64,000 nucleotides of DNA from Thermoanaerobaculia bacterium. GTDB taxonomy: Bacteria; Acidobacteriota; Thermoanaerobaculia; Multivoradales; Multivoraceae. The position numbers were made by a program, and so were the translations under genes. A model generated the notes under the pieces. That model worked only from the letters and a program-made list of their open reading frames with translations, made no database searches and had not been told where the DNA came from. Below are positions 1 through 64,000 of this stretch, piece by piece (position 1 is the first letter of the stretch; each line of letters starts with the position of its first letter). The stretch spans positions 3,008,001-3,072,000 of the forward strand of contig OY761158.1 of NCBI GenBank assembly GCA_963664405.1, given 5' to 3'.

Positions 1-1789
1 GGATGAGCTCGTAGACCTCGTTGCCGTCCATGACCTCGCTCTCGAGCAGCTCGTGGGCGAGGCGGTCGAGCACTGCCTGATTCTTGGTAAGAATGCTCCT
101 TGCCAAGGCGTGACCCACTTCGACGATGTTCTGGACCTCTTCGTCGATGCGGGTCGCCGTTTCGTCGCTGTACTCGGAGCGCGCTGCGAAATCACGGCCG
201 AGAAAGACCGGCTCATCGGCGCCTCCGTAGGAGAGAGGTCCAAGCTTCGACATGCCCCACTCACAGACCATCTGCCTGGCAAGGTCGGTGGCGCGGTCGA
301 TGTCGTTGCCGGCTCCGGTCGTGATGTCGTCCTGTGACAACTCCTCGGCGACGCGCCCTCCCATCAGGATGGCGATCTGTGTTTCGACATACTTCTTCTT
401 GTACGTGTGAAGGTCGTCGACCGGAAGCTGCATGGTGAGGCCGAGGGCACGCCCTCTGGGGATGATCGTGACCTTGTGCAGAGGATCGGCTTCCTCCGCG
501 AACGCCGCCACCAGGGCGTGGCCGGCCTCGTGATAGGCAGTCACTTTCTTCTCCTCTTCGGAGAGCACCATACTCTTGCGCTCGACGCCCATGAGCACTT
601 TGTCCTTGGCGTACTCGAAGTCGTCCATCTCGACTGACTTCTTGCCGCGGCGAGCAGCGATGAGCGCAGCTTCGTTGACCAGGTTGGCGAGATCGGCACC
701 CGCGAAGCCCGGTGTTCCCCTGGCCAGGGTCTCGAGATCCACGTCGTCCGAGAGCGGGATGTTGCGGGTGTGCACCTTAAAGATCCCCAGTCTGCCGAGC
801 ACATCCGGACGGTCCACTACAACTCGGCGGTCGAAACGACCCGGACGCAATAGCGCAGGGTCGAGGACGTCGGGCCTGTTGGTGGCGGCGATGAGAATTA
901 CTCCCTCGTTGGTTTCGAAGCCGTCCATTTCGACCAGCAGCTGGTTGAGTGTCTGTTCTCGCTCGTCGTGACCGCCGCCGAGGCCGGCACCGCGGTGGCG
1001 GCCGACTGCGTCGATCTCGTCGATGAAGATGATGCAAGGAGCGTTCTTTTTTCCCTGCTCGAAGAGGTCACGCACACGACTGGCGCCAACACCTACGAAC
1101 ATCTCCACGAAGTCTGAGCCCGAGATCGAAAAGAAGGGGACGCTGGCCTCCCCCGAAATCGCGCGAGCGAGCAGCGTCTTGCCGGTTCCCGGAGGCCCCA
1201 TCAGCAGGACGCCCTTGGGGATCTTGCCTCCCAGCTTCTGGTACTTCTGGGGATCCTTGAGGAAGTCGACGATCTCCAGCAGCTCTTCCTTGGCCTCTTC
1301 GACTCCCGCGACATCCTGGAAGGTGACCTTTTTTCCGCTGGAGCTCAGAAGCTTGGCCTTGCTCTTGCCAAAGGAGAGGGCGCGATTGCCGCCGTTCTGC
1401 ATTTGACGCATGAAGAAGATCCACAGCCCGACGAGAACGAGGATCGGCGCCCAGCCGATGAGCATGGTGACCAGGGTGCTCTCTCGCGGCTCCTCGAAAG
1501 TTATGAGAACGTCTGTTTCCTCCAACTTTTCGATCAAGCCATCGGTCACCCTCACCTGGGTGAGGAACTCTGCGCCGTCGGGAAAGCGGCTGGAGGGCTT
1601 GAGGTTGCCTGAAAGCTGCGGCCCCCTGACCGTGACTCGGTCGACGTTCTCGTTGCCAAGCTCCTCGAGGAACTCGCTGTAAGTGAGCTCCTGAATGTTG
1701 GCCTTGCCGCCGTTGAAGGTGTTCCACATCAGGATCACCACCACGAAGATGATGGCCCAGAGTACGAGGGTCTTGATTGTGGAGTTCAA
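1..1789 (-). CDS. ftsH: ATP-dependent zinc metalloprotease FtsH (3' end runs off the window)
   Basis: Manual translation from TTG at 1789 ([15 protein letters not shown]...). Contains Walker [38 protein letters not shown] and the HEAGH zinc motif. Missed by the ORF track because there is no stop in the window. Confidence 0.97.
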
Positions 1790-1795
1790 GGTCTC

Positions 1796-3166
1796 TTACC
1801 TCAGCGCTTCAGGGTCCACGATTTCGGCTACCCAGACCTCACGCTCGGAGGCGATTCGGTAGCGTTCGTTGATCGTGACGCCAGGAACCCAAGCGATCTC
1901 ATCGCCGCAACAAAGGAGTGGCAAGCGGCTGCGATGGGGTCTGGGTACCTGACGGTTGATGAGCAAGTCTTTGAGTCGGCAGCTCCTGTTCCAGCCGAAT
2001 GGGCGTAGTCGATCTCCGGGGCGCCGGTTGCGGATAGTAACTCGTTCCCCCGTCCCGAGTGGCAGGGCCAAGGCGGCTCTTCGGGGCGAGGTGCTGAACA
2101 TCCAGGGGTGAACCGATGAAAGGCGCATTCGGAAGAAGAGCGAGAGCTCTTCCACCTCCAGCTCCCCGGGTAGCTTGAGAGTATACGTGAAAAGAGGCGT
2201 TTCGGGGGTCGTCCGGCACAGGATGACTTGCTTCTGTCGACCCTCCCATCGCCACGACTCTCCGCAATCGCAGCCGATGCCGCGGTCATTTGCCAGTTGT
2301 CGAGCCAACTCCGAGACCGCTGCTTTACTCGGTGGATAGGGGATCTCGGCGCGTCTGTGCAGATAGGAGAGTGCGTGCCCAAGGAGGCCAGGCGGCAGTT
2401 GGAGCAGACTCTTTTTCTCCACCGACAGACCTTCGTTCCGTTGTTTCGGCTCGAGCACCATCTCGAAGGTGCGGTCGGTGGCGTGGCGGGCGCCGGTGGC
2501 TCGGATCGCGACTCTGCCGAGGCTGCGCTGAAGGGCGTCGGCATGTCCTGAAGGACCGAGCACCCGGTGCCGGATCCGGTTGCGGGGCCGGCGCAGATCC
2601 GCATTGGTGGGGTCCTCGGTCCACTTCAGACCGTTGGTGCGAAGAGCCTGTCGCAGCGCCGCTCTCGATTCGTCCAATAAGGGTCGAATGACGGCCCCTC
2701 TACGTCGCTGGATGCCGCCGAGTCCGAAGGGGCCTGAGCCGAAGCGCATCCGTAAGAGAACGGTCTCGGCCTGGTCGTCGCGATGGTGGGCGGTCGCGAT
2801 CCACTGGAACCCGAGCCTTTCTCGTAACTCTTCGAGGAAACGATAGCGGCCCTCTCTCGCTTCGGCCTCGAGGCCCAGCCCGCCGGCGGTGAGCATCGGA
2901 GTCGTCCGTCTCGAGTGATGGAAGGGAACAGCCAACTCCTCGGCCTGCGCCGCCGCTTGGGCCGCCCGCGTCGCCGACCCCTCGTCGAGGGCATGGTCGA
3001 GGTGTGCTGCAACCAGCCTCGACTCCATCTTGGACTGCAGCCGCTTCAGACCCCAGAGCAGGGCCGTGGAATCGGCGCCACCGGAGTAGGCGACGATGAT
3101 GCCGTCGCCCGGCTGCGTCTCTACCTCGTTGGTGAGGAAGTTCTCGAGGGAATCGAGGAATCTCAT
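1796..3166 (-). CDS. tilS: tRNA(Ile)-lysidine synthetase
   Basis: PP-loop AYSGGADS, AREGRY, TAHHRDDQAETVL, EDPTN..RNRIR and a C-terminal TilS_C-like domain; lies upstream of ftsH. Confidence 0.96.
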   Translation of the reverse strand: MRFLDSLENFLTNEVETQPGDGIIVAYSGGADSTALLWGLKRLQSKMESRLVAAHLDHALDEGSATRAAQAAAQAEELAVPFHHSRRTTPMLTAGGLGLEAEAREGRYRFLEELRERLGFQWIATAHHRDDQAETVLLRMRFGSGPFGLGGIQRRRGAVIRPLLDESRAALRQALRTNGLKWTEDPTNADLRRPRNRIRHRVLGPSGHADALQRSLGRVAIRATGARHATDRTFEMVLEPKQRNEGLSVEKKSLLQLPPGLLGHALSYLHRRAEIPYPPSKAAVSELARQLANDRGIGCDCGESWRWEGRQKQVILCRTTPETPLFTYTLKLPGELEVEELSLFFRMRLSSVHPWMFSTSPRRAALALPLGTGERVTIRNRRPGDRLRPFGWNRSCRLKDLLINRQVPRPHRSRLPLLCCGDEIAWVPGVTINERYRIASEREVWVAEIVDPEALR

Positions 3167-3242
3167 GGTGGCGGTGAAGGGATTCGAACCCCTGACACAG
3201 CGGATATGAGCCGCTAGCTCTAACCGACTGAGCTACACCGCC
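3166..3242 (-). tRNA. tRNA with CAT anticodon, most likely elongator tRNA-Met
   Basis: Reverse complement GGCGGTGTAGCTCAGTCGGTTAGAGCTAGCGGCTCATATCCGCTGTGTCAGGGGTTCGAATCCCTTCACCGCCACCA folds as a cloverleaf with encoded CCA. G1-C72 is paired, so it is not the initiator. The GGCGGTG acceptor and non-A38 favour Met over Ile2. Confidence 0.93.
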
Positions 3243-3325
3243 TAATGTGGTGAAGGCAAAACGCGCATCCCGCCTTTCGACGGCCGACTGAGCCGCTCAG
3301 TATATCCAGCCTGAGGAACGGATGG

Positions 3326-4864
3326 CTATCCTTTACCTACCATCGCGGCCTCTTCCAGCTCCTCTTTGACGCCCGCCAGGCTTTCACGTCCCTGGCTATC
3401 GCCAAGGCTGACGGCGACGGCCACCAGCCCCGACAGAACGAAGCTCGGGCCCAGCTCGGCGAGACCGACGAACAGGGTACCGACACCGGGGAGCAGAGGT
3501 GCGGCGAACTTGAAGAGGGGCACGCCGAGAAAACCGGTGATCATTCCGGCGAGGGCTCCGCGCACGGTCAGGCCCGACCAGAAGAGCGAGAGGATCATGA
3601 TCGGACAGAAAGTCGCCGCGATACCGGACCATCCGAAGATGACGAACCAGAAGATGGTTCGATCCGGTGTGGTGACCGCGACAGTCAGGGCGAGGGCCAG
3701 TGCGAGACTGGCGAAAAGCAGAGTGGCCCGGCGGCTGGTGGCCACTAGAGTGGTATCGGCGAGATCCGGCCGGCGGACTCGCTGATAATAGTCGCGGACC
3801 GCGGCGCTGGCGGCGAGGATCAGCAAGGAGTCGACGGTCGACATGATCGCCGACAGCACAACGGCAATGTAGAGCCCGACCAGAAAGGCGGGCAAGATCG
3901 ACTCCGCCAGTAGAGGGAGCACATCTTGGCCGCTGGGCCCGAGGACCTCTGCGAGCGAATCGCTGGGACCCGTCATCAGGGCGCGACCGATCAACCCGAT
4001 GCAGACCGCTCCGGAGTCGGCCAGGATCGTCCACACTACCGCGACCACCGAGCCCTTTGGAATGTCGTCGGCAGAACGCAAGGCGATGAAGCGAACGAAC
4101 ACCTGCGGCGAGCCGAGAAAGCCGAGTCCGATGAGGGCGAGGCCGAGCGTATTTGCGACCGCGACGGGGGTCCAGGAGGCGGCCCCGGACCACGATAGGA
4201 GGTGAGGGTCGATCTCGCTCAGACGAGAGGCAACCTCGCCCGGGCCCATCGACCCGAGCGCGATCAGGGGCAGGAAGACGAGACCGGCGACCATCAGCGC
4301 GCCTTGAAAGACGTCCGACCAGGCCACCGCAACGAAGCCTCCGGCGGTTATGTAGACCAGAACAACTCCAAAGCCGACCAGGGCTCCGGCATAGTAGTTC
4401 CAGCCGAGAAAGCTCTCGAAGGCGGTGCCGGTGGCATCGATCTGGGCGCTGACGTAGATCGTGACGAAGACGACGAGGCATCCCGCCGACACCAGTCTCA
4501 ATCGATGTGAGGAATCGCGGAATCGACTCTCCAGGTAGTCCGGCACCGTAATCGAGTCGTATCGATCAGTGAGGAGCTTGAAGCGGCGGCACATCAAGAG
4601 CCACGCGCCTCCTACTCCGAGCACCTCGCCGAGCACGACCCAAAAGGCCTGGATGCCGACCGCCGCTCCCATCCCGGTGAGACCGAGGAGCAGCCAGGCC
4701 GACTCGCCGGTTGCCCGCGCTGAGAAAGATGCGGCCCAGTAGCTGAGCCGCTTGCCGGCGGCAAAATAGTCTCGGACGTCCCTCATCCGCCTCGAGGCCA
4801 CGACCCCGATGGCGATGAGAACGGAGAAGTAGAGAAGTACTGCTGAGAGGCGAGTCAGGTCCAT
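3326..4864 (-). CDS. Sodium/solute symporter (PutP-like, SSS family)
   Basis: About 13 TM helices with DYFAAGK, SARATGESAWLLLGL, AVAWSDVFQG and SAIMSTVDS motifs. Confidence 0.9.
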   Translation of the reverse strand: MDLTRLSAVLLYFSVLIAIGVVASRRMRDVRDYFAAGKRLSYWAASFSARATGESAWLLLGLTGMGAAVGIQAFWVVLGEVLGVGGAWLLMCRRFKLLTDRYDSITVPDYLESRFRDSSHRLRLVSAGCLVVFVTIYVSAQIDATGTAFESFLGWNYYAGALVGFGVVLVYITAGGFVAVAWSDVFQGALMVAGLVFLPLIALGSMGPGEVASRLSEIDPHLLSWSGAASWTPVAVANTLGLALIGLGFLGSPQVFVRFIALRSADDIPKGSVVAVVWTILADSGAVCIGLIGRALMTGPSDSLAEVLGPSGQDVLPLLAESILPAFLVGLYIAVVLSAIMSTVDSLLILAASAAVRDYYQRVRRPDLADTTLVATSRRATLLFASLALALALTVAVTTPDRTIFWFVIFGWSGIAATFCPIMILSLFWSGLTVRGALAGMITGFLGVPLFKFAAPLLPGVGTLFVGLAELGPSFVLSGLVAVAVSLGDSQGRESLAGVKEELEEAAMVGKG

Positions 4865-4874
4865 GAGCCAGAGC

Positions 4875-5645
4875 TCAGTGGCGCTCGAGAAGGGCCACGA
4901 GCGAGTCGAGCTCTCGACGAGCGGTCTCGAGCCACTGCGACATGCCCTCGGTATCCATGGAGTGACCGGCTTCGACGGCCATTGTGAAGTTTGTTCCGGC
5001 GCTCAGACGTAGTGCCTCCATCTCGTGACGGAGGGCGCTCTGCTTCATGCGCTTGACTCTCTTCTTCGTGCTCTTCAGCAGTTTCTCGGTCTCGCGAAGA
5101 TCCGACAGCGCGGTCTGCCCCCAGCTCGTGTACTCGGCAGAGGGCCAGGCTCCCGCTTCGCCGTGGCAGCTGACGCACGCCACCTTGAGGCCGCCGCTTC
5201 CGAGGCGCTGCAGAGCGAGCGAGCCGTGACAGCTGGTGCACGTCGGAGGAGTATCTACGCCGCTCTTCAGCAACTCCCAATGAGGGCTCGAAGTGTAAGC
5301 GCTCAGGATCGCCCCATGACACGAGCCGCAAGTTCGCGCGACATTGGTGGGGTGCAGCGGGCTATCGGGGTGGTTTGGGGCGATCATGCCTCTGTGGGCG
5401 AGAAACTTTCGAAAGGTAGTGGCGTTACCGCCGTGGCAGCTTTCACATCCCACCTCTCTTCGACCGTGAATGGAGCTCTGCCAGTCGACGACGTGGGAAT
5501 GCGAAGGCAGATCCGGGTTGGCGATGTGGCAGTCCGCGCAATGGCTGTCCTCCTCCGCCGGCGCGCGTCCGGGAATGAGAATCAGCAGCGCAACGATCAG
5601 TTGCGCCGCCCGAATAGCTGCCCTTTTCATCGTGACCTCACTCAA
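4875..5645 (-). CDS. Secreted pentaheme c-type cytochrome
   Basis: Signal peptide and five CxxCH motifs (CADCH, CESCH, CGSCH, CTSCH, CVSCH), followed by a helical tail containing 'GHS'. Confidence 0.88.
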   Translation of the reverse strand: MSEVTMKRAAIRAAQLIVALLILIPGRAPAEEDSHCADCHIANPDLPSHSHVVDWQSSIHGRREVGCESCHGGNATTFRKFLAHRGMIAPNHPDSPLHPTNVARTCGSCHGAILSAYTSSPHWELLKSGVDTPPTCTSCHGSLALQRLGSGGLKVACVSCHGEAGAWPSAEYTSWGQTALSDLRETEKLLKSTKKRVKRMKQSALRHEMEALRLSAGTNFTMAVEAGHSMDTEGMSQWLETARRELDSLVALLERH

Positions 5646-5713
5646 CTATATCGTCTCGGGAGTTCCCACGATCCTCTCGTTGTACACTTCTGGCCTTTAA
5701 AGAGGAGGAGCGC

Positions 5714-6517
5714 ATGACCGAGCTTGGCGAATACAAGGATCTGGCCGTCGAGATTAGTGACTATGTCGCCAGTGTCGAGATCCAGAGACCACCTCACAAC
5801 TTCTTCGATGTCGAGCTGGTACGGAGTCTCGGCGATCTGTTTCACGCTCTCGATCGTGAGCCTGCCTGTCGCGTAATCGTTCTGAGCTCCCAGGGCAAGA
5901 ATTTCTGTGCTGGCGCCAATCTCGAGACCAAGGGCCTCGAGTCGACGACCTCCGGCGGCGCGATTCGTGGACTCGAAGGCTCGGGAGACCTCTATCAAGT
6001 GGGTGCGAGACTCTTCGAGGCCGAGACTCCGGTAGTGGCCACGATCCAGGGTGCGGCCGTTGGCGGCGGGCTGGGCTTCGCGCTGGTGGCCGACTTCCGG
6101 GTCGCCTGCCCGGAGGCCCGCTTCACGGCTAACTTCGCTCGCCTAGGTTTCCATCATGGCTTCGGGATCACCGTCACACTCCCTCGACTGGTCGGGGCGC
6201 AGAGGGCGTCGGAGCTTCTCTTTACCGGTCGACGGGTCAAGGGAGAAGAGGCGCTCGAGATCGGGCTTTGCGACTATCTGGTTCCCGCCGATCAGCTTCG
6301 GGACAAGGCCCTGGAAGTTGCTGGCGAGATCGCACATTCCGCTCCTCTGGCGGTTCGCTCGATTCGGCGCACCATGCGACGCGGCCTTGTCGATCGTATT
6401 CGCATTGCCACCGATCGTGAGCTCGTGGAACAAGACTGGCTGCGCGAGAGCGAAGACTTTGCCGAAGGGGTCAAAGCGATGGGGGAGAGACGTCTGCCGG
6501 ATTTCAAGGGGCGCTAG
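5714..6517 (+). CDS. Enoyl-CoA hydratase/isomerase (crotonase) family protein
   Basis: FCAGANL, PVVATIQGAAVGGG and C-terminal EGVKAMGERRLPDFKGR. Confidence 0.93.
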   Translation: MTELGEYKDLAVEISDYVASVEIQRPPHNFFDVELVRSLGDLFHALDREPACRVIVLSSQGKNFCAGANLETKGLESTTSGGAIRGLEGSGDLYQVGARLFEAETPVVATIQGAAVGGGLGFALVADFRVACPEARFTANFARLGFHHGFGITVTLPRLVGAQRASELLFTGRRVKGEEALEIGLCDYLVPADQLRDKALEVAGEIAHSAPLAVRSIRRTMRRGLVDRIRIATDRELVEQDWLRESEDFAEGVKAMGERRLPDFKGR

Positions 6518-6590
6518 CCTAGCCAGGTCGGCTGCCGGGGTCTGGGGTTACCAGAACCGTGGGGGCCCTAGTAGAGTGAGCTGATCTGGG

Positions 6591-8966
6591 ATGACGACAG
6601 CTCTGAAATGGATCGTTCTGGTCGAGGCGGTCGGGCTGCTGGCTTTCTTGTCCACTTGGAAGCTGTTGCGTTGGCTGCCGGACCGGGGTTACTGCGCCAG
6701 TAAGATCCTGGGTAGCCTGCTCCTCGGAACGCTGCTCTGGCTCGGAGCTTCGTGGAGTCTCCTTGGCAACGGCTTGGGTGGGGCGGCATTGGCTCTACTT
6801 GCCTTGGCGCTCTGCGCTGCCATAGGCGCAAAGAAGGCGATCGCGGACGGCATTTTGCGGAGTTGGCTTCGCGACAGCAAGGGGCTCGTGGTGGCGGTTG
6901 AGGTGGTCTTCCTCCTCGCGTTTGCTGGCTGGTGTCTGGTCCGCTCCTACGACCCAGCGGCGGACCACACCGAGCAGCCCATGGACCTCATGTTCCTGAC
7001 CGCGGTTTCGTCGGCCGAGACGGTTCCGCCCGAGGATCCGTGGCTCTCGGGTCATCCGATCAGCTACTACTACCTTGGCTATTGGCTGATCGCGACTCTC
7101 GGCCACATTACGGGGGTTGTCCCCGAGCTTGCCTACAATCTCGGCCAGGCGACCTGGTTCGGCTTTCTTTTTGCCGCCTGCTTTGGTTTCGGCTACAACC
7201 TCTTCATGTTGCGCAGCGGACGGCGCGAGGCGATGAACCAAGGTGTCGCGGCTGGGGTTCTCAGTGGGGTAGTGGTTGGGATCACCGCCAATCTGGCTCT
7301 ACCCATCGACCTCATTTCTCGTCGCCTAGCCGAGGGGAGCTCACCTCTGCTGGCCGAGAATTGGTGGTGGTGGCGGAGCAGCCGAGTGGTTCACGACACC
7401 GACTTCACGGGTGGTTCGGTCGAGGTTATTACCGAGTTTCCTTTCTTCAGCTATCTGCTCGGCGACAATCATCCTCACCTTCTCTCCATGCCTGTCCTGG
7501 TGTTGGTTGCGACCTTGGCCCTCAACGTCTTTCTCGCCGCGGCGAGGGGAGAGGCCGGCGCCCTCTTGCCTGGCCGAGCGACTCCCTGGCGGCGGCTTTC
7601 GGCGATTTGCGGCGGTACTCCAGGGCTGGTACTCGTGGTTGCCGTAGGAGGCTCGCTGGCGGCGATCAATACTTGGGACGTGCCGACGGGGGTTGCGCTT
7701 CTGGTAGCTGGAGCCTTGGCCGGACTCCTACTTGCCGGCGGCCGCGGCACCCGGTTGGGGTCGGTGCTCCTGACGGTGGCCTTCGCCTCAGTGGTGCTGA
7801 TCGGCGGTGGGTTTCTGTTCCTCCCGTATCATTTGAGCGCCAGCTCTCAGGTCCAGGGGCTGGTGCCGAATCTCTTTCATCCGACTGACATCAGAGAGCT
7901 GACCATCATGTTCGGCACCCTCTTCCCCGGTGTCGTTCTATTGCTGGGCTCGGCTTGGTCCTCCGAGACCAGGGCGCGGCGTGCATTGCTCTGCTGGGCA
8001 GGGATCGTGGTGAGCGGGATCGTCTGGCTGGGGGCCGCAGGCTGGGTCGTGCGGGGCGGTGGCGGTGGCTGGCTCTCCCATCCCGATCTACCGCAACAGA
8101 GCTTGGGGACAGCGCTCGAGCGCTGGAGCGGCGGCTGGGGGTCCTTTCTGGTGGTCTCGATGCTGCTGGCGATAGCTCTGGAGGTTCTCTGGTCCCACTT
8201 GGTGTCCGAAAGTAATGATGCAGAGCGGCCCACTACGACTTTCACCGTGCTTCTTGCGGTACTCGGCCTCGGCCTCGTCCTGGCGCCGGAGTTGCTCTAC
8301 CTCTACGACAGTTTCGGCACTCGGATGAACACTGTTTTCAAGTTCTACTATCAGGCCTGGCTGCTTCTCGGCTGTGTGGCGGTCCAGGGCATCTTGGTAG
8401 CTTGGAGTCGGCGGGGTAAGGCTCGAGGCGGCGCACTCCTTGCCTTGTGTGCGCTCCTCCCCGGATTGGTGTACCCGCTGCCCGCTCTGTGGTCGAAGAC
8501 AGCCGGCTTTAGTGCCGCGCGGCCGACTTTGAATGCGCTCTCCTACCTCGAGGTCTATCGGCCCGAAGAGTGGGAGGCTCTGCGCTGGGTAAAGACGAAC
8601 ACTCGCCCCGATAGTGTCGTCGTGCAACGGTCCGGCGGCAGCTATCGGCCGGAGCACAACCTCGTCAGTATCGCCACCGGTAGGCCCACCCTGCTGGGCT
8701 GGACCGGCCATGAGCTGCAGTGGCGAGGAAGCGCTTATGGCGAGCTAGCGGGGGGCCGCGAGCAGGCCCTTCGCGATATCTACAACCCGGTGTCGTCGGA
8801 GGCCCTTGCCGAGGTCGTTCGTAGCTGGGGCGTCGACTTCGTCTACCTCGGCCCAGAAGAACGTTCGATGTATGAAGTGTCGCCGGCCCACGAAGACCTC
8901 CTCTACCGGGGGATGGAGCTCTCTTTCGACAACGGTACGGTACGGATCTTTCGTCGTAGAGGATGA
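6591..8966 (+). CDS. DUF2298 / Chlor_Arch_YYY polytopic membrane protein (putative GT-C glycosyltransferase)
   Basis: TEQPMD, PPEDPWLSG..ISYYYLGY, ITEFPFFSYLLGDNHPH, NTWD, RMNTVFKFYYQAW and GWTGHELQWRG. Confidence 0.85.
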   Translation: MTTALKWIVLVEAVGLLAFLSTWKLLRWLPDRGYCASKILGSLLLGTLLWLGASWSLLGNGLGGAALALLALALCAAIGAKKAIADGILRSWLRDSKGLVVAVEVVFLLAFAGWCLVRSYDPAADHTEQPMDLMFLTAVSSAETVPPEDPWLSGHPISYYYLGYWLIATLGHITGVVPELAYNLGQATWFGFLFAACFGFGYNLFMLRSGRREAMNQGVAAGVLSGVVVGITANLALPIDLISRRLAEGSSPLLAENWWWWRSSRVVHDTDFTGGSVEVITEFPFFSYLLGDNHPHLLSMPVLVLVATLALNVFLAAARGEAGALLPGRATPWRRLSAICGGTPGLVLVVAVGGSLAAINTWDVPTGVALLVAGALAGLLLAGGRGTRLGSVLLTVAFASVVLIGGGFLFLPYHLSASSQVQGLVPNLFHPTDIRELTIMFGTLFPGVVLLLGSAWSSETRARRALLCWAGIVVSGIVWLGAAGWVVRGGGGGWLSHPDLPQQSLGTALERWSGGWGSFLVVSMLLAIALEVLWSHLVSESNDAERPTTTFTVLLAVLGLGLVLAPELLYLYDSFGTRMNTVFKFYYQAWLLLGCVAVQGILVAWSRRGKARGGALLALCALLPGLVYPLPALWSKTAGFSAARPTLNALSYLEVYRPEEWEALRWVKTNTRPDSVVVQRSGGSYRPEHNLVSIATGRPTLLGWTGHELQWRGSAYGELAGGREQALRDIYNPVSSEALAEVVRSWGVDFVYLGPEERSMYEVSPAHEDLLYRGMELSFDNGTVRIFRRRG

Positions 8967-10510
8967 CTCCATCGATGGTAGGACCTTCACGCAGTCTGAA
9001 AGAGCCGATAGAAGGCGACTTCATCGCGGTCGCCTGCATGGTCTCCGCCGTGCTCCTCGCCCTGGCCCTCAGGATCCCCGGTCTCGGCGCCGAGCCGCTG
9101 GCCTATCGCGAGGCGCTCGGCGCGTTGGCGGCTCGCGAGATTGCCGGGGAGGGCGTCGGGCCTTCTCTGGCGGGGGGTCTCGCCGACAGCGCGCTGCTGA
9201 CAACTCTGCAGCAACTCACCTTTTTCCTTTTCGGTGCGAGTAGCGACCTGTTGGCTCGCATGGTGACCGCGCTCGTCGGTAGTGGGCTCGTGCTCGTGCC
9301 GTGGCTGCTCCGCTCTCGAATCGGGACGCCGACGACGGTTGCTCTGTCCTTCCTTTTGGCCACCGATCCGTGGCTTGTCTACTTCTCGCGTCAGGCGGAG
9401 GGCTCGGTGCTGGCGGCGGCCGCGGCGATCGTTTGCTTTGCCCTGGGTGCTCGCTGGGCCTCCGGGCCCCTGGCCGCTCCTGATGCGCCAAGATCCGTGG
9501 TTACCGGGCTTGCTATCGGAGTGCTGTTGGTGAGCGGGAGAAGCGGCTGGGATTTTCTGCCTCCTGTGCTTGCCGGGTTTGCTCTTTTGCACCCGGCATC
9601 GGCCTCGCGGGCGGGAGGCGGCCTGTCGTGGCGCCGGATCGGAGGCGCAGCGGCGGCACTGGCCTTGGTCGCGGCGACGAGCGGCCTCACCCAATGGCGG
9701 GGTCCGTCGCAAGTCTCTGCGAGCCTCGGAGACTGGTTGCGTCAATGGAGTGCCGGGCTCGAGAGCGTGCCGCTTGGTGAGCTCGGCCTCCTCTTCGGTC
9801 GTTACCAGCTCGTGGCTCTTGGGGTCGGAGTGCTCGGAATCCTCGCCATGGCCCGGGCCGCGCGAGCCTCGAGCCCGAGCGCCCGAGTGTCCGCGTGGTC
9901 GCGTGACCAGTTGGTGATCTGGGTGCTCTGGGGGACGGCGCTGGTACTGCGCCCAGGGCGAAGCCTGGCGGGGCTTCTCGCGCTGCAGATTCCGCTCCTG
10001 ATCCTGGCGGCCCATGGCGTCGGGTGGCTCTTCGAGGCTCATCGGCGGCTTCCGCGCGGGGTCGGTGGGCTTGCGAGGGTGGCTCCTGTGCTCTTGGTCG
10101 CAGTTTCGCTGTACGGATCGCTGCGATTGCAGCGCTCGGTGTGGAGTGATCCGCCTACGGCGCTGCGTGGGGGCCGTACTCTCGAGGATGTTCGTCGGAT
10201 GGCGTCCGACGTCTCGGTGCTCCTTGGCCTGCCGCGAGAGTCACGCCCCATCTTTCAGGCCGCAGCTCCACTTCAGGCCGATCCGGTGCTGGCCTGGTAT
10301 CTGCGTGACCTCGAAGAGGTGCAGTGGGTGGCGCTGCCATCGCTGACACCGCCAACGAGCGCGGGTCTCTTAGTGGCGACCATCGAGGCCTCGAACCTCG
10401 GCGCCGAGCCCCCCAGTTTGGGCTCGGAACAGTATCCGCTTCGCTACCGCCAAAGTGAGCTCGAGGTAGTGCGCCTTCGCCGCGTCTCTGTTGGGTACTC
10501 AGACCCCTGA
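8963..10510 (+). CDS. Polytopic membrane protein, divergent PMT/TIGR03663-like GT-C family
   Basis: ATGA-coupled to the upstream gene. 'SDLLARMVTALVG..LVPWLLR..DPWLVYFSR' resembles the N-terminus of the next gene. Confidence 0.6.
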   Translation: MTPSMVGPSRSLKEPIEGDFIAVACMVSAVLLALALRIPGLGAEPLAYREALGALAAREIAGEGVGPSLAGGLADSALLTTLQQLTFFLFGASSDLLARMVTALVGSGLVLVPWLLRSRIGTPTTVALSFLLATDPWLVYFSRQAEGSVLAAAAAIVCFALGARWASGPLAAPDAPRSVVTGLAIGVLLVSGRSGWDFLPPVLAGFALLHPASASRAGGGLSWRRIGGAAAALALVAATSGLTQWRGPSQVSASLGDWLRQWSAGLESVPLGELGLLFGRYQLVALGVGVLGILAMARAARASSPSARVSAWSRDQLVIWVLWGTALVLRPGRSLAGLLALQIPLLILAAHGVGWLFEAHRRLPRGVGGLARVAPVLLVAVSLYGSLRLQRSVWSDPPTALRGGRTLEDVRRMASDVSVLLGLPRESRPIFQAAAPLQADPVLAWYLRDLEEVQWVALPSLTPPTSAGLLVATIEASNLGAEPPSLGSEQYPLRYRQSELEVVRLRRVSVGYSDP

Positions 10511-11130
10511 TCTAGCTCGATTGAACGCCTATACTACGCCAGGGCGATGAAGAGGGAAGCCACTTGCTAAACACTCCAAGTTCACTTTCGGGCTCCGTCC
10601 AGGACGGTTCATCGATGCGCGAGAAGGTGTTGTGGCTAGTGCTGCTTGCCGTGGCTTGCGGGTCGCGGCTGTGGGATCTCGGTGCTCGAGTGATGACTCA
10701 CGACGAGAGCCTCCATGCCTTCTACTCCCTCGAGCTGCTGCGCCGTGGTCAGTACATTCATGACCCCACCTACCACGGTCCGCTGCTCTATCACTTGAAT
10801 AGTCTCGCCTTCTTCCTCTTCGGCGTAACCGATGCGACAGCTCGGCTGGTGCCGGTGTTGATGGGGCTCGGGCTCATCGGCGTTCTATGGTTCTATCGTT
10901 CTTGGCTGGGGAGTCGCGGCGCCCTCTTCGCCGCAGCGCTGTGTACGATCAGCCCGACTCTGCTCTTTTACAGCCGCCACGCCCGCAACGACATCTACAT
11001 CGCCTTCTTTGCCCTACTCTGGATCCTCGGGGCATTTCGCTATCTCGAGGACCGTCGGCGTCGATGGCTTTATTTGCTGACGGTAGGGATGGCGCTCTCG
11101 TTCATCACCAAAGAGGTGAGCTTCATCTTA

Positions 11131-13135
11131 GGGTCGGCGCGGAAATAAGTTTCCAGTATCTGGGGTGACCATACCACTGCCCCCTTCTTCAGCCACCGCA
11201 TAATCCTCCGGTACGCGCCTTGTTTGCAAGGTTTAGAGCTAGCATAGCCCTGCCCGCATTTGGTATAGTTTCCCCTGTCACCTCTTTTGGAAGGGGAACT
11301 ATACCAAATGGTACGAGCCGAAGATCGTGATGCAACAGTGCGCGAGCTCTTGATGAGCGAACAGATGGCCACCATGGATGAGCTCAAGGACGCCATGGGA
11401 ACCCGAGCCACCATGACGGTCTACCGTTCGCTGTCTCGATTGGGCTATTTGGCCAGCTACTCGGATCGAGGGCGGTTCTATACCTTGAACGAGATTCCCG
11501 ATTTCGACGATCTGGGTTTGTGGTCGTGCGGTTCGGCGAGGTTCAGTCGGCATGGCAGCCTCCTCGAAACTGCGGTGGCTGCCGTGGACCGGTCCGCTGC
11601 CGGCTATACGGCTTCTGAACTCGAGCTCCTGCTGCAGGTCGAGGTCAAGCACGCGATGTTGCACCTCGTTCGTCGCAAGAGAATCGTACGATCCAGAGTT
11701 GGGAAGAGGTTCGTATACTTGTGCTCGGAAACAGGGCGCCGTCGTCAGCAGAAGCTGATGCGCAACGAACGGCAGGCTCTCCAGGATGTAGCTGCCAGCC
11801 TCGTTCCAGAAGTGCTCCCCGAGGAGCTCAGGGCTGCCATCGTTTTATTCTTCAGCCTGCTAGACGAACGCCAGCGGCGGCTCTTCGCTGGCCTGGAAGC
11901 GACCAAGCTCGGGCATGGCGGCGACCGGAAGATCGCCGATCTTCTGGACCTGGACCCTCATACAGTCGCAAAAGGACGTCGCGAGCTCTTCGGCGGCTCC
12001 GTGGAGCGCGGAAGAGTTCGAAGAGCAGGCGGTGGCAACCAACGAGTGGAAAAAAAACGCCCGAGATAGTCGATGGAATCCATTCCATACTCGAGGCCGA
12101 TATAGCTGGTGATCCCATGTCATCAAAAAGATGGACGCACGAGACCGCTGCAAAGGTGGCCCAATGCCTTGCCGAACGCCTTGACATCATCGTATCGGCT
12201 ACGGTGGTGCGTCGATTGCTCGCAGACCTGAACTATTCCCTCAAGAGCAATAGGAAATGTCTGTCTTCGGGGAACTCCCCAGATCGTGATGCACAGTTCA
12301 AGGCCATCAAGCGACTGCGCGAGGATTTCACAAGCGCTGGCGACCCGATCATCAGCGTCGATACGAAGAAGAAGGAGCTGATCGGTCGGTTCAAGAACCA
12401 GGGACAGACATGGTGCCGCGAGGCCAAGCGGGTCAAGGATCACGACTTCCGGTCCGAAGCTCTCGCCATCGCCTCCCCCTATGGGATCTACGATCTTCAG
12501 AGGAACTTCGGCGTTCTCGTCCTCGGACAGTCGTCGGACACGCCGGAGTTCGCTGTCAACAGCATCGCGACCTGGTGGCTCAAATACGGTCGATCTCACT
12601 ATCCGGCGTCTCAGCGTCTCCTCATTCTTGCCGACAGCGGCGCAAGCAACGGCGCACGGCTTCGAGCCTGGAAGAAGTACCTCCAGGAGAAGCTCGTAGA
12701 CAAGTGCGGCCTCATCATCACCGTCGCCCACTATCCAACTGGCACCAGTAAATGGAATCCCATCGAGCACAGGATGTTCAGCGAGATCAGCAAGAACTGG
12801 GCCGGAGTTCCTCTCGAGAGTTTCGAGATCCTCGTCAACCTCGTCCGCAACACGACGACATCCACCGGACTGCGCGTCGAGCCGTGCCGTGATCAACGCC
12901 AATACCAGAAAGGAGTCAGGGTATCGGACAAGGAAATGCTGCAGCTCGCGGTGGCCAGGAGCGACTTCCTAGGAAAGTGGAACTACACCCTCTCGCCGAG
13001 ACCGCGAACCGAGCAGGAAGAGCTTGCCCCACAGCCTGGGCTCAGCTCACCACCACCTCCAATGCAGCGACCGCCCTGTGGCGCCTCGGCCTCACACGCT
13101 CCGGCGATAATGTGAAGTTATTTCCGCGCCGACCC
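11131..13135 (+). mobile_element. ISAzo13-family insertion sequence
   Basis: 18-bp perfect terminal IRs (GGGTCGGCGCGGAAATAA / TTATTTCCGCGCCGACCC) and a 3-bp TTA duplication (11128-11130, 13136-13138). Confidence 0.92.
11308..13115 (+). CDS. ISAzo13 (Rhodopirellula-type) transposase, two ORFs joined by a -1 frameshift
   Basis: ORF1 (LDERQRRLFAG...HGG) ends at an A8 run (12050-12057). The -1 frame continues with GDPMS, ISVDTKKKELIG, ADSGASN, HYPTGTSKWNPIEHRMFS and WNYT. Confidence 0.88.
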
Positions 13136-15912
13136 TTAGGGGCCACCATCGGCTCGTTCTTCGCCCTGCTGGCGCTGTCGCGGAGGGGCTCCGACGGCGG
13201 CGCTCGCTCACGAGCAGCCGGTGACATAGCCGTCCTTCTCCTCACCCTGGTCCTGCCTTTCACTGCCGGCTTCGGCTACGTCGCGCTGGGATGGAGTGTT
13301 CGAGATCCCCACACTTCGGCGGTCACCGCCCTTCGTGGTTCAGCGATGGTCGCGTCACTCTTTGCCGCCGGAGCGCTTCTTACCTGGCTCTGGGTCCGTT
13401 GGAAAGAACATTACGGCGACTCGGGCGGTTTGCGACTTGGGGGGTGGGTGAAGCTGGCCGCGGCCTTCTGGGGCTTGCAGGTCCTCTTTTTCACCACCCT
13501 CTTCACCAATCTGCGCGGCGGGTTGGTGAGCGGTATCGTCGGCAGCCTTGGCTATTGGCTCACTCAGCAGGAAGTCGCCCGAGGAAGCCAGCCTTGGTTC
13601 TACTACCTGATGATGGGCTCTCTGTACGAGTTTCTTCCTGCACTCGTCGCTCTGGCCGCGCTGCCGGTTGTCTTGCGGCGGGCAGCTCGACCCGGCTGGG
13701 AAGCGGTAGCGCGTGGGGACCTTCCCTCTGGCTCCAGAGTTGACGAAGAGGGGGCTTCAGGTCTGCGCCGAGACTTCATTCTCTTTCTTCTGTGGTGGAT
13801 CCTGGTAAGTCTTGCCGCCTACACGGTGGCGGGCGAGAAGATGCCCTGGCTGCTGACGCACATCACGCTTCCGATCTGCCTGCTGGCCGGTTGGAGTTGT
13901 GCCTGGCTGTGGGCGAGCACAGCACCGGTGCGCGGAAGGAACGGGTTGATTCTGGTCAGTAGCGGCCTTCTTCTCCCGGTGCTTGCGATGGCAGTGTTTT
14001 CCGGCGGGGCGTCGTCCGACGTCGCGGTCGAGGCGAGCGCCGAGACCCTCGAGCTGATCCTCCGCCTCGGCGTTTTGGTGGGCGTGGTGGTGTTGGCGTT
14101 GCGAGCAGCTTGGCGAGTGGGACTACCGCAGGCCGGCAGGCTCCTCTGCTGCGGACTCGTTGTCTTGCTCGGCGTGCTCACTGTCCGGACCAGCCTACGC
14201 CTGGCTTACTCCAACTACGACCAGCCCACCGAGCTCATCTCTTACGCCCAGGGTGCGCCCGATGTGAAGGAGGCGATGCGGGAGATCGAGCTCCTCAGCA
14301 AGCGCAGTGTCGGGGACCATGATCTTGTGGTCGCTTACGACGATCAGAGCTCGTGGCCGTTCGTTTGGTACCTCAGGGACTATCCCAAGAGTCGCACTTG
14401 GGCGACCAACGCCCAGTTTGCGGAGGGGGCGGCGGTGATACTCGTCGGGCCGAAGAACCGAGACGAGCTCTGGTCTCGGGTTGCCCAGGGGTACGTCAAG
14501 CGGCAGTATCGCTTGATCTGGTGGCCTCGCCAGGACTACGTGGGAGCAACCCTGGCCACTGCGTGGAATGTGCTGAAAGATCGGGAGGCGCGCCGCCGCA
14601 TTTGGCGTATCTTCATGCACCGAGACTATGGCGATGTCGATATGGTGAGGTGGGACCCTCGGCAGGAGTTCGACATGTACGTGCGAGAGGATCTTGTCGG
14701 CCTGGGGTACGCCGGGGGCCTCGGTCTCGGTGGTGGCGCCGATGCCCCGGCTGCGTCCTCTGTGAGCCAGCTTTCGATGACTCCCTTGCAAGTGATCTCC
14801 GGTCCCTTCGAGGATCGCGAGCTCGTGGCTCCGACCGATGTGGCGAGCGCGCCGGACGGAAGCCGCATTGTTGCCGATGCCGGCAACCATCGGATTCTTG
14901 TTCTGGCGCCTGACGGCAGCTTCCGCCGAGCGTTCGGGTCCCGCTGTGCGCTGCTGGACGACGGCGCGCCGGGGTGCTTCGACTCAGACGGAGGAGGGCC
15001 TCTCGAGGTAGGAGACGGCCAGTTCAACGAGCCCTGGGGCGTCGGCGTGGGTGAGTCGGGGAGTATCTACGTCGCCGATACCTGGAACCACCGTGTCCAG
15101 GCCTTCGACAGCGCAGGGCGCTTCCGGGCCAAGTGGGGCGACTTCGGAAACCCCTCTCCGGACTCCGAAGCTGAGCCCCTTTTCTACGGGCCGCGTGGCG
15201 TCAGCCTCGATCCTGCCGGCAACATCGTTGTTTCCGACACCGGCAACAAGCGTCTCTTGGTCTTCACCGAGGAAGGATCTCTTACGCGCGCTCTGGGTCG
15301 CGGTGGCCCCGGATTCGACAGCTTCGACGAGCCGGTGGGCGTTGCCTTGGACAGTAACGGCACCTTCCTGGTGGCGGACACCTGGAATCAGCGGGTGAAG
15401 AGAATAGACAGTCGGTTCGCTACCCTTGCGGCCTGGCGGGTGCCGGTCTCAGACAGTCGAGAGGTCGCGGACAAGGCATTCATCGCCGTCGACCCTTACG
15501 GTTATATCTACCTCGGCGATCCGGCAGCCGGTCGCGTCTTGATCCTTAGCCCCGGTGGGCAGTTGCGGGCGAGCTTCGTCTTGCCGGAAACGGACGCTGG
15601 TCCCCCACGCCCGACTGGCATGGCGGTGGATGCCGCTTCCAACCAGCTTTTGGTCGTCGACAATGCCGGCAACCGGGTCCTCGTCTACCCCCTCTACGAC
15701 GAAGACTCCGAGGCTGGGGTCTCGCAGTAGGCCGCGTAGGCGTTGCTGGGGCCACCCACGGAGCGCCCCCTCTCCCCTTCACGCCTCTGCTCGACTCGGC
15801 AGGCTGCACCCAGGATCTACGTGTCTAGACCAGCGTTTCCAAAGTTCGCGCACACATCTCGGCCCCTCCTGCCGCACCCCGCTCCCCTCCGGCCCCTTCG
15901 CGACAGAGTCAC

Positions 15913-17316
15913 CTACGCCGAGCGGAGGAAGGCGCCGCCGTTGACGTAGTCGGAGCGGTTGATCGTCGGCTCGTCGCCTTCGCCGACGAGGCGGTCGACC
16001 ACCTCGACGCCCTGCATGAAGCTGTGATCCTGGTTCGAGACCTCGTACTTCCAGGCGCCGAAGCGGCCTCTGGAATAAACGTCTCTCTGCTCCAGCCAGG
16101 GGATGAGCCGGTCGAGGACCTCTGTACGTCCGAGAAAGGGCGTGGGGTAGCCATGCTCTTCGCGATGGTGCCAGAAACTGACGACCTCGGTGGGCTCCTC
16201 GAAGAGCCCATCGCGACGCATCGCTTCGATCGTCCACCGCTCGAGGTCGCTCGCGTCGACGGGCTTGTGACTCGACTCACAGACCTCCGCCATCAGCGAC
16301 CAATAGCCGTCTCCCTGCGGGGCGTTATTGGGTGAGTAATTGGTAAAGACAGTCACCCGATAATAGGGACTGTGATCCTCGGGAAAATACATCCAGCACT
16401 TCTTCGCGAGGGTGTCGGGCTTGGGGCCTTTGAGCCCAACACCCAAGATATGGACCGAGCTGTGGGTGAGAGCCTTGGCGGTCGAGTCCAGCTCCGGCTC
16501 GCGGCCGTCGCACATCTGCCAAAGAGTGTCGAGGGGCAGAGTCGTGATGAGCTTGTCCCAGGGTAATTGCTCGCCACTCGCCAGCTTCAAAGTGCGAGCG
16601 TCGAGGTCCACGCTCTCGACCCAGGCTCCGTAACGCTGGCGATTTTCGGGAAGCAGACCGGCAACCGAAGTCCAGATAGCTCCGGTACCTCCGTGGAGCG
16701 GAAAGCGGAGGCGATTGTTCGGCCCCCAGGAGACGTCGTCGCTCATCTCTTCGATGTTGCGCTCTACCCGTTCGACGTCGGGGACCGCCACTCTTTCGCC
16801 CATCCAATCGACTCCCATGCTCTCGAGGGGGTGACCCCATACCTTGAAGTTGTAGGGAAAGAGGAAGGAGTCAGCGATTCCGGTGCCGAAAGTTTGCAGA
16901 ATCCACTGTCGGAAGTTCTCCGGCCTTGCTTTGCTGGTAGTCGCTGCAGCCTGTCGCAGACCGTCGAGACCACGGTCTCGCTCGTCGGCCGGCAGACGGT
17001 GGATGTTGTTTTGGAAGGGATAGGGGACCCAGCGCTCGCGAATCCACACCCACGATTCTCGTTCGTGCTCGAGCCAGCCGCCGGTGACAGCCTGGTCGAG
17101 AACGTCGTCGTAGTAGGAATAGTGTGAGAACTGAACATGTCCGCCCACGTCCCAAGTGAAGCCGGCCTCGTCGACGAAGCTGGTGGCCAATCCGCCAGGG
17201 CCGCCTCGCCCTTCCACGACCAGATAGTCCTCGAGGCCTAGATCTCGAAGCCGCCAGGCGGCTCCTAGGCCAGTGGGACCCGCTCCAAGAATGAGAATCC
17301 GGCCCGGATCTTTCAC
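15913..17316 (-). CDS. UDP-galactopyranose mutase-like flavoprotein (eukaryote-type)
   Basis: GTG start overlaps the upstream stop. GAGPTGLGAA, DVGGHVQFSHY, VPYPFQNNI, WMGERVA and SRGRFGAWKYEVSNQDHSFMQGVE match fungal/trypanosomatid UGM motifs. Confidence 0.8.
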   Translation of the reverse strand: MKDPGRILILGAGPTGLGAAWRLRDLGLEDYLVVEGRGGPGGLATSFVDEAGFTWDVGGHVQFSHYSYYDDVLDQAVTGGWLEHERESWVWIRERWVPYPFQNNIHRLPADERDRGLDGLRQAAATTSKARPENFRQWILQTFGTGIADSFLFPYNFKVWGHPLESMGVDWMGERVAVPDVERVERNIEEMSDDVSWGPNNRLRFPLHGGTGAIWTSVAGLLPENRQRYGAWVESVDLDARTLKLASGEQLPWDKLITTLPLDTLWQMCDGREPELDSTAKALTHSSVHILGVGLKGPKPDTLAKKCWMYFPEDHSPYYRVTVFTNYSPNNAPQGDGYWSLMAEVCESSHKPVDASDLERWTIEAMRRDGLFEEPTEVVSFWHHREEHGYPTPFLGRTEVLDRLIPWLEQRDVYSRGRFGAWKYEVSNQDHSFMQGVEVVDRLVGEGDEPTINRSDYVNGGAFLRSA

Positions 17317-18036
17317 CGACTGCGCTTTCGAGAGAAGGCGACACCTATCGTTTGCGCTAGCGAGCGCGCCGCGGGGCGAAGGATGTTGAAGCTCACCAGC
17401 GACCCTCCTCCATGGCGTCGGCCAAGGAAAGCGACGGGGGTCTCGTAGATGCGAAGACCCGCCTTCGCGGCCAGGCCCGAGAGGATGACGTTTGGAGCGA
17501 AGAGGTCGTCGGAGAGGCCGGCGAGCAGAGGGCTCAGGGCGTCGGAACGCATCAGGCGGAAGGGTGTGTTGACATCGCTCACTCCGCGGGCGAAGAGCAG
17601 CCACACGCTGAGTCTGGAGACTCTCGTCACCAGCCACCGTGCTGGTGAGGATTGACGGCCCGCCCTGATGCCGAAGAGAAAATCGTAGTCGTCTCTTTGC
17701 TTCCACAGTTCGGCAAAGCCGCCAACATCCATCTCCCCGTCGCTGTCGGTCTGGAAGACCCAGGGAGCCGACGCCTCGCGGTAGCCGCGAAGAATCGTGG
17801 GGCCGTGGCCCCTGTTTTCGTGGCGCGTCACAACCAGTCGTGGGTTTTCTTCAGCAAGGCTCGAGAGAACATCAGGGGTGGCATCCTTGGGAGCCGTCGT
17901 CATAGACGCGGATCTCGTAGTCGATGCCTAGGCGGTCAAGCTCGTCTGTCCACTCCCCGAGTGCTTCTCCAATGGCCGCTGCCTCGTTGTACACGGGCAT
18001 CACCACGGAAAGTGCAGGAGAAGCGGCGGCGGTCAT
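17313..18036 (-). CDS. GT2 glycosyltransferase (polyprenol-phosphate sugar synthase-like), with a +1 frameshift near 17890
   Basis: LSVVMPVYNEA...YDDGS in one frame and KDATP..NRGHG..QTDSDG..DVNTPFRL in the next. One extra C in a CC run explains the shift. Confidence 0.85.
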
Positions 18037-18111
18037 GTTTGGAATGGACGACTAAGGCGTGTCGGTAGCGTGGAATGCGTCGAAAGGGGGGCGCAGCACT
18101 GGCAGGACAAG

Positions 18112-18150
18112 AAAAAGGCGCCAGGGGCTCGATACGAGCTCCCTGGCGCC
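18112..18150 (-). terminator. Rho-independent terminator
   Basis: GGCGCCAGGG..CCCTGGCGCC hairpin followed by a T-run on the minus strand, just after the IPTL-CTERM gene stop. Confidence 0.75.
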
Positions 18151-18173
18151 GGTAATTCTAGCAGTTACCGAGT

Positions 18174-19119
18174 CTACTGCCGCTGCCGGATCAGAACTGC
18201 AACCGCGATCCCCATGAGCAGCAAGATCATCAGAGCCATTCCGGATCCCGACAGAGTCGGTATCTCGTAGAGAGGCTCCACTGTCGGTGTAATCGTCGGT
18301 GTGTTCGTAACCGTCGGGGTGTTCGTTGCCGTCGAGGTGCTCGTCGCTGTCGGCGTGTTCGTCGGCGTGTTCGTCGGCGTGTTCGTCGGTGTTGGCGTTG
18401 TGAGTACCGTTATGGTGAAGTCGCAATTCTCAGTGAGGTTGTACGACGAGCTATTCGTCTCTTCCCATGAGCTGTCCGTGTCCCGAAGGGCGCCGTCCGG
18501 AATCGGGTTGTGTTTGCTTTGTGCAGGTCCAGGCTCGCTCGTATCGCGGTCATAGGTAAACGACACAGGCCCCGAACGGGAGTGTTGCCACGTTGTCGTA
18601 GACCAGCGTGGTCGCAAACTCCGCCAGGGGATTGCCCTCGCTGCACTGACGGACCCGAAACATGTCATAGCAGACTCCGGGCCCGGCGCCATTGTTGCAA
18701 TCGTTGCCTGCCGGGTCGTGCAGCTCCTGTAGGAACTGCGATGTACCATTGACATCATAAGCGTTGATTCCGGCGACGTTCGTCGTCGACAGACTGAAGT
18801 TGAGGTCTGCGAGCGCGGCGCCAAGGGTCGTAGGATCGAGTGGGTTCTGCGTCGAATCGTCGGTGGTGTCGAGAAAGACCGAAAACGCGGGAATCTTTTT
18901 GTAGGTGTCGTCCGGGCCGCCAGAGCCATCCTTACAGTTGTGATCGGCCGTGTCGAAGGTTACAAACAGTCGTTGATTGAAGGCATCATAGGTGAACTCT
19001 GTGTTCAGAGGCTCGCCCACGTCCGCCATGGCAGACGACGCGAACATCAGCACGAGAGCTATCGAGAAGAAAAGAGCGGCTCTCGGCCCATGATGTCTCT
19101 TGGAGTTGTCGTTACTCAT
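18174..19119 (-). CDS. Secreted protein with Thr/Pro-rich linker and IPTL-CTERM sorting signal (frameshift near 18558)
   Basis: Signal peptide ending ASSAMA. C-terminus TPTNTPTNTPT...YEIPTLSGSG, then a TM helix and RQRQ. Deleting one T joins CVV|TYDRD. Confidence 0.8.
18285..18400. repeat. Tandem 12-bp coding repeat GTCGGCGTGTTC (TPTN)n
   Basis: Three exact copies around 18349-18384 plus degenerate flanking copies. Confidence 0.85.
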
Positions 19120-19403
19120 AGTCTGTTCCGCCTCCGAAGTTTCACGTCGCAAGGTCCGCGTTCCGCTTGTCTTGGTAGTAAGTTCACAATTCCCCGCCCT
19201 TTCGTTACCAGTGTCAAGTGACTAAGCAGCTACAGTCAACAGATTGAGCAGAAACGAATAGTACAGCAGGAAACGCTTCGGAATCAACTAAGATCTTGCC
19301 AAATTCGCAAACAGCCAGCACCGCTTAGTGGGCGCATCCTAATTCTCTATCGTCAAGAAAACGTCAGGAGATCAGCGGTGTGTTCGCCTTACGTCGAGCT
19401 CCG

Positions 19404-20849
19404 TCAAGGACAATCGAACGCCTGCAGGTGTTGCAGCGGCGGCGCCGGATTCAGGTCCGTGTTGCAATAGGTGACGGACTCCCCGGTCTGTGTGTCGACC
19501 ACTGTCGTCTCAAAGCCGACGTTGGTGCCGGCGGTGTAGAACACCCACTTCTTGCCGTTGATGCCGCAGCCATCGAGCACCTTGATCAGCATCTCGGGAT
19601 TGTCGCCCGAGAAGAAGGTCATCAGACCGCCACGCGCCACGCCCACAGAAGCCAGCGCCAGGACCTGGCCGGAGCCGGCGACCCCCCCGGCCTGAGTGGT
19701 CTCGAAGTCGACGTTGATCTGAAATCGCTTGTCGCCGGGTTGATCGTCGATACACAGCGTGGTCATGTCCGGCACACAACTGCTCGGAGCCCCGGCCAAG
19801 GAGCGCTCGAAGTCGTTCTCGAAGTCGAAGGCGGCGGCAACCGCTTCGTACACCGGCCCGTCGCTGCCGTCACAGGGGAACGCCATGAGATCCTGAACCG
19901 GAGGAGCCGCCTCCAAGTCCGGGTTGAGATAGATCGCCGCCCGTCTGGTCTGAGTGTCGATCACGGTGGTTTCGAGGCCGACGTTGGTGCCTGCGGTGTA
20001 AAACACCCACTTATGGCCGTTGATCCCGCAGCCATCGAGCACCTTGATCAGCATTTCCGGATTGTCGGGCGAAAAGAAGGTCATCAGGCCGCCACGAGAG
20101 ATGCCAAGGGCGGTGAGAGGTACGGCCTGTCCGAAGCCTGAAAGACCCCCGGCCTGCGACGTCGAGAACTCGGTCTCGATCTCGAAGCGACCGTCGTCGG
20201 GCTCATCGTCGATGCAGAGGGTGTTGCCGCCCGCTTCACAGGGCTCCGGCGGGGCCAACTCCAGGAATTTGGCGCGGATGCCCAGGGCCCTGTATCTGGA
20301 GTCGATGCCATTGGGGCCGAGCTTCCGGTGCGGGCTCGGATCCTGGAGCGACGAGATATAGGCCGGCTCTCCTCCAGGGCCGTTGGTGTCCATGCACCAA
20401 CCTACTGAGAACTCGGACGGATCCCACTCCACACCCACGAAAACCCGCTCGTTGGTATCAATCGCGAGTACGGACACGTCGTAGGAAAAAAAGCCCGTTT
20501 GGGGAAGCTGGGGAACCGCGACCGCCTCGAGCATGGGGAGAGAGTCGATCAACGCCCCGGGCGAGCCGTCGGGAGCTTCGCTGTAGACCTTGATTGCGAA
20601 TTGGAGACCGGGGTCCTGGCCGCCTTCCGGCCGCGTCCAGCAGACACACACTTCCTGGAGTCGCTGCAGCCCAGGAGGCGGAGAAACGCGCATCGTGGTC
20701 TCCCAGCTGGACACGCTCGCCGACGGTAGAAAGGCCAGCTCGAAGGTACCATCGTCTCTTACGATGCCATCAGCACAGTCGCTCTGCCCGGCTAGGGCCA
20801 CGGCCGGGAGGAGGAGCCCGATCGCCAAGATGGCCATTCGTTCGTTCAT
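19404..20849 (-). CDS. Secreted hypothetical protein with two tandem ~115-aa Cys-containing C-terminal domains
   Basis: Signal peptide, then two copies of TLCIDD.P.D.RF...GGLMTFFS.DNPEMLIKVLDGCGING.KWVFYTAGTNVG.ETTV.DTQT. Confidence 0.8.
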   Translation of the reverse strand: MNERMAILAIGLLLPAVALAGQSDCADGIVRDDGTFELAFLPSASVSSWETTMRVSPPPGLQRLQEVCVCWTRPEGGQDPGLQFAIKVYSEAPDGSPGALIDSLPMLEAVAVPQLPQTGFFSYDVSVLAIDTNERVFVGVEWDPSEFSVGWCMDTNGPGGEPAYISSLQDPSPHRKLGPNGIDSRYRALGIRAKFLELAPPEPCEAGGNTLCIDDEPDDGRFEIETEFSTSQAGGLSGFGQAVPLTALGISRGGLMTFFSPDNPEMLIKVLDGCGINGHKWVFYTAGTNVGLETTVIDTQTRRAAIYLNPDLEAAPPVQDLMAFPCDGSDGPVYEAVAAAFDFENDFERSLAGAPSSCVPDMTTLCIDDQPGDKRFQINVDFETTQAGGVAGSGQVLALASVGVARGGLMTFFSGDNPEMLIKVLDGCGINGKKWVFYTAGTNVGFETTVVDTQTGESVTYCNTDLNPAPPLQHLQAFDCP

Positions 20850-20913
20850 GAAGGTATGGTACCGCGCCATCGTCCGCGATAGAAAACTCTGGCTCAGGAG
20901 CGTTGCGTGCTCC

Positions 20914-23655
20914 TCATCGGCGGCCTTCTCTGGGCGTGGTCGGACGCTCTGCCTGGCGACCATAGCGCTCACGCATCTCCAGGAGCTCCTGCGACTCGGG
21001 ATCCTCTCGCAGTGCGTGCTCGACAGTCGCCAGGGCATGCTGCCACCTCTCCTCTTGAGCGTAGGCCTCGGCGAGTCGAACGATCTCGCTGCTCGGGCCG
21101 AGGGCGTCGAAGGGCGGCTCTGCAGCCCGGAGCAGCATCTCGGCGTTGTCCCAAAGCGTGTTGTCGAAGAGATGGAGTGGTGCCGAATACTCGATGCGCA
21201 TGTTGTCGTCGGTATTCAGAGCGACGCCGTCTGCTAGTTTCTGGATCGCTGGCCGCGCGAACAGGTAGTGAGCCAGCAGCGTCTCCGGCAGAGGCATGTC
21301 CACCCGTGCCAGGTTCGCGCGCACGTCGAGGTCCTGGAACAGCGCCTGGCGTAGGCTCTCGACGCTCAAGGGAAGCGGAGACCGACTTCCAACCAGAACG
21401 AGGTCGAAGATGTCGACTCGAAATACCCGCACATGCTCGAAGACGTCGGCGAAGGTGGCAAGTAGAGAACGCAGGTCCTCTGGCGCCATTTCGTAGGCGT
21501 GCAGCCACTGCGCCCAGACTCCCTCGGCATCGAGCTTGCGCTCTCCCAACGCGAAGAACTCCCGGGTGAAGAGGTTCGCAACGCCGGTCAACCAGGGATT
21601 CGAGGGCTCCGAGGTCACCAGATCGTAGGCCCCGTCGGGCACCAGAAGTAGATGATTGCGGGCATCGTTGACGACCAGCTGTACGCGAGGGTCGGCGAGT
21701 GGTTGATGGTTGAAGGCGTCGAACTCGTGGCTCGCAGCCACAACCTCGGGCTCGATCTCGATGAGGTCGATGCGCCGTGGCGAGTCGTGGAGGGTTACTC
21801 CGCCGGCGGTGATGCCACTCGCGAGACCGATGACCGCCACCCGCTCGGCGCTCGGCCGGAAGGCGAATGGGAGGTGCGCCAGCAGGGTCTGGACCTTCAT
21901 GTCGTCCCCGGTCGACGCGTCGTTTTTGCCGTTGTTGGAGAGCCAGAGATGCGAGGGGTCGCGCTTGCTCCTACTCACGGTCACGACCGAGCTGAGGCCC
22001 TCTTCGTAGAAGACCAGATCGTAGGACCCTACGGTGTAGTCGAGCACTCCCTGCCTGCTGCGATCGCGAAGGTCGAAGGCCTTGGTGTAGAGGCCGGTGG
22101 TCATGAGCAGCGGGTCCCAGGGAGGTTTGAACAGAAAGAGCAACACTCCAACCGCGGCCAGAGCGAGGCCGTAGGCCCTGGCACGAGCGCGGCGCTCGGC
22201 AGCTAGGGTAGCCGCCACAGCTGCGATGGCGGCGACGAGGAGGTTGACCGCCGCCGCCAACAGCACAGATCCTCTAACGTGCAGAGCGGGCAGTAGAAGC
22301 AAGGTCCCTCCCAGCGCTCCCACGATGGCCCCGAGCGTATTGAAGCCATAGATCAATCCAACCGGAGTGCCAGCTTCGTGATACCGCCCGCCCGCCACGC
22401 GCACGAGGTAGGGGAAGCTCGCTCCCATGAAGAGGGCCGGTGGAGTCATGACGAGGAGGGCGAGGAGCAGCTGCCCGCCCAGGAGGTGGTAGCTCGAGCC
22501 CTCGAGGCGGTCGTAGAGCCACACCCACATGAACGGGAGCTGGGCGTAGCCGAACATGGCTGCCCAGGCAAGCACAGCGATCATCACCTGTATCTTGCCT
22601 AAACCTCGGAGGAGACCGGCCTGGCCGCCGCGCAGAAGACTTCGGTCCGCCATCGGTCCGGCGGCCCAGCCGCCGAGGCCGATGCCCAAGAGAAAGGCCA
22701 ACAGCATGATCGAGAAGGCATAGGCGCTTCCGCCGAGAAGCAGGGTCATCAGCCGAAACCAACTCACCTCGTAGAGCAAGCTGCTCGCGCCGGTGAGGGC
22801 AGCAAGCGCGAGGAGCGGAGTCAAGCCGAGATCTTGCTGTTGCGCTTCGTTGTTAGGAGGAGTGCTTGCGGGCGCGTTCGGAGCGGAGTATTTGCTTTCT
22901 CCGCCTTCCCGAAGAGCGACCGAGATTGCGATCGCGGCCACTGCGATCAGCCCATTGGCGGCCACTGTCGCACCCGTCGTGGCCGCTGTCCCGAACCTGG
23001 GTAGGAGCACGAAGCCAGCCGCCGCCGTACCTAGCACAGCTCCAAGCGTATTGGCCCCGTAGAGCCGTCCGACGGTGGCGCCGAGGCGTAGATTGCCTCG
23101 GGTGGAGAAACGGACCAAGAGCGGAAGCGTCGCTCCCATACAGAACGTCGGCAAGAGCAGCAGAGCGCTGACAACGCCGGCCTGGAGGGCCCCCAGAGTC
23201 ACCGGGCCGGGGTCGAAATTACGGAAGAAACGTAGGTAAAAGGGAGCCGTGGCTGTGAGCATGGAAGGGAGAACCAGGGCGTAGAGACCGATGAAGGCCT
23301 CGAGGATGCCGTAGGCGAGGAGCGGTCGTGTGACCCGCTGCGCCCAGCGCGCTGCCGCGAGCCCTCCCAGGGCGAGACCGGCCATGAAGGCGGCCAAGAC
23401 GGTGCTGATCGCCAACTGGCTGGTGCCGAAAACCAGCTGAAGATGCCTGGCCCACACGATCTCGTAGACTAGAGAAGTGGCGCCGCTCACCAGAAAGAGC
23501 GCAATCACGCCGACGGTGAGGCGGGTGGGGTCGAGGAGGGCAGCCGGCAGCGAGGGCTCCGGCCGAGCCTCGGGCGCTGCTGCCGGTCGCGGAGTCGGGC
23601 TCGGGATCGCATCCTTGCCTCGTCCGGGCTTCCGCTTCGTTGTGCGTTTACTCAT
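20914..23655 (-). CDS. Fused MFS-like membrane domain / spermidine-synthase-like SAM-binding protein with a C-terminal TPR
   Basis: SGATSLVYEIVW.R repeated twice, LYGANTLGA, VIGLASGIT, IEIEPEV, NDARNHL, SEPSNPW and NTDDN. Confidence 0.88.
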   Translation of the reverse strand: MSKRTTKRKPGRGKDAIPSPTPRPAAAPEARPEPSLPAALLDPTRLTVGVIALFLVSGATSLVYEIVWARHLQLVFGTSQLAISTVLAAFMAGLALGGLAAARWAQRVTRPLLAYGILEAFIGLYALVLPSMLTATAPFYLRFFRNFDPGPVTLGALQAGVVSALLLLPTFCMGATLPLLVRFSTRGNLRLGATVGRLYGANTLGAVLGTAAAGFVLLPRFGTAATTGATVAANGLIAVAAIAISVALREGGESKYSAPNAPASTPPNNEAQQQDLGLTPLLALAALTGASSLLYEVSWFRLMTLLLGGSAYAFSIMLLAFLLGIGLGGWAAGPMADRSLLRGGQAGLLRGLGKIQVMIAVLAWAAMFGYAQLPFMWVWLYDRLEGSSYHLLGGQLLLALLVMTPPALFMGASFPYLVRVAGGRYHEAGTPVGLIYGFNTLGAIVGALGGTLLLLPALHVRGSVLLAAAVNLLVAAIAAVAATLAAERRARARAYGLALAAVGVLLFLFKPPWDPLLMTTGLYTKAFDLRDRSRQGVLDYTVGSYDLVFYEEGLSSVVTVSRSKRDPSHLWLSNNGKNDASTGDDMKVQTLLAHLPFAFRPSAERVAVIGLASGITAGGVTLHDSPRRIDLIEIEPEVVAASHEFDAFNHQPLADPRVQLVVNDARNHLLLVPDGAYDLVTSEPSNPWLTGVANLFTREFFALGERKLDAEGVWAQWLHAYEMAPEDLRSLLATFADVFEHVRVFRVDIFDLVLVGSRSPLPLSVESLRQALFQDLDVRANLARVDMPLPETLLAHYLFARPAIQKLADGVALNTDDNMRIEYSAPLHLFDNTLWDNAEMLLRAAEPPFDALGPSSEIVRLAEAYAQEERWQHALATVEHALREDPESQELLEMRERYGRQAERPTTPREGRR

Positions 23656-23810
23656 TGCATCGACGAGTGGGTCTGTAAGGCGCTCTCTCGGAGCGCACCT
23701 TGAAGGGCTCGAGAGCCGAAGAGCTCAAGACCGGGGCAGTGTGCCACAACCCGCGGCGGCTGCGCGTGCTGCACAATCGTGCCTCGACAGATAGGATCTC
23801 GAAAGGAAGG

Positions 23811-25203
23811 ATGACTCTGATGAAGCGCATAATGTTCTTGGCCCTTCTCGCCTTGCTCTTTGCCGGATCGGGCATCGCCCTGGCAGCGGCCAACGACCTC
23901 TCCGCGGAGAAGGTGACCTTCCATCGTGACGTACTCCCGGTCCTGCAGCAGAACTGCCAGGTTTGTCATCGCCCCAACGGCGCCAATCTGGGCGGGATGG
24001 TGGCTCCAATGGCCTTCACCTCCTACTCCGACACGCGGCCCTGGGCCAAGTCGATCGCCCGTCAAGCCGAAGCCCGTACGATGCCGCCCTGGCACGCCTC
24101 TCCCGAGCACGCCGGCATTTTCGCCAATGAGAGAACGCTGACAGAGGGCGAGATCGACACCCTCGTTGGTTGGGCGAAGAACGGGGCTCCGGAAGGTGAC
24201 ATCGCCGATGCACCGCCGCCGAGGGAGTTCCCCTCGGCTGACGGCTGGGTGATCGGGGAGCCCGACCTGGTGATAGCGATGGGCGATAGCTACTTCATAG
24301 AAGACGACGTAGAGGATCAGTACATCACCTTCGTCTCCGAGATCACCGCAGAGATGATGCCAGAGCCGCGCTGGCTCAAGGGAGTCGAGTTCCGCCCCGG
24401 CAGCTCGGTGGTTCACCACATCATTGCGCTACCGCTCGGCGGCATCGCTCCCGGCAACGATCCGACGCTCTATAACGAGGGCTACGGAACGCTATTGAAG
24501 CCAGGCACCAAGGTGAGCTGGCAGATGCATTACCACAAAGAGCCGGGGCCGGGGACAGGGGTCTCCGATCTGTCGACCGCGGCGCTCAAGCTCTACCCGG
24601 TCGGTTACAAGCCCGACTTCGTGGTGCAGAACGAGCCGCTCGGCAAGATGGACTTCGGCATCCCTCCGGGAGACCCGAGCTACACCGCCAAGACGAGCGC
24701 CACCTTCAAGCGAGACAGCCATCTCCTCGGCTATACACCCCACGCCCACCTTCGTGGGAAGTCGGCGATCTATACCGCCTACTACCCCGACGGCACCGAG
24801 GAGGTACTACTCCATGTGCCGAAATATGATTTCAATTGGCAGACCCACTACGAATACCCCGGCAACGGGAAGGCGATCCCGGCGGGTACTCGGATCGAGC
24901 TCGAGATGAGCTGGGACAACTCGGAGCAGAACCCCTACAACCCGGACCCCACCGCTGAGGTGGTCTTCGGCCAACCGACCACGGCCGAGATGATGTTCGG
25001 CTTCGTCTCTTTCGCCGACGCTTGAGCCGGGCTACGACCCGCCGCGGAGCGGCTTGCTCGGCGGTAGCGGGCGCGAAGAGCAGATCCGCGGCTTCATCAA
25101 GCAGCGCTTCGGCGTCGAGCCCGAAGATCTCACTCCCGAGCAACGCCAGGAGCTCATGCAGGAGCTCCGCAGTCGGCAGCGGGGTGCGTCGTGCGGCGGC
25201 TAG
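23811..25203 (+). CDS. Secreted monoheme cytochrome c fused to a copper type II monooxygenase-like domain (stop at 25025 probably caused by a frameshift)
   Basis: CQVCH, APM, MPPW, VVHHII, QMHYH, PHAHLRG, YDFNWQ and EMMFG. Removing one T at ~25023 extends the ORF by about 59 codons to 25203. Confidence 0.78.
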
Positions 25204-25324
25204 AAGACGCGCAAGAGCGGAAGGTCTCCTGAGGCCAGAGACGGGCCCGGCGGCGTACAATCTCAGGACCTGGCGCCACTGTCGGTGCCAAGTCCCTCCT
25301 CGATCGGCCCGCGAAGGAGAACGG

Positions 25325-27199
25325 ATGTCGATGTCGCGCTCAGCCCTGTCGGTTCTGGTCTTGCTCGTTTTGTCACTGTGCCCGGCCGGCATCGCCTTTG
25401 GCCAAGTCGCCGGATCGGTATCAGGAGTGGTGAGGGACGCGGAAGGTAACACCTTATCTGGCGTTTCGGTGGTCGTCAGCGGAGCGGCTCTTCAGCGCGA
25501 GAGCCTGAAAGTCGTCACCGATGCCGAGGGGGCCTACCGAGTCGCGCCGCTACCTCCGGGTGTCTACGCTCTGCGCTTCGAGCTCGACAGCTTCGCGCCC
25601 CAGGGCTTCGACGCGGTACGGGTCGGTGTCAATGCCCGCGTCACTCTCGACTGGACTCTGTTGCCGGAGGCGGTGGCCGAGACCGTCGAGGTGCGGGGTG
25701 CTCTGCCTTTGATGGAGATTCAACGCAGCGAGCTCGCGACCCGCATCGAAGAGGAATCGATCGACAACCTGCCCTTGCAGAGCAGGAACGCCGAGGACCT
25801 CGTGATCCTGGTGCCTGGGGTCACGCCTCGCCCGGCCGAGGTTCGCGACCAGCAGTTCTCCATCTTCGGAGAGCGGCCGTCGGCGACCAGCTTCCGCTAC
25901 GACGGGGTCGACAATAACGACCCCCTCGACGGAGGGTCTTTTCAGCGCTACGCCCAGGATGCGATTCAGGAGTTCGAGGTGATCACCACCGGCTACCAGG
26001 CCGAGTTCGGCCGTGCCCAGGCCGGCGTGGTCAACGTGCTGACCCGCTCCGGCACCAATGCGACCCAGGGGCGTGCTTTTTTCTTCAAGCGCAACGACTC
26101 CTGGGACTCCTCCAATGTTGCGGGTCAGGAAGCGCCCGACCTGTCCCGGGAGCAGTGGGGGCTGTCGTTGGGAGGCAAGGTGAGGCGTGATCGGTCGTTC
26201 TTCTTTGTCGCCGGGGAGTTCCTCGACGAGCAGCGGGGTCGCAACATCGACTTCAGCGCCGTGCCGCAGTGGGTGCAAGACGGCATTTCGACGGTAGGGG
26301 GTGAGGAGAACTTCGCTGCCGGCCCCCAGATCGACGACCAGACGCTGCTCGGCAAGATCGACCTTCTTCCCAGCGACGAGCAGCGCTGGACCCTGAGCCT
26401 CAACAGCACCACGGACGATGCCGACGGCGACATTCCCAGCGGCATCGCCGGTGCGCTAGTGCTACCCAGCGCCGCCCGTTTGCAGGAGCAGGACTCACTG
26501 GGGCTGACTCTCAATCAGAGCACCGTCCTCAGCCAACGGGGTGTGCTCGATTCCAACTTTCGTCTTCTCGATGGACAGACCGGCACCAATCTGGACAAGA
26601 CCGAGCGTGCCGAGGCCGTTCTTCTTCTCTTTCGCAGTGGCTTCATTCAGACCGGAGCGCAGCTCCCGGGGGGTCGGGCCGAGCGCAACATCGACCGCTT
26701 CTCCCTCGGCCAATCCTACTCTCACCTCGCCGGCCGCCACGAGCTGAAGTTCGGTTATGAGTACCTCGACACCTCTCTCGACGGCTTCGAAGAAGTGTCG
26801 AACGATGTCGAGTATTCTGCCTACTTTCTCTTTCCCAATGCCATCGACCTCAACGAGGAGCTGTTCCAGCGATTCGGTTTCGAGCACGCGGCCGCACGCT
26901 TCTTCTTTCTTTCGGCCAACCCCGACGGCTCTCTCGATCTCGACATCAACAATGAAGACGTTGCCCTCTACGGCCAGGACAAATTGCAGATCGGGGACAA
27001 CGTCATCGTCGACGTCGGCCTGCGATACGACCAGGCTAGTCTCTTTGATGGTGATGACGATAATTTCGCACCCCGCTTCGGTCTCACCTGGGACGTCGGC
27101 GGCAAACACCGCACTGTGGTCAAGGCCAGCGCCGGAGTGTTCTACGATCAAAACGCCCTCATCGCCTCCACCGGCGTGCCCGAGAAGGGCGGCTTTTTC
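25325..27199 (+). pseudogene. 5' two-thirds of an Oar-like TonB-dependent receptor (paralog of 32079-35147)
   Basis: Nearly identical protein to the 32-kb copy up to PEKGGFF, then switches to unrelated TauD sequence. Confidence 0.88.
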
Positions 27200-27687
27200 G
27201 GCGACACTCTCTTTGCCAGCATGTACGCGGCCTACGAAGCACTCTCGGACAAGATGAGGTCGTTCCTGTCGGGCCTCACCGCCATCCACGAATCGACCCA
27301 TCTGTACCGAGGCTCCTACTACGAGAAGGCGGGCGGAGGGGCGCAACGAGCAGCCCAGGAACGAGCATCCGGTCGTGCGCACCCACCCCGAGACCGGCCG
27401 TCAGGCCCTCTACGTCAACGCCGGCTTCACCACCAAGATCGTCGGCATGAGCCGCGAAGAGAGCCGAGCTCTTCTCGACTTCCTCTTCCACCACATCGAG
27501 CGCCCCGATTTTCAGGTCCGCTTCCAATGGCAGCCGAGCTCGATGGTCTTTTGGGACAATCGCTGCGTTCAGCATCTCGCGGTGTGGGATTACTGGCCGC
27601 AGATCCGCACACGGCGTTCGAGTGACCGTGGCCGGGGATCCGCCCTTCTATCGGGCCGAGGGCGTGCAAGAGCGGAAGGCCTCCTAG
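27200..27687 (+). pseudogene. C-terminal half of a TauD/TfdA alpha-ketoglutarate dioxygenase, frameshifted
   Basis: [34 protein letters not shown] and [14 protein letters not shown]. The N-terminal HxD motif is absent. Confidence 0.85.
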
Positions 27688-27699
27688 CCCCTTCCGGCC

Positions 27700-27912
27700 C
27701 TATGCCAGGGCCAGGCGTCTGCCCTTGGGCTCGGGGACAGGATCGCCAAACTCCTGTGCCGTCTCGACCCAGAGCTCAATGGCATCTTGCGCGCTGGCCA
27801 ATGCACATTCGTGAGTGTCGCCGTGCGCCGAGCAACCGGGCAGCTCGGGAACCTCGGCTACAAAGATCTTGTCTTCGTCGCTCCAGTAGATGATGACTTC
27901 GTACTTATTCAT
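27700..27912 (-). CDS. hicB: HicB-family antitoxin (short, no DNA-binding domain)
   Basis: [30 protein letters not shown]...GDPVPEPKG. Confidence 0.9.
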
Positions 27913-28165
27913 CGAAGGGATCTCCCAAACGGTAGCGGAGAATTATCCATCGAACTTGTTTGACTTGGTACGGCTTGGCCTTTGCGCTGTCCTTCTGCAG
28001 GTTGATACGTTCTTCGACATCATGGCGGCGAAAGATGTGGTGACTGCCCTTGGTCCGTTCATCGAATCCCAGGTGGCGAAGAAGGTTACAGAGGTCACCG
28101 AACGCGATGTTGGCGTCTGAGTGCCCCTCGAGGATGCGCCGAATCATCTTCTCATGCCTCGCCAC
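27905..28165 (-). CDS. hicA: HicA-family toxin
   Basis: LGFDERTKGSHHIF...INLQ..AKPYQVKQVR; overlaps hicB. Confidence 0.88.
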   Translation of the reverse strand: MARHEKMIRRILEGHSDANIAFGDLCNLLRHLGFDERTKGSHHIFRRHDVEERINLQKDSAKAKPYQVKQVRWIILRYRLGDPFDE

Positions 28166-28167
28166 AG

Positions 28168-28421
28168 TACAATCTTAGCGCTTGTCGCCACTACAGGTGC
28201 CGCTGCCTCACGGGGTCTACTCCTTGCGCTTCGAGCTCGAAAGCTTCGCGCCCCAAGGCTTCGACGCGGTACGGGTAGGTGTTAACGCGCGCGTCACTCT
28301 CGACTGGACTCTGTTTGCCCGAAGCGATGTCGGAGACATTGGAGGTGCGTGGCGCTCTGCCCTTGATGGAAATCCATCGCAGCAGACTCGCGACCCGCAT
28401 CGAAGAGGAATCGATCGACAA
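28168..28421 (+). pseudogene. Third, degenerate and internally deleted fragment of the TonB receptor leader and 5' region
   Basis: TACAAT..CTTGTCGCCACT leader joined directly to GVYSLRFELESFAPQGFDAVRVGVNARVTLDWTL..ATRIEEESID. Confidence 0.85.
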
Positions 28422-28786
28422 CAGATGAGGGATTCATGTGGGACGCAGCCATCGCCACCCGGCCGGCCGCGTCCGCCCAGAGCGCTCGGGTGGGGCGAGG
28501 CCGAGGGTGCGTCGGCGAAGCCGCTTTTGAAAGTGCGGGGCTCCGCTTCGACGAAGGGGGCCTTCGCAGCCCAGATCTTCCATCTGCACGCCGACTACGA
28601 TCGGCACCGGGCTCTCTAGGCGACGGCCCCAGAAGTCGGCGGCGTAAAGCAGCACTCGAGGGGAAAAGGCCTGGCACGCTCGAAACTCCAACTAATCTGC
28701 TCAGATGAGCTCGCGTTTGCTTTCAGTCAGATCCCTCTCCAGTAGCAGGAGAAAGAATCTTCAGCGAACCTACTTTAATGCGTCGC

Positions 28787-29160
28787 CTACTGCACAGGCT
28801 CCTCGGGAGCATGGTCGATTGCCTTGCGCCAACCGTTCCACTGTTCCGGATGAGTCGCCACTCGGGCCTCGAGGCGAGACGAGTACTGGCGGGCGAGAGC
28901 GGCAAAAGACTCTGCGCGCGAGGTGCCGTGCTGAGGGTTGAGTGGCGCTTCGATCGTTGTTAGCAAGCTACCGTTATCCTGACGTATGGTGAAGACTGGC
29001 AACAGGGCTGCCCCGCCTCGCAGGCAAAGATTCAGCGGTCCGGAGGCCAAGCGGATGCCGGTGGATAGGAAAGGAGCGGTGATGGTCTGCTTCGCCTCGA
29101 CGCCGACGGTGATCGACACGATCGCATTGTCTCGTAGTAGCGCACGAACCTTGCGCAGAG
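28787..29160 (-). pseudogene. C-terminal fragment of an LpxL/lysophospholipid acyltransferase-like protein
   Basis: APFL....LASGP..L....GAALLPVF...IEAPL...HPEQW pattern; no N-terminus. Confidence 0.55.
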
Positions 29161-29164
29161 AGGG

Positions 29165-29567
29165 ACCTGGATTGCCTGCGGGTCAGGAGGGAGTCTTGAG
29201 GCTGGACGCGAGACCCGAGGCCTCCTTCGAGGTCCGGGTAGAAAACCTTCAGCGCAGCGTCGAGCAGAGGTCTGGGAGCGACCCTCGTCGCGTCGTGCGC
29301 TTGATTCTGACCCTGCTGGAGAACGACCCCAGGCTGGTGCGTCCCGGTATGCGGGCGCACGGAACCATCCGGTTGCAGCGACGCGACGGTGTTCTGACAG
29401 TCCCGATCGACGCCGTACGTGAGGCTGAAGACGGCCGAACGATCGTCCTGGGCAAGACACTCTTTGGCTCGCAGATGCGACCTGTAGAGCTCGGCGAAAA
29501 GCGGGGAGGTTGGGTAGAGGTGATTGCGGGCTTGGTGGAGGGAGACCGGGTTCGGGTCGACGCATGA
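29165..29567 (+). pseudogene. C-terminal fragment of an efflux periplasmic adaptor (MacA-like)
   Basis: VRPGMRA..I...VLTVPIDAV...VELG...VEVIAGLVEGDRV. Confidence 0.75.
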
Positions 29568-30029
29568 GAAACGAAGTCTCCAGTTATCGCGCGACAACAG
29601 CGGCTGCCGCCATTTTCGCCGTTTTGGCCGTTGCCTGCCGGCAGGAAGAGCAGGTTCCGACCTATGAAGTGACACGGCGCTCGTTCGCTCATTGGGTCAA
29701 GGCCGAAGGATTCCTACGTGCCGTGAATGTCACCGAAGTCAGCGTGCCGTCAGAGATCCGACGCGGAGCTCGGATCCTGTGGATGGTGGAGGACGGAGCG
29801 CGGGTAGAGGCTGGAGACCCGGTCGTGAAGCTCGATCACTACGACATGGAGCAGCGATACCGCGAGGAGGTCGCAGAGTCGGAGGCCGCCGTAGTCGAGC
29901 TGGACCGAACGCGAGTAGAAGGTCGCCAGGGTCGAGGGCCTCGCCGAGGGCGCCAGGGTGGCGCTGAAGGATCCCGGGGCCAGGAGTGAGGGAGATCGCC
30001 GTAACAGCGATGCACTGGCTTCGAGATGA
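29564..30029 (+). pseudogene. Second MacA-like adaptor lipoprotein with a large internal deletion
   Basis: Lipobox LAVAC and lipoyl half-motif VEDGARVEAGDPVVKLD, then jumps out of frame to the C-terminal VEGLAEGARVAL. Confidence 0.7.
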
Positions 30030-31271
30030 CACTACGCGACGCGCTGAGGACGTCGGTCGGGAATCTCTCGGCCCACAAGCTGCGGACAGGCCTCGCCATG
30101 CTCGGTGTGGTCTTCGGTGTCGGTGCCGTGATCTCGATGCTCTCGATCGGGGCTGGGGCCGAGGACGAAGCTCTTGCGGTAATTCAGCGATTGGGTCTAC
30201 GCAACATCCTCTTGCGCGCCCGTGACTACGACGAAGATCGGCTGAAGAGATCCGCCGCGTCTCGGTCGGTGTCTCGCAGCGTGACATCGATGCCATCGCC
30301 GAAGCGGTCTCGGAAGTCGTCGACATCGCGCCAAAGGTCGAGATCGAGCCCTGGGAAGTACGTTGGCTTGGGGTAAGGCCGAGGCTTCCGTCTTCGGGGT
30401 GGCGGCGGACCATCTCAGGATCGGCAACCTCAGGGTCCGCTCCGGCAGATTCCTCGACCCGATCGACGACAGGGAGCGCGCCCAGGTGTGCGTCATCGGA
30501 CCGCGGGTCGCGAGGGCTCTGTTCGGGTGGGAGTCGCCGCTCGAAAAGGAGCTCCTCGTCAACGGGGTCTGGCTCGTCGTCGTCGGCGTGCTCGAAGGGA
30601 GCGGCGGGGAGATCGATGCCTTTCAGGGGATATCTCTGGCGTCCAGTGACGATGCCATCTACCTGCCGATCACGACGGCTCGACGGAAATTCGACCCCCA
30701 TCCTCTCGGCTCCCCATTTACCGAGCTCATCATACGGTTGGATGACAGACTGGATCCGGAGAAGGCCAGCCTCATCGCCGCTGACGCCATCAAGCGCATT
30801 GTCGACCGGCTCCACGGTGGGGCCGAAGATTACGAGCTCGTCGTTCCTCAATCCCTGCTCAATCAGAGTCAGGAAACGCAGCGCATCTTCAACGTAGTCA
30901 TGGGAAGTATCGCCGGCATCTCGCTCTTGGTGGGCGGTATCGGCATCATGAACATCATGTTGCCAGCGTGCTCGAGCGCAGACGTGAGATCGGCGTACGT
31001 CGCGCGGTGGGGGCGCGCAAGATCGACATCCGTACCCAGTTTGTCGTCGAGATCTTTCTTGATCAGCGTGATAGGGGGAGCGTTCGGCATCGTCGTCGGA
31101 GTCGCCCTCGCCCAGAGCATCGCCACCTATGCCGGCTGGCCAACGGAGGTCAGCGTCGCTGCGATCGTGCTCGCTAGTCTGGTGTCCATTGTCGTCGGCG
31201 TCGTCTCCGGTCTGTACCCGGCGATACAGGCCTCCGAGCTCGACCCCATCGACGCCCTGCGCTATGAGTAG
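30026..31271 (+). pseudogene. MacB/FtsX-type ABC permease with several frameshifts
   Basis: HKLRTGLAMLGVVFGVGAVI, AGISLLVGGIGIMNIML, ERRREIGVRRAVGA and [10 protein letters not shown] are spread over different frames. Confidence 0.85.
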
Positions 31272-31977
31272 CCTCTCTCGCCTGTCAGGGCCGAAGGTCG
31301 CCGGAGAGCTTCTCATCGATCTGCGAGGCGTGGAGAGGAGCTACCGCGTGGGCGAGAATGAGATCCGTGCACTGGACGGAATCGACCTCGAGATCTTCTC
31401 CGGAGACTATCTGGCGATCACGGGTGCGTCGGGAAGCGGCAAGTCGACCCTGATGAACATCCTCGGTTGCCTCGATCGGCCCACCGGCGGCAGCTACCGG
31501 CTGCGGGGCGTCCCGGCTCACGAGCTGGAGGACGATACGCTCGCCCGGCTGCGCAACGAGGAGATCGGCTTCGTTTTCCAGAGCTTCAATCTGCTTCCTC
31601 GGCTGGATGCCCTGGGCAATGTCGAGATCCCTCTCGTTTACGGCCAACTGAAGCTCGCCGAACGGACCGAGCGGGCTCGGGCAGCGCTCGACCGGGTGGG
31701 ACTAGCGGACCGGATGGAACACCGCCCCAACGAGCTCTCTGGGGGTCAATGCCAGAGAGTTGCGATCGCCCGTGCGCTCGTCAGCGAACCCTCCATCCTC
31801 CTGGCCGACGAACCGACGGGCAACCTCGACTCCCGTACATCGGAGGAGATCATGCTGCTCTTCGACCAGCTCTCGGCAGGCGGCGCCACTGTGATCCTGG
31901 TGACTCACGAGTCGGGCCTCGCTGCACATGCCTCGAAAGTGGTCCACATCTCAGACGGACGGGTTGTGTCCGGCTGA
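31264..31977 (+). CDS. ABC transporter ATP-binding protein (LolD/MacB type)
   Basis: [35 protein letters not shown] and VTHE. Confidence 0.93.
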
Positions 31978-32008
31978 GGGGTGCGCCGGCCAGACGGTCC
32001 GGGCCGGA

Positions 32009-32078
32009 TACAATCCTCTGTGCTTGTCGCCACTGCGGGTGCCAAGCCCCTCCTTGGTTGGTCCGAGAAGGAGAACAG
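32009..32078 (+). promoter_or_regulatory. Putative -10 box and structured 5' leader of the TBDR operon
   Basis: TACAAT, a hairpin and CTCCTT..AAGGAG (anti-SD/SD). Conserved at 25256-25324 and partly at 28168-28202. Confidence 0.5.
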
Positions 32079-35000
32079 ATGTCGATGTCGCGCTCATTCC
32101 TGTCGGTTCTGGTCCTGCTCGTCTCTCTGTGCCTGCCCGGCCTGGCGTTTGGCCAGGTCGCCGGTTCGGTGTCGGGAGTGGTGAAGGACGCGGAAGGCAA
32201 CGCCCTGCCGGGCGTTTCGGTTATCGTCAGTGGCGCGGCTCTTCAGCGAGAGAGCCTGCGCGCAGTCACCGATGCCGATGGCGCCTACCGAGTCTCGCCG
32301 CTGCCTCCGGGTGCTTACGCCATGCGCTTCGAGCTCGACAGCTTCGCCCCCCAGGGCTTCGACGAAATACGGGTAGGTGTCAACGCCCGCGTCACCCTGG
32401 ACTGGACTCTCCTGCCCGAGGCGGTGGCGGAGACCGTGGAGGTGCGGGGCGCGCTGCCTTTGATGGAGATCCAGAGGAGCGAGCTCGCGACCCGTATCGA
32501 AGAAGAGTCGATCGACAACCTGCCGTTGCAGAGCAGAAACGCCGAAGATCTCGTGGTCCTCGTGCCAGGCGTCACGCCTCGGCCGGCCGAGGTTCGCGAC
32601 CAGCAGTTCTCGATTTTCGGCGAGCGACCGTCGGCGACCAGCTTTCGCTACGACGGGGCCGACAATAACGATCCGCTCGACGGCGGGTCCTTCCAGCGCT
32701 ACGCCCAGGACGCCATTCAGGAGTTCGAGGTGGTCACCACCGGTTACCAGGCCGAGTTCGGACGCGCGCAGGCAGGGGTGATCAACGTGCTGACGCGCTC
32801 AGGCACCAATGCGGCCCAGGGCCGAGCCTTTTTCTTCAAGCGCAACGACGCCTGGGACTCCTCCAACGTCGAAGGTCAGGAGGCACCCGAGCTCTCGCGC
32901 GAGCAGTGGGGGCTTTCGCTGGGGGGCAAGTTGCGGCGGGACCGCGCCTTCTTCTTCGTCGCGGGCGAGCTCCTCGACGAAGAGCGTGGTCGCAACATCG
33001 ATTTCAGCACTGTGCCGCAGTGGGTCCAAGACGGCATTTCGACGGTGGGGGGCGAGGAGAACTTCGCCGCAGGCCCCAAGATCGACGGCGAGACGCTGCT
33101 GGGCAAGATCGACTTTCTTCCCAATGACGCCCAGCGCTGGACCCTGAGCCTCAATAGCACTGTGGACGATGCCGACGGCGATATCCCCAGCGGCATTGCC
33201 GGTGCGCTGGTCTTGCCCAGTGCGGCCCGGCTGCAGGAGCGGGATTCACTGGGGTGGACTCTGAATCAGAGCACCGTCCTCAGCCAGCGTGGCGTGCTTG
33301 ATTCGCACGTTCGCCTTCTCGATGGAGAGACCGGCACCAATCTCGACAAGAACGAGCGTGCCGAGGCCATCCTGCTTCTCTTTCGCAGTGGTTTCATCCA
33401 GACCGGCGCGCAGCTTCCGGGCGGTCGGGCCGAGCGGAATATCGACCGCTTCTCCGTCGGCCAATCCTACAGTCGCCTGTCCGGCAGCCACGAGCTGAAG
33501 TTCGGCTATGAGTACCTCGACACATCTTTGGACGGCTTCGAAGAGGTTTCGAACGATGTGGAGTACTCGGCCTACTTTCTCTTTCCCAATGCCATCGATC
33601 TCAACGAGGACCTCTTCCAGAGATTCGGCTTCGAGCACGCGGCGGCCCGCTTCTTCTTCCTCTCCGCCAACCCCGATGGCTCGCTCAATCTCGATATCGA
33701 CAATGAAGACATCGGCCTCTATGGCCAGGACAAGTTGCAGATCAGTGACAACGTCATCATCGACATCGGCCTGCGCTACGACCAAGCCAGCCTCTTTGAT
33801 AATGACGACGACAACTTCGCCCCCCGCTTCGGTCTCACCTGGGACGTGGGCGGCAAGCACCGCACCGTGGTCAAGGCAAGCGCAGGGCTTTTCTACGATC
33901 AGAACGCCCTCATCGCCTCTACCGGCGTGCCCGAGAAGGGTGGCTTTTTCCGACTCAACGGCTTCGATGTCGCGCTTCCACGCCTCGGCGCTCCTTATAC
34001 CGACTCGCTGATCGACCTGGTCATCACATCAGGTTTCCCGATCGGGGGTGGGGCAAGAAGCCCGGCCGAGAATCCGCTCTACGCCCAGTTCGCGGCGGAC
34101 CTGCGCGCCAATCCTCTCCACCTCTACAACCTGCTCGGCATCAACGTGGCCGATGCCGCGAATCCACCTCTGGTCACCGCCGACAACGTGCAGGGGCTGA
34201 GTGGCCTCGGCCCCGACCAGGTGACCAGCTTGCTCGAGACCACTTATCCCGGCACCGACTGGATCTTTTTCGATGTGCCCGGTGGATCAGTCCTCGGCGA
34301 CCGAGTGCTCAGCTTCCTCCCGCGGGGTCCCCTGGACGTGACGCGTACGCTGCAGACCTACGACCGCGACCTGGTGCCCTCGACCGAGGCCTACACCCTC
34401 GGTGTCGAGCACCAACTGGGCTCCAACTACCGGGTCGCGCTCAATCTGGTGAAGCGTGAGACGAGAGACCTTCTCACCACTCGCATCGTCAACCTCTTCG
34501 ACGTTGCGCCAGGCGAGCCCGGCTTCGGCACCACGACCGACGGCGGCCCGCGGATCAGCGAGGTCGGCTACGACGGCGTCATCGACTACGAAGGTGCGAC
34601 AGTGAGCTTGTGGAGACCCTTCCGAGATCGCTGGGGCTTCATGTTCTCTTATACCTACTCGGAGAACGACGACAATCTTCTGACCGGGAACGTGGGCTCG
34701 GGGTTCAGTAACAACAATCATCCGGAGTTCGACTACGGCACCTCGAGCCTTTCGGTCCCGAACGTCGCCGTCGCCAACGTCAGTGCGCTTCTGCCTCTCG
34801 ATTTCCGTGTGAGCGCGATCGCCTTCTACCGTGACGGTCCGGCATTTTCCCCCAGGGGCATCGTCGACACGGACGGCGATGGTCTCGTTGATCAGAGAGA
34901 TCTCAGCCAGCCTCGCAACGCTTTCCGCGTTGACGAGATCTTGAACGTCGACTTGCGCGTCGAGAAGCCCTTCTCTCTTGGCAACGGCCACGAGATATCC

Positions 35001-35147
35001 CTTCTGGTGGACGCTTTCAACATCACCAACGAAGACAATGTGGCCGGCGTAAACAACGTGTCGGGCCCCGACTTCGGTACCCCCAATAGCTTTCTCCCGG
35101 GCCGCGAGATCCAGGTCGGGGTGCGCTACTTTCTCGGCGGTCGCTAG
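32079..35147 (+). CDS. TonB-dependent receptor with carboxypeptidase-regulatory-like N-domain (Oar type)
   Basis: Signal peptide, AIQEFEVVTTGYQAEFGRA, TRSGTN, NFAPRFG.TWD and terminal GREIQVGVRYF. Confidence 0.92.
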   Translation: MSMSRSFLSVLVLLVSLCLPGLAFGQVAGSVSGVVKDAEGNALPGVSVIVSGAALQRESLRAVTDADGAYRVSPLPPGAYAMRFELDSFAPQGFDEIRVGVNARVTLDWTLLPEAVAETVEVRGALPLMEIQRSELATRIEEESIDNLPLQSRNAEDLVVLVPGVTPRPAEVRDQQFSIFGERPSATSFRYDGADNNDPLDGGSFQRYAQDAIQEFEVVTTGYQAEFGRAQAGVINVLTRSGTNAAQGRAFFFKRNDAWDSSNVEGQEAPELSREQWGLSLGGKLRRDRAFFFVAGELLDEERGRNIDFSTVPQWVQDGISTVGGEENFAAGPKIDGETLLGKIDFLPNDAQRWTLSLNSTVDDADGDIPSGIAGALVLPSAARLQERDSLGWTLNQSTVLSQRGVLDSHVRLLDGETGTNLDKNERAEAILLLFRSGFIQTGAQLPGGRAERNIDRFSVGQSYSRLSGSHELKFGYEYLDTSLDGFEEVSNDVEYSAYFLFPNAIDLNEDLFQRFGFEHAAARFFFLSANPDGSLNLDIDNEDIGLYGQDKLQISDNVIIDIGLRYDQASLFDNDDDNFAPRFGLTWDVGGKHRTVVKASAGLFYDQNALIASTGVPEKGGFFRLNGFDVALPRLGAPYTDSLIDLVITSGFPIGGGARSPAENPLYAQFAADLRANPLHLYNLLGINVADAANPPLVTADNVQGLSGLGPDQVTSLLETTYPGTDWIFFDVPGGSVLGDRVLSFLPRGPLDVTRTLQTYDRDLVPSTEAYTLGVEHQLGSNYRVALNLVKRETRDLLTTRIVNLFDVAPGEPGFGTTTDGGPRISEVGYDGVIDYEGATVSLWRPFRDRWGFMFSYTYSENDDNLLTGNVGSGFSNNNHPEFDYGTSSLSVPNVAVANVSALLPLDFRVSAIAFYRDGPAFSPRGIVDTDGDGLVDQRDLSQPRNAFRVDEILNVDLRVEKPFSLGNGHEISLLVDAFNITNEDNVAGVNNVSGPDFGTPNSFLPGREIQVGVRYFLGGR

Positions 35148-35148
35148 G

Positions 35149-36411
35149 GTGTCCCAGGCCTCTGTCGATGCGGTCCTCGCCGAGGTCGAGGAGGCCGCCG
35201 ACGAGCTCGTCGAGCTCGCTCTCGAGCTGATACGGGTACCGACCGTCAACCCGCCGGGAGAGCACTACCGCGACTGCGCAGAGCTCATAGGTCGCCGGCT
35301 GGAGGACTTCGGATTCGAGGTCGATTACCCGTGCCCCCGCCAGCAGCCCAGCCCCGCTTACCCTCGAGTGAACGTCGTTGGGACTCGCCGGGGTGAGGAG
35401 GCTCACCCGATGGTCCATTTGAATGGCCACTTCGATGTTGTGCCTGTCGGTGACGGCTGGACGGTCGATCCCTTCGCCGGAGTGGTGCGCGACGGTCGCG
35501 TCTATGGTCGGGGCTCCGCCGACATGAAGTGCGGCCTGGCGGCGGCGATGATCGCTGCCGAGGCGCTACGTCGCGCCGGGGTGCCGCTGCGTGGCTCGAT
35601 CGAGATCAGTGGCACCGTCGATGAGGAGAGTGGCGGTTTCGCCGGCATGGCCGAGCTCGCCGAGACCGGGCGAGTCTCGGCGGCTCGTACCGATCACGTG
35701 ATCATTCCGGAGCCTTTGAACGTCGACCGTATCTGCGTAGGTCATCGCGGCGTCTACTGGTTCAAGGTGTCGGCGCGCGGGCGGATCGGCCACGGCAGCA
35801 TGCCCTTCCTCGGCTCGAGCGCGATCGACCCCATCGGTCGGCTGCTCGAGAAGGTGCGCACCGAGCTTCGGCCGGCGATCGCTATGCGGCGAACGGAGAT
35901 GCCGGTAGTCCCGGAAGAGGCGCGACATGGCTCGATCAATGTCAACGCGATAATGGGCGGGCAGGCGGGGCTCGACCCCCAGACACCCTGTGTCGCCCAC
36001 GCCGGCGAAGCGATCTTCGACCGCCGCTACCTCTTGGAAGAGGGCTTCGAGGCGACCCGCCAGGAAGTGCGCGACCTTGTCGAGGCGGTCGCGGCCGAGG
36101 ATTCATCGTGGCGTCTCGAGATCGAGGATCTGCTAACGGTGCGACCGACCCAGACCCCCGACGGCGATCCGCTGGTGCAGTGCCTGGAGAACAGCATCTC
36201 CAAGCTGCTCGGTCGCCCGGCCACCCTGGTGGCGAGCCCCGGTACCTACGACCAAAAGCACGTCACCCAGATCGGGGGTGTCGCAAGCTGCGTGGCCTAT
36301 GGCCCCGGCGTTCTCGAGCAGGCGCACCAGCCCGACGAGTGGTGCGATGTGCGCGACATGGTCGATGCGGCTAGAGTGATGGCGCTAACCCTCCTCGACT
36401 TGGTTGGATGA
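35149..36411 (+). CDS. M20 metallohydrolase, ArgE/DapE family
   Basis: NGHFDVVP, GRGSADMK, VDEESGG, IIPEP and AHQPDE. Confidence 0.92.
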   Translation: MSQASVDAVLAEVEEAADELVELALELIRVPTVNPPGEHYRDCAELIGRRLEDFGFEVDYPCPRQQPSPAYPRVNVVGTRRGEEAHPMVHLNGHFDVVPVGDGWTVDPFAGVVRDGRVYGRGSADMKCGLAAAMIAAEALRRAGVPLRGSIEISGTVDEESGGFAGMAELAETGRVSAARTDHVIIPEPLNVDRICVGHRGVYWFKVSARGRIGHGSMPFLGSSAIDPIGRLLEKVRTELRPAIAMRRTEMPVVPEEARHGSINVNAIMGGQAGLDPQTPCVAHAGEAIFDRRYLLEEGFEATRQEVRDLVEAVAAEDSSWRLEIEDLLTVRPTQTPDGDPLVQCLENSISKLLGRPATLVASPGTYDQKHVTQIGGVASCVAYGPGVLEQAHQPDEWCDVRDMVDAARVMALTLLDLVG

Positions 36412-36430
36412 CGGCTACGAGGTGCTGAAC

Positions 36431-37486
36431 ATGATGAACGAGACCTTCTCCTGGTTTGTGCTCCCGCTCTTTGTGATGGCGGCCATGAGTCCGGCGCGAG
36501 GCGCCGAGAGGAGGGGTCTGACCGCGGTCGAAGGACTCAAGGTAGGTCACTTCACTCTCGACGAAAGGCCGACCGGGTGCACCGTGATCCTTGCCGAAGG
36601 CGGCGCGGTGGGGGGCGTCGACATTCGTGGCGGCGCGCCGGCGACCCGAGAGACGGATCTTCTCGATCCGGTGAACATGGTGCAGGAGATCCACGCGGTC
36701 GTGCTTTCAGGAGGAAGCGCCTTCGGGCTCGATTCCGCCGCCGGAGTGATGCGATATCTGGAGGAGAAGAAGATCGGCTTCCCGGTCGGTGTCGGTGTCG
36801 TCCCTATCGTCGTCGGCGCCAGCCTCTTCGATCTCGGTATCGGTGGTCGACCCGAGATTCGGCCGGACGCGGCGTGCGGCTACGCGGCGGCAAAAGCCGC
36901 TGGCAGCGGAGAGGTAGCCGAGGGCAACGTCGGTGCCGGCGCCGGGGCGACGGTTGGCAAGCTTGGTGGAAGGGGGCGCGCGATGAAGGCGGGCATCGGC
37001 ACCGCTGCGATCGAGCTCGAAGACGGGCTGGTGGTCGCGGCCCTGGTCGCGGTCAATGCGATCGGCGACATCATCGATCCGGCGACCGGCCGCACCGTCG
37101 CGGGTGTCCGTAGCGAGGATGGCCGCAGCTTGGCCGACGCTCGTGTGCTGCTCCGCTCCGGCGGCGGGATCCCGCCGCGGCCGCTCGAAAATACGACCCT
37201 CGGCGTGGTCGCGACCAATGCCAATCTCACCAAAGCCGAGGCGACCAAGATGGCGCAGATGGCCCACGACGGCTACGCCCGAGCGATTGCTCCGGCCCAT
37301 ATGCAGGGCGACGGGGACACGATCTTCGCGCTGGCGACCGGCGCCCTCGGCCGAGGCGCGGATGTCTCGAGGCTCGGGGCGCTCGGCGCCGACGTCATGG
37401 CGCAGGCGATCGTGCGCGCCGCGTTTGCGGCGAAGGGCATCGAAGGGCTGCCTGCGGCCGGCGACCTCGATGGCGAGAACCCTTGA
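36431..37486 (+). CDS. P1/S58 (DmpA-like) peptidase, probably secreted; start uncertain
   Basis: TGCTVI, RGGAPATRETDLL, LSGGSAFGL, ENTTLGVVATNA and DGDTIF. Confidence 0.9.
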   Translation: MMNETFSWFVLPLFVMAAMSPARGAERRGLTAVEGLKVGHFTLDERPTGCTVILAEGGAVGGVDIRGGAPATRETDLLDPVNMVQEIHAVVLSGGSAFGLDSAAGVMRYLEEKKIGFPVGVGVVPIVVGASLFDLGIGGRPEIRPDAACGYAAAKAAGSGEVAEGNVGAGAGATVGKLGGRGRAMKAGIGTAAIELEDGLVVAALVAVNAIGDIIDPATGRTVAGVRSEDGRSLADARVLLRSGGGIPPRPLENTTLGVVATNANLTKAEATKMAQMAHDGYARAIAPAHMQGDGDTIFALATGALGRGADVSRLGALGADVMAQAIVRAAFAAKGIEGLPAAGDLDGENP

Positions 37487-37493
37487 AGAGGGA

Positions 37494-38288
37494 ATGACGA
37501 TGAAGAGTCTCTTCGACTTGAGCGGCAAGAGTGTCGCGGTCGTCGGCTCCGGCTCCGGCATCGGGGCCGCTGCCGCCGCCGGATGCGCCGCGCACGGCGC
37601 CAGCGTCTGGTGTCTAGATCTCGATCACGATGCGGCCGAGACGACGGCCGATGCCATTCGTTCTGCCGGTGGCAAGGGCGTTGCGGGTGTCGTCGACGTC
37701 TTGGATGGCGACCAGACTCGTGCGTCACTTGCCGCGATCCAGCGCGATCACGGCGCTCTCGACGCCGCGGTGGCGACTCCGGGTGTCAATGTTCGCAAGC
37801 CCCTCCTCGAATACGACGACGACGAGTTCGATCGCGTCGTCGGCGTCAATCTCAAGGGCTCGCTACACGTTCTCCAGGCCGCGGGCGTGATCATGAAGGA
37901 GCAGGGTCGAGGCTCGATCGTGCTCTACTCGTCGATCCGCTCTCTCGTTGTCGAACCGGGTCAGGGCGTCTACGCCGCTACCAAGGCAGGCATCGTGCAG
38001 ATGGTGAGATCGCTCGCCGCTGAGCTCGGACCTTCGGGTGTGCGGGTGAACGCAGTAGCTCCCGGCGTGGTCGAGACCCCCCTGACCAAGCCGATCAAGG
38101 ACCAGCCTGATTGGTACCGGGCGTACGCTGAGAAGGGCGCGCTCGGCCGCTGGGCACGGGCCGAGGAGATGGCTGGTCCTACGGTTTTTCTTCTCTCCGA
38201 GGCGGCCAGCTACGTAACCGGCAGTGTTCTCTTCGTCGACGGCGGGTGGACCGCCGTTGATGGTCGCTTCACCCCGCCCGGAATGTGA
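37494..38288 (+). CDS. SDR-family oxidoreductase
   Basis: GSGSGIG, YAATK, VRVNAVAPG and YVTGSVLFVDGG. Confidence 0.93.
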   Translation: MTMKSLFDLSGKSVAVVGSGSGIGAAAAAGCAAHGASVWCLDLDHDAAETTADAIRSAGGKGVAGVVDVLDGDQTRASLAAIQRDHGALDAAVATPGVNVRKPLLEYDDDEFDRVVGVNLKGSLHVLQAAGVIMKEQGRGSIVLYSSIRSLVVEPGQGVYAATKAGIVQMVRSLAAELGPSGVRVNAVAPGVVETPLTKPIKDQPDWYRAYAEKGALGRWARAEEMAGPTVFLLSEAASYVTGSVLFVDGGWTAVDGRFTPPGM

Positions 38289-38585
38289 TCTCGCAGGTCC
38301 TCGGCGCCGTTGTCCGGCACAAGGTGCTGATCGAGGGTCGTAGCGAGCGATCGGTGGCCCTTGAGCTGGGAGTGAGCCGGAATACGGTTCGCAAGTACAG
38401 GGAGCTGAGCGAGCCTCGGCGGGTGGTGTTGGCACCGCGCCGTCGCATGGTGCTGGAGCGGGTGGCTCCGCGTATGGAGGAGCTTCTTGAGGATTGGTCG
38501 AGACGGACGACTCGCAAGCAGCGGATCACGGGGAGTCGTCTGCACAGCCAGCTGGTGTCGGAAGGCTTGGAGGTCGGGATCACGA
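38285..38585 (+). pseudogene. IS21-family IstA N-terminal fragment interrupted by a group II intron
   Basis: HTH RSVALELGVSRNTVRKY and KQRITGSRLHSQL..EG; the frame breaks at GTGCG. Confidence 0.8.
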
Positions 38586-38981
38586 GTGCGCTGGGAGAAG
38601 CTGATGTTTGACATGAAGGTGAGAGTCCTTCGTCACCAAAGCCGTAGCAGGCAGGTGAGAACCGAGTCTTGCGGGCGCGCCGGTAACGTCGTGTTCGAAG
38701 CGTAGACAGGAGTCGTGCAGGGTGCAGGAAGTCAGCCCCGAAAGCACCAAAGTCGTGGAGGCCGAGCGTGTTCGTGAGCGCGAAGGCAGTATGAGCATCG
38801 CCGCTATCGCGAGGCGGAGTCGCTCCACCGGGGTCGAGGACTGTGTCACGTACGAAAGGTCGACATCGGAACCCAGGAGACCCGACCGGGTCCGACGGGC
38901 TGGTCCCCGTCGGGGGCGTCGCGCGAGGGAGAACCACAGCGCGTCGCTGAGCTGAGGTCGGGAGTCGGACTGGCTGATAGT
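38586..38981 (+). mobile_element. Group II intron A, 5' part (domain I), interrupted
   Basis: GTGCG start and DI hallmarks (GGTGAGAGTCC, GGTAAC..GAAGCGTAGACAG, GCCGA..GAAGGCA, GGAAC.CAGGAGA, GGAGTCGGA..ATAGT). Confidence 0.75.
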
Positions 38982-40371
38982 GTGCGCCAGGCAGCGCGTT
39001 GATCGGGAGGGTTTGAGTCCCTCCGGCGCTCGGATGAGGGGCGTCGTATCCAAAAGCGGGGGTAATGCCTCGCTGGCCGAAGAGGGAGACAGGTATGGAG
39101 AGCTCTAAACGGGCACGAAGGGGAAACCCGGAAACAGCCAAGGGTGACCTGGAGCCAGCTCTCGTGAGACTTCGGAGGGCAGGGTGTCCACCGCGAGGTG
39201 GGATCCGAAGGGCTTGCGGAGAAGTACCGGGCCGTAGTCGATGGGGGCCACCCCGAAGACGAACCGGTCGGCCAAAGGTGGGACAAGGTCGAGCCTGCAG
39301 TATGGAGGCGAAGGCATTTTTCATCCACCCACCGCACCAAGGTGTTTGCGGACGGCACGGTACGGAAGATCAGCGTGTGACCCTGGGAGAGCTCGTCGTG
39401 TCTGCGGGTGGCACCGCGGTAACGGACCCTATAAGCGCAAGCGAAGTGGGAAGGGATGCGCGGCGAGCAGTCGGACGGTCGAGTAGTACTTCAAGCGCGG
39501 TGAAAGCCGTGTGACCGCGAGGAGCGGCAGCTGTGTGAGCTGGGGAAGGCGGCCGGCGAAGACGGTAGGGGAGAGAAGGAAGGCGAGCGAGTAAGGCGGT
39601 CGAGGCTGGATAGTTCCATGAGTGAAAAACCCGAACATCGACAGCCGAGGAGACTGGCTGACTGGATCAACCCGTCGGGAGAGAGGAAGATTCACTCTCT
39701 GATCGACAAGGTGTACAAGCGCAAGAACCTGGAGATCGCCTGGGAACGCGTCAAGTCCAATCGGGGCGCGGGCGGCATCGACGGCCAGAGCATCGAGGAG
39801 TTCTCCGAGGGGCTCTCTGAGCACCTCGACAGACTTCACGAGGAGCTGTGTCGTGATGAGTACCGACCGCAACCCGTGAGGCAGAAGCGGATCCCGAAGG
39901 CGGGCCAGCCGGGGAAGTACCGCACGTTGGGCATCCCCACGGTCTATGACCGTGTCTGCCAGCAAGCGATGCTGAATCGGTTGGAGCCGATCTTCGAGCC
40001 GGTATTCGATGCTGCCAGCTTCGGATACCGTCGAGGGCGATCCCAACACGGGGCTCTGCGCAAGGTTTGGAAGGAGATCCAATCGGGCAAGGAGTGGATC
40101 GTGGACGCGGACCTGAGGGATTTCTTCGGGAGCGTGGACCACGAGAAGCTGTTGACGCTCGTGAGCCAACGGGTTTCCGACGGTCGGGTGCTGAGGGTTT
40201 TGCGCTCAGTACTCAAAGCCGGGAGCTACGGGGAGGGTCGCCTGTTTCCGACCGAGCGTGGGACTCCGCAGGGCGGGGTCGTATCGCCCTTGCTGAGCAA
40301 CATTCTTCTGACTCCTTTTGATCAGGAGATGCGACGCAGAGGGTTTCGACTCACGCGGTATGCCGACGACT
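38982..40371 (+). mobile_element. Group II intron B, 5' part with N-terminal RT, nested in intron A
   Basis: GTGCG start, structured RNA region, then an RT ORF from 39618. Confidence 0.75.
39618..40371 (+). pseudogene. ltrA: Group II intron RT/maturase N-half, cut directly after YADD
   Basis: GAGGIDG, RTLGIPTVYDRVCQQA, SFGYRRGRS, DADLRDFF, GTPQGGVVSPLLSNI and TRYADD. Confidence 0.9.
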
Positions 40372-42253
40372 GTGCGCCACGACGGCGCGAAAGGAGTACT
40401 CATGTAATTGGGTGTTCTAGAGCAGCCTTGCTACACGAGAGATGAGGGTGGGCCCCTCGGAGCCGGCATGCAGGTGCAGGCTTCAAACCGCCACGAGCTG
40501 CGCGGGTCAAGAGCCCGGGTGGTGAGCGTCGCTGGAAAAGGCGGGACAAGATTCCGTCAGGTGTGGATCGAGGAGACGAGCGCAAGCGAACCGTCGATGA
40601 CCTGTCGAAAGCGTAGGGACGACGTCAAAACCGGAGGGAGTCGTTACTCCGGGAGGAGTCTGGGTGTTACCTGCCTACAGCCCAGGCGGCGTCCGGCAGC
40701 AAGGCGGCGTGACCTCGATGCAGGCTCTCGTGTGGAACGTGGGAACCTGTCGTCCCGATGCGAAGGGAGAATTCCAAGTGGTCGACCCATGAGGAAGAGA
40801 GTACCGATGCGGGGCACAGGGGCGGAGTCGCGCGTAGTAGTGAGGAAGGTCCTGTAATGGGGCCGGAGCGAAGGCGCGGCACCAACCAGCCGGGTCCGGA
40901 GGCCAACCGGCAACGGGAGGAGTCTTTGGCGAAGGCAAAGCCCTTTCGCATTCCCAAGCGGTGGGTTTGGGAGGCGTACAAGCGGGTAAAGGCAAACCGA
41001 GGCGCGGCAGGCGTGGATGGGCAGTCGTTGGCAGCTTTCGAGGAGCGTCTGAGAGACAATCTGTACAAGCTGTGGAATCGGCTGTCATCAGGGAGCTACA
41101 TGCCGCCGCCGGTCAAGCGGGTAGAGATCCCGAAGCCCGGCGGTGGAACGCGTCCCCTGGGTGTGCCAACCGTGGCGGATCGGATCGCGCAAACGGTCGT
41201 GAAGAGGATCCTGGAGGCCGAGGTGGAGACACACTTCCACCCAGACTCCTACGGGTACCGGCCCGGGAAATCAGCGCTTGGTGCGTTGGGTGTGGCGCGG
41301 CAGCGATGCTGGCGCTACGACTGGGTTTTGGATCTCGATGTCAAAGGTTTTTTCGACGCGATCGATCACGATCTTCTGCTGCGGGCGGTGCGTTACCACA
41401 CGGATTGCCGTTGGGTGCTGCTCTACATTGGGCGGTGGCTCCGTGCCCCCGTTCAGTTGAAGGATGGCACTCTTGAGTCTCGGGAGAGGGGGACTCCCCA
41501 GGGGTCGGTGGTTTCACCACTGCTGGCGAACCTCTTCTTGCACTATGCGTTCGACCGGTGGATGGCGCGTCACCACTCGGACATTCCGTTCGAGAGGTTT
41601 GCTGACGATGCGATCTGCCATTGCCGAACGGCGGAGCAAGCGCAGAGACTGAAGCAGGAGCTCGCGGGTCGCTTTGCGGCATGTGGGCTTGAGCTGCATC
41701 CGCGCAAGACGAAGATCGTCTACTGCAAGGATGACGACCGACGGGGGACGTACGAGAACGAGAAGTTTGACTTCTTGGGCTACACGTTTCGTGCTCGGCG
41801 ATCGAAGAATCGCTGGGGTAAGTACTTCGTCAACTTCAGTCCCGGCGTGAGCAACGCGGCGGGTAAAGCGATGCGTCAGACCATTCGGGGCTGGCGTCTC
41901 GACTGTCGGATCGACAAGCAAGTGGACGACCTGGCTCGGATGTTCAATCCGATCGTCCAGGGCTGGATCAACTACTACGGTCGGTACTACAAGTCGGCGC
42001 TCTATCCGTCCCTTTGCCATCTTGATCGTCATCTGGCTCGCTGGGCGAGGGCGAAATACAAACGTCTGCGGAGACATCGAAGGAGATCGGATCAGTGGGT
42101 GCGGAAAGTCCGTGACCGGGATCCACATCTCTTTGCGCATTGGCGCTTCATGTCGTCTCAGGCGAAGGCTGGATGGTAAGAGCCGGATGAGTGGAGACAT
42201 TCACGTCCGGTTCTGTGAGGGGGTGGGGGTGAGATTCCCCCGCCCTACTCGAC
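40372..42253 (+). mobile_element. Group II intron C, complete (1882 nt, class D/RmInt1-like)
   Basis: GTGCG 5' end, EBS1 loop, DV GAGCCGGATGAGTGGAGACATTCACGTCCGGTTC, DVI ending CTACTCGAC. Confidence 0.92.
40926..42179 (+). CDS. ltrA: Group II intron reverse transcriptase/maturase without endonuclease domain
   Basis: TTG start after GGAGG. KPFRIPK..AYKRVKANRGAAGVD, GTPQGSVVSPLLANL, FERFADD, FDFLGY, GWINYYG and LFAHW. Confidence 0.93.
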   Translation: MAKAKPFRIPKRWVWEAYKRVKANRGAAGVDGQSLAAFEERLRDNLYKLWNRLSSGSYMPPPVKRVEIPKPGGGTRPLGVPTVADRIAQTVVKRILEAEVETHFHPDSYGYRPGKSALGALGVARQRCWRYDWVLDLDVKGFFDAIDHDLLLRAVRYHTDCRWVLLYIGRWLRAPVQLKDGTLESRERGTPQGSVVSPLLANLFLHYAFDRWMARHHSDIPFERFADDAICHCRTAEQAQRLKQELAGRFAACGLELHPRKTKIVYCKDDDRRGTYENEKFDFLGYTFRARRSKNRWGKYFVNFSPGVSNAAGKAMRQTIRGWRLDCRIDKQVDDLARMFNPIVQGWINYYGRYYKSALYPSLCHLDRHLARWARAKYKRLRRHRRRSDQWVRKVRDRDPHLFAHWRFMSSQAKAGW

Positions 42254-42837
42254 TCGTGATGGGCTTTCAGTACCGGGACGATGCAGAAAGACTGCGGGTG
42301 GCTTTGGAGAAACGCCTTCGGGAGTTTTCCCTGGAGCTCCACTCGGAGAAGACGCGGCTGATCGAATTCGGTCGGCTTCCAGCCCTGCGCCGACAGCGGC
42401 TCGGGCAGCGTCGCCCCTCGACCTTCGCCTTCCTGGGCCTCACGCACTACTGTGGGTGGACTCGGGATGGGCGATTCGTCTGCAAGCAAAGGACGCAGTC
42501 GACGCGATTGTCGCGGAAGCTGCGGGAGGTCAAGGTGGAAGCTCGGCGCCGGATGCATCGGCCGGTGGCGGAACAGCATCGCTGGCTTACCAGTGTGCTG
42601 CGAGGTCACTATCGGTACTACGGTCTGCCTGGCAACTCCAAAGCTCTGGCCTCGTTTCGCAACCAGGTGAGCCAGATCTGGTACCGGTCGCTTCGAAGAC
42701 GAAGCCAACGCGGCCTGCTCTGGCTCGCCTACAACGAGATCCTGCGCCGACTGCCACTCTTGCCAGCTCGTGTTGATGGCTGCGAGAAAGCGCATCCCGT
42801 TGGCTGCGAGCGCAGTTTCCGGGATGGAGTGAGCTGA
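42254..42837 (+). pseudogene. Group II intron RT C-half (class E-like), no DV/DVI after it
   Basis: (F)VMGFQ..DAE, LELHSEKTRLIEFGR, TFAFLGLTHYCG, LRGHYRYYG and LRRRSQR. Confidence 0.85.
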
Positions 42838-42939
42838 GGGCTTCGCGACCGCGGGAGAGCTAGCCCTTCTTCAGGAGGGCGGCATCATCCCGCCGGAACG
42901 GCGGTCCGGGTGCGTGGTCCCGGCTCCGGTACCGTTTCC

Positions 42940-44375
42940 TCACTCGCCAATGGCGGTAGTGGACCAGCCAGCTTGGACACGGCTACGCCGGAGGACGACT
43001 TCGAACTGCTCGGGCGGCATCGGCTTGCCAAACAAGAAGCCTTGCCCCGCGTCGCAGCCCTTCTGCTGCAAGAACGCAAGCTGACTCTCGGTCTCGACAC
43101 CCTTGGCGATCACCTCCAGGCCTAGTTCTTTGGCGAGAACGATGGTCGCGTTGATGATGCTGCGCTGTCCGAATGCCCGGGTACTCCCGCAACGAGGGAG
43201 CCATCGATCTTCAGCGAGCTGAGAGGATAGCGAAGGAGGTTGCTGAGCGACGAATAGCCGGTACCAAAGTCGTCCATCATGAATCTCACCCCGGCCTTAC
43301 CGAGCTCGGCGAGATACTGAACCACTCGTTCCATCTGGCTGGCCGCGTCCTTCTCGTTGATCTCCAGGCGCAACCACTCGGGAGCAAGACCGCTGACCTC
43401 GAGGGCACGGGTGACGACCGGCACGAGGTTTCCGGCCTGAATCTGGCGCAGCGATACATTCACCGAAATGGGGACCGGGGGCAATCCCGCTCGTTGCCAC
43501 TCGGCGTTCTGGCGACATGCCTGGGCGATCACCCAAGCGCCGAGAGAGGGGATGAGCCCACATTCTTCTGCCAGCGGGATGAATGTCTCTGGCGCTATGG
43601 TGCCCTTTCTTGGATGTTCCCAGCGGGTCAGGACTTCAACCCCGATCACCTGCCCATCGGTCAGGGCGACCTGCGGCTGGAAGTGGAGACAGAGCTCGTC
43701 CCGATTGAACGCGCCACGGAGATCCTGCTCGAGACCCCTTCGAAACTGCGCCCACTCCTTCATCGACGGGTCGAAGACTTGTAGGCTGTTGCTACGCTCT
43801 CTCTTCGCTCGATACAGCGCGGCGTCAGCGTTTCTCATCAGCTGAACAGGCAGCGGAACCCTCTTCCTCCACCCAAGTCCGCCGCGCACGCGGAGCAGTT
43901 GCTGGTGGTCGGGGTCGATCTCGAGACCTCGGTCAAGAGCCTCTATGGCAAGCCTCCGCTGCTCGGCTAGTAGATGAGTCCGCGCCAGATTGAGGTAGTT
44001 CTCAGGCTCTGACGGCTCAGCCCGAAGGGCACGTTGGCAGAGTGCGAGGCCCTCGGATTGCTTTCCTTCGAGAGACGCGATCCCGTAACCCAGATACGAC
44101 CAGGCGAGTGTTGGCGGACCTGGCGCAATCGGCGGGCTGTTAGCTGGGGCCCGCGCGCTTTCTAGCGTATAGGAAGGCAACCGGCGGTGGGCTTTCGCGC
44201 CGAACTTGTTGACGGAGAAGAGCAGGTTGGGGAGCCCCTCCTTCCACATCCCCGTGCGGCAGAGATTGATGCCGTGCCAGGCGAGGTCAATCAGGTCCTG
44301 CGTGCCGGAATCAATGCTAGGTGCACTCGCACTTCGTAGGTCTTGAACGACCCTCGCTCTGATCAACCTGTTCAT
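42940..44375 (-). pseudogene. Chimeric TPR protein fused to a GGDEF tail and degenerate EAL domain, frameshifted near 43160
   Basis: TPR ENYLNLAR, then NADAALYRAK, FQPQ, EVLTRW and [10 protein letters not shown]. The other frame gives [16 protein letters not shown]. Confidence 0.75.
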
Positions 44376-44896
44376 GACTGGAACCTGGGCTATGGAACTA
44401 GAGCACATCTCCGTCAGGCTATCGTCAGGGGATCTCTCCCTCGGCCCCGAGTTCTACACCCTTCCGCAGGAGCGATGTTTGCCCGGCGTACCGCCGTCGC
44501 TCTCCACGATGAACGGTCGGTTGCGGCCAGCCTCCACGTTCGATGGAAGCAGCAGCTTGGTGGCGTGCCTCCGCCGCCGCGCCCCTTCATGTTGGCGTTC
44601 GGCAGTCGCGAAACCAAGGACCCACGAGGCCGTATCAAGGGTCGAATAGGCTCGCAAGTGAAACATCCGATGTGTGGGGAGACAGATCGATGAAGAAGAG
44701 ACTGCATCTTTCGTATGAGACCCTGACCCTGATCGTTCTTGCCGGCGCGGCGGCACTCTTGGCCAGCCCGATCTCTGCGGCTGCCGCCGACGTCGAGCAG
44801 CCCACCTATGTCGAGCACATAGCTCCCCTTCTCCACGCCAACTGTGTCTCCTGCCATCGGCCCGGAGAGATCGCGCCGATGTCTCTACGCACCTAT

Positions 44897-46411
44897 CCCC
44901 AATTCGCGAATAAATCAGGCGGCTCGGAGGGCTTTAGCGACTCTTTGGAAGTCTTGTTGAGCGGCGGCTGAAGTGCCGAGGTCGAGGGTGATTCGGCCAG
45001 CAGGGTGAAGGAGGACGCCGGCTCGGCCGAGGAGTTTGAATCGCAGGGTGTGGATGGTTTCGAAGCGATGCAGAGTTCTCCGTTTGCGAGTCCGTGAGCG
45101 GGGCTGCGGGCGTGCCGCGACCTGAAACGACCGGGCGAGGTTGAAGGCGAGGACGCTGAGCACTTGCCAGGCAGCATTGGCCGCTGCCTTGAGACTGGGG
45201 ACACAGTTGAACGCGAAGCCGTTGCGTAACTCAGCGTAGGCCTTCTCGTGGGTCCCTCGACCGTTGAGGAAGTGCCACAGATTCCGGCCGTTCAGCTGTT
45301 TGTTGGTGGTGATCGCCGAGTACTCGTAGTGGCCGTCGTCGGGGTCGAACAGGTCGAGCTGGAAGTTCTTGCGCGTCTCGTGAGCCACCCGCTTGCGGTA
45401 GAGCACGATGCGGCGCACCTGGTTCCAGGCGGCCACCCGAGTGCGGGTCTCACAAAAGCTCACCGTGTCGTCGATGCGGATCCACTTCGCAGCCTGAGCC
45501 ACCGCCGCCTTCAGGTGCAGCCAGGGGTAGAACGGGACCTTGATCGCGTACTCCGCCCTCGCCGAGTCCAGGAACTCCAAGACATCCCGGCGAAAGAACG
45601 CCCCGTCCATGCGGAACTCCAGGCGTACGCCACGATCGACCGTGGCGCGAATCTGGTCGAGAAGCGCTGAGAGAAAGTTAAGAGACGCTTTTCCATCGTG
45701 CACGTTGCCTGGGCGGTTCTCGACCCGCAGGATCTGACCCGACTGCGCCTCGTAGGCGGTGATCGGGTAGTAGCTCGGAACCTTCCGGTGGTGAGGGTTG
45801 AAGCCACGCTTCGCTCCTTCGACCGTCTGTCCGGTCGACACCACCGAGCCGTCGACATCGATCGTCAAACGCGCCAGTCTCGCCTTCTGAAGAGCCTCGC
45901 CCACCACCTCAGAGTTCAGCCGCACCAAACGCGCCACGTGACTCTCAGACAGTTGCGCCAGCCACCCGCTCACGGTCCTCGGCGACGGCAGTCGGCGGAG
46001 TCCGGCGAACCGGGCCAAGATCGGATCCGACTGCACGTAGCGAAGGTGCCAGATCCGTCGACCGCCGACCATCAGAAGGCCAAGCAGCACAAGGAGCATC
46101 GGAACGGTGCCGAAGTCGCTTCTCGGGAACGACCTTCCGACCCACCGCCGAAGCCGCTCGCGAAACCTCCGCCTCTGAAGGAAGTCCCGGAACAGCTCCA
46201 ATCCGGCCTGCGAAGTAACTTGCTGCAGGCCGCACCGGTACTCGACCCGACCGTTGACCCGACCCCTGAGATCTGCTCTGCTTAACCGCACTGAGAGTGC
46301 CCTTTCGTTGTGGTGACTTCTTTCGGCTTTGACACCCGAAGTACACCACAGCGGAGGGCCCTTTCGCTTCTTAGACCACCAGATCAGACCGCTCTTTTTC
46401 GCGAATTGGGG
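44897..46411 (-). mobile_element. IS1380-family insertion sequence
   Basis: 14-bp IRs CCCCAATTCGCGAA / TTCGCGAATTGGGG and a 4-bp CTAT duplication. Confidence 0.92.
44915..46291 (-). CDS. IS1380-family transposase
   Basis: TIDVDGSV, SYYPI, RPGN, RMDGAFF, RGTHE and ANAAW. Confidence 0.9.
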   Translation of the reverse strand: MRLSRADLRGRVNGRVEYRCGLQQVTSQAGLELFRDFLQRRRFRERLRRWVGRSFPRSDFGTVPMLLVLLGLLMVGGRRIWHLRYVQSDPILARFAGLRRLPSPRTVSGWLAQLSESHVARLVRLNSEVVGEALQKARLARLTIDVDGSVVSTGQTVEGAKRGFNPHHRKVPSYYPITAYEAQSGQILRVENRPGNVHDGKASLNFLSALLDQIRATVDRGVRLEFRMDGAFFRRDVLEFLDSARAEYAIKVPFYPWLHLKAAVAQAAKWIRIDDTVSFCETRTRVAAWNQVRRIVLYRKRVAHETRKNFQLDLFDPDDGHYEYSAITTNKQLNGRNLWHFLNGRGTHEKAYAELRNGFAFNCVPSLKAAANAAWQVLSVLAFNLARSFQVAARPQPRSRTRKRRTLHRFETIHTLRFKLLGRAGVLLHPAGRITLDLGTSAAAQQDFQRVAKALRAA

Positions 46412-46519
46412 CTATGACGAGGTGCGGCCCTGGGCTCGGTCGATCGGCAAGAGTGTTCGCCAGCGCGACATGCCGCCCTGGGACGCCGATGAAGGGTACG
46501 GGCCCTTCACCAACGACAC

Positions 46520-47064
46520 CAGCCTCCGCATCGAGACGACCGCGCACCACCAGCATGCCGTCGTCGTCGAAGTAGGCCTCGAGCGACCGGCTGGCATGTC
46601 GGCGCCGCTCTTCTTCCTGGTCCTCCAGGCGATCGACCCGTCGCCACGCTCGCACCAGCCTCTCGACATGCGCAGCGCTCCCGCAGCGAGCAAACGCGAG
46701 GAGCTCCTCTTCATTCTCTGGCGTCGCCACTCGGGTGAGCGCGCGAATCTTCGAGTACGACAACTCGCCTCGGCTCATCGACTCACTCAAGAGCGGCAGC
46801 TCGCCCAGAGCATGAGCAACCCGAACCTTCTCGCGTGCCGCGCCGAGAACCAGGCCGGTGCGCTAGTTGAGCCAGTGGGCGCAGGAGGCGAAGCCAACGT
46901 TCCAGCCGCCACGTTCGTCGAATTGGCGGATCAGAGTGAGGAGGCAGTAATTGGCAGCCTGAATACGAGCCGAGCTCGGCGATTTCTTCACCGAGTCTTT
47001 CGACCTGGCCGTCGAGAAGCGGCGGACCGGGGTTGGGAGAAAGCTCCGAGGGTTCTTGTCTCAT
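46520..47064 (-). pseudogene. DUF222/HNH-type protein N-terminal fragment
   Basis: SCAHWL.WR, AREKVRVARAL, GELSYSKIRALTRVATPENE and DDGMLVVRGRL across frameshifts; truncated. Confidence 0.75.
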
Positions 47065-47542
47065 TGCCTGTCGAGCCAGCGTGGCGGCTTCGGCGTGCCC
47101 TCCGGTGGCGGCGACTCGTCTCCACACTCCCGATCGGGGCGATACGTGCCCCTCAATTTCTTGACGGCGGTCGGCGTCTTGCGCCGCCCAGAGCGTGAAT
47201 TACCTGTCATTTAAAACCTCCATTTTTTGACGGGGGACAGAGAGTGGGCGTGGTCGCATTGCCGGGAGATCGAGACTCCAGGGGTTGGATAGGCCCCCCT
47301 AGGCCTGGAGTCCATAGACGACGGGCCCATTGCCAGCCGTCACGCTCGATCCCTCGCGCAAAACGGCGGCAGAGGAACCGGGGGCGGAGGGGGGGCTCCG
47401 CGGCGGCTCCCTGCCGCTCGGGGGCCGGGATGGGTCCGGCCCAAAAGCCTGGTCTGATCATACTCCTTCGGCATCGTTAGGGACGGTCTGGGGCTTCTTC
47501 GTTCACGCCGCGCCCGCCACAGGCCGCCCGTAGACGCCTCCT

Positions 47543-47875
47543 CTAGCGTACTTCCAGTAGGGAGAGGAGAACGGCTCGGTCCTGACGGGAAAGGCTCGTG
47601 AACTCGGCTCCGATTTCGAGGAGACCACCCTCGGCGAGCTCGACGTGAACCACTCGCGCCTCGGCTTGAATCAGCTCCTCGCGAGCGCCAATCTCGAGCT
47701 CCAAAAGGTCGCCCTCCTCCAGCCCTGTACTGACTTTAAAGCGGACGCCAGACCGGCTGAGATCGAGGGTTCTACCCATCGCGATCGATGTTTTTCGGCG
47801 CTCGCGCCTGGTATAGGCAACGAGCCTGATGGAGCGGACGCGAGGCGTCCTCCTGCGGTTCTGATCGCTTGGCAT
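47543..47875 (-). CDS. PilZ-domain protein
   Basis: RRTPR (RxxxR) and DLSRSG (DxSxxG). Confidence 0.82.
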   Translation of the reverse strand: MPSDQNRRRTPRVRSIRLVAYTRRERRKTSIAMGRTLDLSRSGVRFKVSTGLEEGDLLELEIGAREELIQAEARVVHVELAEGGLLEIGAEFTSLSRQDRAVLLSLLEVR

Positions 47876-48262
47876 CTGTGCCACCGGCACGGGTAGTTTA
47901 CGAGGCTCAGTGTACTCCTGCGCCACCCTGATCGTCCCCCAGTTCCACCCGCGGCGCGCCGATACGCAGGCAGTCCGGCGTAGGGCCACACAGAGGTGCC
48001 TAGAGCGCCCTAACACGGCCAGGGCGGGGGTGTGTATGCACCTAAGAAACGATCGGCCCCTGTAGGCGCAACTAGAGCGTAACTAAGTAGCTCTCGCCAC
48101 CTTCTTCTTCCGCACCAGCTCGACATAGCCCGCGCCTCAGCCTTCCGCTTGAAGGCTTCCACGCACGGGTCAACCTGGTAGAAGGCATCTTCAAGACCGA
48201 GATCTTCAGCGCGGTCCATAATAGCTAACGTACCGTGCCGGGGCTCATACCCAGCTTCGCCG

Positions 48263-48922
48263 CTATCTCGTCGAATCGAGGTAGGGCCGCAGTCGGTCGA
48301 GCACTTGCTCCGGCTCGGCGACAGCTACGGCTATGCCTGCCGGTTGGTCGCCCGGCGCCTGCCCAGCGGGGATTCTTTGCACCACCACGGCCGCCGCTCG
48401 AATCGGTTCGGCATCGTCCGGTGGCTGGAACTCCAGCGTGATCTCCGTGTTCAAAGGCGGGGGACTCTCGGTGGGAATGAAGAATCCTCCGAGCTCGATC
48501 TCGCTGGCGGAGACCTCCAGGAGGACGCGGTCCTCGTCGAGGGCGATGTGGTAGACGCCTTCCTCCTCGACCACCCCGTACTTCGCCTCCTCTCCTTGCT
48601 CGCCGAGTCTGGCCACCAACTCCTCAGGCGTCTGGAAGCGTACGCCCATACCCGAAGGGCCCAAGCGCCGTAGGTCCGGAGCGACCCATACGCGACGGGT
48701 CACGACGGCCTCGAAAGTCAACGGGTTCTTCCCGTGCATCACTTCCATGCGCATCTCGGTGCCGCGCCTGTAGGGGTAGGGCGTGACGATGAAGGCTCCG
48801 GTAGACGAGATGTCGTTGGTAAAGCCGTATCGGCCCTGCGAGGAGTCCCCCCCGACCCAGTAACGCACCTTAGATCGTCGCGAAATGCGGCGTGCTACGC
48901 GGCGCTCGGATGTCCTCTGCAT
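48263..48922 (-). CDS. Tandem PilZ-domain protein (second domain degenerate)
   Basis: ERRVARR, DISSTG and GMGVRF; second repeat GGFFIPT..GIAV. Confidence 0.78.
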   Translation of the reverse strand: MQRTSERRVARRISRRSKVRYWVGGDSSQGRYGFTNDISSTGAFIVTPYPYRRGTEMRMEVMHGKNPLTFEAVVTRRVWVAPDLRRLGPSGMGVRFQTPEELVARLGEQGEEAKYGVVEEEGVYHIALDEDRVLLEVSASEIELGGFFIPTESPPPLNTEITLEFQPPDDAEPIRAAAVVVQRIPAGQAPGDQPAGIAVAVAEPEQVLDRLRPYLDSTR

Positions 48923-49056
48923 TCGCCTCTCTCCTCTGCTTTCCTAGTCGCGACGAGACTCGGCTTCCGCTCTAGAAAGGTGCTCCTCGCACCCCATTAT
49001 AGCTGAGAGGCTATTTGTTGGCCACGGGAGGCTCACGAAGAGCGAGCCCTTTGTGC

Positions 49057-49257
49057 GGCATTGTCAGGTTGAGGCGGTCGCGGTCAGACTGGACCGATGA
49101 AGAGCGACAAACCCAGCTACTGCGGCCATCGGTTCCCACGCGAGATCATCAGCCACGCCGTCTGGCTGTACCATCGGTTCTGCCTGAGCTTCCGCGACGT
49201 CGAGGATCTCTTGGCGGAGCGCGGAATCGATGTCTCCTATGAGGCCATCCGTCCATG
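49057..49257 (+). mobile_element. IS6-family remnant (left IR and transposase N-terminus)
   Basis: GGCATTGT end and GHRFPREIISHAVWLYHRFCLSFRDVEDLLAERGIDVSYEAIR. Confidence 0.85.
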
Positions 49258-49563
49258 GACGAGCTGGAAATCTTAGACCCCGAGGTGCTCGTCATCGTCA
49301 CTTGTCTTGCGGTAAAGAAGGGCGGCGACTGGTACGCTTGTGCGATAAATTTCAAACTCGTCCAGACTGTCGAAGTCCCCCGTTTTGACGAAGGAGGGGT
49401 TCCGTTCTTCGGGCTCCAAAGCGCGGCCATCTGGGAAATGCACGCCATTACATTCGACGAAGACACCAGAAGAGGGGCTCGCTCGCAGATCGGCGATATG
49501 ACCGATCTTCTAATCAACGATTGGCTCGCGGCCAACACGGTGTCCCGATGAAGTATCCGAAGC

Positions 49564-50598
49564 TAGTACACCGGGACGGAAGTTCTGGAACGTATTATTT
49601 CAAGCTGCATGAGCGAAAGAGGGACACCGTTGGAGGAGGCGTACGAGGTCGTCGCGGGTGAAGCTCCACTGGAAGGGCTGCGCGATCTTCTGGTAGTGGT
49701 CTTGGAAGTCGAGGATGCGCTGGGTGATCTGGTGACAGGAGGCGAAGTCGTCGGGGGTGAGGGCCTTGCGTTGCAGGACGGAGAAGTAGATTTCGATTTG
49801 GTTCAGCCAGCTGGCGTGCACTGGCAGGTGAACCAGGATGAGCCTGGGCCACTGGCGGCGGAGTCTGTCAATGGCGCGCTGGCCTCGGTGGACGGTGCCG
49901 TTGTCGACAACCCAGAAGACCCGCTTCGCCGAGCGGTAGGGCTTGACGCTCATGACCGAGGCGACGAGAGCATCGAAACAGTCGATGGTGGATCGTTCAA
50001 CGACGTGGCCGAAGAGGCGGGCGCGATGGACATCCCAGGCGGCCTGGTACGCGCAGGTGCCGCGTCGACGGTACTCGTGCTCGACGCGGAGGGCACGGCG
50101 AGGGGCGGTCGGGCGAATCGGATGGCGCCGCTGGCGGATCTGAAGTCCCGCCTTCTCATCGGCGGAGAGGACGAAATCCCCTTCCTTGAGGGGCTTGTCT
50201 TCCCAATGACCGTCGTACAGATCCAGGACCCGACCGGCCTTGCGGGCGAAATCGGGATCGCGAGGAAAGATCCAGCTCCGGTAACTCCAGGGTCGAATGG
50301 CGTCTTGCGAGAGCCAGCGCCAGATAGTCGTGCCCGAGATCTCGGCGACGATGCCCTGGTCGAGGACATGGCGACGCAGCTCGCTGCGGCTGAACCGCGA
50401 CAAAGGAAGTCCCTCCGTGGCGGGGAGCTGGCAGGCCAGGGCTTTGACCTCAGCAATGATCGCCGGGGGGGAAATCGGAGGGGCGTCCTCCGCGGGGTCG
50501 ATCCTCTAGCCCCGCGAGTCGCCGATAGAAGAACCGTTTTCGCCACTTCGAGACCTTTGGCCGCGTGAGCTGAAGGGTGGCCGCGATGTCCTTGTTTT
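49564..50598 (-). mobile_element. IS630-family element, 5' end cut by IS3
   Basis: SADEK, EHEYRRRG, VDNGTVH and PVHASWLNQIEIYFS. HTH part lies in another frame across a TTTC7 run at ~50465-50474. Confidence 0.85.
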
Positions 50599-51615
50599 TG
50601 GAGCTACCCCGATTTGGTGGACACCGCTGAAAGTCCGAGAATGGACTTGGAGGTGTTCAGGAGATGGGTCAGTCACGGAGAAGATTCAGCGAGGAGTTCA
50701 AGCGCGAGGCGGTCCGCCTGGCTTACGGGACGGGGCGTTCGGTCGTCGAGGTGGCTCGGGAGTTGGATGTGCGTGCGGAGCAGATTCGTCGTTGGCGCAA
50801 GCATTTCGAGCACCGGGAGTCGTTGGGATCGGAGCCCGATCCCGCGGAGGAGGTCAAGCGCCTTCGTCGCGAGCTGGCTCGGGTGAAGCAGGAGCATGCG
50901 ATCCTAAAAAAAGCCTTGGCGATCTTCTCGGAGACGCAGCGATGCGTCTGAGTGTGGCGCAGCGTGTCGCGGTGTCGTTTCCGGTGGCGCAGGTATGTAG
51001 CGTCCTGGGAGTGTCCCGCAGCGGCTACTACGCACGTCTCGGGCGCGGTGAATCGGCCCGTGTGCGAGAAGATCGCCGACTCAAGCAGCAGATTCTGGCG
51101 GTGCATGTGGAGGCACGGCAGCGCTACGGGACGCCTCGTGTCGAGCGCGCGCTGCGCCGGTCGGGGACGCGGACGTCTCGCAAGCGCGTGGCGCGTTTGC
51201 GTCGTGAACTGGGATTGCGCACCCGCGACTCCCGCCGCTTCCGCGTGACGACCGATTCCGACCATCGCAAGCCAATCGCACCGAATCGCTTGCAGCGCAG
51301 CTTCACGTCCCGTGCTCGAGATCGCATCTGGGTCGGCGACATCACCTATCTGCGTGCCGGTGCGAGCTGGCTGTATCTCGCCGTGCTTCTGGACGTCTAT
51401 TCCCGCCGAGTGGTGGGATGGAGCCTCTCGAGCCGCATCGACGAGGGGCTTGTCCGCAAGGCCTTGGATCGAGCCCTAGCCGCTCGTCGGCCGGCCCGAG
51501 GCTGGATCCATCATACCGACCGAGGCGGCCAATACTGCGCGGACGACTACCGCGAGCGGGTCGACAAACTCGGAGGGGTCGCGAGCATGAGTCGCAAAGG
51601 CGATTGCTGGGACAA
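50599..51615 (+). mobile_element. IS3-family element (orfA 50664-50951, orfB truncated at KGDCWD)
   Basis: TG-starting IR, FSEEFKREAV, A7G slippery site 50906-50913, YGTPRV, WVGDITY and HHTDRGGQY. Confidence 0.88.
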
Positions 51616-51618
51616 GGG

Positions 51619-53712
51619 CTACGCTTCACACTGCACCTCCTCCGTAGGGTTCGGTTCGACGTCGAGGCGGCGCCGTCGTTGCGAGAGTTTTCGGCCCTGC
51701 ATTTTGACGGGCGGGTCGTCGCCGAGATGCTCGTAGAGGCACTCGTTCTTGTCGTTGTAGGCATGGGCACGCAGCAGGCCGTGGTTGCGCCATGTCTTCA
51801 CCGTGTGGGTCGCGACACCCAGTAGGTCAGCCATCTCTTCGAGGGTAAGCATTCCCCCCTCACGCAGTCGGTCGTACCTCTTCTTGATGTCGTAGTCACG
51901 GCGCAGTCGCCGGACGATGCCGGCGTGAAATCGTTTGCCCTCTCCGGAGAGATGGCCTCTGTCGTTGAGGATGCTCGCAATCTCGGCCTCGGTGTAGTCA
52001 TCAAGCAGGGTATCAATCTCGGCAACGACCTGTTTCGATGTTTGGCGTAACTCCCATGCTGTCGGCGGAATGGGCAGTTTGAGACTTCGTGTCGCGCCAC
52101 CTCGGAAGCGGACACCGACAACGATCTCGTCGCCCTTCGTCAAGGTGACGTCCTCGATGAGCAAGCGCACCATGCGCTTGCGCTCGCGTTGAGGCGTCTT
52201 CGGGTCGTTCCACAACCGCGGGAAGTCGGTGGCGAGGGCGAGGATCTCTTCTCGTTGCTGGTCGCCGAGCTGTTGGTGATCTTGCTGGCGGCGCTGCTCG
52301 AGCTCCTCCTGTGCGTCGTGCAGCCCGCGCAGCCTCTCGTTCCACTCGGCCTCGAGGACATCCACCACGAGGCGGTTCCCCGGATCGACCTCCATGAAGC
52401 GACGCCGAGCCAAGTCAGCCTCCTGTCGAGCTCGCTGTACGTGCTGGCGCCGCAGGGAATCGGCCTCGTGGATCCGTGCATCGAGCTCGACCTGGACTTT
52501 CAGTGCAACCTCCAGAGTCACAGGCGTAACCGTCTCCACAAGCAGCTCTCCGATGGCCCGATCGATGCCCTTGCCCGGGATCGACTGACACTTGGGTGTC
52601 GCGGTGTCGATGCCCTCGCGCTGGCAGACGTACTCGGGCCACTGAGTGCCCCTGCGCGTGTGATAGCGGACCGTCATCCGATGGCCACAAACGCCGCAGA
52701 GGACCAAGCCCTGCACCAGCGCTGGCCCCTCGCGCGGTGGGCTCTTGCGCCGGTCTCGGCCGTGGGCCTGGGCGTTGTCTCGTAGTCGTCTCAGGTTTTC
52801 TTCGAATTGTTCCCAGGGAATGTAACCGGGGTGCGCGTCGAGCAACAGCGCGGTCCACTCCTCACGCGGAAGCGACTTGACCTCGATGGTGCCGTTGACG
52901 CGCTTTTGCGTGTGAGTGCGACCGAAACAGAAAGCGCCAGCGTAGCGGGGATTGTGCAGCACCCTCAGGACGCGCCAGTGGCGCAACGACTCCCACAACA
53001 GCTCTCCCTTGTGGGGGCCGAAGCGCGGCCGGCGCGGAAACCGCAAGCCTTGCTCGCGGAAGTGTTTGACCGTCGCCGAGGCCGAGCCCATACGCTCGAA
53101 GGTCTCGAACAGGTGCTCGAAGCTCCGTTGGACCTGGCCGTCGGGATCTAACACCACGTTGCCGGTCGGGTCGTAGAGTAGGCCGACGGGTAACGGGGTT
53201 TGCAGCGCACCTCGGCGCGCCTGATTCAGAATGCCTCCGCGCAGCCGAGCCCGCATCACGTGAAGCTCCGCCTCGCTCATCGTGCCCTTGAGCCCGAGCA
53301 GAAGGCGATCGTTGAAATCACTCGGGCTGTAGACCCCGTCCTCGTCAAGGATCAGCGTGTCGGTCAGCGCGCAGATCTCCAGCAGTCGATGCCAGTCCGT
53401 GCTATTGCGTGCCAGGCGCGAAACCTCCAGCCCGAGAACGATCCCGGCTCGGCCCATACCGACCTCGCCGACGAGCTTCTGAAAGCCCTCGCGGTCGACG
53501 CTGGAAGCTGCGGACTTACCCAGGTCGGAGTCGATCACGATGACTCGCTCGATGGGCCATCCCATCGCCACCGCGCGCTCTCGCAACGCGTACTGGCGTC
53601 TCGTGCTCTCCGTATTCTCGAACACCTGGCGCACGGTCGACTGGCGAACATACAGGTACGCATCGCGTCGCAGGTGGCTTGGGGTCACTTTCTGGTGGGC
53701 GCTTGCGCTCAT
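51619..53712 (-). CDS. Large serine recombinase (Y4bA-like)
   Basis: YLYVRQST (catalytic Ser), EVSRLARN, LLGLKGTMSEAE, LHNPRYAG, zinc ribbon CGVCG..C..C, coiled coil and C-terminal HTH. Confidence 0.93.
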   Translation of the reverse strand: MSASAHQKVTPSHLRRDAYLYVRQSTVRQVFENTESTRRQYALRERAVAMGWPIERVIVIDSDLGKSAASSVDREGFQKLVGEVGMGRAGIVLGLEVSRLARNSTDWHRLLEICALTDTLILDEDGVYSPSDFNDRLLLGLKGTMSEAELHVMRARLRGGILNQARRGALQTPLPVGLLYDPTGNVVLDPDGQVQRSFEHLFETFERMGSASATVKHFREQGLRFPRRPRFGPHKGELLWESLRHWRVLRVLHNPRYAGAFCFGRTHTQKRVNGTIEVKSLPREEWTALLLDAHPGYIPWEQFEENLRRLRDNAQAHGRDRRKSPPREGPALVQGLVLCGVCGHRMTVRYHTRRGTQWPEYVCQREGIDTATPKCQSIPGKGIDRAIGELLVETVTPVTLEVALKVQVELDARIHEADSLRRQHVQRARQEADLARRRFMEVDPGNRLVVDVLEAEWNERLRGLHDAQEELEQRRQQDHQQLGDQQREEILALATDFPRLWNDPKTPQRERKRMVRLLIEDVTLTKGDEIVVGVRFRGGATRSLKLPIPPTAWELRQTSKQVVAEIDTLLDDYTEAEIASILNDRGHLSGEGKRFHAGIVRRLRRDYDIKKRYDRLREGGMLTLEEMADLLGVATHTVKTWRNHGLLRAHAYNDKNECLYEHLGDDPPVKMQGRKLSQRRRRLDVEPNPTEEVQCEA

Positions 53713-53996
53713 GCGTGGTTCTCCTGTAGATGGCTGAGAGCCATGGCGGCCAGCACGTTGATCAGATCCGCGCTCGTATCGTGAGGCAGTGCGGACGGCC
53801 TGGCTATCTCGGCGGACGGTGCCGGGGTCGGCGCGGGCATCTTGGACCCCTGTTCAACCCAAGCGGCCAGCCCTTGTCGCAGGAGAACGGCCAAGCCGAA
53901 CCGAACCGATAGGAGCTGCCGCTTCGCCGCATGTCCTCGGAGCTCCTCGTAGCGAGCGACATGGGCCGGAGCGTTCTGCTGGCGTGTCGCGCTCAT
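53709..53996 (-). CDS. Small hypothetical protein (Y4bB-like)
   Basis: ATGA overlaps on both sides; YEELR..GLAVLLRQGLAAW..LAAMAL. Confidence 0.7.
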   Translation of the reverse strand: MSATRQQNAPAHVARYEELRGHAAKRQLLSVRFGLAVLLRQGLAAWVEQGSKMPAPTPAPSAEIARPSALPHDTSADLINVLAAMALSHLQENHA

Positions 53997-54460
53997 GGCC
54001 GGCGTTTTTTTTCCTGGCGAGCCAGGGCTCGCTCAATGCTGCGCGGATGGATCGAGATGCCAAAGCGCTTCTGCACCCACTCGGCCAGGGCGGTTGCATC
54101 TGCGTCCGGCTCCCCCTCCAGCCTGTCGTGCAGGGCCTCGACGACCTCCTCGGATAGCTTGTGGGCGCGGCGCGGCCCCGGCTTTCTTGGCAGCAACGCG
54201 GGTAGGCCGCCTTCTTCGTAAACCACCTGGGCGTGGTAGAAGGATGGGCGCGACAACCCGAAGCTTGCCGCGCTCCGGCTCACCGTGTGTCTGTCCACCC
54301 GGACACGGCGCAGCATCTCGTACTTGACCTGCACGAGGTCTCGAGGGTCGAAGAACTCGCTCGAGGTGAACAAATCGTCCGAGACCTTCTCCGGCTGGGG
54401 ATGAAGGCACCCTCGTTGACGGAGGGCCTCGGCTTTCGGGTCGGGTCTGCGTCGCGGCAT
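53993..54460 (-). CDS. HTH protein (Y4bC-like)
   Basis: GAGGAG SD; FFDPRDLVQVKYEMLR, FGLSRPSFY, PGPRRAHKL and IHPRSIERAL. Confidence 0.8.
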   Translation of the reverse strand: MPRRRPDPKAEALRQRGCLHPQPEKVSDDLFTSSEFFDPRDLVQVKYEMLRRVRVDRHTVSRSAASFGLSRPSFYHAQVVYEEGGLPALLPRKPGPRRAHKLSEEVVEALHDRLEGEPDADATALAEWVQKRFGISIHPRSIERALARQEKKRRP

Positions 54461-54488
54461 GATCGTCTCCTCATGGAATGTAATTCTA

Positions 54489-54516
54489 ATTATGCCTCTC
54501 ATGGATCCTCTGTCAA
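54489..54516 (-). promoter_or_regulatory. Sigma70-like promoter of the recombinase operon
   Basis: TTGACA-N16-CATAAT on the minus strand, ~30 nt upstream of the HTH gene, in an AT-rich patch. Confidence 0.6.
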
Positions 54517-54675
54517 GGGGTGTCCACCAAGAGAGTACCGATAGATCGTGCATTAAATTGGCCTATCTCTACACTCCTGGTCACACTCCGGCACTCTTCC
54601 CGACATAATTGTGATTACATTCACGGCATAATCTCCTTTACGCACGGTGCCCCTCAACCGTCCTCACGCAGGTCT

Positions 54676-54970
54676 TCATCGCTCGCTCTCCCGGGTCAGC
54701 TTGGCGAGCTCGAGCAGGTCGGCCACGCGGTACATCGATCTGCCTGCGGAGATGACAACCACGGGGTCCTCGGCCACCGCACTCGTCCAACGCGCTGGAA
54801 GGGAGCGTAGCTCCTCGCATTCATCCAGGTAGAAGACCCGGTCCTCGCCCCAGCACTGGCGATAGTGAGCCAGCTCGTACTCACGCCCCAACAGCGGGTG
54901 GAACGGATGGGTTACCCGAAAACGTCGTTGCTCACAATCTGTATCGGGTGCATTCGACCATTGAGCCCAA
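54676..54970 (-). CDS. Y4bD/Y4pK-type (DUF5372-like) protein lacking an in-element start codon
   Basis: FRVTHPFHPL.G.E, WGEDRV, SLPARWT and DLLELA. Confidence 0.78.
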
Positions 54971-55731
54971 AGGCCGCGTCGAGCGCGCAATCCGCTTCCT
55001 GCGAAGCTCGTTCTTCGGCGCCCGAACGGTGAGCGATTTGGATCGTCTGAATCGGCAGGTCCTGGAATGGTGCCAGAGGTCGCAGCGCAGACCCTGGCCG
55101 CAGGACCGACAGCGAACCGTGAAAAGCGCCCTGGCCCAGGAACGGCCTCGACTGCTTGAGCTTCCCGGAGACGACGTCGAAACCGATCTGCGAGTGGAGA
55201 TCAAGGTCAGAAAGACGCCGATCGTGCGTTTCGACCTCAACGACTACTCGGTGCCGCACAGTCATGTGCAGAGGACCGTCACGCTCCTCGCCAGCGAGCA
55301 TCGGGTGCGGATCCTCGATGGCCAGGAGCTCCTCGCCGAGCACCCTCGCTCGTACTCCCGGGGCGAGCAGATCCTCGATCCTCAACATCTCGAGGAGCTC
55401 CTCGCTCACAAACGCAGGGCCCGACGACACCGGGGCTTCCATCGGCTGTTTTCCGCTGTGCCTCGATGCGAAGAGCTGATGCAGCAGCTCGCCGAGCGAG
55501 GCGAGAACCTCGGAACGCAGAATCCTCGAGGTTGTGCGGTCTCACGGAGAGATCTCGCTGTTGGAGCTCCTGGCTGAGCGGCACCGGTAAAGCCGGAGGC
55601 TGACCGAGGCCGCGCGGGTGCCGTTCGAGTAGGAGCCGGCGGACTGGAATCGCGGTGCGTGGTTCAGGAGCGCTTCGCGCACGGCTTTGTCGAGTCGCTG
55701 GGGGCCGTACTGGCGCAGGAGTCGGACTAGT
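54969..55731 (+). pseudogene. IS21 IstA C-terminal part; the last ~200 nt are inverted
   Basis: KGRVERAIRFLR, VRFDLNDYSVP and HPRSY. The continuation LLRQYG..AVREAL..VRPHNL reads on the minus strand at 55521-55731. Confidence 0.8.
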
Positions 55732-56318
55732 ACTGGGCGTCGTGACCATACGCTGCTTCTTACCCTGTTCAACACCGGCGCTCGCGTGCAGGAGCTCCTC
55801 GACCTACGGCCCGTCGATCTACAGCTGGATCGTCCCTTCCAGGTCCGGCTGCGCGGCAAGGGGCGCAAGGAGCGTCTTTGACTAGTGCTTGAGTCGATCG
55901 CATCGAACAGGGCGCGAAGCTCGCTGGCATCGAGATACTCGACGACCGGGATCGGGGCGCGCTTGAAAGGTACAGCGAGCAGGAGCTGGCAGGTTTCGAG
56001 ATGTTCGGGATGCCTGCCGGCAACAAAACGCGCGAAGGCATGAAGTGCAGCCAAGCGGGCGTTGCGCGTGGCGACACCGTTTGCTCGCTCCTGCTCCAGG
56101 TGATCGAGGAAAGCAATCACGGCGTCGGGCTCGAAGTCCGACAGATCGAGATCGATAACGGATCGGCCCCGGTCTGCTGCGAGGAAGCGAAGGAAGAGCG
56201 CCAAGGCGTCTCGGTAGCTCCTGACTGTGTGCGGACTTGCACCTTGTACTTGCGGAAGGTGCTCGCTGAAGAAACTACGAAGGGCTCGTGCGAGATCGTT
56301 CGGTGGGGCGGCTCTCAT
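55726..56318 (-). pseudogene. RIT tyrosine recombinase C, truncated with an internal inversion
   Basis: SPHTVRSYRDAL and TRNARLAAL on the minus strand. The next motif GRRDH..NTGARVQE..GKGRKER is flipped between two ACTAGT sites. Confidence 0.82.
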
Positions 56319-57304
56319 CGTGCACATTCCTCAGGAGCGTCGATGACGATCGACTGAGCGTGGCGAGCGAAGAGCTCGTCGGCTTTTTGAGCGAATGGCT
56401 CGAAGAGGGCAAGGTAGTGCTGTGTGGAGACGATAGAGACGTGGCCCATGTAGATCGCGAGGGCGGGCAGTTTGGCCTGCACGTCGACGCCCTCTCGGTA
56501 CCAGCGAAGGAGCGCTTGGTGGGCGAAACTGTGGCGCAGGTCGTGCACACGAGGGAGATCGCCTGTGGAGGTCTTGATCCTTGCGCTACGGAAAAGCTCC
56601 CGGAGTCCCTGGGCAAGACCGGCACCGGTATACGGACGCAGTCCCCGGCTGCAGTTACACAAAAGAGGCTGGTCGCCAGAAGATAGCAGCCTCCGGCGCA
56701 CCTGGAGGTAGTCTTCGATCTCGCGTGCGGCGTCACCCGACAGCGGCACGAGTCGCGACTTATGAAACTTGGTGGCGTCGATTCGAAGCGTGCGCTCAGC
56801 TGCGTCGTAGTCGGCGATAGTGAGCCGGGTGAGCTCGCCACGGCGTAGGCCGGTCGTGTAGAGCAGAACGACCGCTAGGCGAAAGACCTCACGATGTAAC
56901 GGCGAATGAGCGTGTGGCAGCAGGGCGTCGGTCACTCGTAAAAGGCGGGCGATTTCCTCCTGAGTGAAGAGATGAGGGCGTCTAGGCTGATGAGGATCTG
57001 GAAAGCCGCTGCGATCCGGCACAAAGCAGACGGGCTCATTGCGCTGCCGATAGAGGCAGAGATTGCGAACGATTCGCATCCGGTTGCGCCGCACGCCTGG
57101 CGAGAGGTGGGCCATCGTCGTGCACCACTGGGCGAACGTGTCGGCGCTGAGCTCCACTCCGTGACCCAGCGAAACGAGAAAATGGTCGAGATGCAGAAGC
57201 ACGTCGCGCTCCACTGCGTACTGCCGTCCGAGGCTCTGTTTCACGCGGACATAGCGGGCCATCGTGGGACCGAGGAGCGAGCAAAAGGAGGTGTGCCCCC
57301 TCAT
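56315..57304 (-). CDS. RIT tyrosine recombinase B
   Basis: TGLRRGE, TKFHKSRLVP, HDLRHSFA and YMGHVSIVSTQHY. Confidence 0.9.
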   Translation of the reverse strand: MRGHTSFCSLLGPTMARYVRVKQSLGRQYAVERDVLLHLDHFLVSLGHGVELSADTFAQWCTTMAHLSPGVRRNRMRIVRNLCLYRQRNEPVCFVPDRSGFPDPHQPRRPHLFTQEEIARLLRVTDALLPHAHSPLHREVFRLAVVLLYTTGLRRGELTRLTIADYDAAERTLRIDATKFHKSRLVPLSGDAAREIEDYLQVRRRLLSSGDQPLLCNCSRGLRPYTGAGLAQGLRELFRSARIKTSTGDLPRVHDLRHSFAHQALLRWYREGVDVQAKLPALAIYMGHVSIVSTQHYLALFEPFAQKADELFARHAQSIVIDAPEECAR

Positions 57305-58545
57305 CGCCGGGCCTCTTCGTGTGCAATCCCAGGCAAGTCGAGGGGACATCCCTCAGGTCCTCGACGTGGAGCCGGAGATAGACCGCTGGTACTTTCAACG
57401 CTCCGATGGCCGAGAAGGCCACCGATACTCTTGAGTGCCGCACCTTTCCGGAGCAGATGAATGGCCAGAGAGTGGCGCAGGCAATGAGGGCCTTGGAACG
57501 GAATCGGGAGGCCAGCACGGCGGACCCACCCCTGGAAGGCCTCTGTGACAGCCGTCGGTTTGAGCGTCCCCGCGGGAGCCCGGACGCGGAGGAAGACCTC
57601 TCGCAGCGGCAGAGCTGGACGACCGCCTCGAAGGTAAGAGAGGATCGCGGCGCCCACCTCCGGGGTCAATGGCACCTCCAGGGGGGAACGCACCTTGGGC
57701 CGCGGCACCCGCACCCTACCGTCGCGCCACGCGATGTCGTCGAGGGTGACCGAGACGACTTCGCAGGTGCGCAGGCCGTAGGTGACAATGAGCAGGAACA
57801 TGGCGTAGTCGCGCCGTCCCATCGCCGTCGAGCGATCGATGGCCCGGACGAAGGTGCGAACGGTCTCCCAGGACAGCGCGCGAGGGAGTCGCTCGCCACG
57901 ATAAACGCGAGGTGTATCGATGGCCGAATCGAGACCGGCCGCAGCGAGGCCACGCGCAGCTAGAAAGCGGAGGAACGAGCGCACGTGGGAGACGGTGTGC
58001 TGGAGACTCTCGCGGCTGAGCCGCTGCGCCTTGAGCTCAAGGAAGCCCTCAATCACTCCTCCGTCCAGAGATCGCAGGCAGTCATCGAGCTGCTCGTCTC
58101 CGCTGTCTCGTAGGTAGGCGAGCAACTCGCGCACGGTCGCGGCGTAGTGATTCAGCGTGCTGCGCGATAGCCCTCGCACTTTCTCGAGGTGAGAGCGGTA
58201 CGAGGCGCTTAATTCGAGAGCCGGGGTCGGACGCTGAGGTGCCAGCGCTCCTTGCGCCCCGAAATAGCGCACCAGCGAAAGGACAAGAGCGGAGCGGTAG
58301 ATGTCGTCCTGTGAAGACGCCGGAGCGTACACCAGGAGCTCTTGCGCCGAAAGCTCTTCGATCTTGCTGACTCCATCGCGCCGAAACTGAGCGTCAAGTC
58401 CCTTGGCGGCACGGACGCGCAGGCGAATGGGAAGGCGAGGATAGCCCTGAGACCTGAGCCAAACAATCAACCCCTCGAGATACGGTCCCAACACGGGCAG
58501 GCACCGGTAGCGAGCATGGGCTCGCGGAAACATCTCGGCAAGCAT
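57301..58545 (-). CDS. RIT tyrosine recombinase A (frameshift near the catalytic Tyr, ~57385)
   Basis: GRRDYAM, YGLRTCEV, HCLRHS and LGH. YLRLHVEDLR lies in a shifted frame. Confidence 0.88.
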   Translation of the reverse strand: MLAEMFPRAHARYRCLPVLGPYLEGLIVWLRSQGYPRLPIRLRVRAAKGLDAQFRRDGVSKIEELSAQELLVYAPASSQDDIYRSALVLSLVRYFGAQGALAPQRPTPALELSASYRSHLEKVRGLSRSTLNHYAATVRELLAYLRDSGDEQLDDCLRSLDGGVIEGFLELKAQRLSRESLQHTVSHVRSFLRFLAARGLAAAGLDSAIDTPRVYRGERLPRALSWETVRTFVRAIDRSTAMGRRDYAMFLLIVTYGLRTCEVVSVTLDDIAWRDGRVRVPRPKVRSPLEVPLTPEVGAAILSYLRGGRPALPLREVFLRVRAPAGTLKPTAVTEAFQGWVRRAGLPIPFQGPHCLRHSLAIHLLRKGAALKSIGGLLGHRSVESTSGLSPAPRRGPEGCPLDLPGIAHEEARR

Positions 58546-58690
58546 CGCAACCTCCTTGCAGATAGCAGCGCCGCTATTGGCGCAGCCGCGATGCTATGGA
58601 GACCGTTTATGTGGAGTCGGGAGGACGAAAAAAGCAGCAACTACGCGAGATCCTCATGCAAACTCTACATAACGAAGTACTTCACATGAG

Positions 58691-58720
58691 TCGACTTATG
58701 TGGTGCACCACATAAGTCGA
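58691..58720. repeat. Perfect 30-bp palindrome at the RIT/istB junction
   Basis: TCGACTTATGTGGTGCACCACATAAGTCGA equals its own reverse complement. Confidence 0.9.
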
Positions 58721-59013
58721 TGAGCTGGGCTATCTCTCCTACGACCACCGCCACGCGGATCTCCTCTTCGAGGTCGTCTCCAGACGATACGGCAACAAGC
58801 CCCCTTCTCACCACCAACAAGCCCTTCGCCGAATGGGCCGAAGTCTTTCCCAACGCCTCCTGCGTCGTCACTCTCGTCGATCGACTCACCCACCACGCCG
58901 AGATCGTCAAGATCGAGGCTAACTCCTATCGCCGCAAGGAGGCCAAGGAGGCTGCTGAAAAAAGGGCCAAGGCCCGCGCCAAAAGGCGGAGCGCAGCACG
59001 ACGACGCTCATGA
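58716..59013 (+). pseudogene. IS21 IstB ATPase C-half
   Basis: [24 protein letters not shown] and SYR. Confidence 0.88.
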
Positions 59014-59340
59014 CCCGAAGCCACTATCGGCGCCAGCTCCTCCGCCTCTATCGACTCCTTCCCGACACCCCTCACCGCTTCCACCACGGCGACCGCGTCA
59101 TCGTCGACCAGCTCTTCGACCAAGACCTGCCTCTCACCGTCCTCCAGGCCGCCCTCCTCCTCGGCTCCGCCCGACGCGCATGCCGAGATCCGCGCCTACC
59201 AAAGCTCCAGCCCATCCGATCCCTCGCCTACTTTCTCCCCATCCTCCGAGAACTCCCCACGACGCCACCCCCCGATGGGTACCTCGACTATCTACGCCAC
59301 ACCCTGAGTCGCGCCTCGCGGGCACAAAAAACCGACACTC
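59010..59340 (+). CDS. Hypothetical ORF coupled to istB; 3' end uncertain
   Basis: ATGA overlap with istB; YRLLPDTP...PIRSLAYFLP. Confidence 0.5.
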
Positions 59341-59438
59341 GCAGCCAACTATGTGCGTTATGTCGAGCTCTACATAGCCCGCGTTTCCTAAGCGCCGTTG
59401 ACAGACGAGCAGCTCGACGAGCGTTTGTCTCGCGGTGC

Positions 59439-59732
59439 ATGAAAACGGTCTGGCGACCGGGCGTTCTCGAGGAAGTCGCTCGAGCGATCGAATAGAAGAA
59501 TGCTGAGCGACCAGGCCGCGGCGATCGCCTCCGGAAGGCTCTGGAAGAGACCATCGCGAGGATCGAGCTCTTCCCACAGAGCGTACAGAAGCGCAACGGA
59601 ACAGAAGCACGGCTCGCAGTGCTCCGAAACTCGCGCTATGTCGTTGCCTACATCATCAGGGCCGACGAGCTGACGATCGTCGCTTTCCTATATGGCGCAA
59701 GGAACCCTGATCAGTGGCGCGATCGTCTTTGA
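59439..59732 (+). pseudogene. ParE/RelE-type toxin with an internal TAG (59493-59495)
   Basis: 97-codon frame MKTVWRPGVLEEVARAIE*..GRGDRL..IELFP..YVVAYII...TIVAFLYGARNP. ATGA overlap with a possible antitoxin tail. Confidence 0.65.
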
Positions 59733-59993
59733 CGACTGATATCGTTGTTGTCTGTCAGCTCCGCGAACCGGCGATGCCGCCCGCTGCTCTCGGTGTCGGC
59801 GAGACGAACTCGGTGGGCTTTGCCCAGAGTACTTCTTCCACGCACACGATGTTGCCCGAGGAGTGCACATCTGAGGACCCCGACCTTGGCTCGGAGATGG
59901 CTAGGAGAAACGGGGTACGCCGCGGCGTCGAGCTATTAGAAACATAGTCGTCCCAACAGGGAGGTCTCGATGAAGGACTCTGGAGACCGTGCG

Positions 59994-62900
59994 CTAGAAC
60001 TCCTTCCAGTTCTTCGGGACGATACACACCGGGATCTGGGCAATGGGGAGCTGCCCACGATTCGCCAGGCTCGCGCCCACGTTGAGATTGAAATTGGCGA
60101 AGCGGCAGTTCGCCGGCATCAAGCCCATCAGGCTCTGCCTCATCCCCTGGATCTCGGCGGTGCTGAACGGATCCTCCGTACCCTCTGGGGTCTGCACACT
60201 GAAGCTCTGGTCCGTCACTACAGCTCGCCCAGCCAGGCCCTCGATTCCGCCGAGGGTCCTTTCGCCCGTCAGGCGGAGGGCGTTGGCGTTCGTGGACAGG
60301 AGGGCGTAGAGGCTGCCATTGCCGGAGTATTCACAGAGCGGACCCACGACAGGCGTGAAGCTCGAGAAAGTCAGAAGCCCGGAGATGGCCAGAGCCTCGG
60401 TCGTGACCCGCTCATTGTCATCGAGCTGGAGCACCCAGCCGGGCTGGTTCAACCCCAAAGGCGCCTGGAGGAAGTTGCCGCTCGCTGCGTCCGCGGTCTT
60501 GGCGATCTGCTGAAACTGGGCCTCGGTCAAGGGCCCTAGGTCGAGGGGGGCAACGCCCTCGACAAAGCCCTGATCGAGGATCATGAAGAAGCGCCCCGCC
60601 TCAGGCGGATCCTCTTGCGACCACAGATCCTCTCGATCGCCGGTGCCGAAAGCCAGAGCATAGGTGCCATTCGCGGCCACGAAGGTCACCGTCGGAGCAA
60701 AGAAAATGGGGCGGTCTTCGGTGTCGAAGATCTTGAAGGGGGCCCATTGCGCGGCATCAACGATGCGCCCGGTGGCATCGTCCACATCGGCCGGCTGCGA
60801 GACGTTCACTTTGTACATGAAGCCGGCCGTCGTGCCAATGTAGATCGTGTCGATGAAGCCGTCCTGGTTGGTATCGACGGCGGCGGGCTCGCTGGCCGCG
60901 GCGCCGTCGAGGGCCCGCTTATAAAGGGCCTTGCCGGTTTCCACGTCGACAATGTAGAGAAAGTTGCCTACTAGGTTCGGGTTGGCCCTATCGAGACCGC
61001 CGCCGAAGATAGCCACGAACTTTACTACCGGATCCGTCTCACCCACGACGTTGACCAGCATGCGACCGCTGTTGGGCTTCGACCAGCTGAAGCCGAGATC
61101 CGGGAAACTATTGGCGTCGTCGTCGCACGGTAAGCCGCCAGCACACAGGTCGTCGAACTCCCACAGGACCGCCGGATACGGGAGCGAACCGCACCCTGAG
61201 GGCAGACTCGATTTAAAAGACGAGCAGCCGGGCACGTAACTGGTTCCCGCTTCCGGAACCCACTCGATGTCCGGCAACCCGGCCGGATTCGTTACGGCCA
61301 CCTTCTCCAGTGGATCGGGCTGGGTAAGATCCAGGGCGTAGTACCCACGTCCCCCCTCCCGGTAGCTGCCGATCGCCACGGCGCGCCACTCCCGCTCTGT
61401 GTCCACCGGCGTCCCGTCGTGGAACGGGTCAATGAAGAAGTCGTCGAGCAGGAGCGTCCCGTCCACGCCAGGGCCGTGCTCCATGGTGGTCATATCGGCG
61501 GTGTGTTGCAGCGAGGGGCGCGTGATGTGGGCGAATATCTCGTGGCCGGTGCCGCTGTCGAACTCGCCTTGGAGCTGCCCTCCCACCTCCGAACCGGTGA
61601 AGAAGCCGGCGTCGAAGCCGTGGATCTGGCCGTCGTTCGAGCCCGCGATCAGCACCTTGCGTCGCCGGCGGTGCTTCTCGAAGAAGCAGCGGTAGCCCCT
61701 GTTGGGATCGCTGGTGTCGTCGCACGCCTTGCCGTTGCCCTCCAGGTCGGCCGACAGATAGCGGAAGTTCCCGGGACCGCCCAGGAGGCTAGGCTCGGCA
61801 TGGAAGAAGTCACCGGCAACGTAGGTCAGGATTGGCTGGGGGCCGGGGATCGTGACCGTCTTCTTTTCCAGGGTGTCTCTGATCATTTGCTGAGCTAGCT
61901 GGCGAGCGGCATTCTCAGAGGTCGCGTTGCCCTGTATGAAAGTGAGTCCCAGCCCCTGCCAGAGGTCGTACTCATCCAGAAGGTCATCGCTGGCGGTGTA
62001 GTCGAAGGCGCGAATCTCGCGCGGCACCAGGCCTCCGCCCCCGTCCTTGGTGTAGGTGACCCTCCTCTCCGTGGGCTGAAGGCCGATCTGACGATCCGAG
62101 CTCGCATCCACAGGCGCCTGCGCGAGAAGTTTCTCGCCCGCCTGCCAAGCCAGGCAGGCAGTGTCGTCGGGGCCGGAGCACACCGCGCTCCGGTCCGGAA
62201 TCAGATTGCCATCGGCGTCTTCGACCAACGGGAGGGGCTGGACGAAGGAGTCTACGTTCCCCGGCCAGCGAGACTGGTCGGCGACCGGTACGAAACTCGC
62301 GAGATAGACGGAAGCGGGGGCGTCGGCCTGGGTCACCGGCACTGTGGCGCTCGAGAAGGACACTTCGGAGGTCTGGATGCCGCCGAAAATCTGGAGGTCG
62401 CCGATCGCGTTCTCGCTCTCGAGGCATACCCCAGCGGGGGCGATGTTGGTGAACTCACAGATGACGTGACTGCCCGTGCACAGGGAGAAGCTGTCGGTCA
62501 GCGGTCCCACACCCGAGATCTCCGCCCCCGTCCAAGGGGTAGCATCGCAGGCCACCTCAGCGAGGTCAGCGGGACAGGTGAGGTAGTCCAGACCCGGCCC
62601 GGCCGCGGCGGCGCAGCTTGGATTGATCGCCTTGCACTGCCAGCTCACGTCGTAGACAGGGTCGGCCTGGGCCGGGGTCTCGACGATGCTGTAGAGAGCG
62701 CCGCCGAACACCGGGTTGTCGGTGGCGATCATGTCGTTGAAAGTCACCCGGTCCGGGTAGGTCCAGGCGGCAGTGTTGTCGCAAGCGGGCAAGGGCGCGC
62801 CCGTCGGATCCGTCAGGGCCGGCGGCGGGCATTCGTTGCTGCCCCAGTCCTGGAGGCTGGTCAGCGCGGGGGTCGGGCCCTGGACCTCGAAGGTGAACTT

Positions 62901-64000
62901 GGGCCACGGGTTGTCGAGGTCGGTGTCCTTGATGATGGTCAGGGAAGCGAGAGTCTCGGGTGCGCCGCAGAGCTCGAAGGCCTCTTTGGAGGGCGAAGCG
63001 TGGGTGTTGTCGTCCCAGGACAGCAGCCACTGGTCAGGATCCACAGGCTCGCAGCCCGACACGTCCCAGCGCACCTCGTAGACCACCTGCCACTCCCAGA
63101 GGTGGATGGGGTCCCACCAGGTGGTGCCGTACCCCAGCTGCTGGCACGCGGCGTCACAGCCGGGCCCGACGAGGACATCGCCGGCACCGGTGAAGGGAGA
63201 CTTCCAGGTTCGCTCCCCGGTCCGCTCCTCGGTGCCGTCGAGGTCGTTGTCCGCGATGTTCCAGTCGCTGAAGGTGATGTTCCAGACCGACGAGGTGGCG
63301 GCAGCGTATCCGGGCGGAGGGGTGCCTGACAGGATGGGCTGGATCCAATCCTGATCGAGATTATCCGCCCCTCCTCCGCTCGACCCCTCCGAAGGCTCGA
63401 TCAGGTCGACCTCCAGAGGCAGGAGCGAAATGCCGGGGTTTCCCGCACATTCGAAATTCGTCACCGCCTTGTCGCTGAAGCGCAACTCACGGTGGCTGTG
63501 CGTCCTTCCCCACCCAACGCTCTCGGTGTATGCCACATCTTCAGGCGGATTCCTTCCAGCCGCGAACACGTTGTCGGTGTAGCAGCCGCTCAAGACCACT
63601 GCCATGTAGTAGAACTGCCCGTCGGTGCAGCCGATGTCGCCGGCATCGCAGAAGAGACCCGTGAGCGGGTCGTAGCTCGTCGTGAAGGGATCCAGGTACT
63701 CGTAGACCCGGCCGATGACGTCGTCCCTGGTTTCTATGCACACGTCAGTCCCAGAAACACATACGCTCGGATCCAGGGGATCGAACAGGTCGCACACGAA
63801 CTGGGTGGCGGCGCAACCCTGTACTGTGACGACCTCTCGCAGGTCGTAACGCTCGAAATCGCGCCCCTGCTTACCGGCACAGTTCGCGACGAAGCTCTGT
63901 TTCTCGGGAGTTAGGGTGCTGAAGAAGCTGTTGAGAGGATCGGTGGCGTGCTCGTCGAGGAGATCTTGATAGACGTCCCCGACATCGCCAGCAAACACGC
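59994..64000 (-). CDS. PilY1/PilC-like pilus adhesin with C-terminal beta-propeller (5' end outside the window)
   Basis: GSNDGQIHGFDAG, VDG, REGGRGYYALDLT, LWEF, DLGFSWSKP, IFGGG, Ca-loop DTNQDGFID, FGTGD and GWVLQL. Confidence 0.82.
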   Translation of the reverse strand, partial: VFAGDVGDVYQDLLDEHATDPLNSFFSTLTPEKQSFVANCAGKQGRDFERYDLREVVTVQGCAATQFVCDLFDPLDPSVCVSGTDVCIETRDDVIGRVYEYLDPFTTSYDPLTGLFCDAGDIGCTDGQFYYMAVVLSGCYTDNVFAAGRNPPEDVAYTESVGWGRTHSHRELRFSDKAVTNFECAGNPGISLLPLEVDLIEPSEGSSGGGADNLDQDWIQPILSGTPPPGYAAATSSVWNITFSDWNIADNDLDGTEERTGERTWKSPFTGAGDVLVGPGCDAACQQLGYGTTWWDPIHLWEWQVVYEVRWDVSGCEPVDPDQWLLSWDDNTHASPSKEAFELCGAPETLASLTIIKDTDLDNPWPKFTFEVQGPTPALTSLQDWGSNECPPPALTDPTGAPLPACDNTAAWTYPDRVTFNDMIATDNPVFGGALYSIVETPAQADPVYDVSWQCKAINPSCAAAAGPGLDYLTCPADLAEVACDATPWTGAEISGVGPLTDSFSLCTGSHVICEFTNIAPAGVCLESENAIGDLQIFGGIQTSEVSFSSATVPVTQADAPASVYLASFVPVADQSRWPGNVDSFVQPLPLVEDADGNLIPDRSAVCSGPDDTACLAWQAGEKLLAQAPVDASSDRQIGLQPTERRVTYTKDGGGGLVPREIRAFDYTASDDLLDEYDLWQGLGLTFIQGNATSENAARQLAQQMIRDTLEKKTVTIPGPQPILTYVAGDFFHAEPSLLGGPGNFRYLSADLEGNGKACDDTSDPNRGYRCFFEKHRRRRKVLIAGSNDGQIHGFDAGFFTGSEVGGQLQGEFDSGTGHEIFAHITRPSLQHTADMTTMEHGPGVDGTLLLDDFFIDPFHDGTPVDTEREWRAVAIGSYREGGRGYYALDLTQPDPLEKVAVTNPAGLPDIEWVPEAGTSYVPGCSSFKSSLPSGCGSLPYPAVLWEFDDLCAGGLPCDDDANSFPDLGFSWSKPNSGRMLVNVVGETDPVVKFVAIFGGGLDRANPNLVGNFLYIVDVETGKALYKRALDGAAASEPAAVDTNQDGFIDTIYIGTTAGFMYKVNVSQPADVDDATGRIVDAAQWAPFKIFDTEDRPIFFAPTVTFVAANGTYALAFGTGDREDLWSQEDPPEAGRFFMILDQGFVEGVAPLDLGPLTEAQFQQIAKTADAASGNFLQAPLGLNQPGWVLQLDDNERVTTEALAISGLLTFSSFTPVVGPLCEYSGNGSLYALLSTNANALRLTGERTLGGIEGLAGRAVVTDQSFSVQTPEGTEDPFSTAEIQGMRQSLMGLMPANCRFANFNLNVGASLANRGQLPIAQIPVCIVPKNWKEF

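Follow-up and report, generated by a model that had tools for sequence, protein, structure and literature searches.

In this study, we analyzed a 64,000-nt stretch of the genome of a Thermoanaerobaculia bacterium (GCA_963664405.1, contig OY761158.1; hereafter the window), and our results support the view, first raised from the sequence alone, that the group II intron in it (intron C) targets other RT genes at their YADD codons: its copies occupy two different RT genes of the same genome, and 63 of the 119 unique sites used by it and its relatives lie at [Y/F/C]ADD+1. Judged by its sequence, intron C is very likely an intact, and probably recently mobile, En-minus group II intron of a described lineage that retrohomes into RT active-site codons. 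The YADD-homing habit itself is not new, as related introns were described in 2003-2008; with intron C, a lineage that would parasitise other retroelements via these codons gains a further member and a new host. This lineage is widespread in genomes and metagenomes, with named hosts in seven phyla. Its guide sequences appear to tolerate every synonymous spelling of YADD, and close relatives seem to have been retargeted to catalytic motifs of transposases, so that the lineage would illustrate how RNA can guide the recognition of a conserved protein-coding motif in nature.

Boundaries and copies of intron C

Intron C shows the hallmarks of group II introns, i.e., a GTGCG start (GUGYG), a domain I-IV ribozyme, D5/D6 and a domain IV ORF with RT and maturase (X) domains (Table 1). 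Two Rfam models matched it over their full length: RF01999 (group-II-D1D4-2) at 40444-40562 (108.3 bits; gathering score 36) and RF00029 (D5/D6) at 42178-42253 (64.7 bits; gathering score 40). Pfam analysis of the ORF revealed RVT_1 (1.6e-39) and GIIM (1.2e-16) only. The ORF runs into the stretch directly preceding D5.

Table 1. Features of intron C and its hosts (positions in the window)
Feature	Position	Strand	Basis or remark
5' part of outermost host intron H6, starts GTGCG	38586..38981	+	RF02005; putative start coordinate
Middle intron B, 5' half up to YADD codons	38982..40371	+	BLAST boundary
Intron B RT N-terminal ORF (P0002)	39618..40371	+	
IBS2 TATGC (Tyr codon + first two Ala-codon bases)	40359..40363	+	pairs with EBS2 GCGTA; covariation
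IBS1 ACGACT (end of Asp-Asp + first base of next codon)	40366..40371	+	exact EBS1 complement; covariation
Intron C, GTGCG...CGAC, 1882 nt	40372..42253	+	three 100% identical copies; RF01999 and RF00029 matches
EBS2 GCGTA, loop closed by GTCG/CGAC	40611..40615	+	covariation; RNAalifold
EBS1 AGTCGT, loop of hairpin 40631-36/40647-52	40639..40644	+	covariation; RNAalifold
Candidate EBS3, A, intron position 330	40701	+	pairs with first 3'-exon base
Intron C RT/maturase ORF (P0001, 440 aa), without endonuclease domain	40857..42179	+	Pfam
Intron C own active-site codons TTT GCT GAC GAT G (FADD-A)	41598..41610	+	
Domain V of intron C, 34 nt	42180..42213	+	RF00029 alignment
Likely branch-point A, domain VI	42247	+	D6 alignment: seventh base from 3' end
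3' exon, C-terminal RT fragment (Y') of H6-type intron, not B	42254..42710	+	first base T = IBS3

The 5' junction reads ...CGG TAT GCC GAC GAC T / GTGCGCC..., and the 3' terminus ...CTACTCGAC is followed by the exon TC GTG ATG GGC, so that joining of the two exons would give YADD-FVMGF in frame. The 100% identity of the three 1882-nt copies breaks off exactly at these two ends. The span 40359-42270, which had been noted from the sequence, thus extends beyond the intron by 13 nt into the 5' exon and by 17 nt into the 3' exon.

Besides the window copy, the genome carries intron C in H6 at 2.68 Mb and in B at 6.398 Mb. Two RT genes are occupied, that of B (CGG TAT GCC GAC GAC T) and that of H6 (CGC TTT GCT GAC GAC T). 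The intron C copies are 100% identical, and the host B copies 97.8-99.6%. The YADD site is empty in the B copies at 2,680,225 and 2,891,943; together with 885,544 and 6,215,628, four well-matching sites are empty in the same genome, suggesting that mobility is not saturating or may be low. The site at 6,215,628 pairs with the intron C guides through wobbles. Intron C was absent from the 40 related genomes searched, in which only short matches (≤79% identity) were found.

Guide loops and target sites

The EBS1 and candidate EBS2 positions proposed in the sequence-only reading agreed with both covariation and folding. EBS1 (loop GGAGTCGTTA, stem CCGGAG 40631-36 / CTCCGG 40647-52) and EBS2 pair with the window site at 6/6 and 5/5 positions, respectively. 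Across the 58 unique intron/flank pairs that relatives provided, pairing of the EBS1 columns with exon positions -1 to -6 averaged 5.38 of 6 (3.62 ± 0.15 in 2000 shuffles, maximum 4.09) and that of the EBS2 columns with -9 to -13 averaged 4.29 of 5 (shuffles 3.05 ± 0.13, maximum 3.48). Of 107 unique introns, 84 had a Watson-Crick pair between the candidate EBS3 column and exon +1, a value reached by none of 5000 shuffles (55.9 ± 3.6); all of these shuffle controls leave kinship among the introns in place. RNAalifold on 47 sequences kept EBS1 in a hairpin loop at the expected position, with compensatory changes at four of the five stem pairs (6 to 11 of 47 sequences) and none at the outermost one, and placed EBS2 within a loop closed by GUCG/CGAC.

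We collected 160 loci whose RTs were 60-78% identical to that of intron C. The 5' ends of 124 were mapped, giving, with the three own copies, 119 unique flanks: 55 YADD, 7 FADD, 1 CADD, 7 IS66, 6 IS6/IS240, 3 IS3 and 40 other. Insertion at [Y/F/C]ADD+1 therefore accounted for 63 unique sites when counted by the 40-nt 5' flank, or 64 by the 16-nt 5' flank plus 3' exon. It had been suggested that homologs with the same EBS in non-RT targets would speak against YADD targeting; however, 67 of the 69 mapped copies with YADD-type EBS1/EBS2 were found at [Y/F/C]ADD+1. The two exceptions were the second copy of a tandem (L045_2) and a copy with a rearranged 5' flank (L119), whose 3' exon still reads TTGTGG. 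GCGTA and AGTCGT were kept exactly in 54 of the 67 YADD-site copies (the three own-genome copies counted separately). The 5' exon translation aligned to RT over at least 60 aa at 45 of the 64 unique sites. Sites of the type GAY GAT G/C are also used by relatives sharing the EBS1 of intron C (e.g., L155).

All four codons varied at the 64 unique sites: Tyr was TAT at 33 and TAC at 23, Ala was GCC (32), GCG (20), GCT (7) or GCA (5), and Asp was GAC or GAT at 34 and 30 sites for the first codon and at 39 and 25 for the second. In the proposed mechanism, the excised RNA would read the sense DNA strand by three pairings: EBS2 (GCGUA) with the Tyr and Ala codons (UAYGC); EBS1 ((A)GUCGU) with the Asp-Asp codons and the base after them (AYGAY(N)); and EBS3 (A) with the next base, usually U, the second position of the hydrophobic codon following YADD. 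Any G of EBS1 or EBS2 opposite a codon third position could pair with C as well as with U, and the third base of the Ala codon, which is four-fold degenerate, would stay unpaired, so that the RNA could read the protein motif despite synonymous variation. We infer this motif reading from the pairing scheme and the codon usage at used sites, and any "design" in the wobbles is likewise conjectural. Pairing with YADD DNA codons would thus lead to insertion into the genes of other retroelements, with reverse splicing after the first base of the codon that comes after YADD. Because it has no endonuclease, intron C is presumably copied at the replication fork, as the literature on En-minus introns suggests.

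Own active-site codons

Although the EBS positions and the YADD targeting of the sequence-only reading stood, its built-in self-avoidance did not fare as well. This reading holds that selection made the own FADD-A codons (TTT GCT GAC GAT G/C) mismatch EBS2, EBS1 and EBS3 and that copies thereby spare each other; we consider it unlikely. As had been pointed out, the own codons do mismatch both guides (EBS1 5/6, EBS2 4/5); with EBS3 (0/1) the own site scores 9/12, compared with 10-12 for all 55 used YADD-type sites, and the full score of 12 was reached by 21 targets and by none of 55 own sites. However, own sites scoring below targets would be expected without selection, because used sites have already been selected for good pairing, and 48 of the 55 own sites equal or exceed the score of the weakest used target. 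The -1 and +1 mismatches stem from the A/G/I residue that follows YADD, which is also present in relatives not targeting YADD and is thus not specific to YADD-homers.

The distribution of own motifs gives a similarly mixed picture. Of the 63 YADD-site copies whose own motif could be read, 24 had a non-YADD one (22 FADD, three of which are intron C's own copies, 1 CADD and 1 YCDD), against 2 of 56 relatives aimed elsewhere. In a FastTree phylogeny of 114 RTs, YADD-homing branches held all four gains of a non-Y motif and six of the seven changes overall, and the one reversal coincided with a shift to an IS6 target. Moreover, group g2, which contains the YADD-homer B.th.I3, has a characteristic FADD in the part of the account cited here (Toro & Martinez-Abarca 2013, PMC3552965). 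On the other hand, the six of seven changes correspond to a one-sided binomial p of 0.083, an independent-pairs test had no power (p = 1), and the own YADD was kept in 39 of the 67 YADD-site copies (the three own-genome copies counted separately).

The sites in use argue against protection. A TTT codon offers none, since intron C itself is inserted in TTT GCT GAC GAC T in the same genome, and the 63 unique used sites include 7 FADD and 1 CADD. L155, whose EBS1 and EBS2 are the same as those of intron C, is inserted at GAC GAT G/CC. RTs of the same family were invaded by L155, L147, L158, L098 and L076, and those invaded by the first four are 55-78% identical to the inner RT.

Two readings can be offered only tentatively: the guide loops might be built for a protein motif, not for a nucleotide word, and TAY-to-TTY changes might be a partial escape in a retroelement arms race. 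Each EBS position that faces the third base of a Tyr or Asp codon is a G. Under motif reading, a cut just behind the first, variable base of the codon following YADD would let EBS3 meet the near-invariant U of a hydrophobic codon, and sister lineages of intron C, whose targets are transposase genes of IS66, IS6/IS240 and IS3, would treat the catalytic motifs of these enzymes likewise. If true, escape would give a reason for the FADD of g2. Both the motif-guide and the escape readings may go beyond the published accounts that we found. Tyr-to-Phe changes recur in the own RTs of YADD-homers and in host RTs (H6-type hosts, R-F-A-D-D). Mobile-element conflict, in the form of Y-to-F escape, nesting and recombination loss, could be measured in this system.

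Nested hosts and known introns

The window copy of intron C evidently sits in a recombinant, truncated host, not in an intact one. H6 was identified by RF02005 (group-II-D1D4-6) at 38622-38843 with 146 bits, and homology to the second H6 copy (2.68 Mb) begins at about 38577. The start of B (GTGCG) was set by the BLAST boundary against the B copy hosted by A4 and against an A4 intron that is intact; B also has a weak RF02001 match at 39187-39376, whose 30.9 bits do not reach the gathering score (32), and its exon covers positions 1-155 of 205 of Pfam RVT_1, ending at YADD. The 5' flank of intron C is B, and its 3' flank is an H6 tail; over 457 nt, this tail is 90.4% identical to the sequence that follows intron C in H6 at 2.68 Mb. 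The 1.5 kb between the B and H6 sites at that locus is absent from the window. No host D5 was found downstream of the 3' exon in a search to 47000 (E ≤ 0.1). This arrangement would be the expected product of homologous recombination between two direct intron C copies, one in YADD of B and the other in FADD of H6. For annotation, intron C insertion may account for RT genes that are split and RT reading frames that are chimeric where genomes are rich in introns.

It is very improbable that intron C did not home here and that host and intron were copied as a unit after a single old insertion at the YADD position: the window and 6.398 Mb copies could stem from one event, as they share the same B 5' flank (99.6% identical over 1412 nt), but the third copy has a different RT gene and 5' flank (H6 with FADD), B copies with empty sites exist in the genome, the inner copies are 100% identical while their hosts diverged, and dozens of relatives occupy the same codon of unrelated RTs.

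Homing into other mobile elements has parallels. RmInt1 of Sinorhizobium meliloti is an En-minus intron that homes into an IS transposase gene by EBS1/EBS2/EBS3 recognition; intron C has a similar size, lacks an endonuclease, uses EBS1-3 and targets a mobile element, but its target is an RT gene, not a transposase gene. The RT catalytic motif is the insertion site of four En-minus introns of 1.8 kb, namely B.th.I3 (Bacillus thuringiensis sv. israelensis), M.a.I5 (Methanosarcina acetivorans), UA.I3 and P.l.I2 (Photorhabdus luminescens), according to the cited part of Tourasse & Kolsto 2008 (PMC2504315), where Dai & Zimmerly 2003 is cited for the YADD specificity. Like these, intron C is about 1.8 kb long, encodes an RT without endonuclease domain, has a 5' target including IBS1 and IBS2 that corresponds to the (R)YADD codons of an RT gene, and makes twintrons inside the RT ORFs of other introns; the published B.th.I3 target AGGTATGCTGATGACT follows the pattern seen at the sites of intron C and its relatives. 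In contrast with them, intron C has a different host and FADD as its own motif; its host gene is an intron RT, whereas that of B.th.I3 is retron-like. In addition, its lineage shows a contribution of EBS3-IBS3, whereas the cited part of that paper limits site conservation to IBS1 and IBS2. The placement with this group is by shared features; none of the four was among the best 80 loci of our named-genome scan.

With regard to classification, the intron C RT reads FERFADDA, i.e., FADD in RT domain 5 as in group g2, which in the cited part of its description includes Mx.xa.I1, W.e.I5, Ma.sp.I2, Sg.ce.I1 and B.th.I3 (Toro & Martinez-Abarca 2013, PMC3552965). However, 53 of the first 67 relatives have YADD as their own motif, and FADD alone thus does not place intron C in g2. 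EBS2 and the EBS3-type pairing with exon +1 would fit a IIB-like intron. Class C (IIC), whose members lack EBS2 and insert after a terminator or attC hairpin, was ruled out, as intron C has an EBS2 that covaries and targets a coding motif.

Finally, nested insertions have been described elsewhere. In the M. acetivorans arrays, the cited passages report repeated site-specific homing, several nesting levels and recombination loss (Zimmerly & Semper 2015, PMC4424553); the window copy likewise resembles a deletion product of homologous recombination, but it lies in a bacterial genome with four intron types (A4, H6, B and C) and a chimeric RT frame has been left. In the twintrons of Thermosynechococcus elongatus, identical inner and diverged outer copies were taken in the cited passage as recent independent insertions (Mohr et al. 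2010, PMC2882425). Intron C shares with them the conserved site in another mobile intron and the identical inner and diverged outer copies, whereas the T. elongatus inner introns are ORF-less and separate the first ATG of the host ORF from the second, and intron C lies at YADD.

Anatomy and guide loops of intron C

Intron C, a group II intron inserted in the RT gene of another intron, is a real feature, and its anatomy had been read correctly from the sequence alone: the hairpin, its AGTCGT loop, the GCGTA and the active-site codons of its own RT all matched that description. First, Rfam gave full-length matches to domains I-IV (RF01999, 40444-40562, 108 bits) and to D5/D6 (RF00029, 64.7 bits, ending exactly at 42253). 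Second, the Pfam search of P0001, the RT/maturase ORF of C, returned RVT_1 and the maturase domain and nothing else; an endonuclease domain is therefore absent. Third, the flanking exons were in frame (...R Y A D D / F V M G F...), with the cut one base into the codon next to YADD, and the upstream exon ORF (P0002) covered RVT_1 positions 1-155 of 205, stopping at YADD. The predicted exon junction after splicing would be GACGACT followed by TCGTGATG. We infer from the sequence that C splices and is mobile.

Coordinates of intron C, its copies, matching empty sites and relatives at particular sites (window positions unless a genome position or fetched locus is given)
Feature	Position	Strand	Description
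Intron C, complete group II intron	40372-42253	+	begins GTGCG, ends ...CTACTCGAC
P0001, ORF of C, 440 aa	40857-42179		RVT_1 and group II maturase domain (Pfam)
EBS1 hairpin of C	40631-36 / 40647-52		CCGGAG / CTCCGG, AGTCGT in loop
EBS2 of C	40611-15		GCGTA
Own active-site codons of C	41598-41610		TTT GCT GAC GAT G
C copy	window		5' flank B-type; 3' flank H6-type, 90% identical to other H6 tail over 457 nt
C copy	2.677 Mb		5' flank H6-type (R F A D D, TTT GCT GAC GAC T); 3' flank H6-type (F V M G F)
C copy	6.398 Mb		5' flank B-type (YADD); 3' flank B-type (W V L T S S)
Empty YADD site	885,544	-	
Empty YADD site	2,680,225	-	
Empty YADD site	2,891,943	+	
Empty YADD site	6,215,628	+	
Relatives at IS66 sites	L074, L081, L082, L086, L088, L089, L149		KYxDH/LPLYRQ
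Relatives at IS6/IS240 sites	L012-L015, L017, L060, L064		W[HY]LDE
Relatives at rve/IS3-type sites	L072, L146, L159		KYEEV
Relatives at AT-rich sites	L024, L041, L042, L049, L050, L056, L057, L108, L111, L128, L143, L154		
Tandem copies	L045 3152-6883; L056 2303-5966; L170 963 and 2824		L170: Sinorhizobium meliloti plasmid CP140952.1

Relatives were fetched as the best 80 of >570 loci from named genomes and the best 80 of >570 from metagenomes, and their RTs were 60-78% identical to P0001. In these loci, 124 5' ends of introns and 120 3' ends were mapped; 37 nhmmer hits, either incomplete or cut off by a contig end, were left out. In the domain I alignment, the columns of the guide bases EBS1 and EBS2 varied together with the 5' exon: for example, CTTCGT was found at EBS1 after ...GACGAAG, GGTGGT after ...GACCACC, and TTACGGAT at the guide loop after ...ATCCGTAA. 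The first 80 loci gave 58 unique pairs. In these, EBS1/IBS1 pairing was 5.38 of 6 versus 3.62 +/- 0.15 in 2000 shuffles, and EBS2/IBS2 pairing was 4.29 of 5 versus 3.05 +/- 0.13; neither value was reached by any shuffle, and these shuffles ignore kinship among introns and are otherwise conservative because YADD sites make up most flanks in the pool. RNAalifold (47 diverse sequences out of 107 distinct) placed EBS1 in a hairpin loop, four of whose five stem pairs (all except the outermost) showed changes in both bases in 6 to 11 of the 47 sequences, and EBS2 in a loop with GUCG/CGAC as its closing stem. Thus, covariation and fold bore out both positions proposed for C. They also favored GCGTA as EBS2 over CCGGCAT at 40463-69, which had first been suspected as a better complement of ATGCCG. 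Finally, every domain I column was scanned against the first 3'-exon base, and intron position 330 (window 40701, A in C) formed a Watson-Crick pair with it in 84 of 107 unique introns (55.9 +/- 3.6 in shuffles, with 84 reached in 0 of 5000); this position is taken as the candidate EBS3.

Target sites across the lineage

The 127 mapped copies, including three from the genome of C, provided 119 unique 40-nt 5' flanks. Sixty-three of these ended one base into the codon behind an RT active-site motif (55 YADD+1, 7 FADD+1 and 1 CADD+1), and the remainder lay at K-Y-x-D-H of IS66 transposases (7), W-H/Y-L-D-E of IS6/IS240 transposases (6), K-Y-E-E-V/I of rve (IS3-type) transposases (3) and other sites (40). 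The 5' exon aligned to RT over at least 60 residues at 45 of the 64 YADD-type sites that were unique by 16-nt 5' flank plus 3' exon. Named hosts of the YADD homers belonged to 7 phyla, and exact GCGTA plus AGTCGT was present in 54 of 67 YADD-site copies (the three own-genome copies being counted separately). With two RT genes occupied in its own genome and these 63 flanks among relatives, the proposal that C is aimed at YADD codons of RT genes held, and the comparative evidence supports this targeting mechanism well. This central idea of the sequence-only reading is correct but already published. B.th.I3 was reported inserted in an RT gene, with a target that includes RYADD, and introns with this habit were all ~1.8 kb, B-like and En-minus (Tourasse & Kolsto, 2008, PMC2504315); parts of a 2018 review (PMC6199540) repeat the RT-motif insertion of these introns. 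C adds a new member.

Codon counts at used sites suggested a pairing scheme tolerant of synonyms. The Tyr codon was TAT at 33 sites and TAC at 23, all four Ala codons were present, and GAC/GAT numbered 34/30 for the first Asp and 39/25 for the second; base -1 was distributed as T 31, C 13, A 11 and G 9, and base +1 as T 41, G 11 and C 8. A G at each EBS base facing the third position of Tyr or Asp would accept C or U, and the third base of Ala would be left without a pairing partner. The published passages covered here neither describe such a wobble-tolerant guide design nor connect FADD with YADD homing, an absence that is not proof.

Several other habits were observed among the relatives. 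Sister lineages with retargeted EBS1 and EBS2 occupied conserved motif codons of transposase genes, and zf-IS66 plus DDE_Tnp_IS66, DDE_Tnp_IS240 and rve were confirmed by Pfam on exon references. A sub-lineage found mostly in deltaproteobacterial MAGs and metagenomes sat behind AT-rich, apparently non-coding sites (TTTCAATCCGTAA), with EBS1 loops that covaried. In head-to-tail tandems, the second intron began directly at the 3' end of the first, which fits a target lying almost wholly within the 5' exon, so that an occupied site is open to another strike.

Copies of C and nested hosts in the genome

The 6.78-Mb genome, a single contig, contained three copies of C that were 100% identical over 1882 nt. 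Two different RT genes were occupied at the same codon, and therefore at least two independent insertions of C took place. Four well-matching YADD sites in RT genes or fragments of the same genome were unoccupied, and these paired fully with EBS1 and EBS2 of C. A search of 40 genomes from its host's family or order did not find C, which suggests arrival from outside. Cumulative GC skew was lowest near 2.74 Mb and highest near 6.76 Mb, which places the origin and the terminus, respectively, near these points. In all three copies the sense strand points the way the fork moves, the orientation expected of En-minus introns; this proves little because there are only three copies and their hosts share the bias. 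Orientation was also rejected as the cause of the empty sites, since the three copies and four empty sites were all co-oriented with the fork.

Rfam analysis of C-bearing and related loci revealed four intron types nested one inside another. At 2.68 Mb, an outer host intron of type H6 (RF02005) holds a complete copy of the middle host intron B with an empty YADD site and, farther along, C in the FADD site of the H6 RT, followed by domain V of H6. An intron of the other outer type, A4 (RF02003), holds B at 6.398 Mb, and this B holds C. The window lacks the 1.5 kb that lies between the two sites of the 2.68-Mb locus, and Rfam found no host domain V downstream of the window copy up to position 47000, which together with the mosaic flanks rules out an intact twintron. 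Judging from its sequence, the host of this copy is recombinant and dead. The simplest reading of the arrangement would be that two direct copies of C, one in the YADD of B and the other in the FADD of H6, recombined and caused a deletion; passages of Zimmerly & Semper (2015) report the same process for Methanosarcina introns. A parallel was seen in a relative (L098, 1742-3608), whose chimeric host has as 5' exon an RT of the same family (77% identity with the inner RT) and a SNIYV-type 3' exon.

Intron B sits after the same ~22-nt sequence (GGGAGTCGGACTGGCTGATAGT) in both H6 (RF02005) and A4 (RF02003), as seen at window 38960-38982, at 6.396 Mb (L006) and at 2.891 Mb (L007); this makes B a second homer into introns and brings the nesting to three levels. 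Two repeats interrupt the hosts: one of 155 nt (window 42770-42924; ~30 genome copies, 94.8-99.4% identity) breaks the H6 tail, and at 6.396 Mb the A4 host is broken by one of 478 nt (at least 8 full copies). The two repeats may be MITE-like elements.

Self-avoidance

It had also been proposed that the FADD-A of C's own RT is programmed to avoid its own guide loops. We consider such built-in self-avoidance unlikely, a hypothesis rather than a finding, though worth a bench test. What stood was the weaker match: when EBS1, EBS2 and EBS3 pairs were summed (out of 12) for 55 introns, used targets scored 10-12 (3, 31 and 21 introns) and own sites 9-11 (7, 42 and 6), with the target outscoring the own site in 46 of 55 and an own-site score of 9 in C. 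However, C is present in a TTT GCT site of its own genome, FADD or CADD occurred at 8 of 63 unique used sites, and L155, a relative that shares EBS1 and EBS2 with C, occupies GAC GAT G/CC. Same-family RTs, 55-78% identical to the inner RT, were themselves hosts at L155, L147, L158 and in the 5' half of L098. Among the 63 YADD-site copies whose own motif was readable, 24 had a non-Y motif (three being C's own copies), versus 2 of 56 others; on the other hand, 39 of 67 YADD-site copies (own-genome copies again counted separately) kept YADD in their own RT, and an A/G/I residue after YADD was common to relatives aimed elsewhere. FastTree was run on 114 of the 124 RTs, dropping ORFs <380 aa and copies without a readable own motif or with too short a 5' flank. 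Six of seven own-motif changes fell on branches of YADD homers (53% of the tree length; one-sided p 0.083), and an independent-pairs test had no power. Parts of Toro & Martinez-Abarca (2013, PMC3552965) describe FADD as characteristic of g2, the group of B.th.I3.

Among host RTs of the type R-G-D-V-x-x-V-R-[YF]-A-D-D (H6, L093, L165, L150 and others), several had FADD at the invaded site. This FADD may reflect escape from homers, or chance.

What the first reader, a model, noticed from the sequence alone, without database searches (positions are those of the whole stretch)
51614..54970. Excision-gated gene: the Y4bD-type ORF gets its SD and start codon only across attP of a serine-recombinase element
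Seen: joining the two element ends at their shared AA gives a symmetric 46-bp site, GGTGCA-N11-AGCCC-AA-GGGCT-N11-TGCACC (arms 54947-54968 and 51616-51637). The integrated Y4bD-type ORF has no in-element ATG/GTG/TTG before its HPFHP motif. In the joined circle, the recombinase's last codons (E-V-Q-C-E-A-stop = GAG GTG CAG TGT GAA GCG TAG) provide GGAGG-N6-GTG in frame with it. That yields a 102-aa protein, MKRSPWAQWSNAPD...HPFHP, as the last gene of the operon. Established: large serine recombinase attP sites have a 2-bp core with inner and outer symmetric motifs, and y4bABCD is a repeated module in Rhizobium NGR234. Inference: the protein is made only from the 3355-bp excised circle and may act as a directionality, integration or targeting factor. 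I know of no description of this switch for this module.
Basis: partly seen in the sequence, partly recalled or inferred. Interest (0 to 1): 0.92.

Follow-up and report, generated by a model that had tools for sequence, protein, structure and literature searches.

The report
Gene completed only by element excision
A 3.35-kb mobile element that sits inside the transposase genes of other jumping genes carries a small gene whose ribosome-binding site and start codon lie at the element's opposite end. The gene is therefore whole only when the element's ends are joined, as in an excised circle, and its protein probably steers the element's own recombinase.

Summary

**The element.** Window 51616-54968, flanked by AA, is one of five near-identical 3352-3355-bp copies. 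Its four genes lie on the minus strand: DUF5372, an HTH gene, a small ORF and a 697-aa large serine recombinase. 21 intact IS21 copies in the same genome show the exact empty site.

**The window copy.** DUF5372 has no in-element ATG, GTG or TTG before HPFHP. The other end supplies GGAGG, 6 nt, GTG, 11 nt and then the TT core, in frame. The joined ORF is 102 aa.

**Relatives.**
- 46 related elements had definable ends and fall into 33 clusters from many phyla.
- All 46 have ATG or GTG at that fixed spot.
- 45 of 46 join in frame.
- Among the 33 clusters the joined frame is stop-free in 33, against 2 and 4 for the other two frames.
- The recombinase stop codon lies at five different positions relative to the start.

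**The joined form in nature.** One metagenome contig and one or two database proteins carry it.

**Likely function.** A complex model places DUF5372 on the recombinase zinc-ribbon and coiled-coil base, where directionality factors bind (score 0.67, best control 0.01).

**Target.** The family inserts at catalytic-motif codons of transposase genes.

The parts
51614..51615 (.). AA crossover core at the recombinase-side end (attL/attR junction)
   Evidence: Same dinucleotide bounds all 5 copies; single AA in 21 empty IS21 sites; relatives with CT, GA or AT cores carry the same dinucleotide at both ends
51616..51637 (.). Element end arm next to the recombinase gene: GGGCT-N11-TGCACC
   Evidence: inverted-repeat partner of 54947-54968
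51627..51640 (-). GGAGG (51640-36), 6-nt spacer, GTG (51629-27): ribosome-binding site and start codon that serve DUF5372 only when the ends are joined
   Evidence: ATG/GTG at this fixed spot in 46 of 46 analysed loci, SD-like in 32 of 33 clusters
51619..53712 (-). Large serine recombinase, 697 aa, with a C-terminal HTH_17/MerR-like stretch
   Evidence: Pfam PF00239, PF07508, PF13408, PF12728; R23-Q24-S25-T26 invariant in 25 homologs
53709..53996 (-). Small ORF, 95 aa, no family; stop overlaps the recombinase ATG, start overlaps the HTH stop
   Evidence: conserved in relatives
53993..54460 (-). HTH protein resembling the N-terminal DNA-binding part of IS630/IS481 transposases (start taken at the ATG behind GAGGAG)
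   Evidence: Pfam HTH_32/29/28, NCBIfam partial matches, sequence
54489..54516 (-). Promoter-like site TTGACA-16-CATAAT (11 of 12) in front of the HTH gene and downstream of DUF5372
   Evidence: 2 sites found, 0.4 expected in shuffles; consensus match only
54676..54969 (-). In-element part of the DUF5372 gene (97 codons plus stop); first codon TGG starts on the second core base
   Evidence: Pfam PF17342
54947..54968 (.). Element end arm next to DUF5372: GGTGCA-N11-AGCCC; doubles as codons 6-13 of the joined ORF
54969..54970 (.). AA crossover core at the DUF5372-side end
50792..51613 (+). Left flank: 5' part of an IS3-family orfB, cut after the codons for CWD, at the AA of the next codon
   Evidence: NCBIfam transpos_IS3 E 7e-73, Pfam rve
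54969..55577 (+). Right flank: 3' part of an IS21-family istA starting at the K of KGRVER
   Evidence: NCBIfam transpos_IS21, Pfam Mu-transpos_C_2; same sequence in at least 22 other IS21 copies

Best explanation
**What it is.** The window holds one copy of a four-gene, 3.35-kb transposon-like element. It is moved by a large serine recombinase that crosses over at a 2-bp AA/TT core.

**Shown from sequence and comparison.**
- The DUF5372 gene abuts one end of the element and points inward.
- It lies upstream of the element's only promoter-like site and has no ribosome-binding site or start codon of its own.
- These signals, plus the first four and a third codons, lie at the other end, overlapping the last codons of the recombinase gene.
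- The complete ORF therefore exists only when the two ends are joined at attP.

**Inferred.**
- The joined form is the excised circle. There DUF5372 becomes the last, translationally coupled gene of the HTH, small ORF and recombinase operon.
- The protein binds the recombinase at its zinc-ribbon and coiled-coil base, the place where recombination directionality factors act. The element thus senses its own topological state.
- My committed reading is that this circle-only factor pushes the recombinase towards integration, or blocks immediate re-excision. It would do so by competing with a constitutive excision-promoting partner: the small ORF, or the recombinase's own C-terminal Xis-like domain. 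The sign of the effect is the least certain step.
For: **Element boundaries.** Five copies and 21 exact empty sites fix the ends.

**The window copy.** It has no in-element start. GGAGG, 6 nt and GTG lie 11 nt before the core, and the joined ORF is 102 aa.

**Relatives.**
- Of 51 loci holding both gene ends, 46 had both element ends defined automatically.
- All 46 have ATG or GTG at the fixed spot, and 45 of 46 are in frame and stop-free.
- In 33 clusters at 90% nucleotide identity the start is ATG in 20 and GTG in 13. An SD-like sequence is present in 32.

**Controls.**
- From the start codon to HPFHP, the DUF5372 frame is stop-free in 33 of 33 clusters. The other two frames are stop-free in 2 and 4 of 33, with 58 stops each.
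- The distance from the core to HPFHP is 57, 60, 66 or 69 nt, always a multiple of three. It is 63 nt in NGR234.
- The recombinase stop lies at +8 (18 clusters), +1 as an ATGA or GTGA overlap (10), -11 (3), -20 (1) and -50 (1) relative to the start. The motif is therefore kept whether or not it encodes the recombinase, and in whichever frame.

**Cultured isolates.** The plasmid copies in Sinorhizobium NGR234, Burkholderia and Rhodococcus behave alike, 3 of 3 analysed.

**The integrated state.**
- Of 40 loci with an upstream in-frame stop, 27 have no start codon between that stop and the element.
- The same holds for 3 of the genome's own 5 copies.

**The joined form in nature.**
- L102 is a 1068-bp metagenome contig. 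It runs from the recombinase C-terminus through the joined site into a complete 102-aa ORF, with an ATGA overlap.
- P0121, from another contig, has the same N-terminus type.

**Operon logic.**
- The promoter-like site lies between the DUF5372 stop and the HTH start.
- ATGA overlaps link the HTH gene to the small ORF and the small ORF to the recombinase gene.

**Binding.**
- Complex prediction gave 0.67 against a best control of 0.01. That mark was reached by 58 of 80 solved complexes and 2 of 110 mismatched pairs. The runs agree in at least 82% of contacts, and the partner's pLDDT is at least 68.
- The contacts are recombinase residues 338-343, 394-413, 482-518 and 523-543 with DUF5372 residues 21-26 (HPFHPL) and 68-96.
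- Neither protein has a close solved relative, so the pass is unlikely to come from memory of a solved complex.
[quoted passage not shown] They share a binding location but no fold (abstract of PMC12286644).
Against: **The joined form is rare in assemblies.**
- The strict junction pattern found 0 metagenome records.
- The relaxed pattern found 3, of which only 1 is real.
- Viral contigs gave 0.
- The assembled genome holds no joined site.
- Of the 196 representative proteins whose N-termini I read, only 1 or 2 are of junction type.

**Exceptions among the 51 loci.**
- L056 is out of frame by 1 nt.
- L074 has CAG at the start position and non-matching ends.
- L084 has 2 extra bases compared with its relative L086.
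- L067 and L082 are decayed.
- L090 is cut by the contig end.

**Other cautions.**
- The right-end motif lies inside a recombinase-binding arm, so its conservation alone cannot be credited to translation.
- GTG at the valine two codons before HPFHP (14 of 33 clusters) could give a domain-only protein from an integrated copy if that copy is transcribed.
- 13 of 40 integrated loci have a flank start codon. These include the window copy, which has a TTG with AGGAAG upstream.
- The clusters are related to each other, so the counts overstate independence.
- The promoter is only a consensus match.
- The complex is a model built with my own alignments and three chains, unlike the tool's calibration.
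- Nothing shows whether the factor favours integration or excision.
Confidence: 0.65

Rival explanations
1. The gene is gated by the circle as described, but DUF5372 is a canonical RDF. Once one circle exists it would drive excision of the other integrated copies, a positive feedback, and hold circles back from re-integrating.
For: - The predicted contact site equals the site where excision-promoting RDFs bind (PMC11722253 passages).
- By the virtual-pulldown criterion (PMC12286644 abstract), such a partner would be called the RDF.
Against: This argument is inference, not a test.
- A 3.35-kb circle carrying no recognised replication gene gains nothing from a factor that blocks its own integration.
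- A circle newly arrived in a cell would be prevented from integrating.
Confidence: 0.12
2. The gene is gated by the circle, but the protein acts on DNA rather than on the recombinase. It might repress the operon promoter once the circle has formed, or help to find the transposase-gene target.
For: - The AlphaFold model (pLDDT 81) is a small five-stranded barrel followed by helices. Its nearest solved folds are SH3-like or KOW-like barrels (eS4, NdhS), at E 3e-3 or weaker. Such barrels often bind nucleic acid.
- The element needs some way to recognise degenerate targets.
Against: - The complex model places the invariant HPFHP motif and the C-terminal helices on the recombinase. All three controls scored near zero.
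- No DNA-binding family matches.
Confidence: 0.12
3. The gene is not gated. DUF5372 would be made from integrated copies, starting at in-element GTG or TTG, at a non-canonical codon, or at a codon in the flank. The conserved ATG or GTG at the other end would be only part of the recombinase binding site.
For: - GTG lies two codons before HPFHP in 14 of 33 clusters, and TTG lies in the arm in a few.
- Close relatives in the protein database are called from an L or M 13 codons in.
- 13 of 40 integrated loci have flank starts.
- The motif lies in an att arm.
Against: - None of these starts is conserved. The valine codon is GTA, GTC or ATT in 19 of 33 clusters, and the arm codon takes 14 different forms.
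- Codons -4 to -1 vary mainly at third positions, so coding extends upstream of the valine.
- The joined frame is stop-free in 33 of 33 clusters, against 2 and 4 of 33 for the other frames.
- All indels are multiples of three.
- The gene lies upstream of the only promoter-like site.
Confidence: 0.08

Closest known systems
Tn4451/Tn4453 and the large serine recombinase TnpX. The circular intermediate forms the promoter for tnpX (Lyras and Rood 2000). I saw this paper only as a reference-list entry in PMC13023037; its content is recalled.
   Same: It is a small element moved by a large serine recombinase through a non-replicating circle. Joining the ends switches on a gene of the recombination system.
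   Different: - There a promoter is assembled, and the gene switched on is the recombinase itself.
- Here a ribosome-binding site, a start codon and four codons are joined to an accessory gene, and the recombinase has its own promoter.
- The target and core also differ. AA/TT in transposase genes is shown here; GA for Tn4451 is recalled.
Circle-specific promoters of integrative elements: ICEclc Pcirc and the 3'-end promoter of ICEKp1 (PMC13023037, Discussion passage). The junction promoters of IS911 and IS30 circles are recalled.
   Same: Excision brings a signal at one end of the element in front of a gene at the other end. Expression therefore reports the excised state.
   Different: Those cases act at transcription, on tyrosine integrase or DDE transposase genes. 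Here the translation start itself is split by attP, and the product is a predicted recombinase cofactor.
Integration-dependent immunity of mycobacteriophage BPs and relatives (PMC4557955, abstract as listed)
   Same: attP lies inside a gene, so the integrated and the free forms of the element encode different products.
   Different: There attP cuts the 3' end of a repressor gene, integration yields a shorter active protein, and the integrase is of the tyrosine type (the last two points are recalled). Here attP cuts off the 5' start region, integration abolishes the ORF's start, and the enzyme is a serine recombinase.
Recombination directionality factors of large serine integrases: the SPbeta RDF (PMC11722253 passages) and virtual pulldown (PMC12286644 abstract)
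   Same: A small protein of no conserved fold is predicted to bind the zinc-ribbon domain and the base of the coiled coil.
   Different: Known RDFs are expressed from the integrated prophage to trigger excision. This gene cannot be started from the integrated form, which argues for the opposite role. No activity has been measured.

Membership tests
Large serine recombinase (integrase/transposase type) | N-terminal resolvase catalytic domain with the serine nucleophile | tested here: met
   PF00239 at residues 18-169, E 2.5e-17. R23-Q24-S25-T26 is invariant in 25 homologs.
Large serine recombinase (integrase/transposase type) | Recombinase domain followed by a zinc ribbon domain | tested here: met
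   PF07508 at residues 199-312 and PF13408 at 334-389.
Large serine recombinase (integrase/transposase type) | Conservative crossover at a 2-bp core, with no target duplication beyond it | tested here: met
   AA lies at both ends of all 5 copies, and a single AA lies in 21 + 1 exact empty sites. Variant cores (CT, GA, AT) are identical at both ends in L037, L070 and L073.
Large serine recombinase (integrase/transposase type) | Catalysis of attP x attB and attL x attR recombination | not testable with these tools
   Indirect only: multiple insertions at identical positions, and one joined-ends contig.
Pfam DUF5372 (PF17342) | Match to the family profile above the gathering score | tested here: met
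   72.8 bits against a cut-off of 25, profile positions 1-73 of 78. No NCBIfam model matched at E up to 0.01.
Recombination directionality factor of a large serine integrase | Binds the integrase at DBD2 (zinc ribbon) and the base of the coiled coil | tested here: inconclusive
   The model supports binding there: 0.67 against a best control of 0.01. This is a prediction, not a measurement.
Recombination directionality factor of a large serine integrase | Stimulates attL x attR and inhibits attP x attB | not testable with these tools
   The gene architecture, with a start only in the joined form, argues against the canonical sign. This is inference.
Tn4451-type serine-recombinase transposon | Excises as a circle whose joint creates the recombinase promoter | tested here: not met
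   The promoter-like site for the recombinase operon is internal, at 54516-54489. The joint supplies a translation start for a different gene.
Integration-dependent immunity system | attP lies within the repressor gene's 3' part, with a tyrosine integrase | tested here: not met
   The enzyme is a serine recombinase, and attP lies at the 5' start region of a non-repressor family gene.

The most novel reading that the evidence does not exclude
This would be a self-sensing directionality switch. A serine-recombinase element splits the translation start of an anti-RDF-like cofactor across its own attP. The cofactor would then exist only in excised circles and flip the recombinase from excision to integration.

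In addition, the whole family would live as a parasite of other transposons. It would recognise the DNA that encodes catalytic motifs of transposases in at least five IS families:
- the [N/K]xxxE motif of IS3, IS21, IS481/ISNCY and ISL3;
- the 'ME' of IS110;
- the C-terminal region of IS91-type Y2 transposases.
Probability: 0.4. Interest if true: 0.9.

Novelty: new variant of a known kind. Interest (0 to 1): 0.78.

Why it matters
How small serine-recombinase elements choose between cutting out and pasting in is an open question. They have no phage-style regulatory circuit to make that choice.

A cofactor whose start codon exists only when the element's ends are joined would answer the question with no regulator at all. 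The DNA topology would itself be the signal. The idea can be tested directly with four proteins and two short sites.

It would also give synthetic biology a compact recombination-state reporter and possibly a new integrase-cofactor pair.

The target choice is a second point of interest. The family inserts at the codons for catalytic motifs of transposases, always in a fixed orientation. These elements would therefore be hyper-parasites that reversibly switch insertion sequences off. That bears on how IS activity is kept in check in IS-rich genomes; this genome has 21 empty and 2 occupied IS21 sites.

I found nothing in print on this:
- 'DUF5372' gave 0 papers.
- The y4b and y4p gene names gave no relevant paper.
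- Two searches on serine recombinases and transposase-gene targets gave nothing relevant.

Supplements of papers were closed and may hold family lists that I could not see.

Tried and rejected
I therefore had no runs, read laying was never called, and I saw no read-level or RNA evidence.
DNA for P0121, P0136 and the close 94-aa relatives could not be fetched.

**Searches for the joined form.**
- The strict pattern found 0 of the metagenome records.
- The relaxed pattern found 3. L100 and L101 have no recombinase or DUF5372 match and I take them as chance. L102 is real.
- Viral contigs gave 0.
- The assembled genome gave 0.

**Ideas considered and rejected.**
- The 94-aa 'MSNAPD' and 79-aa 'MTHPFHP' database proteins show in-element ATG starts. 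Rejected because every JGI-sourced example prints L or V. In my loci the arm codon takes 14 different forms, and the valine codon is GTG in only 14 of 33 clusters.
- The 3.3-3.5-kb contigs (L028, L055, L081) are assembled circles. Rejected because they merely begin and end at the core, with no terminal overlap beyond 4 nt.

**Dead ends.**
- Fold search for a function gave only generic SH3-like barrels at E 3e-3 or weaker.
- The PDB sequence search gave nothing for DUF5372.
- A first regex for the right end matched almost nothing and was corrected.
- A longest-open-frame approach to naming target genes was unreliable in this GC-rich DNA. I replaced it with fixed-frame translation and Pfam. In that Pfam search L072, L058 and the L036 upstream part gave no family.
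- Seven of 79 loci have DUF5372 without HTH or recombinase matches. L050, the only one I looked at, is a remnant followed by an unrelated ORF.
- Plasmid loci L130 and L132 have a missing or fragmented recombinase and were left out of the join test.

Full report
**What is in the window.**

Reading 51300-55300 and listing ORFs shows four minus-strand genes:
- a DUF5372 ORF (54990..54676; PF17342, E 2e-20);
- an HTH protein (ATG at 54460, ending at 53993; HTH_32/29/28);
- a 95-aa ORF with no family (53996..53709);
- a 697-aa large serine recombinase (53712..51619). It has the Resolvase, Recombinase and Zn_ribbon_recom domains, plus an HTH_17/MerR-like stretch at residues 621-660.

The HTH stop overlaps the small ORF's start, and the small ORF's stop overlaps the recombinase start. 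The left flank is the 5' part of an IS3-family orfB, and the right flank is the 3' part of an IS21-family istA.

**The element is real and its ends are exact.**

The window's genome (one 6.78-Mb contig) holds five copies that are 99-100% identical. Each is bounded by the same arms and by AA. With one core copy, each is 3352 or 3355 bp long.

The five copies sit as follows:
- one in an IS21 istA;
- two in IS481-type genes;
- one in another rve-type gene;
- the window copy between an IS3 left flank and an IS21 right flank.

The uninterrupted target (18 nt, AA, 18 nt) occurs 21 times for IS21 and once for copy c1. The insertion therefore adds the element plus one AA, as expected for a serine recombinase with a 2-bp core. 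The window copy's hybrid flanks have no reciprocal partner in the genome. I take them as a deletion between two former copies; this is inference.

**The start-codon observation.**

In the window copy the DUF5372 frame has no ATG, GTG or TTG between the core and HPFHP. On the minus strand the recombinase end reads GGAGG, 6 nt, GTG, 11 nt, then the TT core. Joining the ends by coordinates in a script gives an in-frame 102-aa ORF.

In 3 of the 5 copies a TGA lies 7 codons upstream in the flank, with no start between it and the element. In the two copies with an IS21 flank, including the window copy, an in-frame TTG with AGGAAG upstream lies 7 codons out.

**Relatives.**

A search with the window protein found 338 DUF5372 proteins. 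A scan of one genome per species returned 79 loci from many phyla. In 71 of the 79 an HTH gene follows DUF5372, and in 66 of the 79 the recombinase follows as well.

Fifty of these loci plus the window hold both the HPFHP region and the recombinase C-terminus. Five were not analysed:
- L082 has no right-end motif.
- L090 runs off its contig.
- L067, L074 and L084 have irregular ends. L074 has CAG where the start should be. L084 has two extra bases compared with its relative L086.

The remaining 46 loci show this:
- All 46 have ATG or GTG exactly 11 nt before the core.
- 45 join in frame with no stop. L056 is off by one base.
- They collapse to 33 clusters at 90% nucleotide identity: ATG in 20, GTG in 13, an SD-like sequence in 32, and in frame in 32.

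**Controls.**

- From the start codon to HPFHP, the joined DUF5372 frame is stop-free in 33 of 33 clusters. The other two frames are stop-free in 2 and 4 of 33, with 58 stops each.
- The distance from the core to HPFHP is 57, 60, 66 or 69 nt, and 63 nt in NGR234. Every indel kept the frame.
- The recombinase stop lies at five different positions relative to the start: +8 in 18 clusters, an ATGA or GTGA overlap in 10, and 11, 20 or 50 nt before the start in 5. The SD-start motif is thus conserved where it encodes the recombinase tail, where it is read in another frame, and where it is non-coding.
- The codons just before HPFHP vary mainly at third positions, so coding reaches upstream of the valine.

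These clusters are relatives of each other, so the counts are not independent trials.

**In-element and flank starts.**

- No cluster has an in-frame ATG inside the element before HPFHP, and 15 of 33 have no start codon at all.
- GTG at the valine two codons before HPFHP occurs in 14. That codon is GTA, GTC or ATT in the other 19.
- GTG at -4 or -8 and TTG at -17 or -22 occur in a few.
- The frequent 94-aa and 79-aa database proteins start with a literal L or V whenever the source is JGI. I read them as gene-caller choices of TTG or GTG. This is an inference, because their DNA could not be fetched.
- In the integrated state, 27 of the 40 loci with an upstream in-frame stop have no start codon between that stop and the element. 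The other 13 have one.

**Is the joined form ever seen?**

- A strict junction pattern found nothing in the metagenome collection.
- A relaxed pattern found three records, two of them chance matches.
- The third, L102 (1068 bp), carries a recombinase C-terminus, the joined site, and a complete 102-aa DUF5372 ORF. The ORF's ATG overlaps the recombinase TGA.
- A search with that ORF found P0121 (102 aa, a different 958-bp contig, 83% identical) with the same junction-type N-terminus. P0136 has compatible geometry.
- That is 1 or 2 of the 196 representative proteins whose N-termini I read.
- The assembled genome itself has no joined site, and viral contigs have none.

So the joined form exists as DNA in nature but is rare in assemblies, as a transient circle would be. 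A tandem pair cannot be excluded from a 1-kb contig.

**Expression logic.**

The only strong promoter-like site on the gene strand (TTGACA, 16 nt, CATAAT; 11 of 12) lies between the DUF5372 stop and the HTH start. In an integrated copy DUF5372 therefore lies upstream of the promoter. In a circle it becomes the last gene of the operon, overlapping the recombinase stop. This step is inference from a consensus match.

**What the protein may do.**

- AlphaFold with 68 sequences gives a five-stranded barrel plus two helices, with mean pLDDT 81. The first 10 residues, which are encoded by the att arm, have low confidence.
- Foldseek finds only SH3-like or KOW-like barrels, at E 3e-3 or weaker.
- Neither DUF5372 nor the recombinase beyond its catalytic domain has a solved sequence relative.
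- I folded a three-chain complex: the recombinase, the small ORF and DUF5372 as the partner. It scored 0.67 against a best control of 0.01. That mark was reached by 58 of 80 solved complexes and 2 of 110 mismatched pairs. The runs agree in at least 82% of contacts, and the partner's pLDDT is at least 68. The job used my own alignments and three chains, so the calibration holds only roughly.
- The contacts join the HPFHPL motif and the C-terminal helices of DUF5372 to recombinase residues 338-343, 394-413, 482-518 and 523-543. These residues form the zinc ribbon and both flanks of the coiled coil.
- That is where RDFs bind (passages of PMC11722253). RDFs share a binding place but no fold (abstract of PMC12286644).

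A factor made only by the circle should serve the circle. I therefore favour a pro-integration or anti-excision role, but the sign is untested.

**Targets.**

I translated the reconstructed targets of the 43 loci that have both flanks:
- 28 place the core in the N or K codon four residues before the catalytic E of DDE transposases: KGRVER, NAYAER, NGKIER, DNxxxE and the NGxxEG of ISL3.
- One more (L030) has K in place of that E.
- 7 lie in IS91-type Y2 transposase genes, on the same strand as the element's genes. Pfam supports this for L089, the only one of the 7 that gave a family.
- 1 lies at the 'ME' of an IS110 transposase.
- 4 lie in an HNH-like gene. That Pfam match is marginal, 21.3 bits against a cut-off of 21.4.
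- 2 are unassigned.

Pfam confirmed ISL3, IS110, Y2_Tnp and rve for the cases tested. Plasmid copies in NGR234 (ISNCY, KGRVER), Burkholderia and Rhodococcus (IS3, D|NAxxES) fit the pattern.

**Comparison with what is known.**

Circle-dependent expression is known at the level of promoters:
- Tn4451, which I saw only as a reference-list entry;
- ICEclc and ICEKp1, in a passage of PMC13023037.

An attP inside a gene is known from integration-dependent immunity (abstract of PMC4557955). A split translation start for a recombinase cofactor, in a serine-recombinase element that targets transposase genes, is a new variant as far as my searches reach. 'DUF5372' gave 0 papers, and searches gave nothing relevant. 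Supplements were closed.

**Verdict.**

The gating of the ORF by end-joining is well supported by comparison and by one natural junction contig. The cofactor role is supported by a model only, and its direction is open.

Noticed in passing
window 50792-51613 and 54969-55577: The window copy has hybrid flanks: an IS3 orfB 5' part on the left and an IS21 istA 3' part on the right. The other four copies have matching flanks. No reciprocal IS21-left/IS3-right junction and no second copy of this IS3 exist in the genome. The likely cause is a deletion between two former element copies.
   Followed up: partly
L021-L099 and own-genome copies; window 51614-15 and 54969-70: Across phyla the family inserts at codons for catalytic motifs of transposases. 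Of 43 loci, 28 sit at [N/K]xxxE of DDE enzymes (IS3, IS21, IS481/ISNCY, ISL3) and one more has K in place of that E. The others are 7 in IS91-type Y2 transposases, 1 in IS110, 4 in an HNH-like gene and 2 unassigned. Orientation is fixed: antisense to the DDE genes. The element looks like a parasite of insertion sequences.
   Followed up: partly
own genome G000: 21 exact empty IS21 target sites coexist with only 2 occupied ones. Either integration is rare or it is tightly limited.
   Followed up: no
window 51619-51900 (recombinase residues about 600-697): The recombinase carries a C-terminal HTH_17/MerR-like (excisionase-type) stretch beyond the usual large-serine-recombinase domains. It could be a built-in directionality or DNA-targeting domain.
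   Followed up: no
window 54580-54609 (+ strand): A second, weaker promoter-like site (GTCACA-18-CATAAT, 9 of 12) points outward through DUF5372 on the antisense strand, towards the IS21 remainder.
   Followed up: no
window 54462-54464: Copies c3 and c4 lack 3 bp (GAT) in the spacer between the GAGGAG and the ATG of the HTH gene. They also differ at 7 intergenic positions, so there may be two expression variants of the operon.
   Followed up: no
L037 (both ends), L070, L073: The variant crossover cores (CT, GA, AT) are each identical at the two ends of the same element. The AT core of L073 is palindromic, which should remove orientation control at that site.
   Followed up: no
L128 (pNGR234a 33989-37258): The NGR234 copy has GTG followed directly by ATG at the far-end start position, and a 63-nt core-to-HPFHP distance. 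RefSeq annotates the DUF5372 gene from an internal GTG and names the small ORF 'transposase'.
   Followed up: partly

Follow-up and report, generated by a model that had tools for sequence, protein, structure and literature searches.

A 3.36-kb large serine recombinase element and its probable homing to one codon of rve-type transposase genes

The clostridial transposons Tn4451 and Tn4453 (TnpX) and Tn5397 (TndX) are moved by a large serine recombinase (LSR), carry resistance genes as cargo, recognise a short target that is centred on GA and low in information content, and are known to excise as circles. IS607 TnpA, which is loose in its choice of target, has a MerR-like helix-turn-helix (HTH) ahead of its small catalytic domain. 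Extracts of Durrant et al. 2022 (PMC10083194) mention a TndX-like transposase subfamily and report DUF4368 in many multi-targeting LSRs. Plasmid pNGR234a of Sinorhizobium fredii NGR234 (NC_000914.2, 33989-37258) contains a cluster with the order DUF5372 gene, HTH gene, small ORF and recombinase gene (~695 aa), inserted at the K of KGRVER in an ISNCY-type transposase gene. We take this cluster to be the one named y4bABCD (y4bA-D), a name used in an earlier note on our locus; its record shows WP accessions only, with annotations such as 'recombinase family protein', 'DUF5372 family protein' and similar. A whole-word search for y4bA in literature other than the NGR234 papers of 1997 found no functional description, and our literature search found no published description of an element of the type reported here.

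We analysed a 64,000-nt stretch (the window) of the genome of a Thermoanaerobaculia bacterium (GCA_963664405.1, OY761158.1:3008001-3072000). Within it, between two interrupted insertion sequences, four minus-strand genes encode a DUF5372 protein, an HTH protein, a product of 95 aa and a 697-aa LSR (Table 1). Quite probably, this region is a cargo-free, site-specific element that is moved by its LSR and homes to one codon of rve transposase genes, its mismatched flanks having arisen by recombination between copies. The earlier note had placed the element at 51590-54990; it is indeed there, within exact limits that are slightly narrower.

Table 1. Coordinates of the element, its genes and ends, and the interrupted insertion sequences on either side.
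Feature	Position	Strand	Basis or remark
IS21 detached left end (positions 1-155)	42771..42924	+	blastn with 3290-bp IS21 reference; 98% identity
IS3-family orfA of left-flank IS, HTH_Tnp_1	50664..50951	+	Pfam PF01527, E 3.5e-18
IS3-family orfB, 5' part	50792..51613	+	Pfam HTH_21 and rve; NCBIfam transpos_IS3 113-313 of 369, E 1e-64
Mobile element	51614..54970	-	3357 bp including AA at both ends; identical ends in 5 genome copies
Left end (P' arm)	51614..51637	.	AA first, TGCACC last; alignment of 5 copies
Large serine recombinase, 697 aa	51619..53712	-	Pfam; alignment of 27 relatives
95-aa ORF	53709..53996	-	ORF list; start and stop overlap neighbour genes
HTH protein (HTH_32/29/28)	53993..54553	-	Pfam; NCBIfam IS630 12-109, IS481 2-109
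Sigma-70-like promoter, TTGACA-16 nt-CATAAT	54489..54516	-	11/12 hexamer matches
DUF5372 gene, extreme right end	54676..54969	-	Pfam PF17342, E 2.3e-20
Right end (P arm)	54947..54970	.	GGTGCA, 16 nt, AA
IS21 istA, 3' part, from K of KGRVER	54969..55577	+	IS21 IstA profile from 227; Mu-transpos_C_2
IS21 positions 2003-2207, inverted	55523..55726	-	blastn with 3290-bp IS21 reference
IS21 right end (positions 2730-3290) including istB 3' part	58717..59275	+	blastn with IS21 reference

The recombinase has an N-terminal catalytic Resolvase domain (PF00239, residues 18-169, E 2.5e-17), followed in the order DBD1 and DBD2 by a Recombinase domain (PF07508, 199-312) and a zinc ribbon (Zn_ribbon_recom, PF13408, 334-389). 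The catalytic Ser25 (in R-Q-S-T) and cysteines 339, 342, 363 and 375 are invariant in the alignment of 27 relatives. Residues ~400-500 include many heptad-like charged residues, and a C-terminal extension of ~200 aa contains an HTH_17/MerR-like motif at 621-660. The best NCBIfam match, XisF, fell under its cut-off, and no Pfam match to DUF4368 was found at E<=0.01.

How does this element compare with the known systems? It matches the pNGR234a cluster in four-gene order and in having the recombinase stop codon inside the element end; the two recombinases are 52.6% identical over 98% of their length and the ends are of like type, but the end sequence has diverged and the pNGR234a cluster belongs to a different subfamily. 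With Tn4451 and Tn5397, the element has in common its small to middling size, an LSR, a 2-bp crossover, several targets and, as we propose, a circular form; it differs in having no cargo, three accessory genes and a transposase coding motif as target. We rejected membership of that group given the missing DUF4368 match, the AA core and the long conserved right half-site. The element resembles the IS607 family in transposing by serine-recombinase chemistry, but we rejected membership there as well: the catalytic domain is N-terminal in a 697-aa protein and precedes the recombinase and zinc-ribbon domains. The catalytic, recombinase and zinc-ribbon domains are shared with the phage large serine integrases that have recombination directionality factors (RDFs; phiC31 gp3, Bxb1 gp47, TG1, SPbeta). 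Unlike those systems, the element is not a phage, its natural attB sites are numerous and lie in unrelated genes, and its recombinase has a C-terminal extension that bears an HTH.

The element is bordered on both sides by an AA dinucleotide (51614-51615 and 54969-54970), and its ends show partial dyad symmetry, GGTGCA-N16-AA versus AA-N16-18-TGCACC. The left end, which is kept in relatives, overlaps the final codons and stop of the recombinase gene. Five near-identical copies of 3354-3357 bp are present in the genome, with 50 variable alignment columns; all five have AA at both ends, a shared 2-bp central dinucleotide of the LSR type, and orientation is constant, the element genes being antisense to the target transposase gene. 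At empty sites, represented by 22 IS21 copies and one paralog of the fifth target, the same flanks are parted by exactly AA. A circular attP and a target attB that recombined by a serine-recombinase crossover with a 2-bp stagger would be expected to give just this picture.

To the left of the window copy, orfB reads ...MSRKGDCWD and is then broken at the AA, at profile position 313 of 369, with the part encoding the catalytic Glu absent; Pfam and the NCBIfam IS3 profile thus bear out the earlier reading of this flank as IS3 orfB cut at KGDCWD-AA. Public-run contigs contain an IS3 without the interruption: over 716 nt it is identical to the left flank, and N-A-V-A-E-S-F-F comes after KGDCWD. 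On the plus strand, the right flank from AA reads KGRVERAIRFLRSSFF..., and the IstA profile agrees with the same note that istA resumes at KGRVER. Over 551 nt, this flank shares 98.9% identity with 23 further IS21 copies of the genome, and it is an older copy. Across the five copies, junctions lie in genes for rve-type DDE transposases on the right in 5/5 and on the left in 4/5 (IS3, IS21, IS481-like and one more), the one exception being an IS1182-like left flank. Every rve junction falls at an N or K codon four residues before the catalytic Glu: KGDCWD/ in IS3, ARGNE/KGRVER in IS21, RPRT/NGKAER in two IS481-like copies, and SPWQ/NPYAER (the slash marks the break).

The mismatch of an IS3 left flank and an IS21 right flank is present in the assembly. 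The earlier note had proposed that two insertions later recombined or were collapsed in assembly, a plausible idea. In our reading, the mismatch most likely arose when a copy resident in an IS3 recombined with one resident in the old IS21 and the intervening DNA was lost. One other copy of the five (L003) has mismatched flanks, and its SNP mosaic fits such inter-copy recombination: at its right end, the last four variable positions change over to the haplotype found in the IS21 and IS481 copies.

Could the element's own recombinase have made the hybrid in one step, by pairing attL of an IS21-resident copy with an empty IS3 attB, or by site-specific exchange between copies? Two mismatched copies out of five, with both breaks precisely at AA, would fit, as would the left flank of L003, a pseudo-site similar to the left half-site of IS481. 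We consider this unlikely, however: homologous recombination inside the element would likewise keep both junctions exact, the haplotype switch in L003 sets the crossover inside the element and not at AA, and characterised serine integrases, as described in portions of two papers (PMC3783163, PMC5499577), pair only attP with attB or, given an RDF, attL with attR.

An assembly artefact, in which two true insertions were joined through the 3.36-kb repeat, seems to us improbable. The element is a five-copy repeat and its IS21 flank a repeat of >20 copies, none of the examined public-run contigs spans the whole element, and the 3' part of IS3 is missing from the assembly, yet intact IS3 exists in public runs; chimeric flanks also occur in two metagenome contigs (L060 and L096), a setting where misjoins are common. 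Against a misjoin, the genome is a single 6.78-Mb contig despite >20 IS21 copies that show no difference in the 1.4 kb that we compared around the site (700 nt to either side), and reads were therefore presumably longer than the element. The left flank is unique in the genome, and SNPs private to the window copy lie close to its left end (51725 and 52039) and its right end (54726). A distinct, older IS21 copy forms its right flank (6 differences in the 551 nt), and a 57-nt contig of run X21, with <31 letters per side, holds the junction of IS3 and element at the depth of the unique left flank. Recombination between resident copies remains our preferred explanation.

To survey targets more widely, we used relatives on 110 contigs from many phyla and on 8 complete plasmids, including pNGR234a; relatives occur in 478 plasmid records, with many copies on rhizobial plasmids. 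Among the 110 contigs, 41 right flanks (39 distinct) were readable, that is, at least 15 nt long. The pattern [N/K]xxxE, with Glu as codon 5, was present in 40 of these 41, the single exception (L028) having Lys in place of Glu; the first codon was N in 31 and K in 10. The 37 aligned right flanks show a pattern typical of the rve C-terminus. On the other side, Pfam rve matched 24/51 left flanks at E<=1e-3, many left flanks being shorter than 70 aa, and left flanks stop where the rve profile stops: in single scans, the profile end (95-102 of 102) fell at residues 191-198 of 200 in 8/10. The breaks lie at homologous positions of the NCBIfam profiles, between 313 and 314 for IS3, 226 and 227 for IS21, and 227-228 and 229 for IS481. 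The same target was found in seven of the eight plasmids (pNGR234a, Burkholderia, Rhodococcus, Mesorhizobium, Bradyrhizobium, Aromatoleum and S. meliloti pSymA).

The shared break position is far beyond chance. Together, the flanks show the putative attB to be the DNA for a conserved stretch, [N/K]-x-x-x-E-[R/S], in DDE transposases of the rve type (retroviral-integrase fold), and they place the presumed crossover in the N/K codon, at its first two bases, four codons ahead of the catalytic Glu. With this conserved stretch as attB, the target occurs in IS3, IS21, IS481, ISNCY and further rve families, across many phyla and plasmids. The crossover codon that the earlier note had read from the two window flanks recurs in all five copies of this genome and in the contig relatives. 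Its main inference, that the recombinase targets the catalytic-Glu region and parasitises IS elements, holds as well: insertion at one codon of the transposases of several unrelated IS families argues that the element is a parasite of other mobile elements.

This specificity has limits. Of the two target half-sites, the right is long and conserved and the left weakly conserved. Among relatives, junctions outside rve genes include one in an IS256/Mutator family gene (L074), one in a luciferase-like monooxygenase gene (L071), and the unassigned junctions of L029, L038, L041 and the L037 left flank. Occupancy is low: of the 24 IS21 copies in which the right half-site is preserved, 2 carry the element, and none is occupied among copies of a second IS21 type (0/8), another IS3-type family (0/7) and a YQNGKQEN-type (0/5), all of which have AA and GAR in register. 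A motif built post hoc from the sites of this genome has 42 matches, 14 of them without a recognised IS gene, so specificity within this single genome is established only up to a DNA motif of ~20 bits. That the element is instead a low-specificity serine transposon (AA and a few bases), selection leaving survivors only in dispensable IS genes, is very improbable. In its favour, a 17-nt motif, AA-N7-GYNGAGMG, has 468 genome matches of which only 21 adjoin the rve profile end, a few insertions do lie outside rve genes and the left half-site is weak, but selection cannot put survivors at one codon and in one orientation in families <20% identical, with Glu at codon 5 and breaks at homologous profile positions, and even the non-rve site L029 has AA-N-G-N5-GTCGAG, while the IS1182 and IS481 half-sites match at 12/13 bases.

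We propose that the element excises as a circle and then reintegrates. Insertion would take the catalytic Glu out of the reading frame and disable the host IS, and precise excision would repair it. Since insertion leaves the ends of the IS intact, an occupied IS might be moved in trans by intact sister copies, with the element as passenger. Public-run contigs contained no circular form or attP junction, which is uninformative since contigs drop rare variants. Inteins and group I/II introns follow the same strategy of homing to the most conserved catalytic stretch of a widespread gene; as such a stretch is catalytically constrained and widespread, targets persist and recur. Unlike in those elements, there is no splicing here, and the host gene would be broken until excision.

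The HTH protein resembles the N-terminal DNA-binding part of IS630/IS481/ISNCY transposases, and its translation probably begins at the ATG at 54460, which lies downstream of the promoter. With loosened hexamers, a promoter with a variable spacer sequence is found at the same place in 39/47 relatives, most having TTGACN ... CATAAT; it would be predicted to drive the HTH, small-ORF and recombinase genes. The 95-aa ORF has no family match in Pfam or NCBIfam. A small ORF is annotated in this position in four of the five annotated plasmid relatives in which the DUF5372 and HTH genes are retained; in the fifth, from Bradyrhizobium, the annotated recombinase CDS runs across its place.

The DUF5372 gene lies upstream of the conserved promoter, and ORF analysis found neither a start codon nor a promoter upstream of it within the element. 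Only when the ends are joined in an excised circle would it gain a GTG/ATG start and join the operon, a siting such that the circle would express DUF5372. In 38/38 elements, the DUF5372 frame runs open across the modelled circle junction and has a GTG/ATG in frame four codons ahead of that junction; 20 of the 38 have an additional in-frame GTG (13) or TTG (7) within the right end, 19 or 26-27 codons beyond the junction. The bases that form the start codon and a GAGG upstream of DUF5372 in the modelled circle also make up the last recombinase codons and the P' arm, and therefore their conservation alone does not show a DUF5372 translation start.

DUF5372 is unrelated to known RDFs and has a predicted fold of an SH3/KOW-like barrel with helices. 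A model of its complex with the recombinase scored 0.73, the best of three controls scoring 0.00; that mark was reached by 58/80 solved complexes and 2/110 mismatched pairs, counts that apply only roughly here because the model used our own alignments. Contact agreement between runs was at least 72% and partner pLDDT at least 69. The predicted interface on the recombinase comprises residues 338-343, 394-414 and 482-541, thus including both flanks of the heptad-like region, and DUF5372 is predicted to bind at the junction of zinc ribbon and coiled coil. Phage integrase RDFs are comparable: parts of two papers (PMC11795197, PMC5814800) report this junction as an RDF hotspot, and the former describes published RDFs as binding at the DBD2/coiled-coil junction. 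The predicted binding site thus makes DUF5372 a candidate directionality cofactor, in whichever direction it might favour.

The borders of the element were defined by aligning, together with their flanks, the five copies of the 3.36-kb stretch that the window's own genome (a single 6.78-Mb contig) contains. In every copy the similarity starts at AAGGGCTACGC... and stops at ...GAGCCCAA, and because these borders are identical in the five copies, we place the element at window positions 51614-54970, 3357 bp when the AA at each end is counted; in two of the five genome copies the length is 3354 bp. Both ends are present in 5/5 copies, and no solo element ends were found in this genome. The ends show dyad symmetry, with GGTGCA-16 nt-AA on the right and AA-16 nt-TGCACC on the left. 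Fifty alignment columns vary among the five copies, one 3-nt indel included. This indel, an ATC at 54462-54464 directly upstream of the probable start of the HTH gene, splits two element haplotypes: it is present in the window's copy (W) and in L003 and L005, and absent from L002 and L004 (L002 to L005 being the four other genome copies). The recombinase carries the domain set of large serine recombinases (LSRs) and an invariant Ser25, and judging from its sequence we class the enzyme as an LSR; a PDB sequence search with it matched only two resolvase-type catalytic domains.

Features of the element and of the neighbouring mobile DNA (window positions; IS21 numbers refer to a 3290-bp reference copy)
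Feature	Position	Strand	Evidence or remark
Group II intron reverse transcriptase/maturase gene, then second RT-like frame	40758-42837		RVT_1 + GIIM
IS21 1-155	42771-42924		
Mobile-DNA fragments between IS21 left end and IS3	42925-50600		
DDE_Tnp_1_4 transposase	44918-46291		
IS6-like fragment	about 49097-49276		
DDE_3 (IS630-like) transposase	49603-50403		
IS3-type orfA	50664-50951	+	HTH_Tnp_1 (ORF listing, Pfam)
IS3-type orfB	starts 50792	+	HTH_21 + rve (Pfam)
Recombinase, 697 aa	51619-53712	-	Resolvase + Recombinase + Zn_ribbon_recom, C-terminal HTH_17/MerR-like motif (Pfam)
95-aa ORF	53709-53996	-	ORF listing
HTH protein	53993-54553	-	HTH_32/HTH_29/HTH_28 (Pfam)
Sigma-70-like promoter TTGACA-16 nt-CATAAT	54516-54489	-	11/12 hexamer matches
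DUF5372 protein	54676-54969	-	Pfam
IS21 1438-1990	54969-55521		
IS21 2003-2207	55726-55523		inverted
Remains of 'recombinase in trio' type element	55542-58545	-	
IS21 2730-3290	58717-59275		

At the left end of W, the orfB frame can be followed up to ...MSRKGDCWD, and from 51614 foreign sequence takes over; at the right end, the + strand from 54969 reads KGRVERAIRFLRSSFF..., the 3' part of IS21 istA. The left flank belongs to the IS3 family (NCBIfam profile 113-313 of 369, E 1e-64) and the right flank to the IS21 family (profile 227-293 of 294). The earlier note was correct in describing a serine-recombinase element with IS3 orfB on its left and IS21 istA on its right.

We found that the junctions lie inside genes for rve-type transposases (rve, the retroviral-integrase-fold domain of DDE transposases) on the right in 5/5 genome copies and on the left in 4/5. 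W joins KGDCWD of IS3 to KGRVER of IS21; L002 lies between ...VAAVARGNE and KGRVER, both of IS21; L004 between ...RPYRPRT and NGKAERFIQTL, both IS481-like; L003 between ...PRRGRPRT of an IS1182-like gene and an IS481-like NGKAERFIQTL; and L005 between ...APRSPWQ and NPYAERVIGSMRRECLDH. The AA supplies bases 1-2 of a codon for N or K, which stands four residues ahead of the catalytic Glu, and the orientation is constant, with the element genes antisense to the target. L002 is a clean insertion, and the host gene of L004 carries a stop codon. Empty sites are present in IS21, where 22 further copies, without a difference in the 700 nt compared per side, have their flanks exactly AA apart; the paralog of the L005 target, 98.9% identical, is likewise empty. 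Together, junctions and empty sites have the footprint expected of a serine-recombinase crossover at a 2-bp core, and nothing but this core is duplicated.

L002 also presents a three-level nesting, with the element inside an IS21 that in turn sits in an IS30: a transposase gene of IS30 type (…HSPWQRGTNENTNGLL; G000:C1:6338879-6339208, on the genome's contig) is cut shortly past its catalytic Glu, and the cut coincides with the start of the L002-carrying IS21. In the IS21 reference copy (G000:C1:449310-452599, 3290 bp), istA is preceded by about 590 bp and a cysteine-rich ORF of 161 aa. More than 20 copies of this IS21 are identical over the 1.4 kb compared, which suggests a very recent IS21 expansion.

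Relatives of the recombinase, with 53-94% identity, are found on 30 genome contigs and 80 kept metagenome contigs. The record labels of the genome contigs are Deltaproteobacteria, Gammaproteobacteria, Betaproteobacteria, Planctomycetota, Phycisphaerae, Binatia, Gemmatimonadetes, Spirochaetia, Armatimonadetes, Nitrospiraceae, Acidobacteriota and others. We turned these loci to the window orientation and located their ends by fuzzy match to the two end motifs, which gave a readable left flank (at least 24 nt) in 71/110 loci (66 distinct) and a readable right flank (at least 15 nt) in 41/110 (39 distinct); in the remaining loci the contig ends at or inside the element, or the ends are too diverged for the search pattern. 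Glu stands at codon 5 in 40 of the 41 right flanks, the exception being NPYAK at L028, and the first codon is N (31) or K (10), typical strings being NAYAERF, KGRVER, KGKIER, NVFVERLWRS, NGVAER, NAFIES and NGYVES. When 37 right flanks are aligned, they follow the C-terminal pattern usual for rve, and 36 have E in column 5. As for the DNA, 41 distinct right half-sites, five of the genome copies and 36 of other origin, share G at +4 (36), G at +10 (32), GAR at +13 to +15 (40/41) and G at +17 (38); conservation of the left half-site is weak, with C at -8 and -9 and A at -5.

The left flanks were assessed with protein profiles. Among 51 that were stop-free and at least 40 aa long (thirteen under 70 aa), Pfam matched rve in 24 (E<=1e-3), HTH_21 in 15 and HTH_32 in 12. 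When ten long left flanks were scanned singly (E<=1), rve was matched in eight; the match runs to profile position 95-102 of 102, which lies at residues 191-198 of 200 and so at the junction. No rve match was obtained in those of L050 and L029. Left flanks end at position 313 of the IS3 profile and right flanks start at 314; the IS21 profile breaks between 226 and 227; and in the IS481 profile the last left-flank position is 227-228 and the first right-flank position 229. Since the right flank of L003 matches IS481 from 229 and also IS3 from 314, these break positions are homologous. We class the element as an LSR transposon family whose putative attB is the catalytic-Glu coding stretch of rve transposases.

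Relatives also occur on plasmids of cultured strains: tblastn found them in 478 plasmid records, among them Rhizobium (125), Sinorhizobium (103) and Bradyrhizobium (80), as well as Streptomyces and Rhodococcus. Eight plasmid regions were examined. In pNGR234a the same four genes, in the same order, sit between ...ANTPQA and KGRVERANQTLQDRL of an ISNCY-type transposase. A Burkholderia plasmid joins KGDCYD to NAPMESFW, and Rhodococcus opacus pLPS8 joins GTSAD to NAAMESFF. In Mesorhizobium, Bradyrhizobium, Aromatoleum EbN1 and S. meliloti pSymA, the left flanks are all IS21-type, reaching the junction as ...RPxxxxD, and an annotated ISAzo4 istB adjoins the Aromatoleum EbN1 copy. In the Streptomyces plasmid region, recognisable ends were not found with the end pattern used. 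The target property thus holds down to about 52% recombinase identity, and in finished sequences too, where chimeric assembly is no concern.

Some junctions lie outside rve genes, namely the left flanks of L003 and L037 and, among the relatives' loci, L074, L071, L029, L038 and L041; the left flank of L074 is a Mutator/IS256-type transposase, and that of L071 a luciferase-like monooxygenase (Pfam). Two IS1182 relatives in the genome of L003 read PPRRGRPF... at the homologous place, so the RGRP string is native to the IS1182-like gene. Before the AA, this L003 half-site matches that of L004, in IS481, at 12/13 bases (CCGGCCTCGCACC versus CCGACCTCGCACC). The right flank of L029, AA-G-G-ACTGG-GTCGAG, fits the nucleotide consensus. 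In our reading, the recombinase would recognise DNA and not the protein product, the motif being frequent in rve genes as the code for their catalytic helix. Sites that fit yet are empty in the genome comprise 22 in IS21, eight in a second IS21 type, seven in another IS3-type family and five of the YQNGKQEN type; 14 IS30-type copies carry CGG in place of AAN and are unusable as targets. The occupied-site pattern has 42 matches in the genome, 28 in IS genes and 14 without a recognised IS gene; as the pattern is post hoc and any enrichment circular, it serves only to show that non-IS matches exist.

The right flank of W belongs to an older copy of IS21 that differs at 6 places in 551 nt from 23 mutually identical copies. 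When the 3290-bp reference was mapped onto the window, positions 156-1437 were missing, and the interval 42925-51613 holds fragments of other genes and ISs; the detached IS21 left end at 42771-42924 may be the missing partner of this flank. The IS3 of the left flank occurs only once in the assembly, which lacks the 3' part of this IS. We compared contigs of four public runs, from two organisms, with 50900-55500, none of which crosses the whole element. In 4/4 runs a contig departs from the window at 51615 and continues as uninterrupted orfB, N-A-V-A-E-S-F-F; the contig of run X20, identical to the window throughout 50900-51615, gives what is presumably the natural IS3 attB, one that fits the consensus. 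In run X21, a 57-nt contig lies over the junction of IS3 and element, at the depth of the unique flank, and reaches fewer than 31 letters into either side. Other loose contig ends in the runs repeat the left flanks of L003 and L005 and the IS481 right flank, and one additional IS481-like right flank also appears. No circle junction was seen among the run contigs; neither this nor the lack of a spanning contig has evidential weight.

The earlier note had explained the mismatch by two insertions that later recombined or were collapsed in assembly. W and L003, both chimeric, have one body haplotype in common, and L002 and L004 another. At the last four variable positions (54666-54753), beside its IS481 flank, L003 takes the haplotype of L002 and L004, and L004 is the copy in an IS481 paralog. 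This mosaic fits what would be expected of an in-element crossover between a copy in an IS1182 pseudo-site and a copy in IS481. Recombination between copies is thus indirectly supported by L003, but less so by W, which has private SNPs at both ends. On the SNP haplotype pattern among the copies, we favour homologous recombination of two copies, with loss of the intervening DNA, as the probable origin of W's mixed flanks. Two rivals are kept: that the recombinase mediated the exchange, and that W, whose two junctions are linked as assembled, is a misassembly. Recombination between copies can make deletions and hybrid IS remnants like that at W. Mixed flanks, apparently from different transposase families, were also observed at L060, L096, L066 and L037 on metagenome and genome contigs (for example, IS21-type ...ARGNE left and NGVAERAIKS... 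right); these are either natural hybrids like W or chimeric assemblies.

The sigma-70-like promoter lies between the DUF5372 gene and, further downstream, the ATG at 54460. With loosened hexamers it is found at the same place in 39/47 relatives, mostly as TTGACN ... CATAAT and with a variable spacer sequence. The genes for the HTH protein, the small protein and the recombinase would thus make up one operon. In sequence the HTH protein is similar to the DNA-binding N-terminal part of transposases of the IS630/IS481/ISNCY kinds. No element DNA lies upstream of DUF5372, and W has no start codon for it within the element; a TTG at 54990, in the IS21 flank, was rejected as a general start, as it lies outside the element and other flanks differ. 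We modelled the joined ends of W and 37 relatives and found that the DUF5372 frame stays open over the circle junction. In 38/38 modelled circles an in-frame GTG (32) or ATG (6), preceded by GAGG, lies four codons ahead of the junction. As these bases double as the last codons of the recombinase and as part of the left end, their conservation is over-determined and no proof of a start. In 20/38 the right end holds another in-frame GTG (13) or TTG (7), located 19 or 26-27 codons beyond the junction.

The predicted structure of DUF5372 (pLDDT 78.7) is an SH3/KOW-like barrel with two C-terminal helices; searching this fold against PDB structures yielded nothing at E<=0.001, and the top rows, the KOW/SH3-like barrels of ribosomal protein eS4 and NdhS, point to no function. 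A model of the recombinase in complex with DUF5372 scored 0.73, and the best control 0.00; the mark for this score was reached by 58/80 solved complexes and 2/110 mismatched pairs, counts that are only approximate here because our own alignments went into the model. Contact agreement between runs was at least 72% and partner pLDDT at least 69. The predicted interface brings DUF5372 21-26 and 69-95 against recombinase 338-343, 394-414 and 482-541, which correspond to the zinc ribbon and both feet of a presumed coiled coil. According to PMC11795197, known recombination directionality factors, although structurally unrelated, bind at this DBD2/coiled-coil junction. We infer that DUF5372 is a candidate directionality cofactor, for either integration or excision, whose expression may be coupled to circularisation.

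In the mechanism that we propose, the recombinase would read a degenerate DNA motif encoding the catalytic helix of rve transposases, insertion would switch the occupied IS off, reversibly, and the DUF5372 gene would enter the operon and gain its start codon only in the excised circle. Taken jointly, these steps would describe a cross-phylum family of hyperparasites, hitherto undescribed, whose target motif exists only as code for that helix, for which ISs are both safe harbours and vehicles, and whose direction is set by the DUF5372 cofactor; we hold this joint reading tentatively, as a possibility somewhat short of probable.

The element would work in the manner of the serine transposons Tn4451 and Tn5397; it differs in having neither cargo nor DUF4368, and in its AA core and long asymmetric target. 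It is not a member of IS607. Among named relatives, the four-gene cluster of pNGR234a, which is unannotated, is the nearest. We found no literature mention of DUF5372 or y4bA and no published description of the family or its target choice, for which supplements and the 1997 NGR234 papers might hold an earlier mention. The main text of Durrant et al. 2022 (PMC10083194) treats other enriched LSR targets and leaves transposases unmentioned, and its supplementary target-gene tables may bear on novelty. The family would be a mobile element specialised on the active-site coding sequence of other mobile elements, adding a layer of parasitism and control to IS biology, as occupation disables an IS that precise excision could re-arm. 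It would also account for many 'interrupted transposase' annotations and contig breaks, and may offer recombinase engineering natural LSRs that accept a family of related attB sites with a readable motif, as well as a candidate new type of directionality cofactor.

Other mobile DNA surrounds the element in the window. The trio remains, three adjacent tyrosine-recombinase-like ORFs, are housed within the old IS21 of the right flank, with istA on one side and the 3' part of istB on the other; two of the ORFs have Phage_integrase domains, and the third retains just the SAM-like N-terminal domain, to which a piece of IS21 istA is joined in inverted orientation. The stretch between the IS21 left end and IS3 is a junkyard that also holds an EAL-domain gene fragment and two PilZ-like ORFs. 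Further left, the second RT-like frame overlaps the group II intron maturase gene and runs directly into the detached IS21 left end at 42771, which the intron appears to abut.
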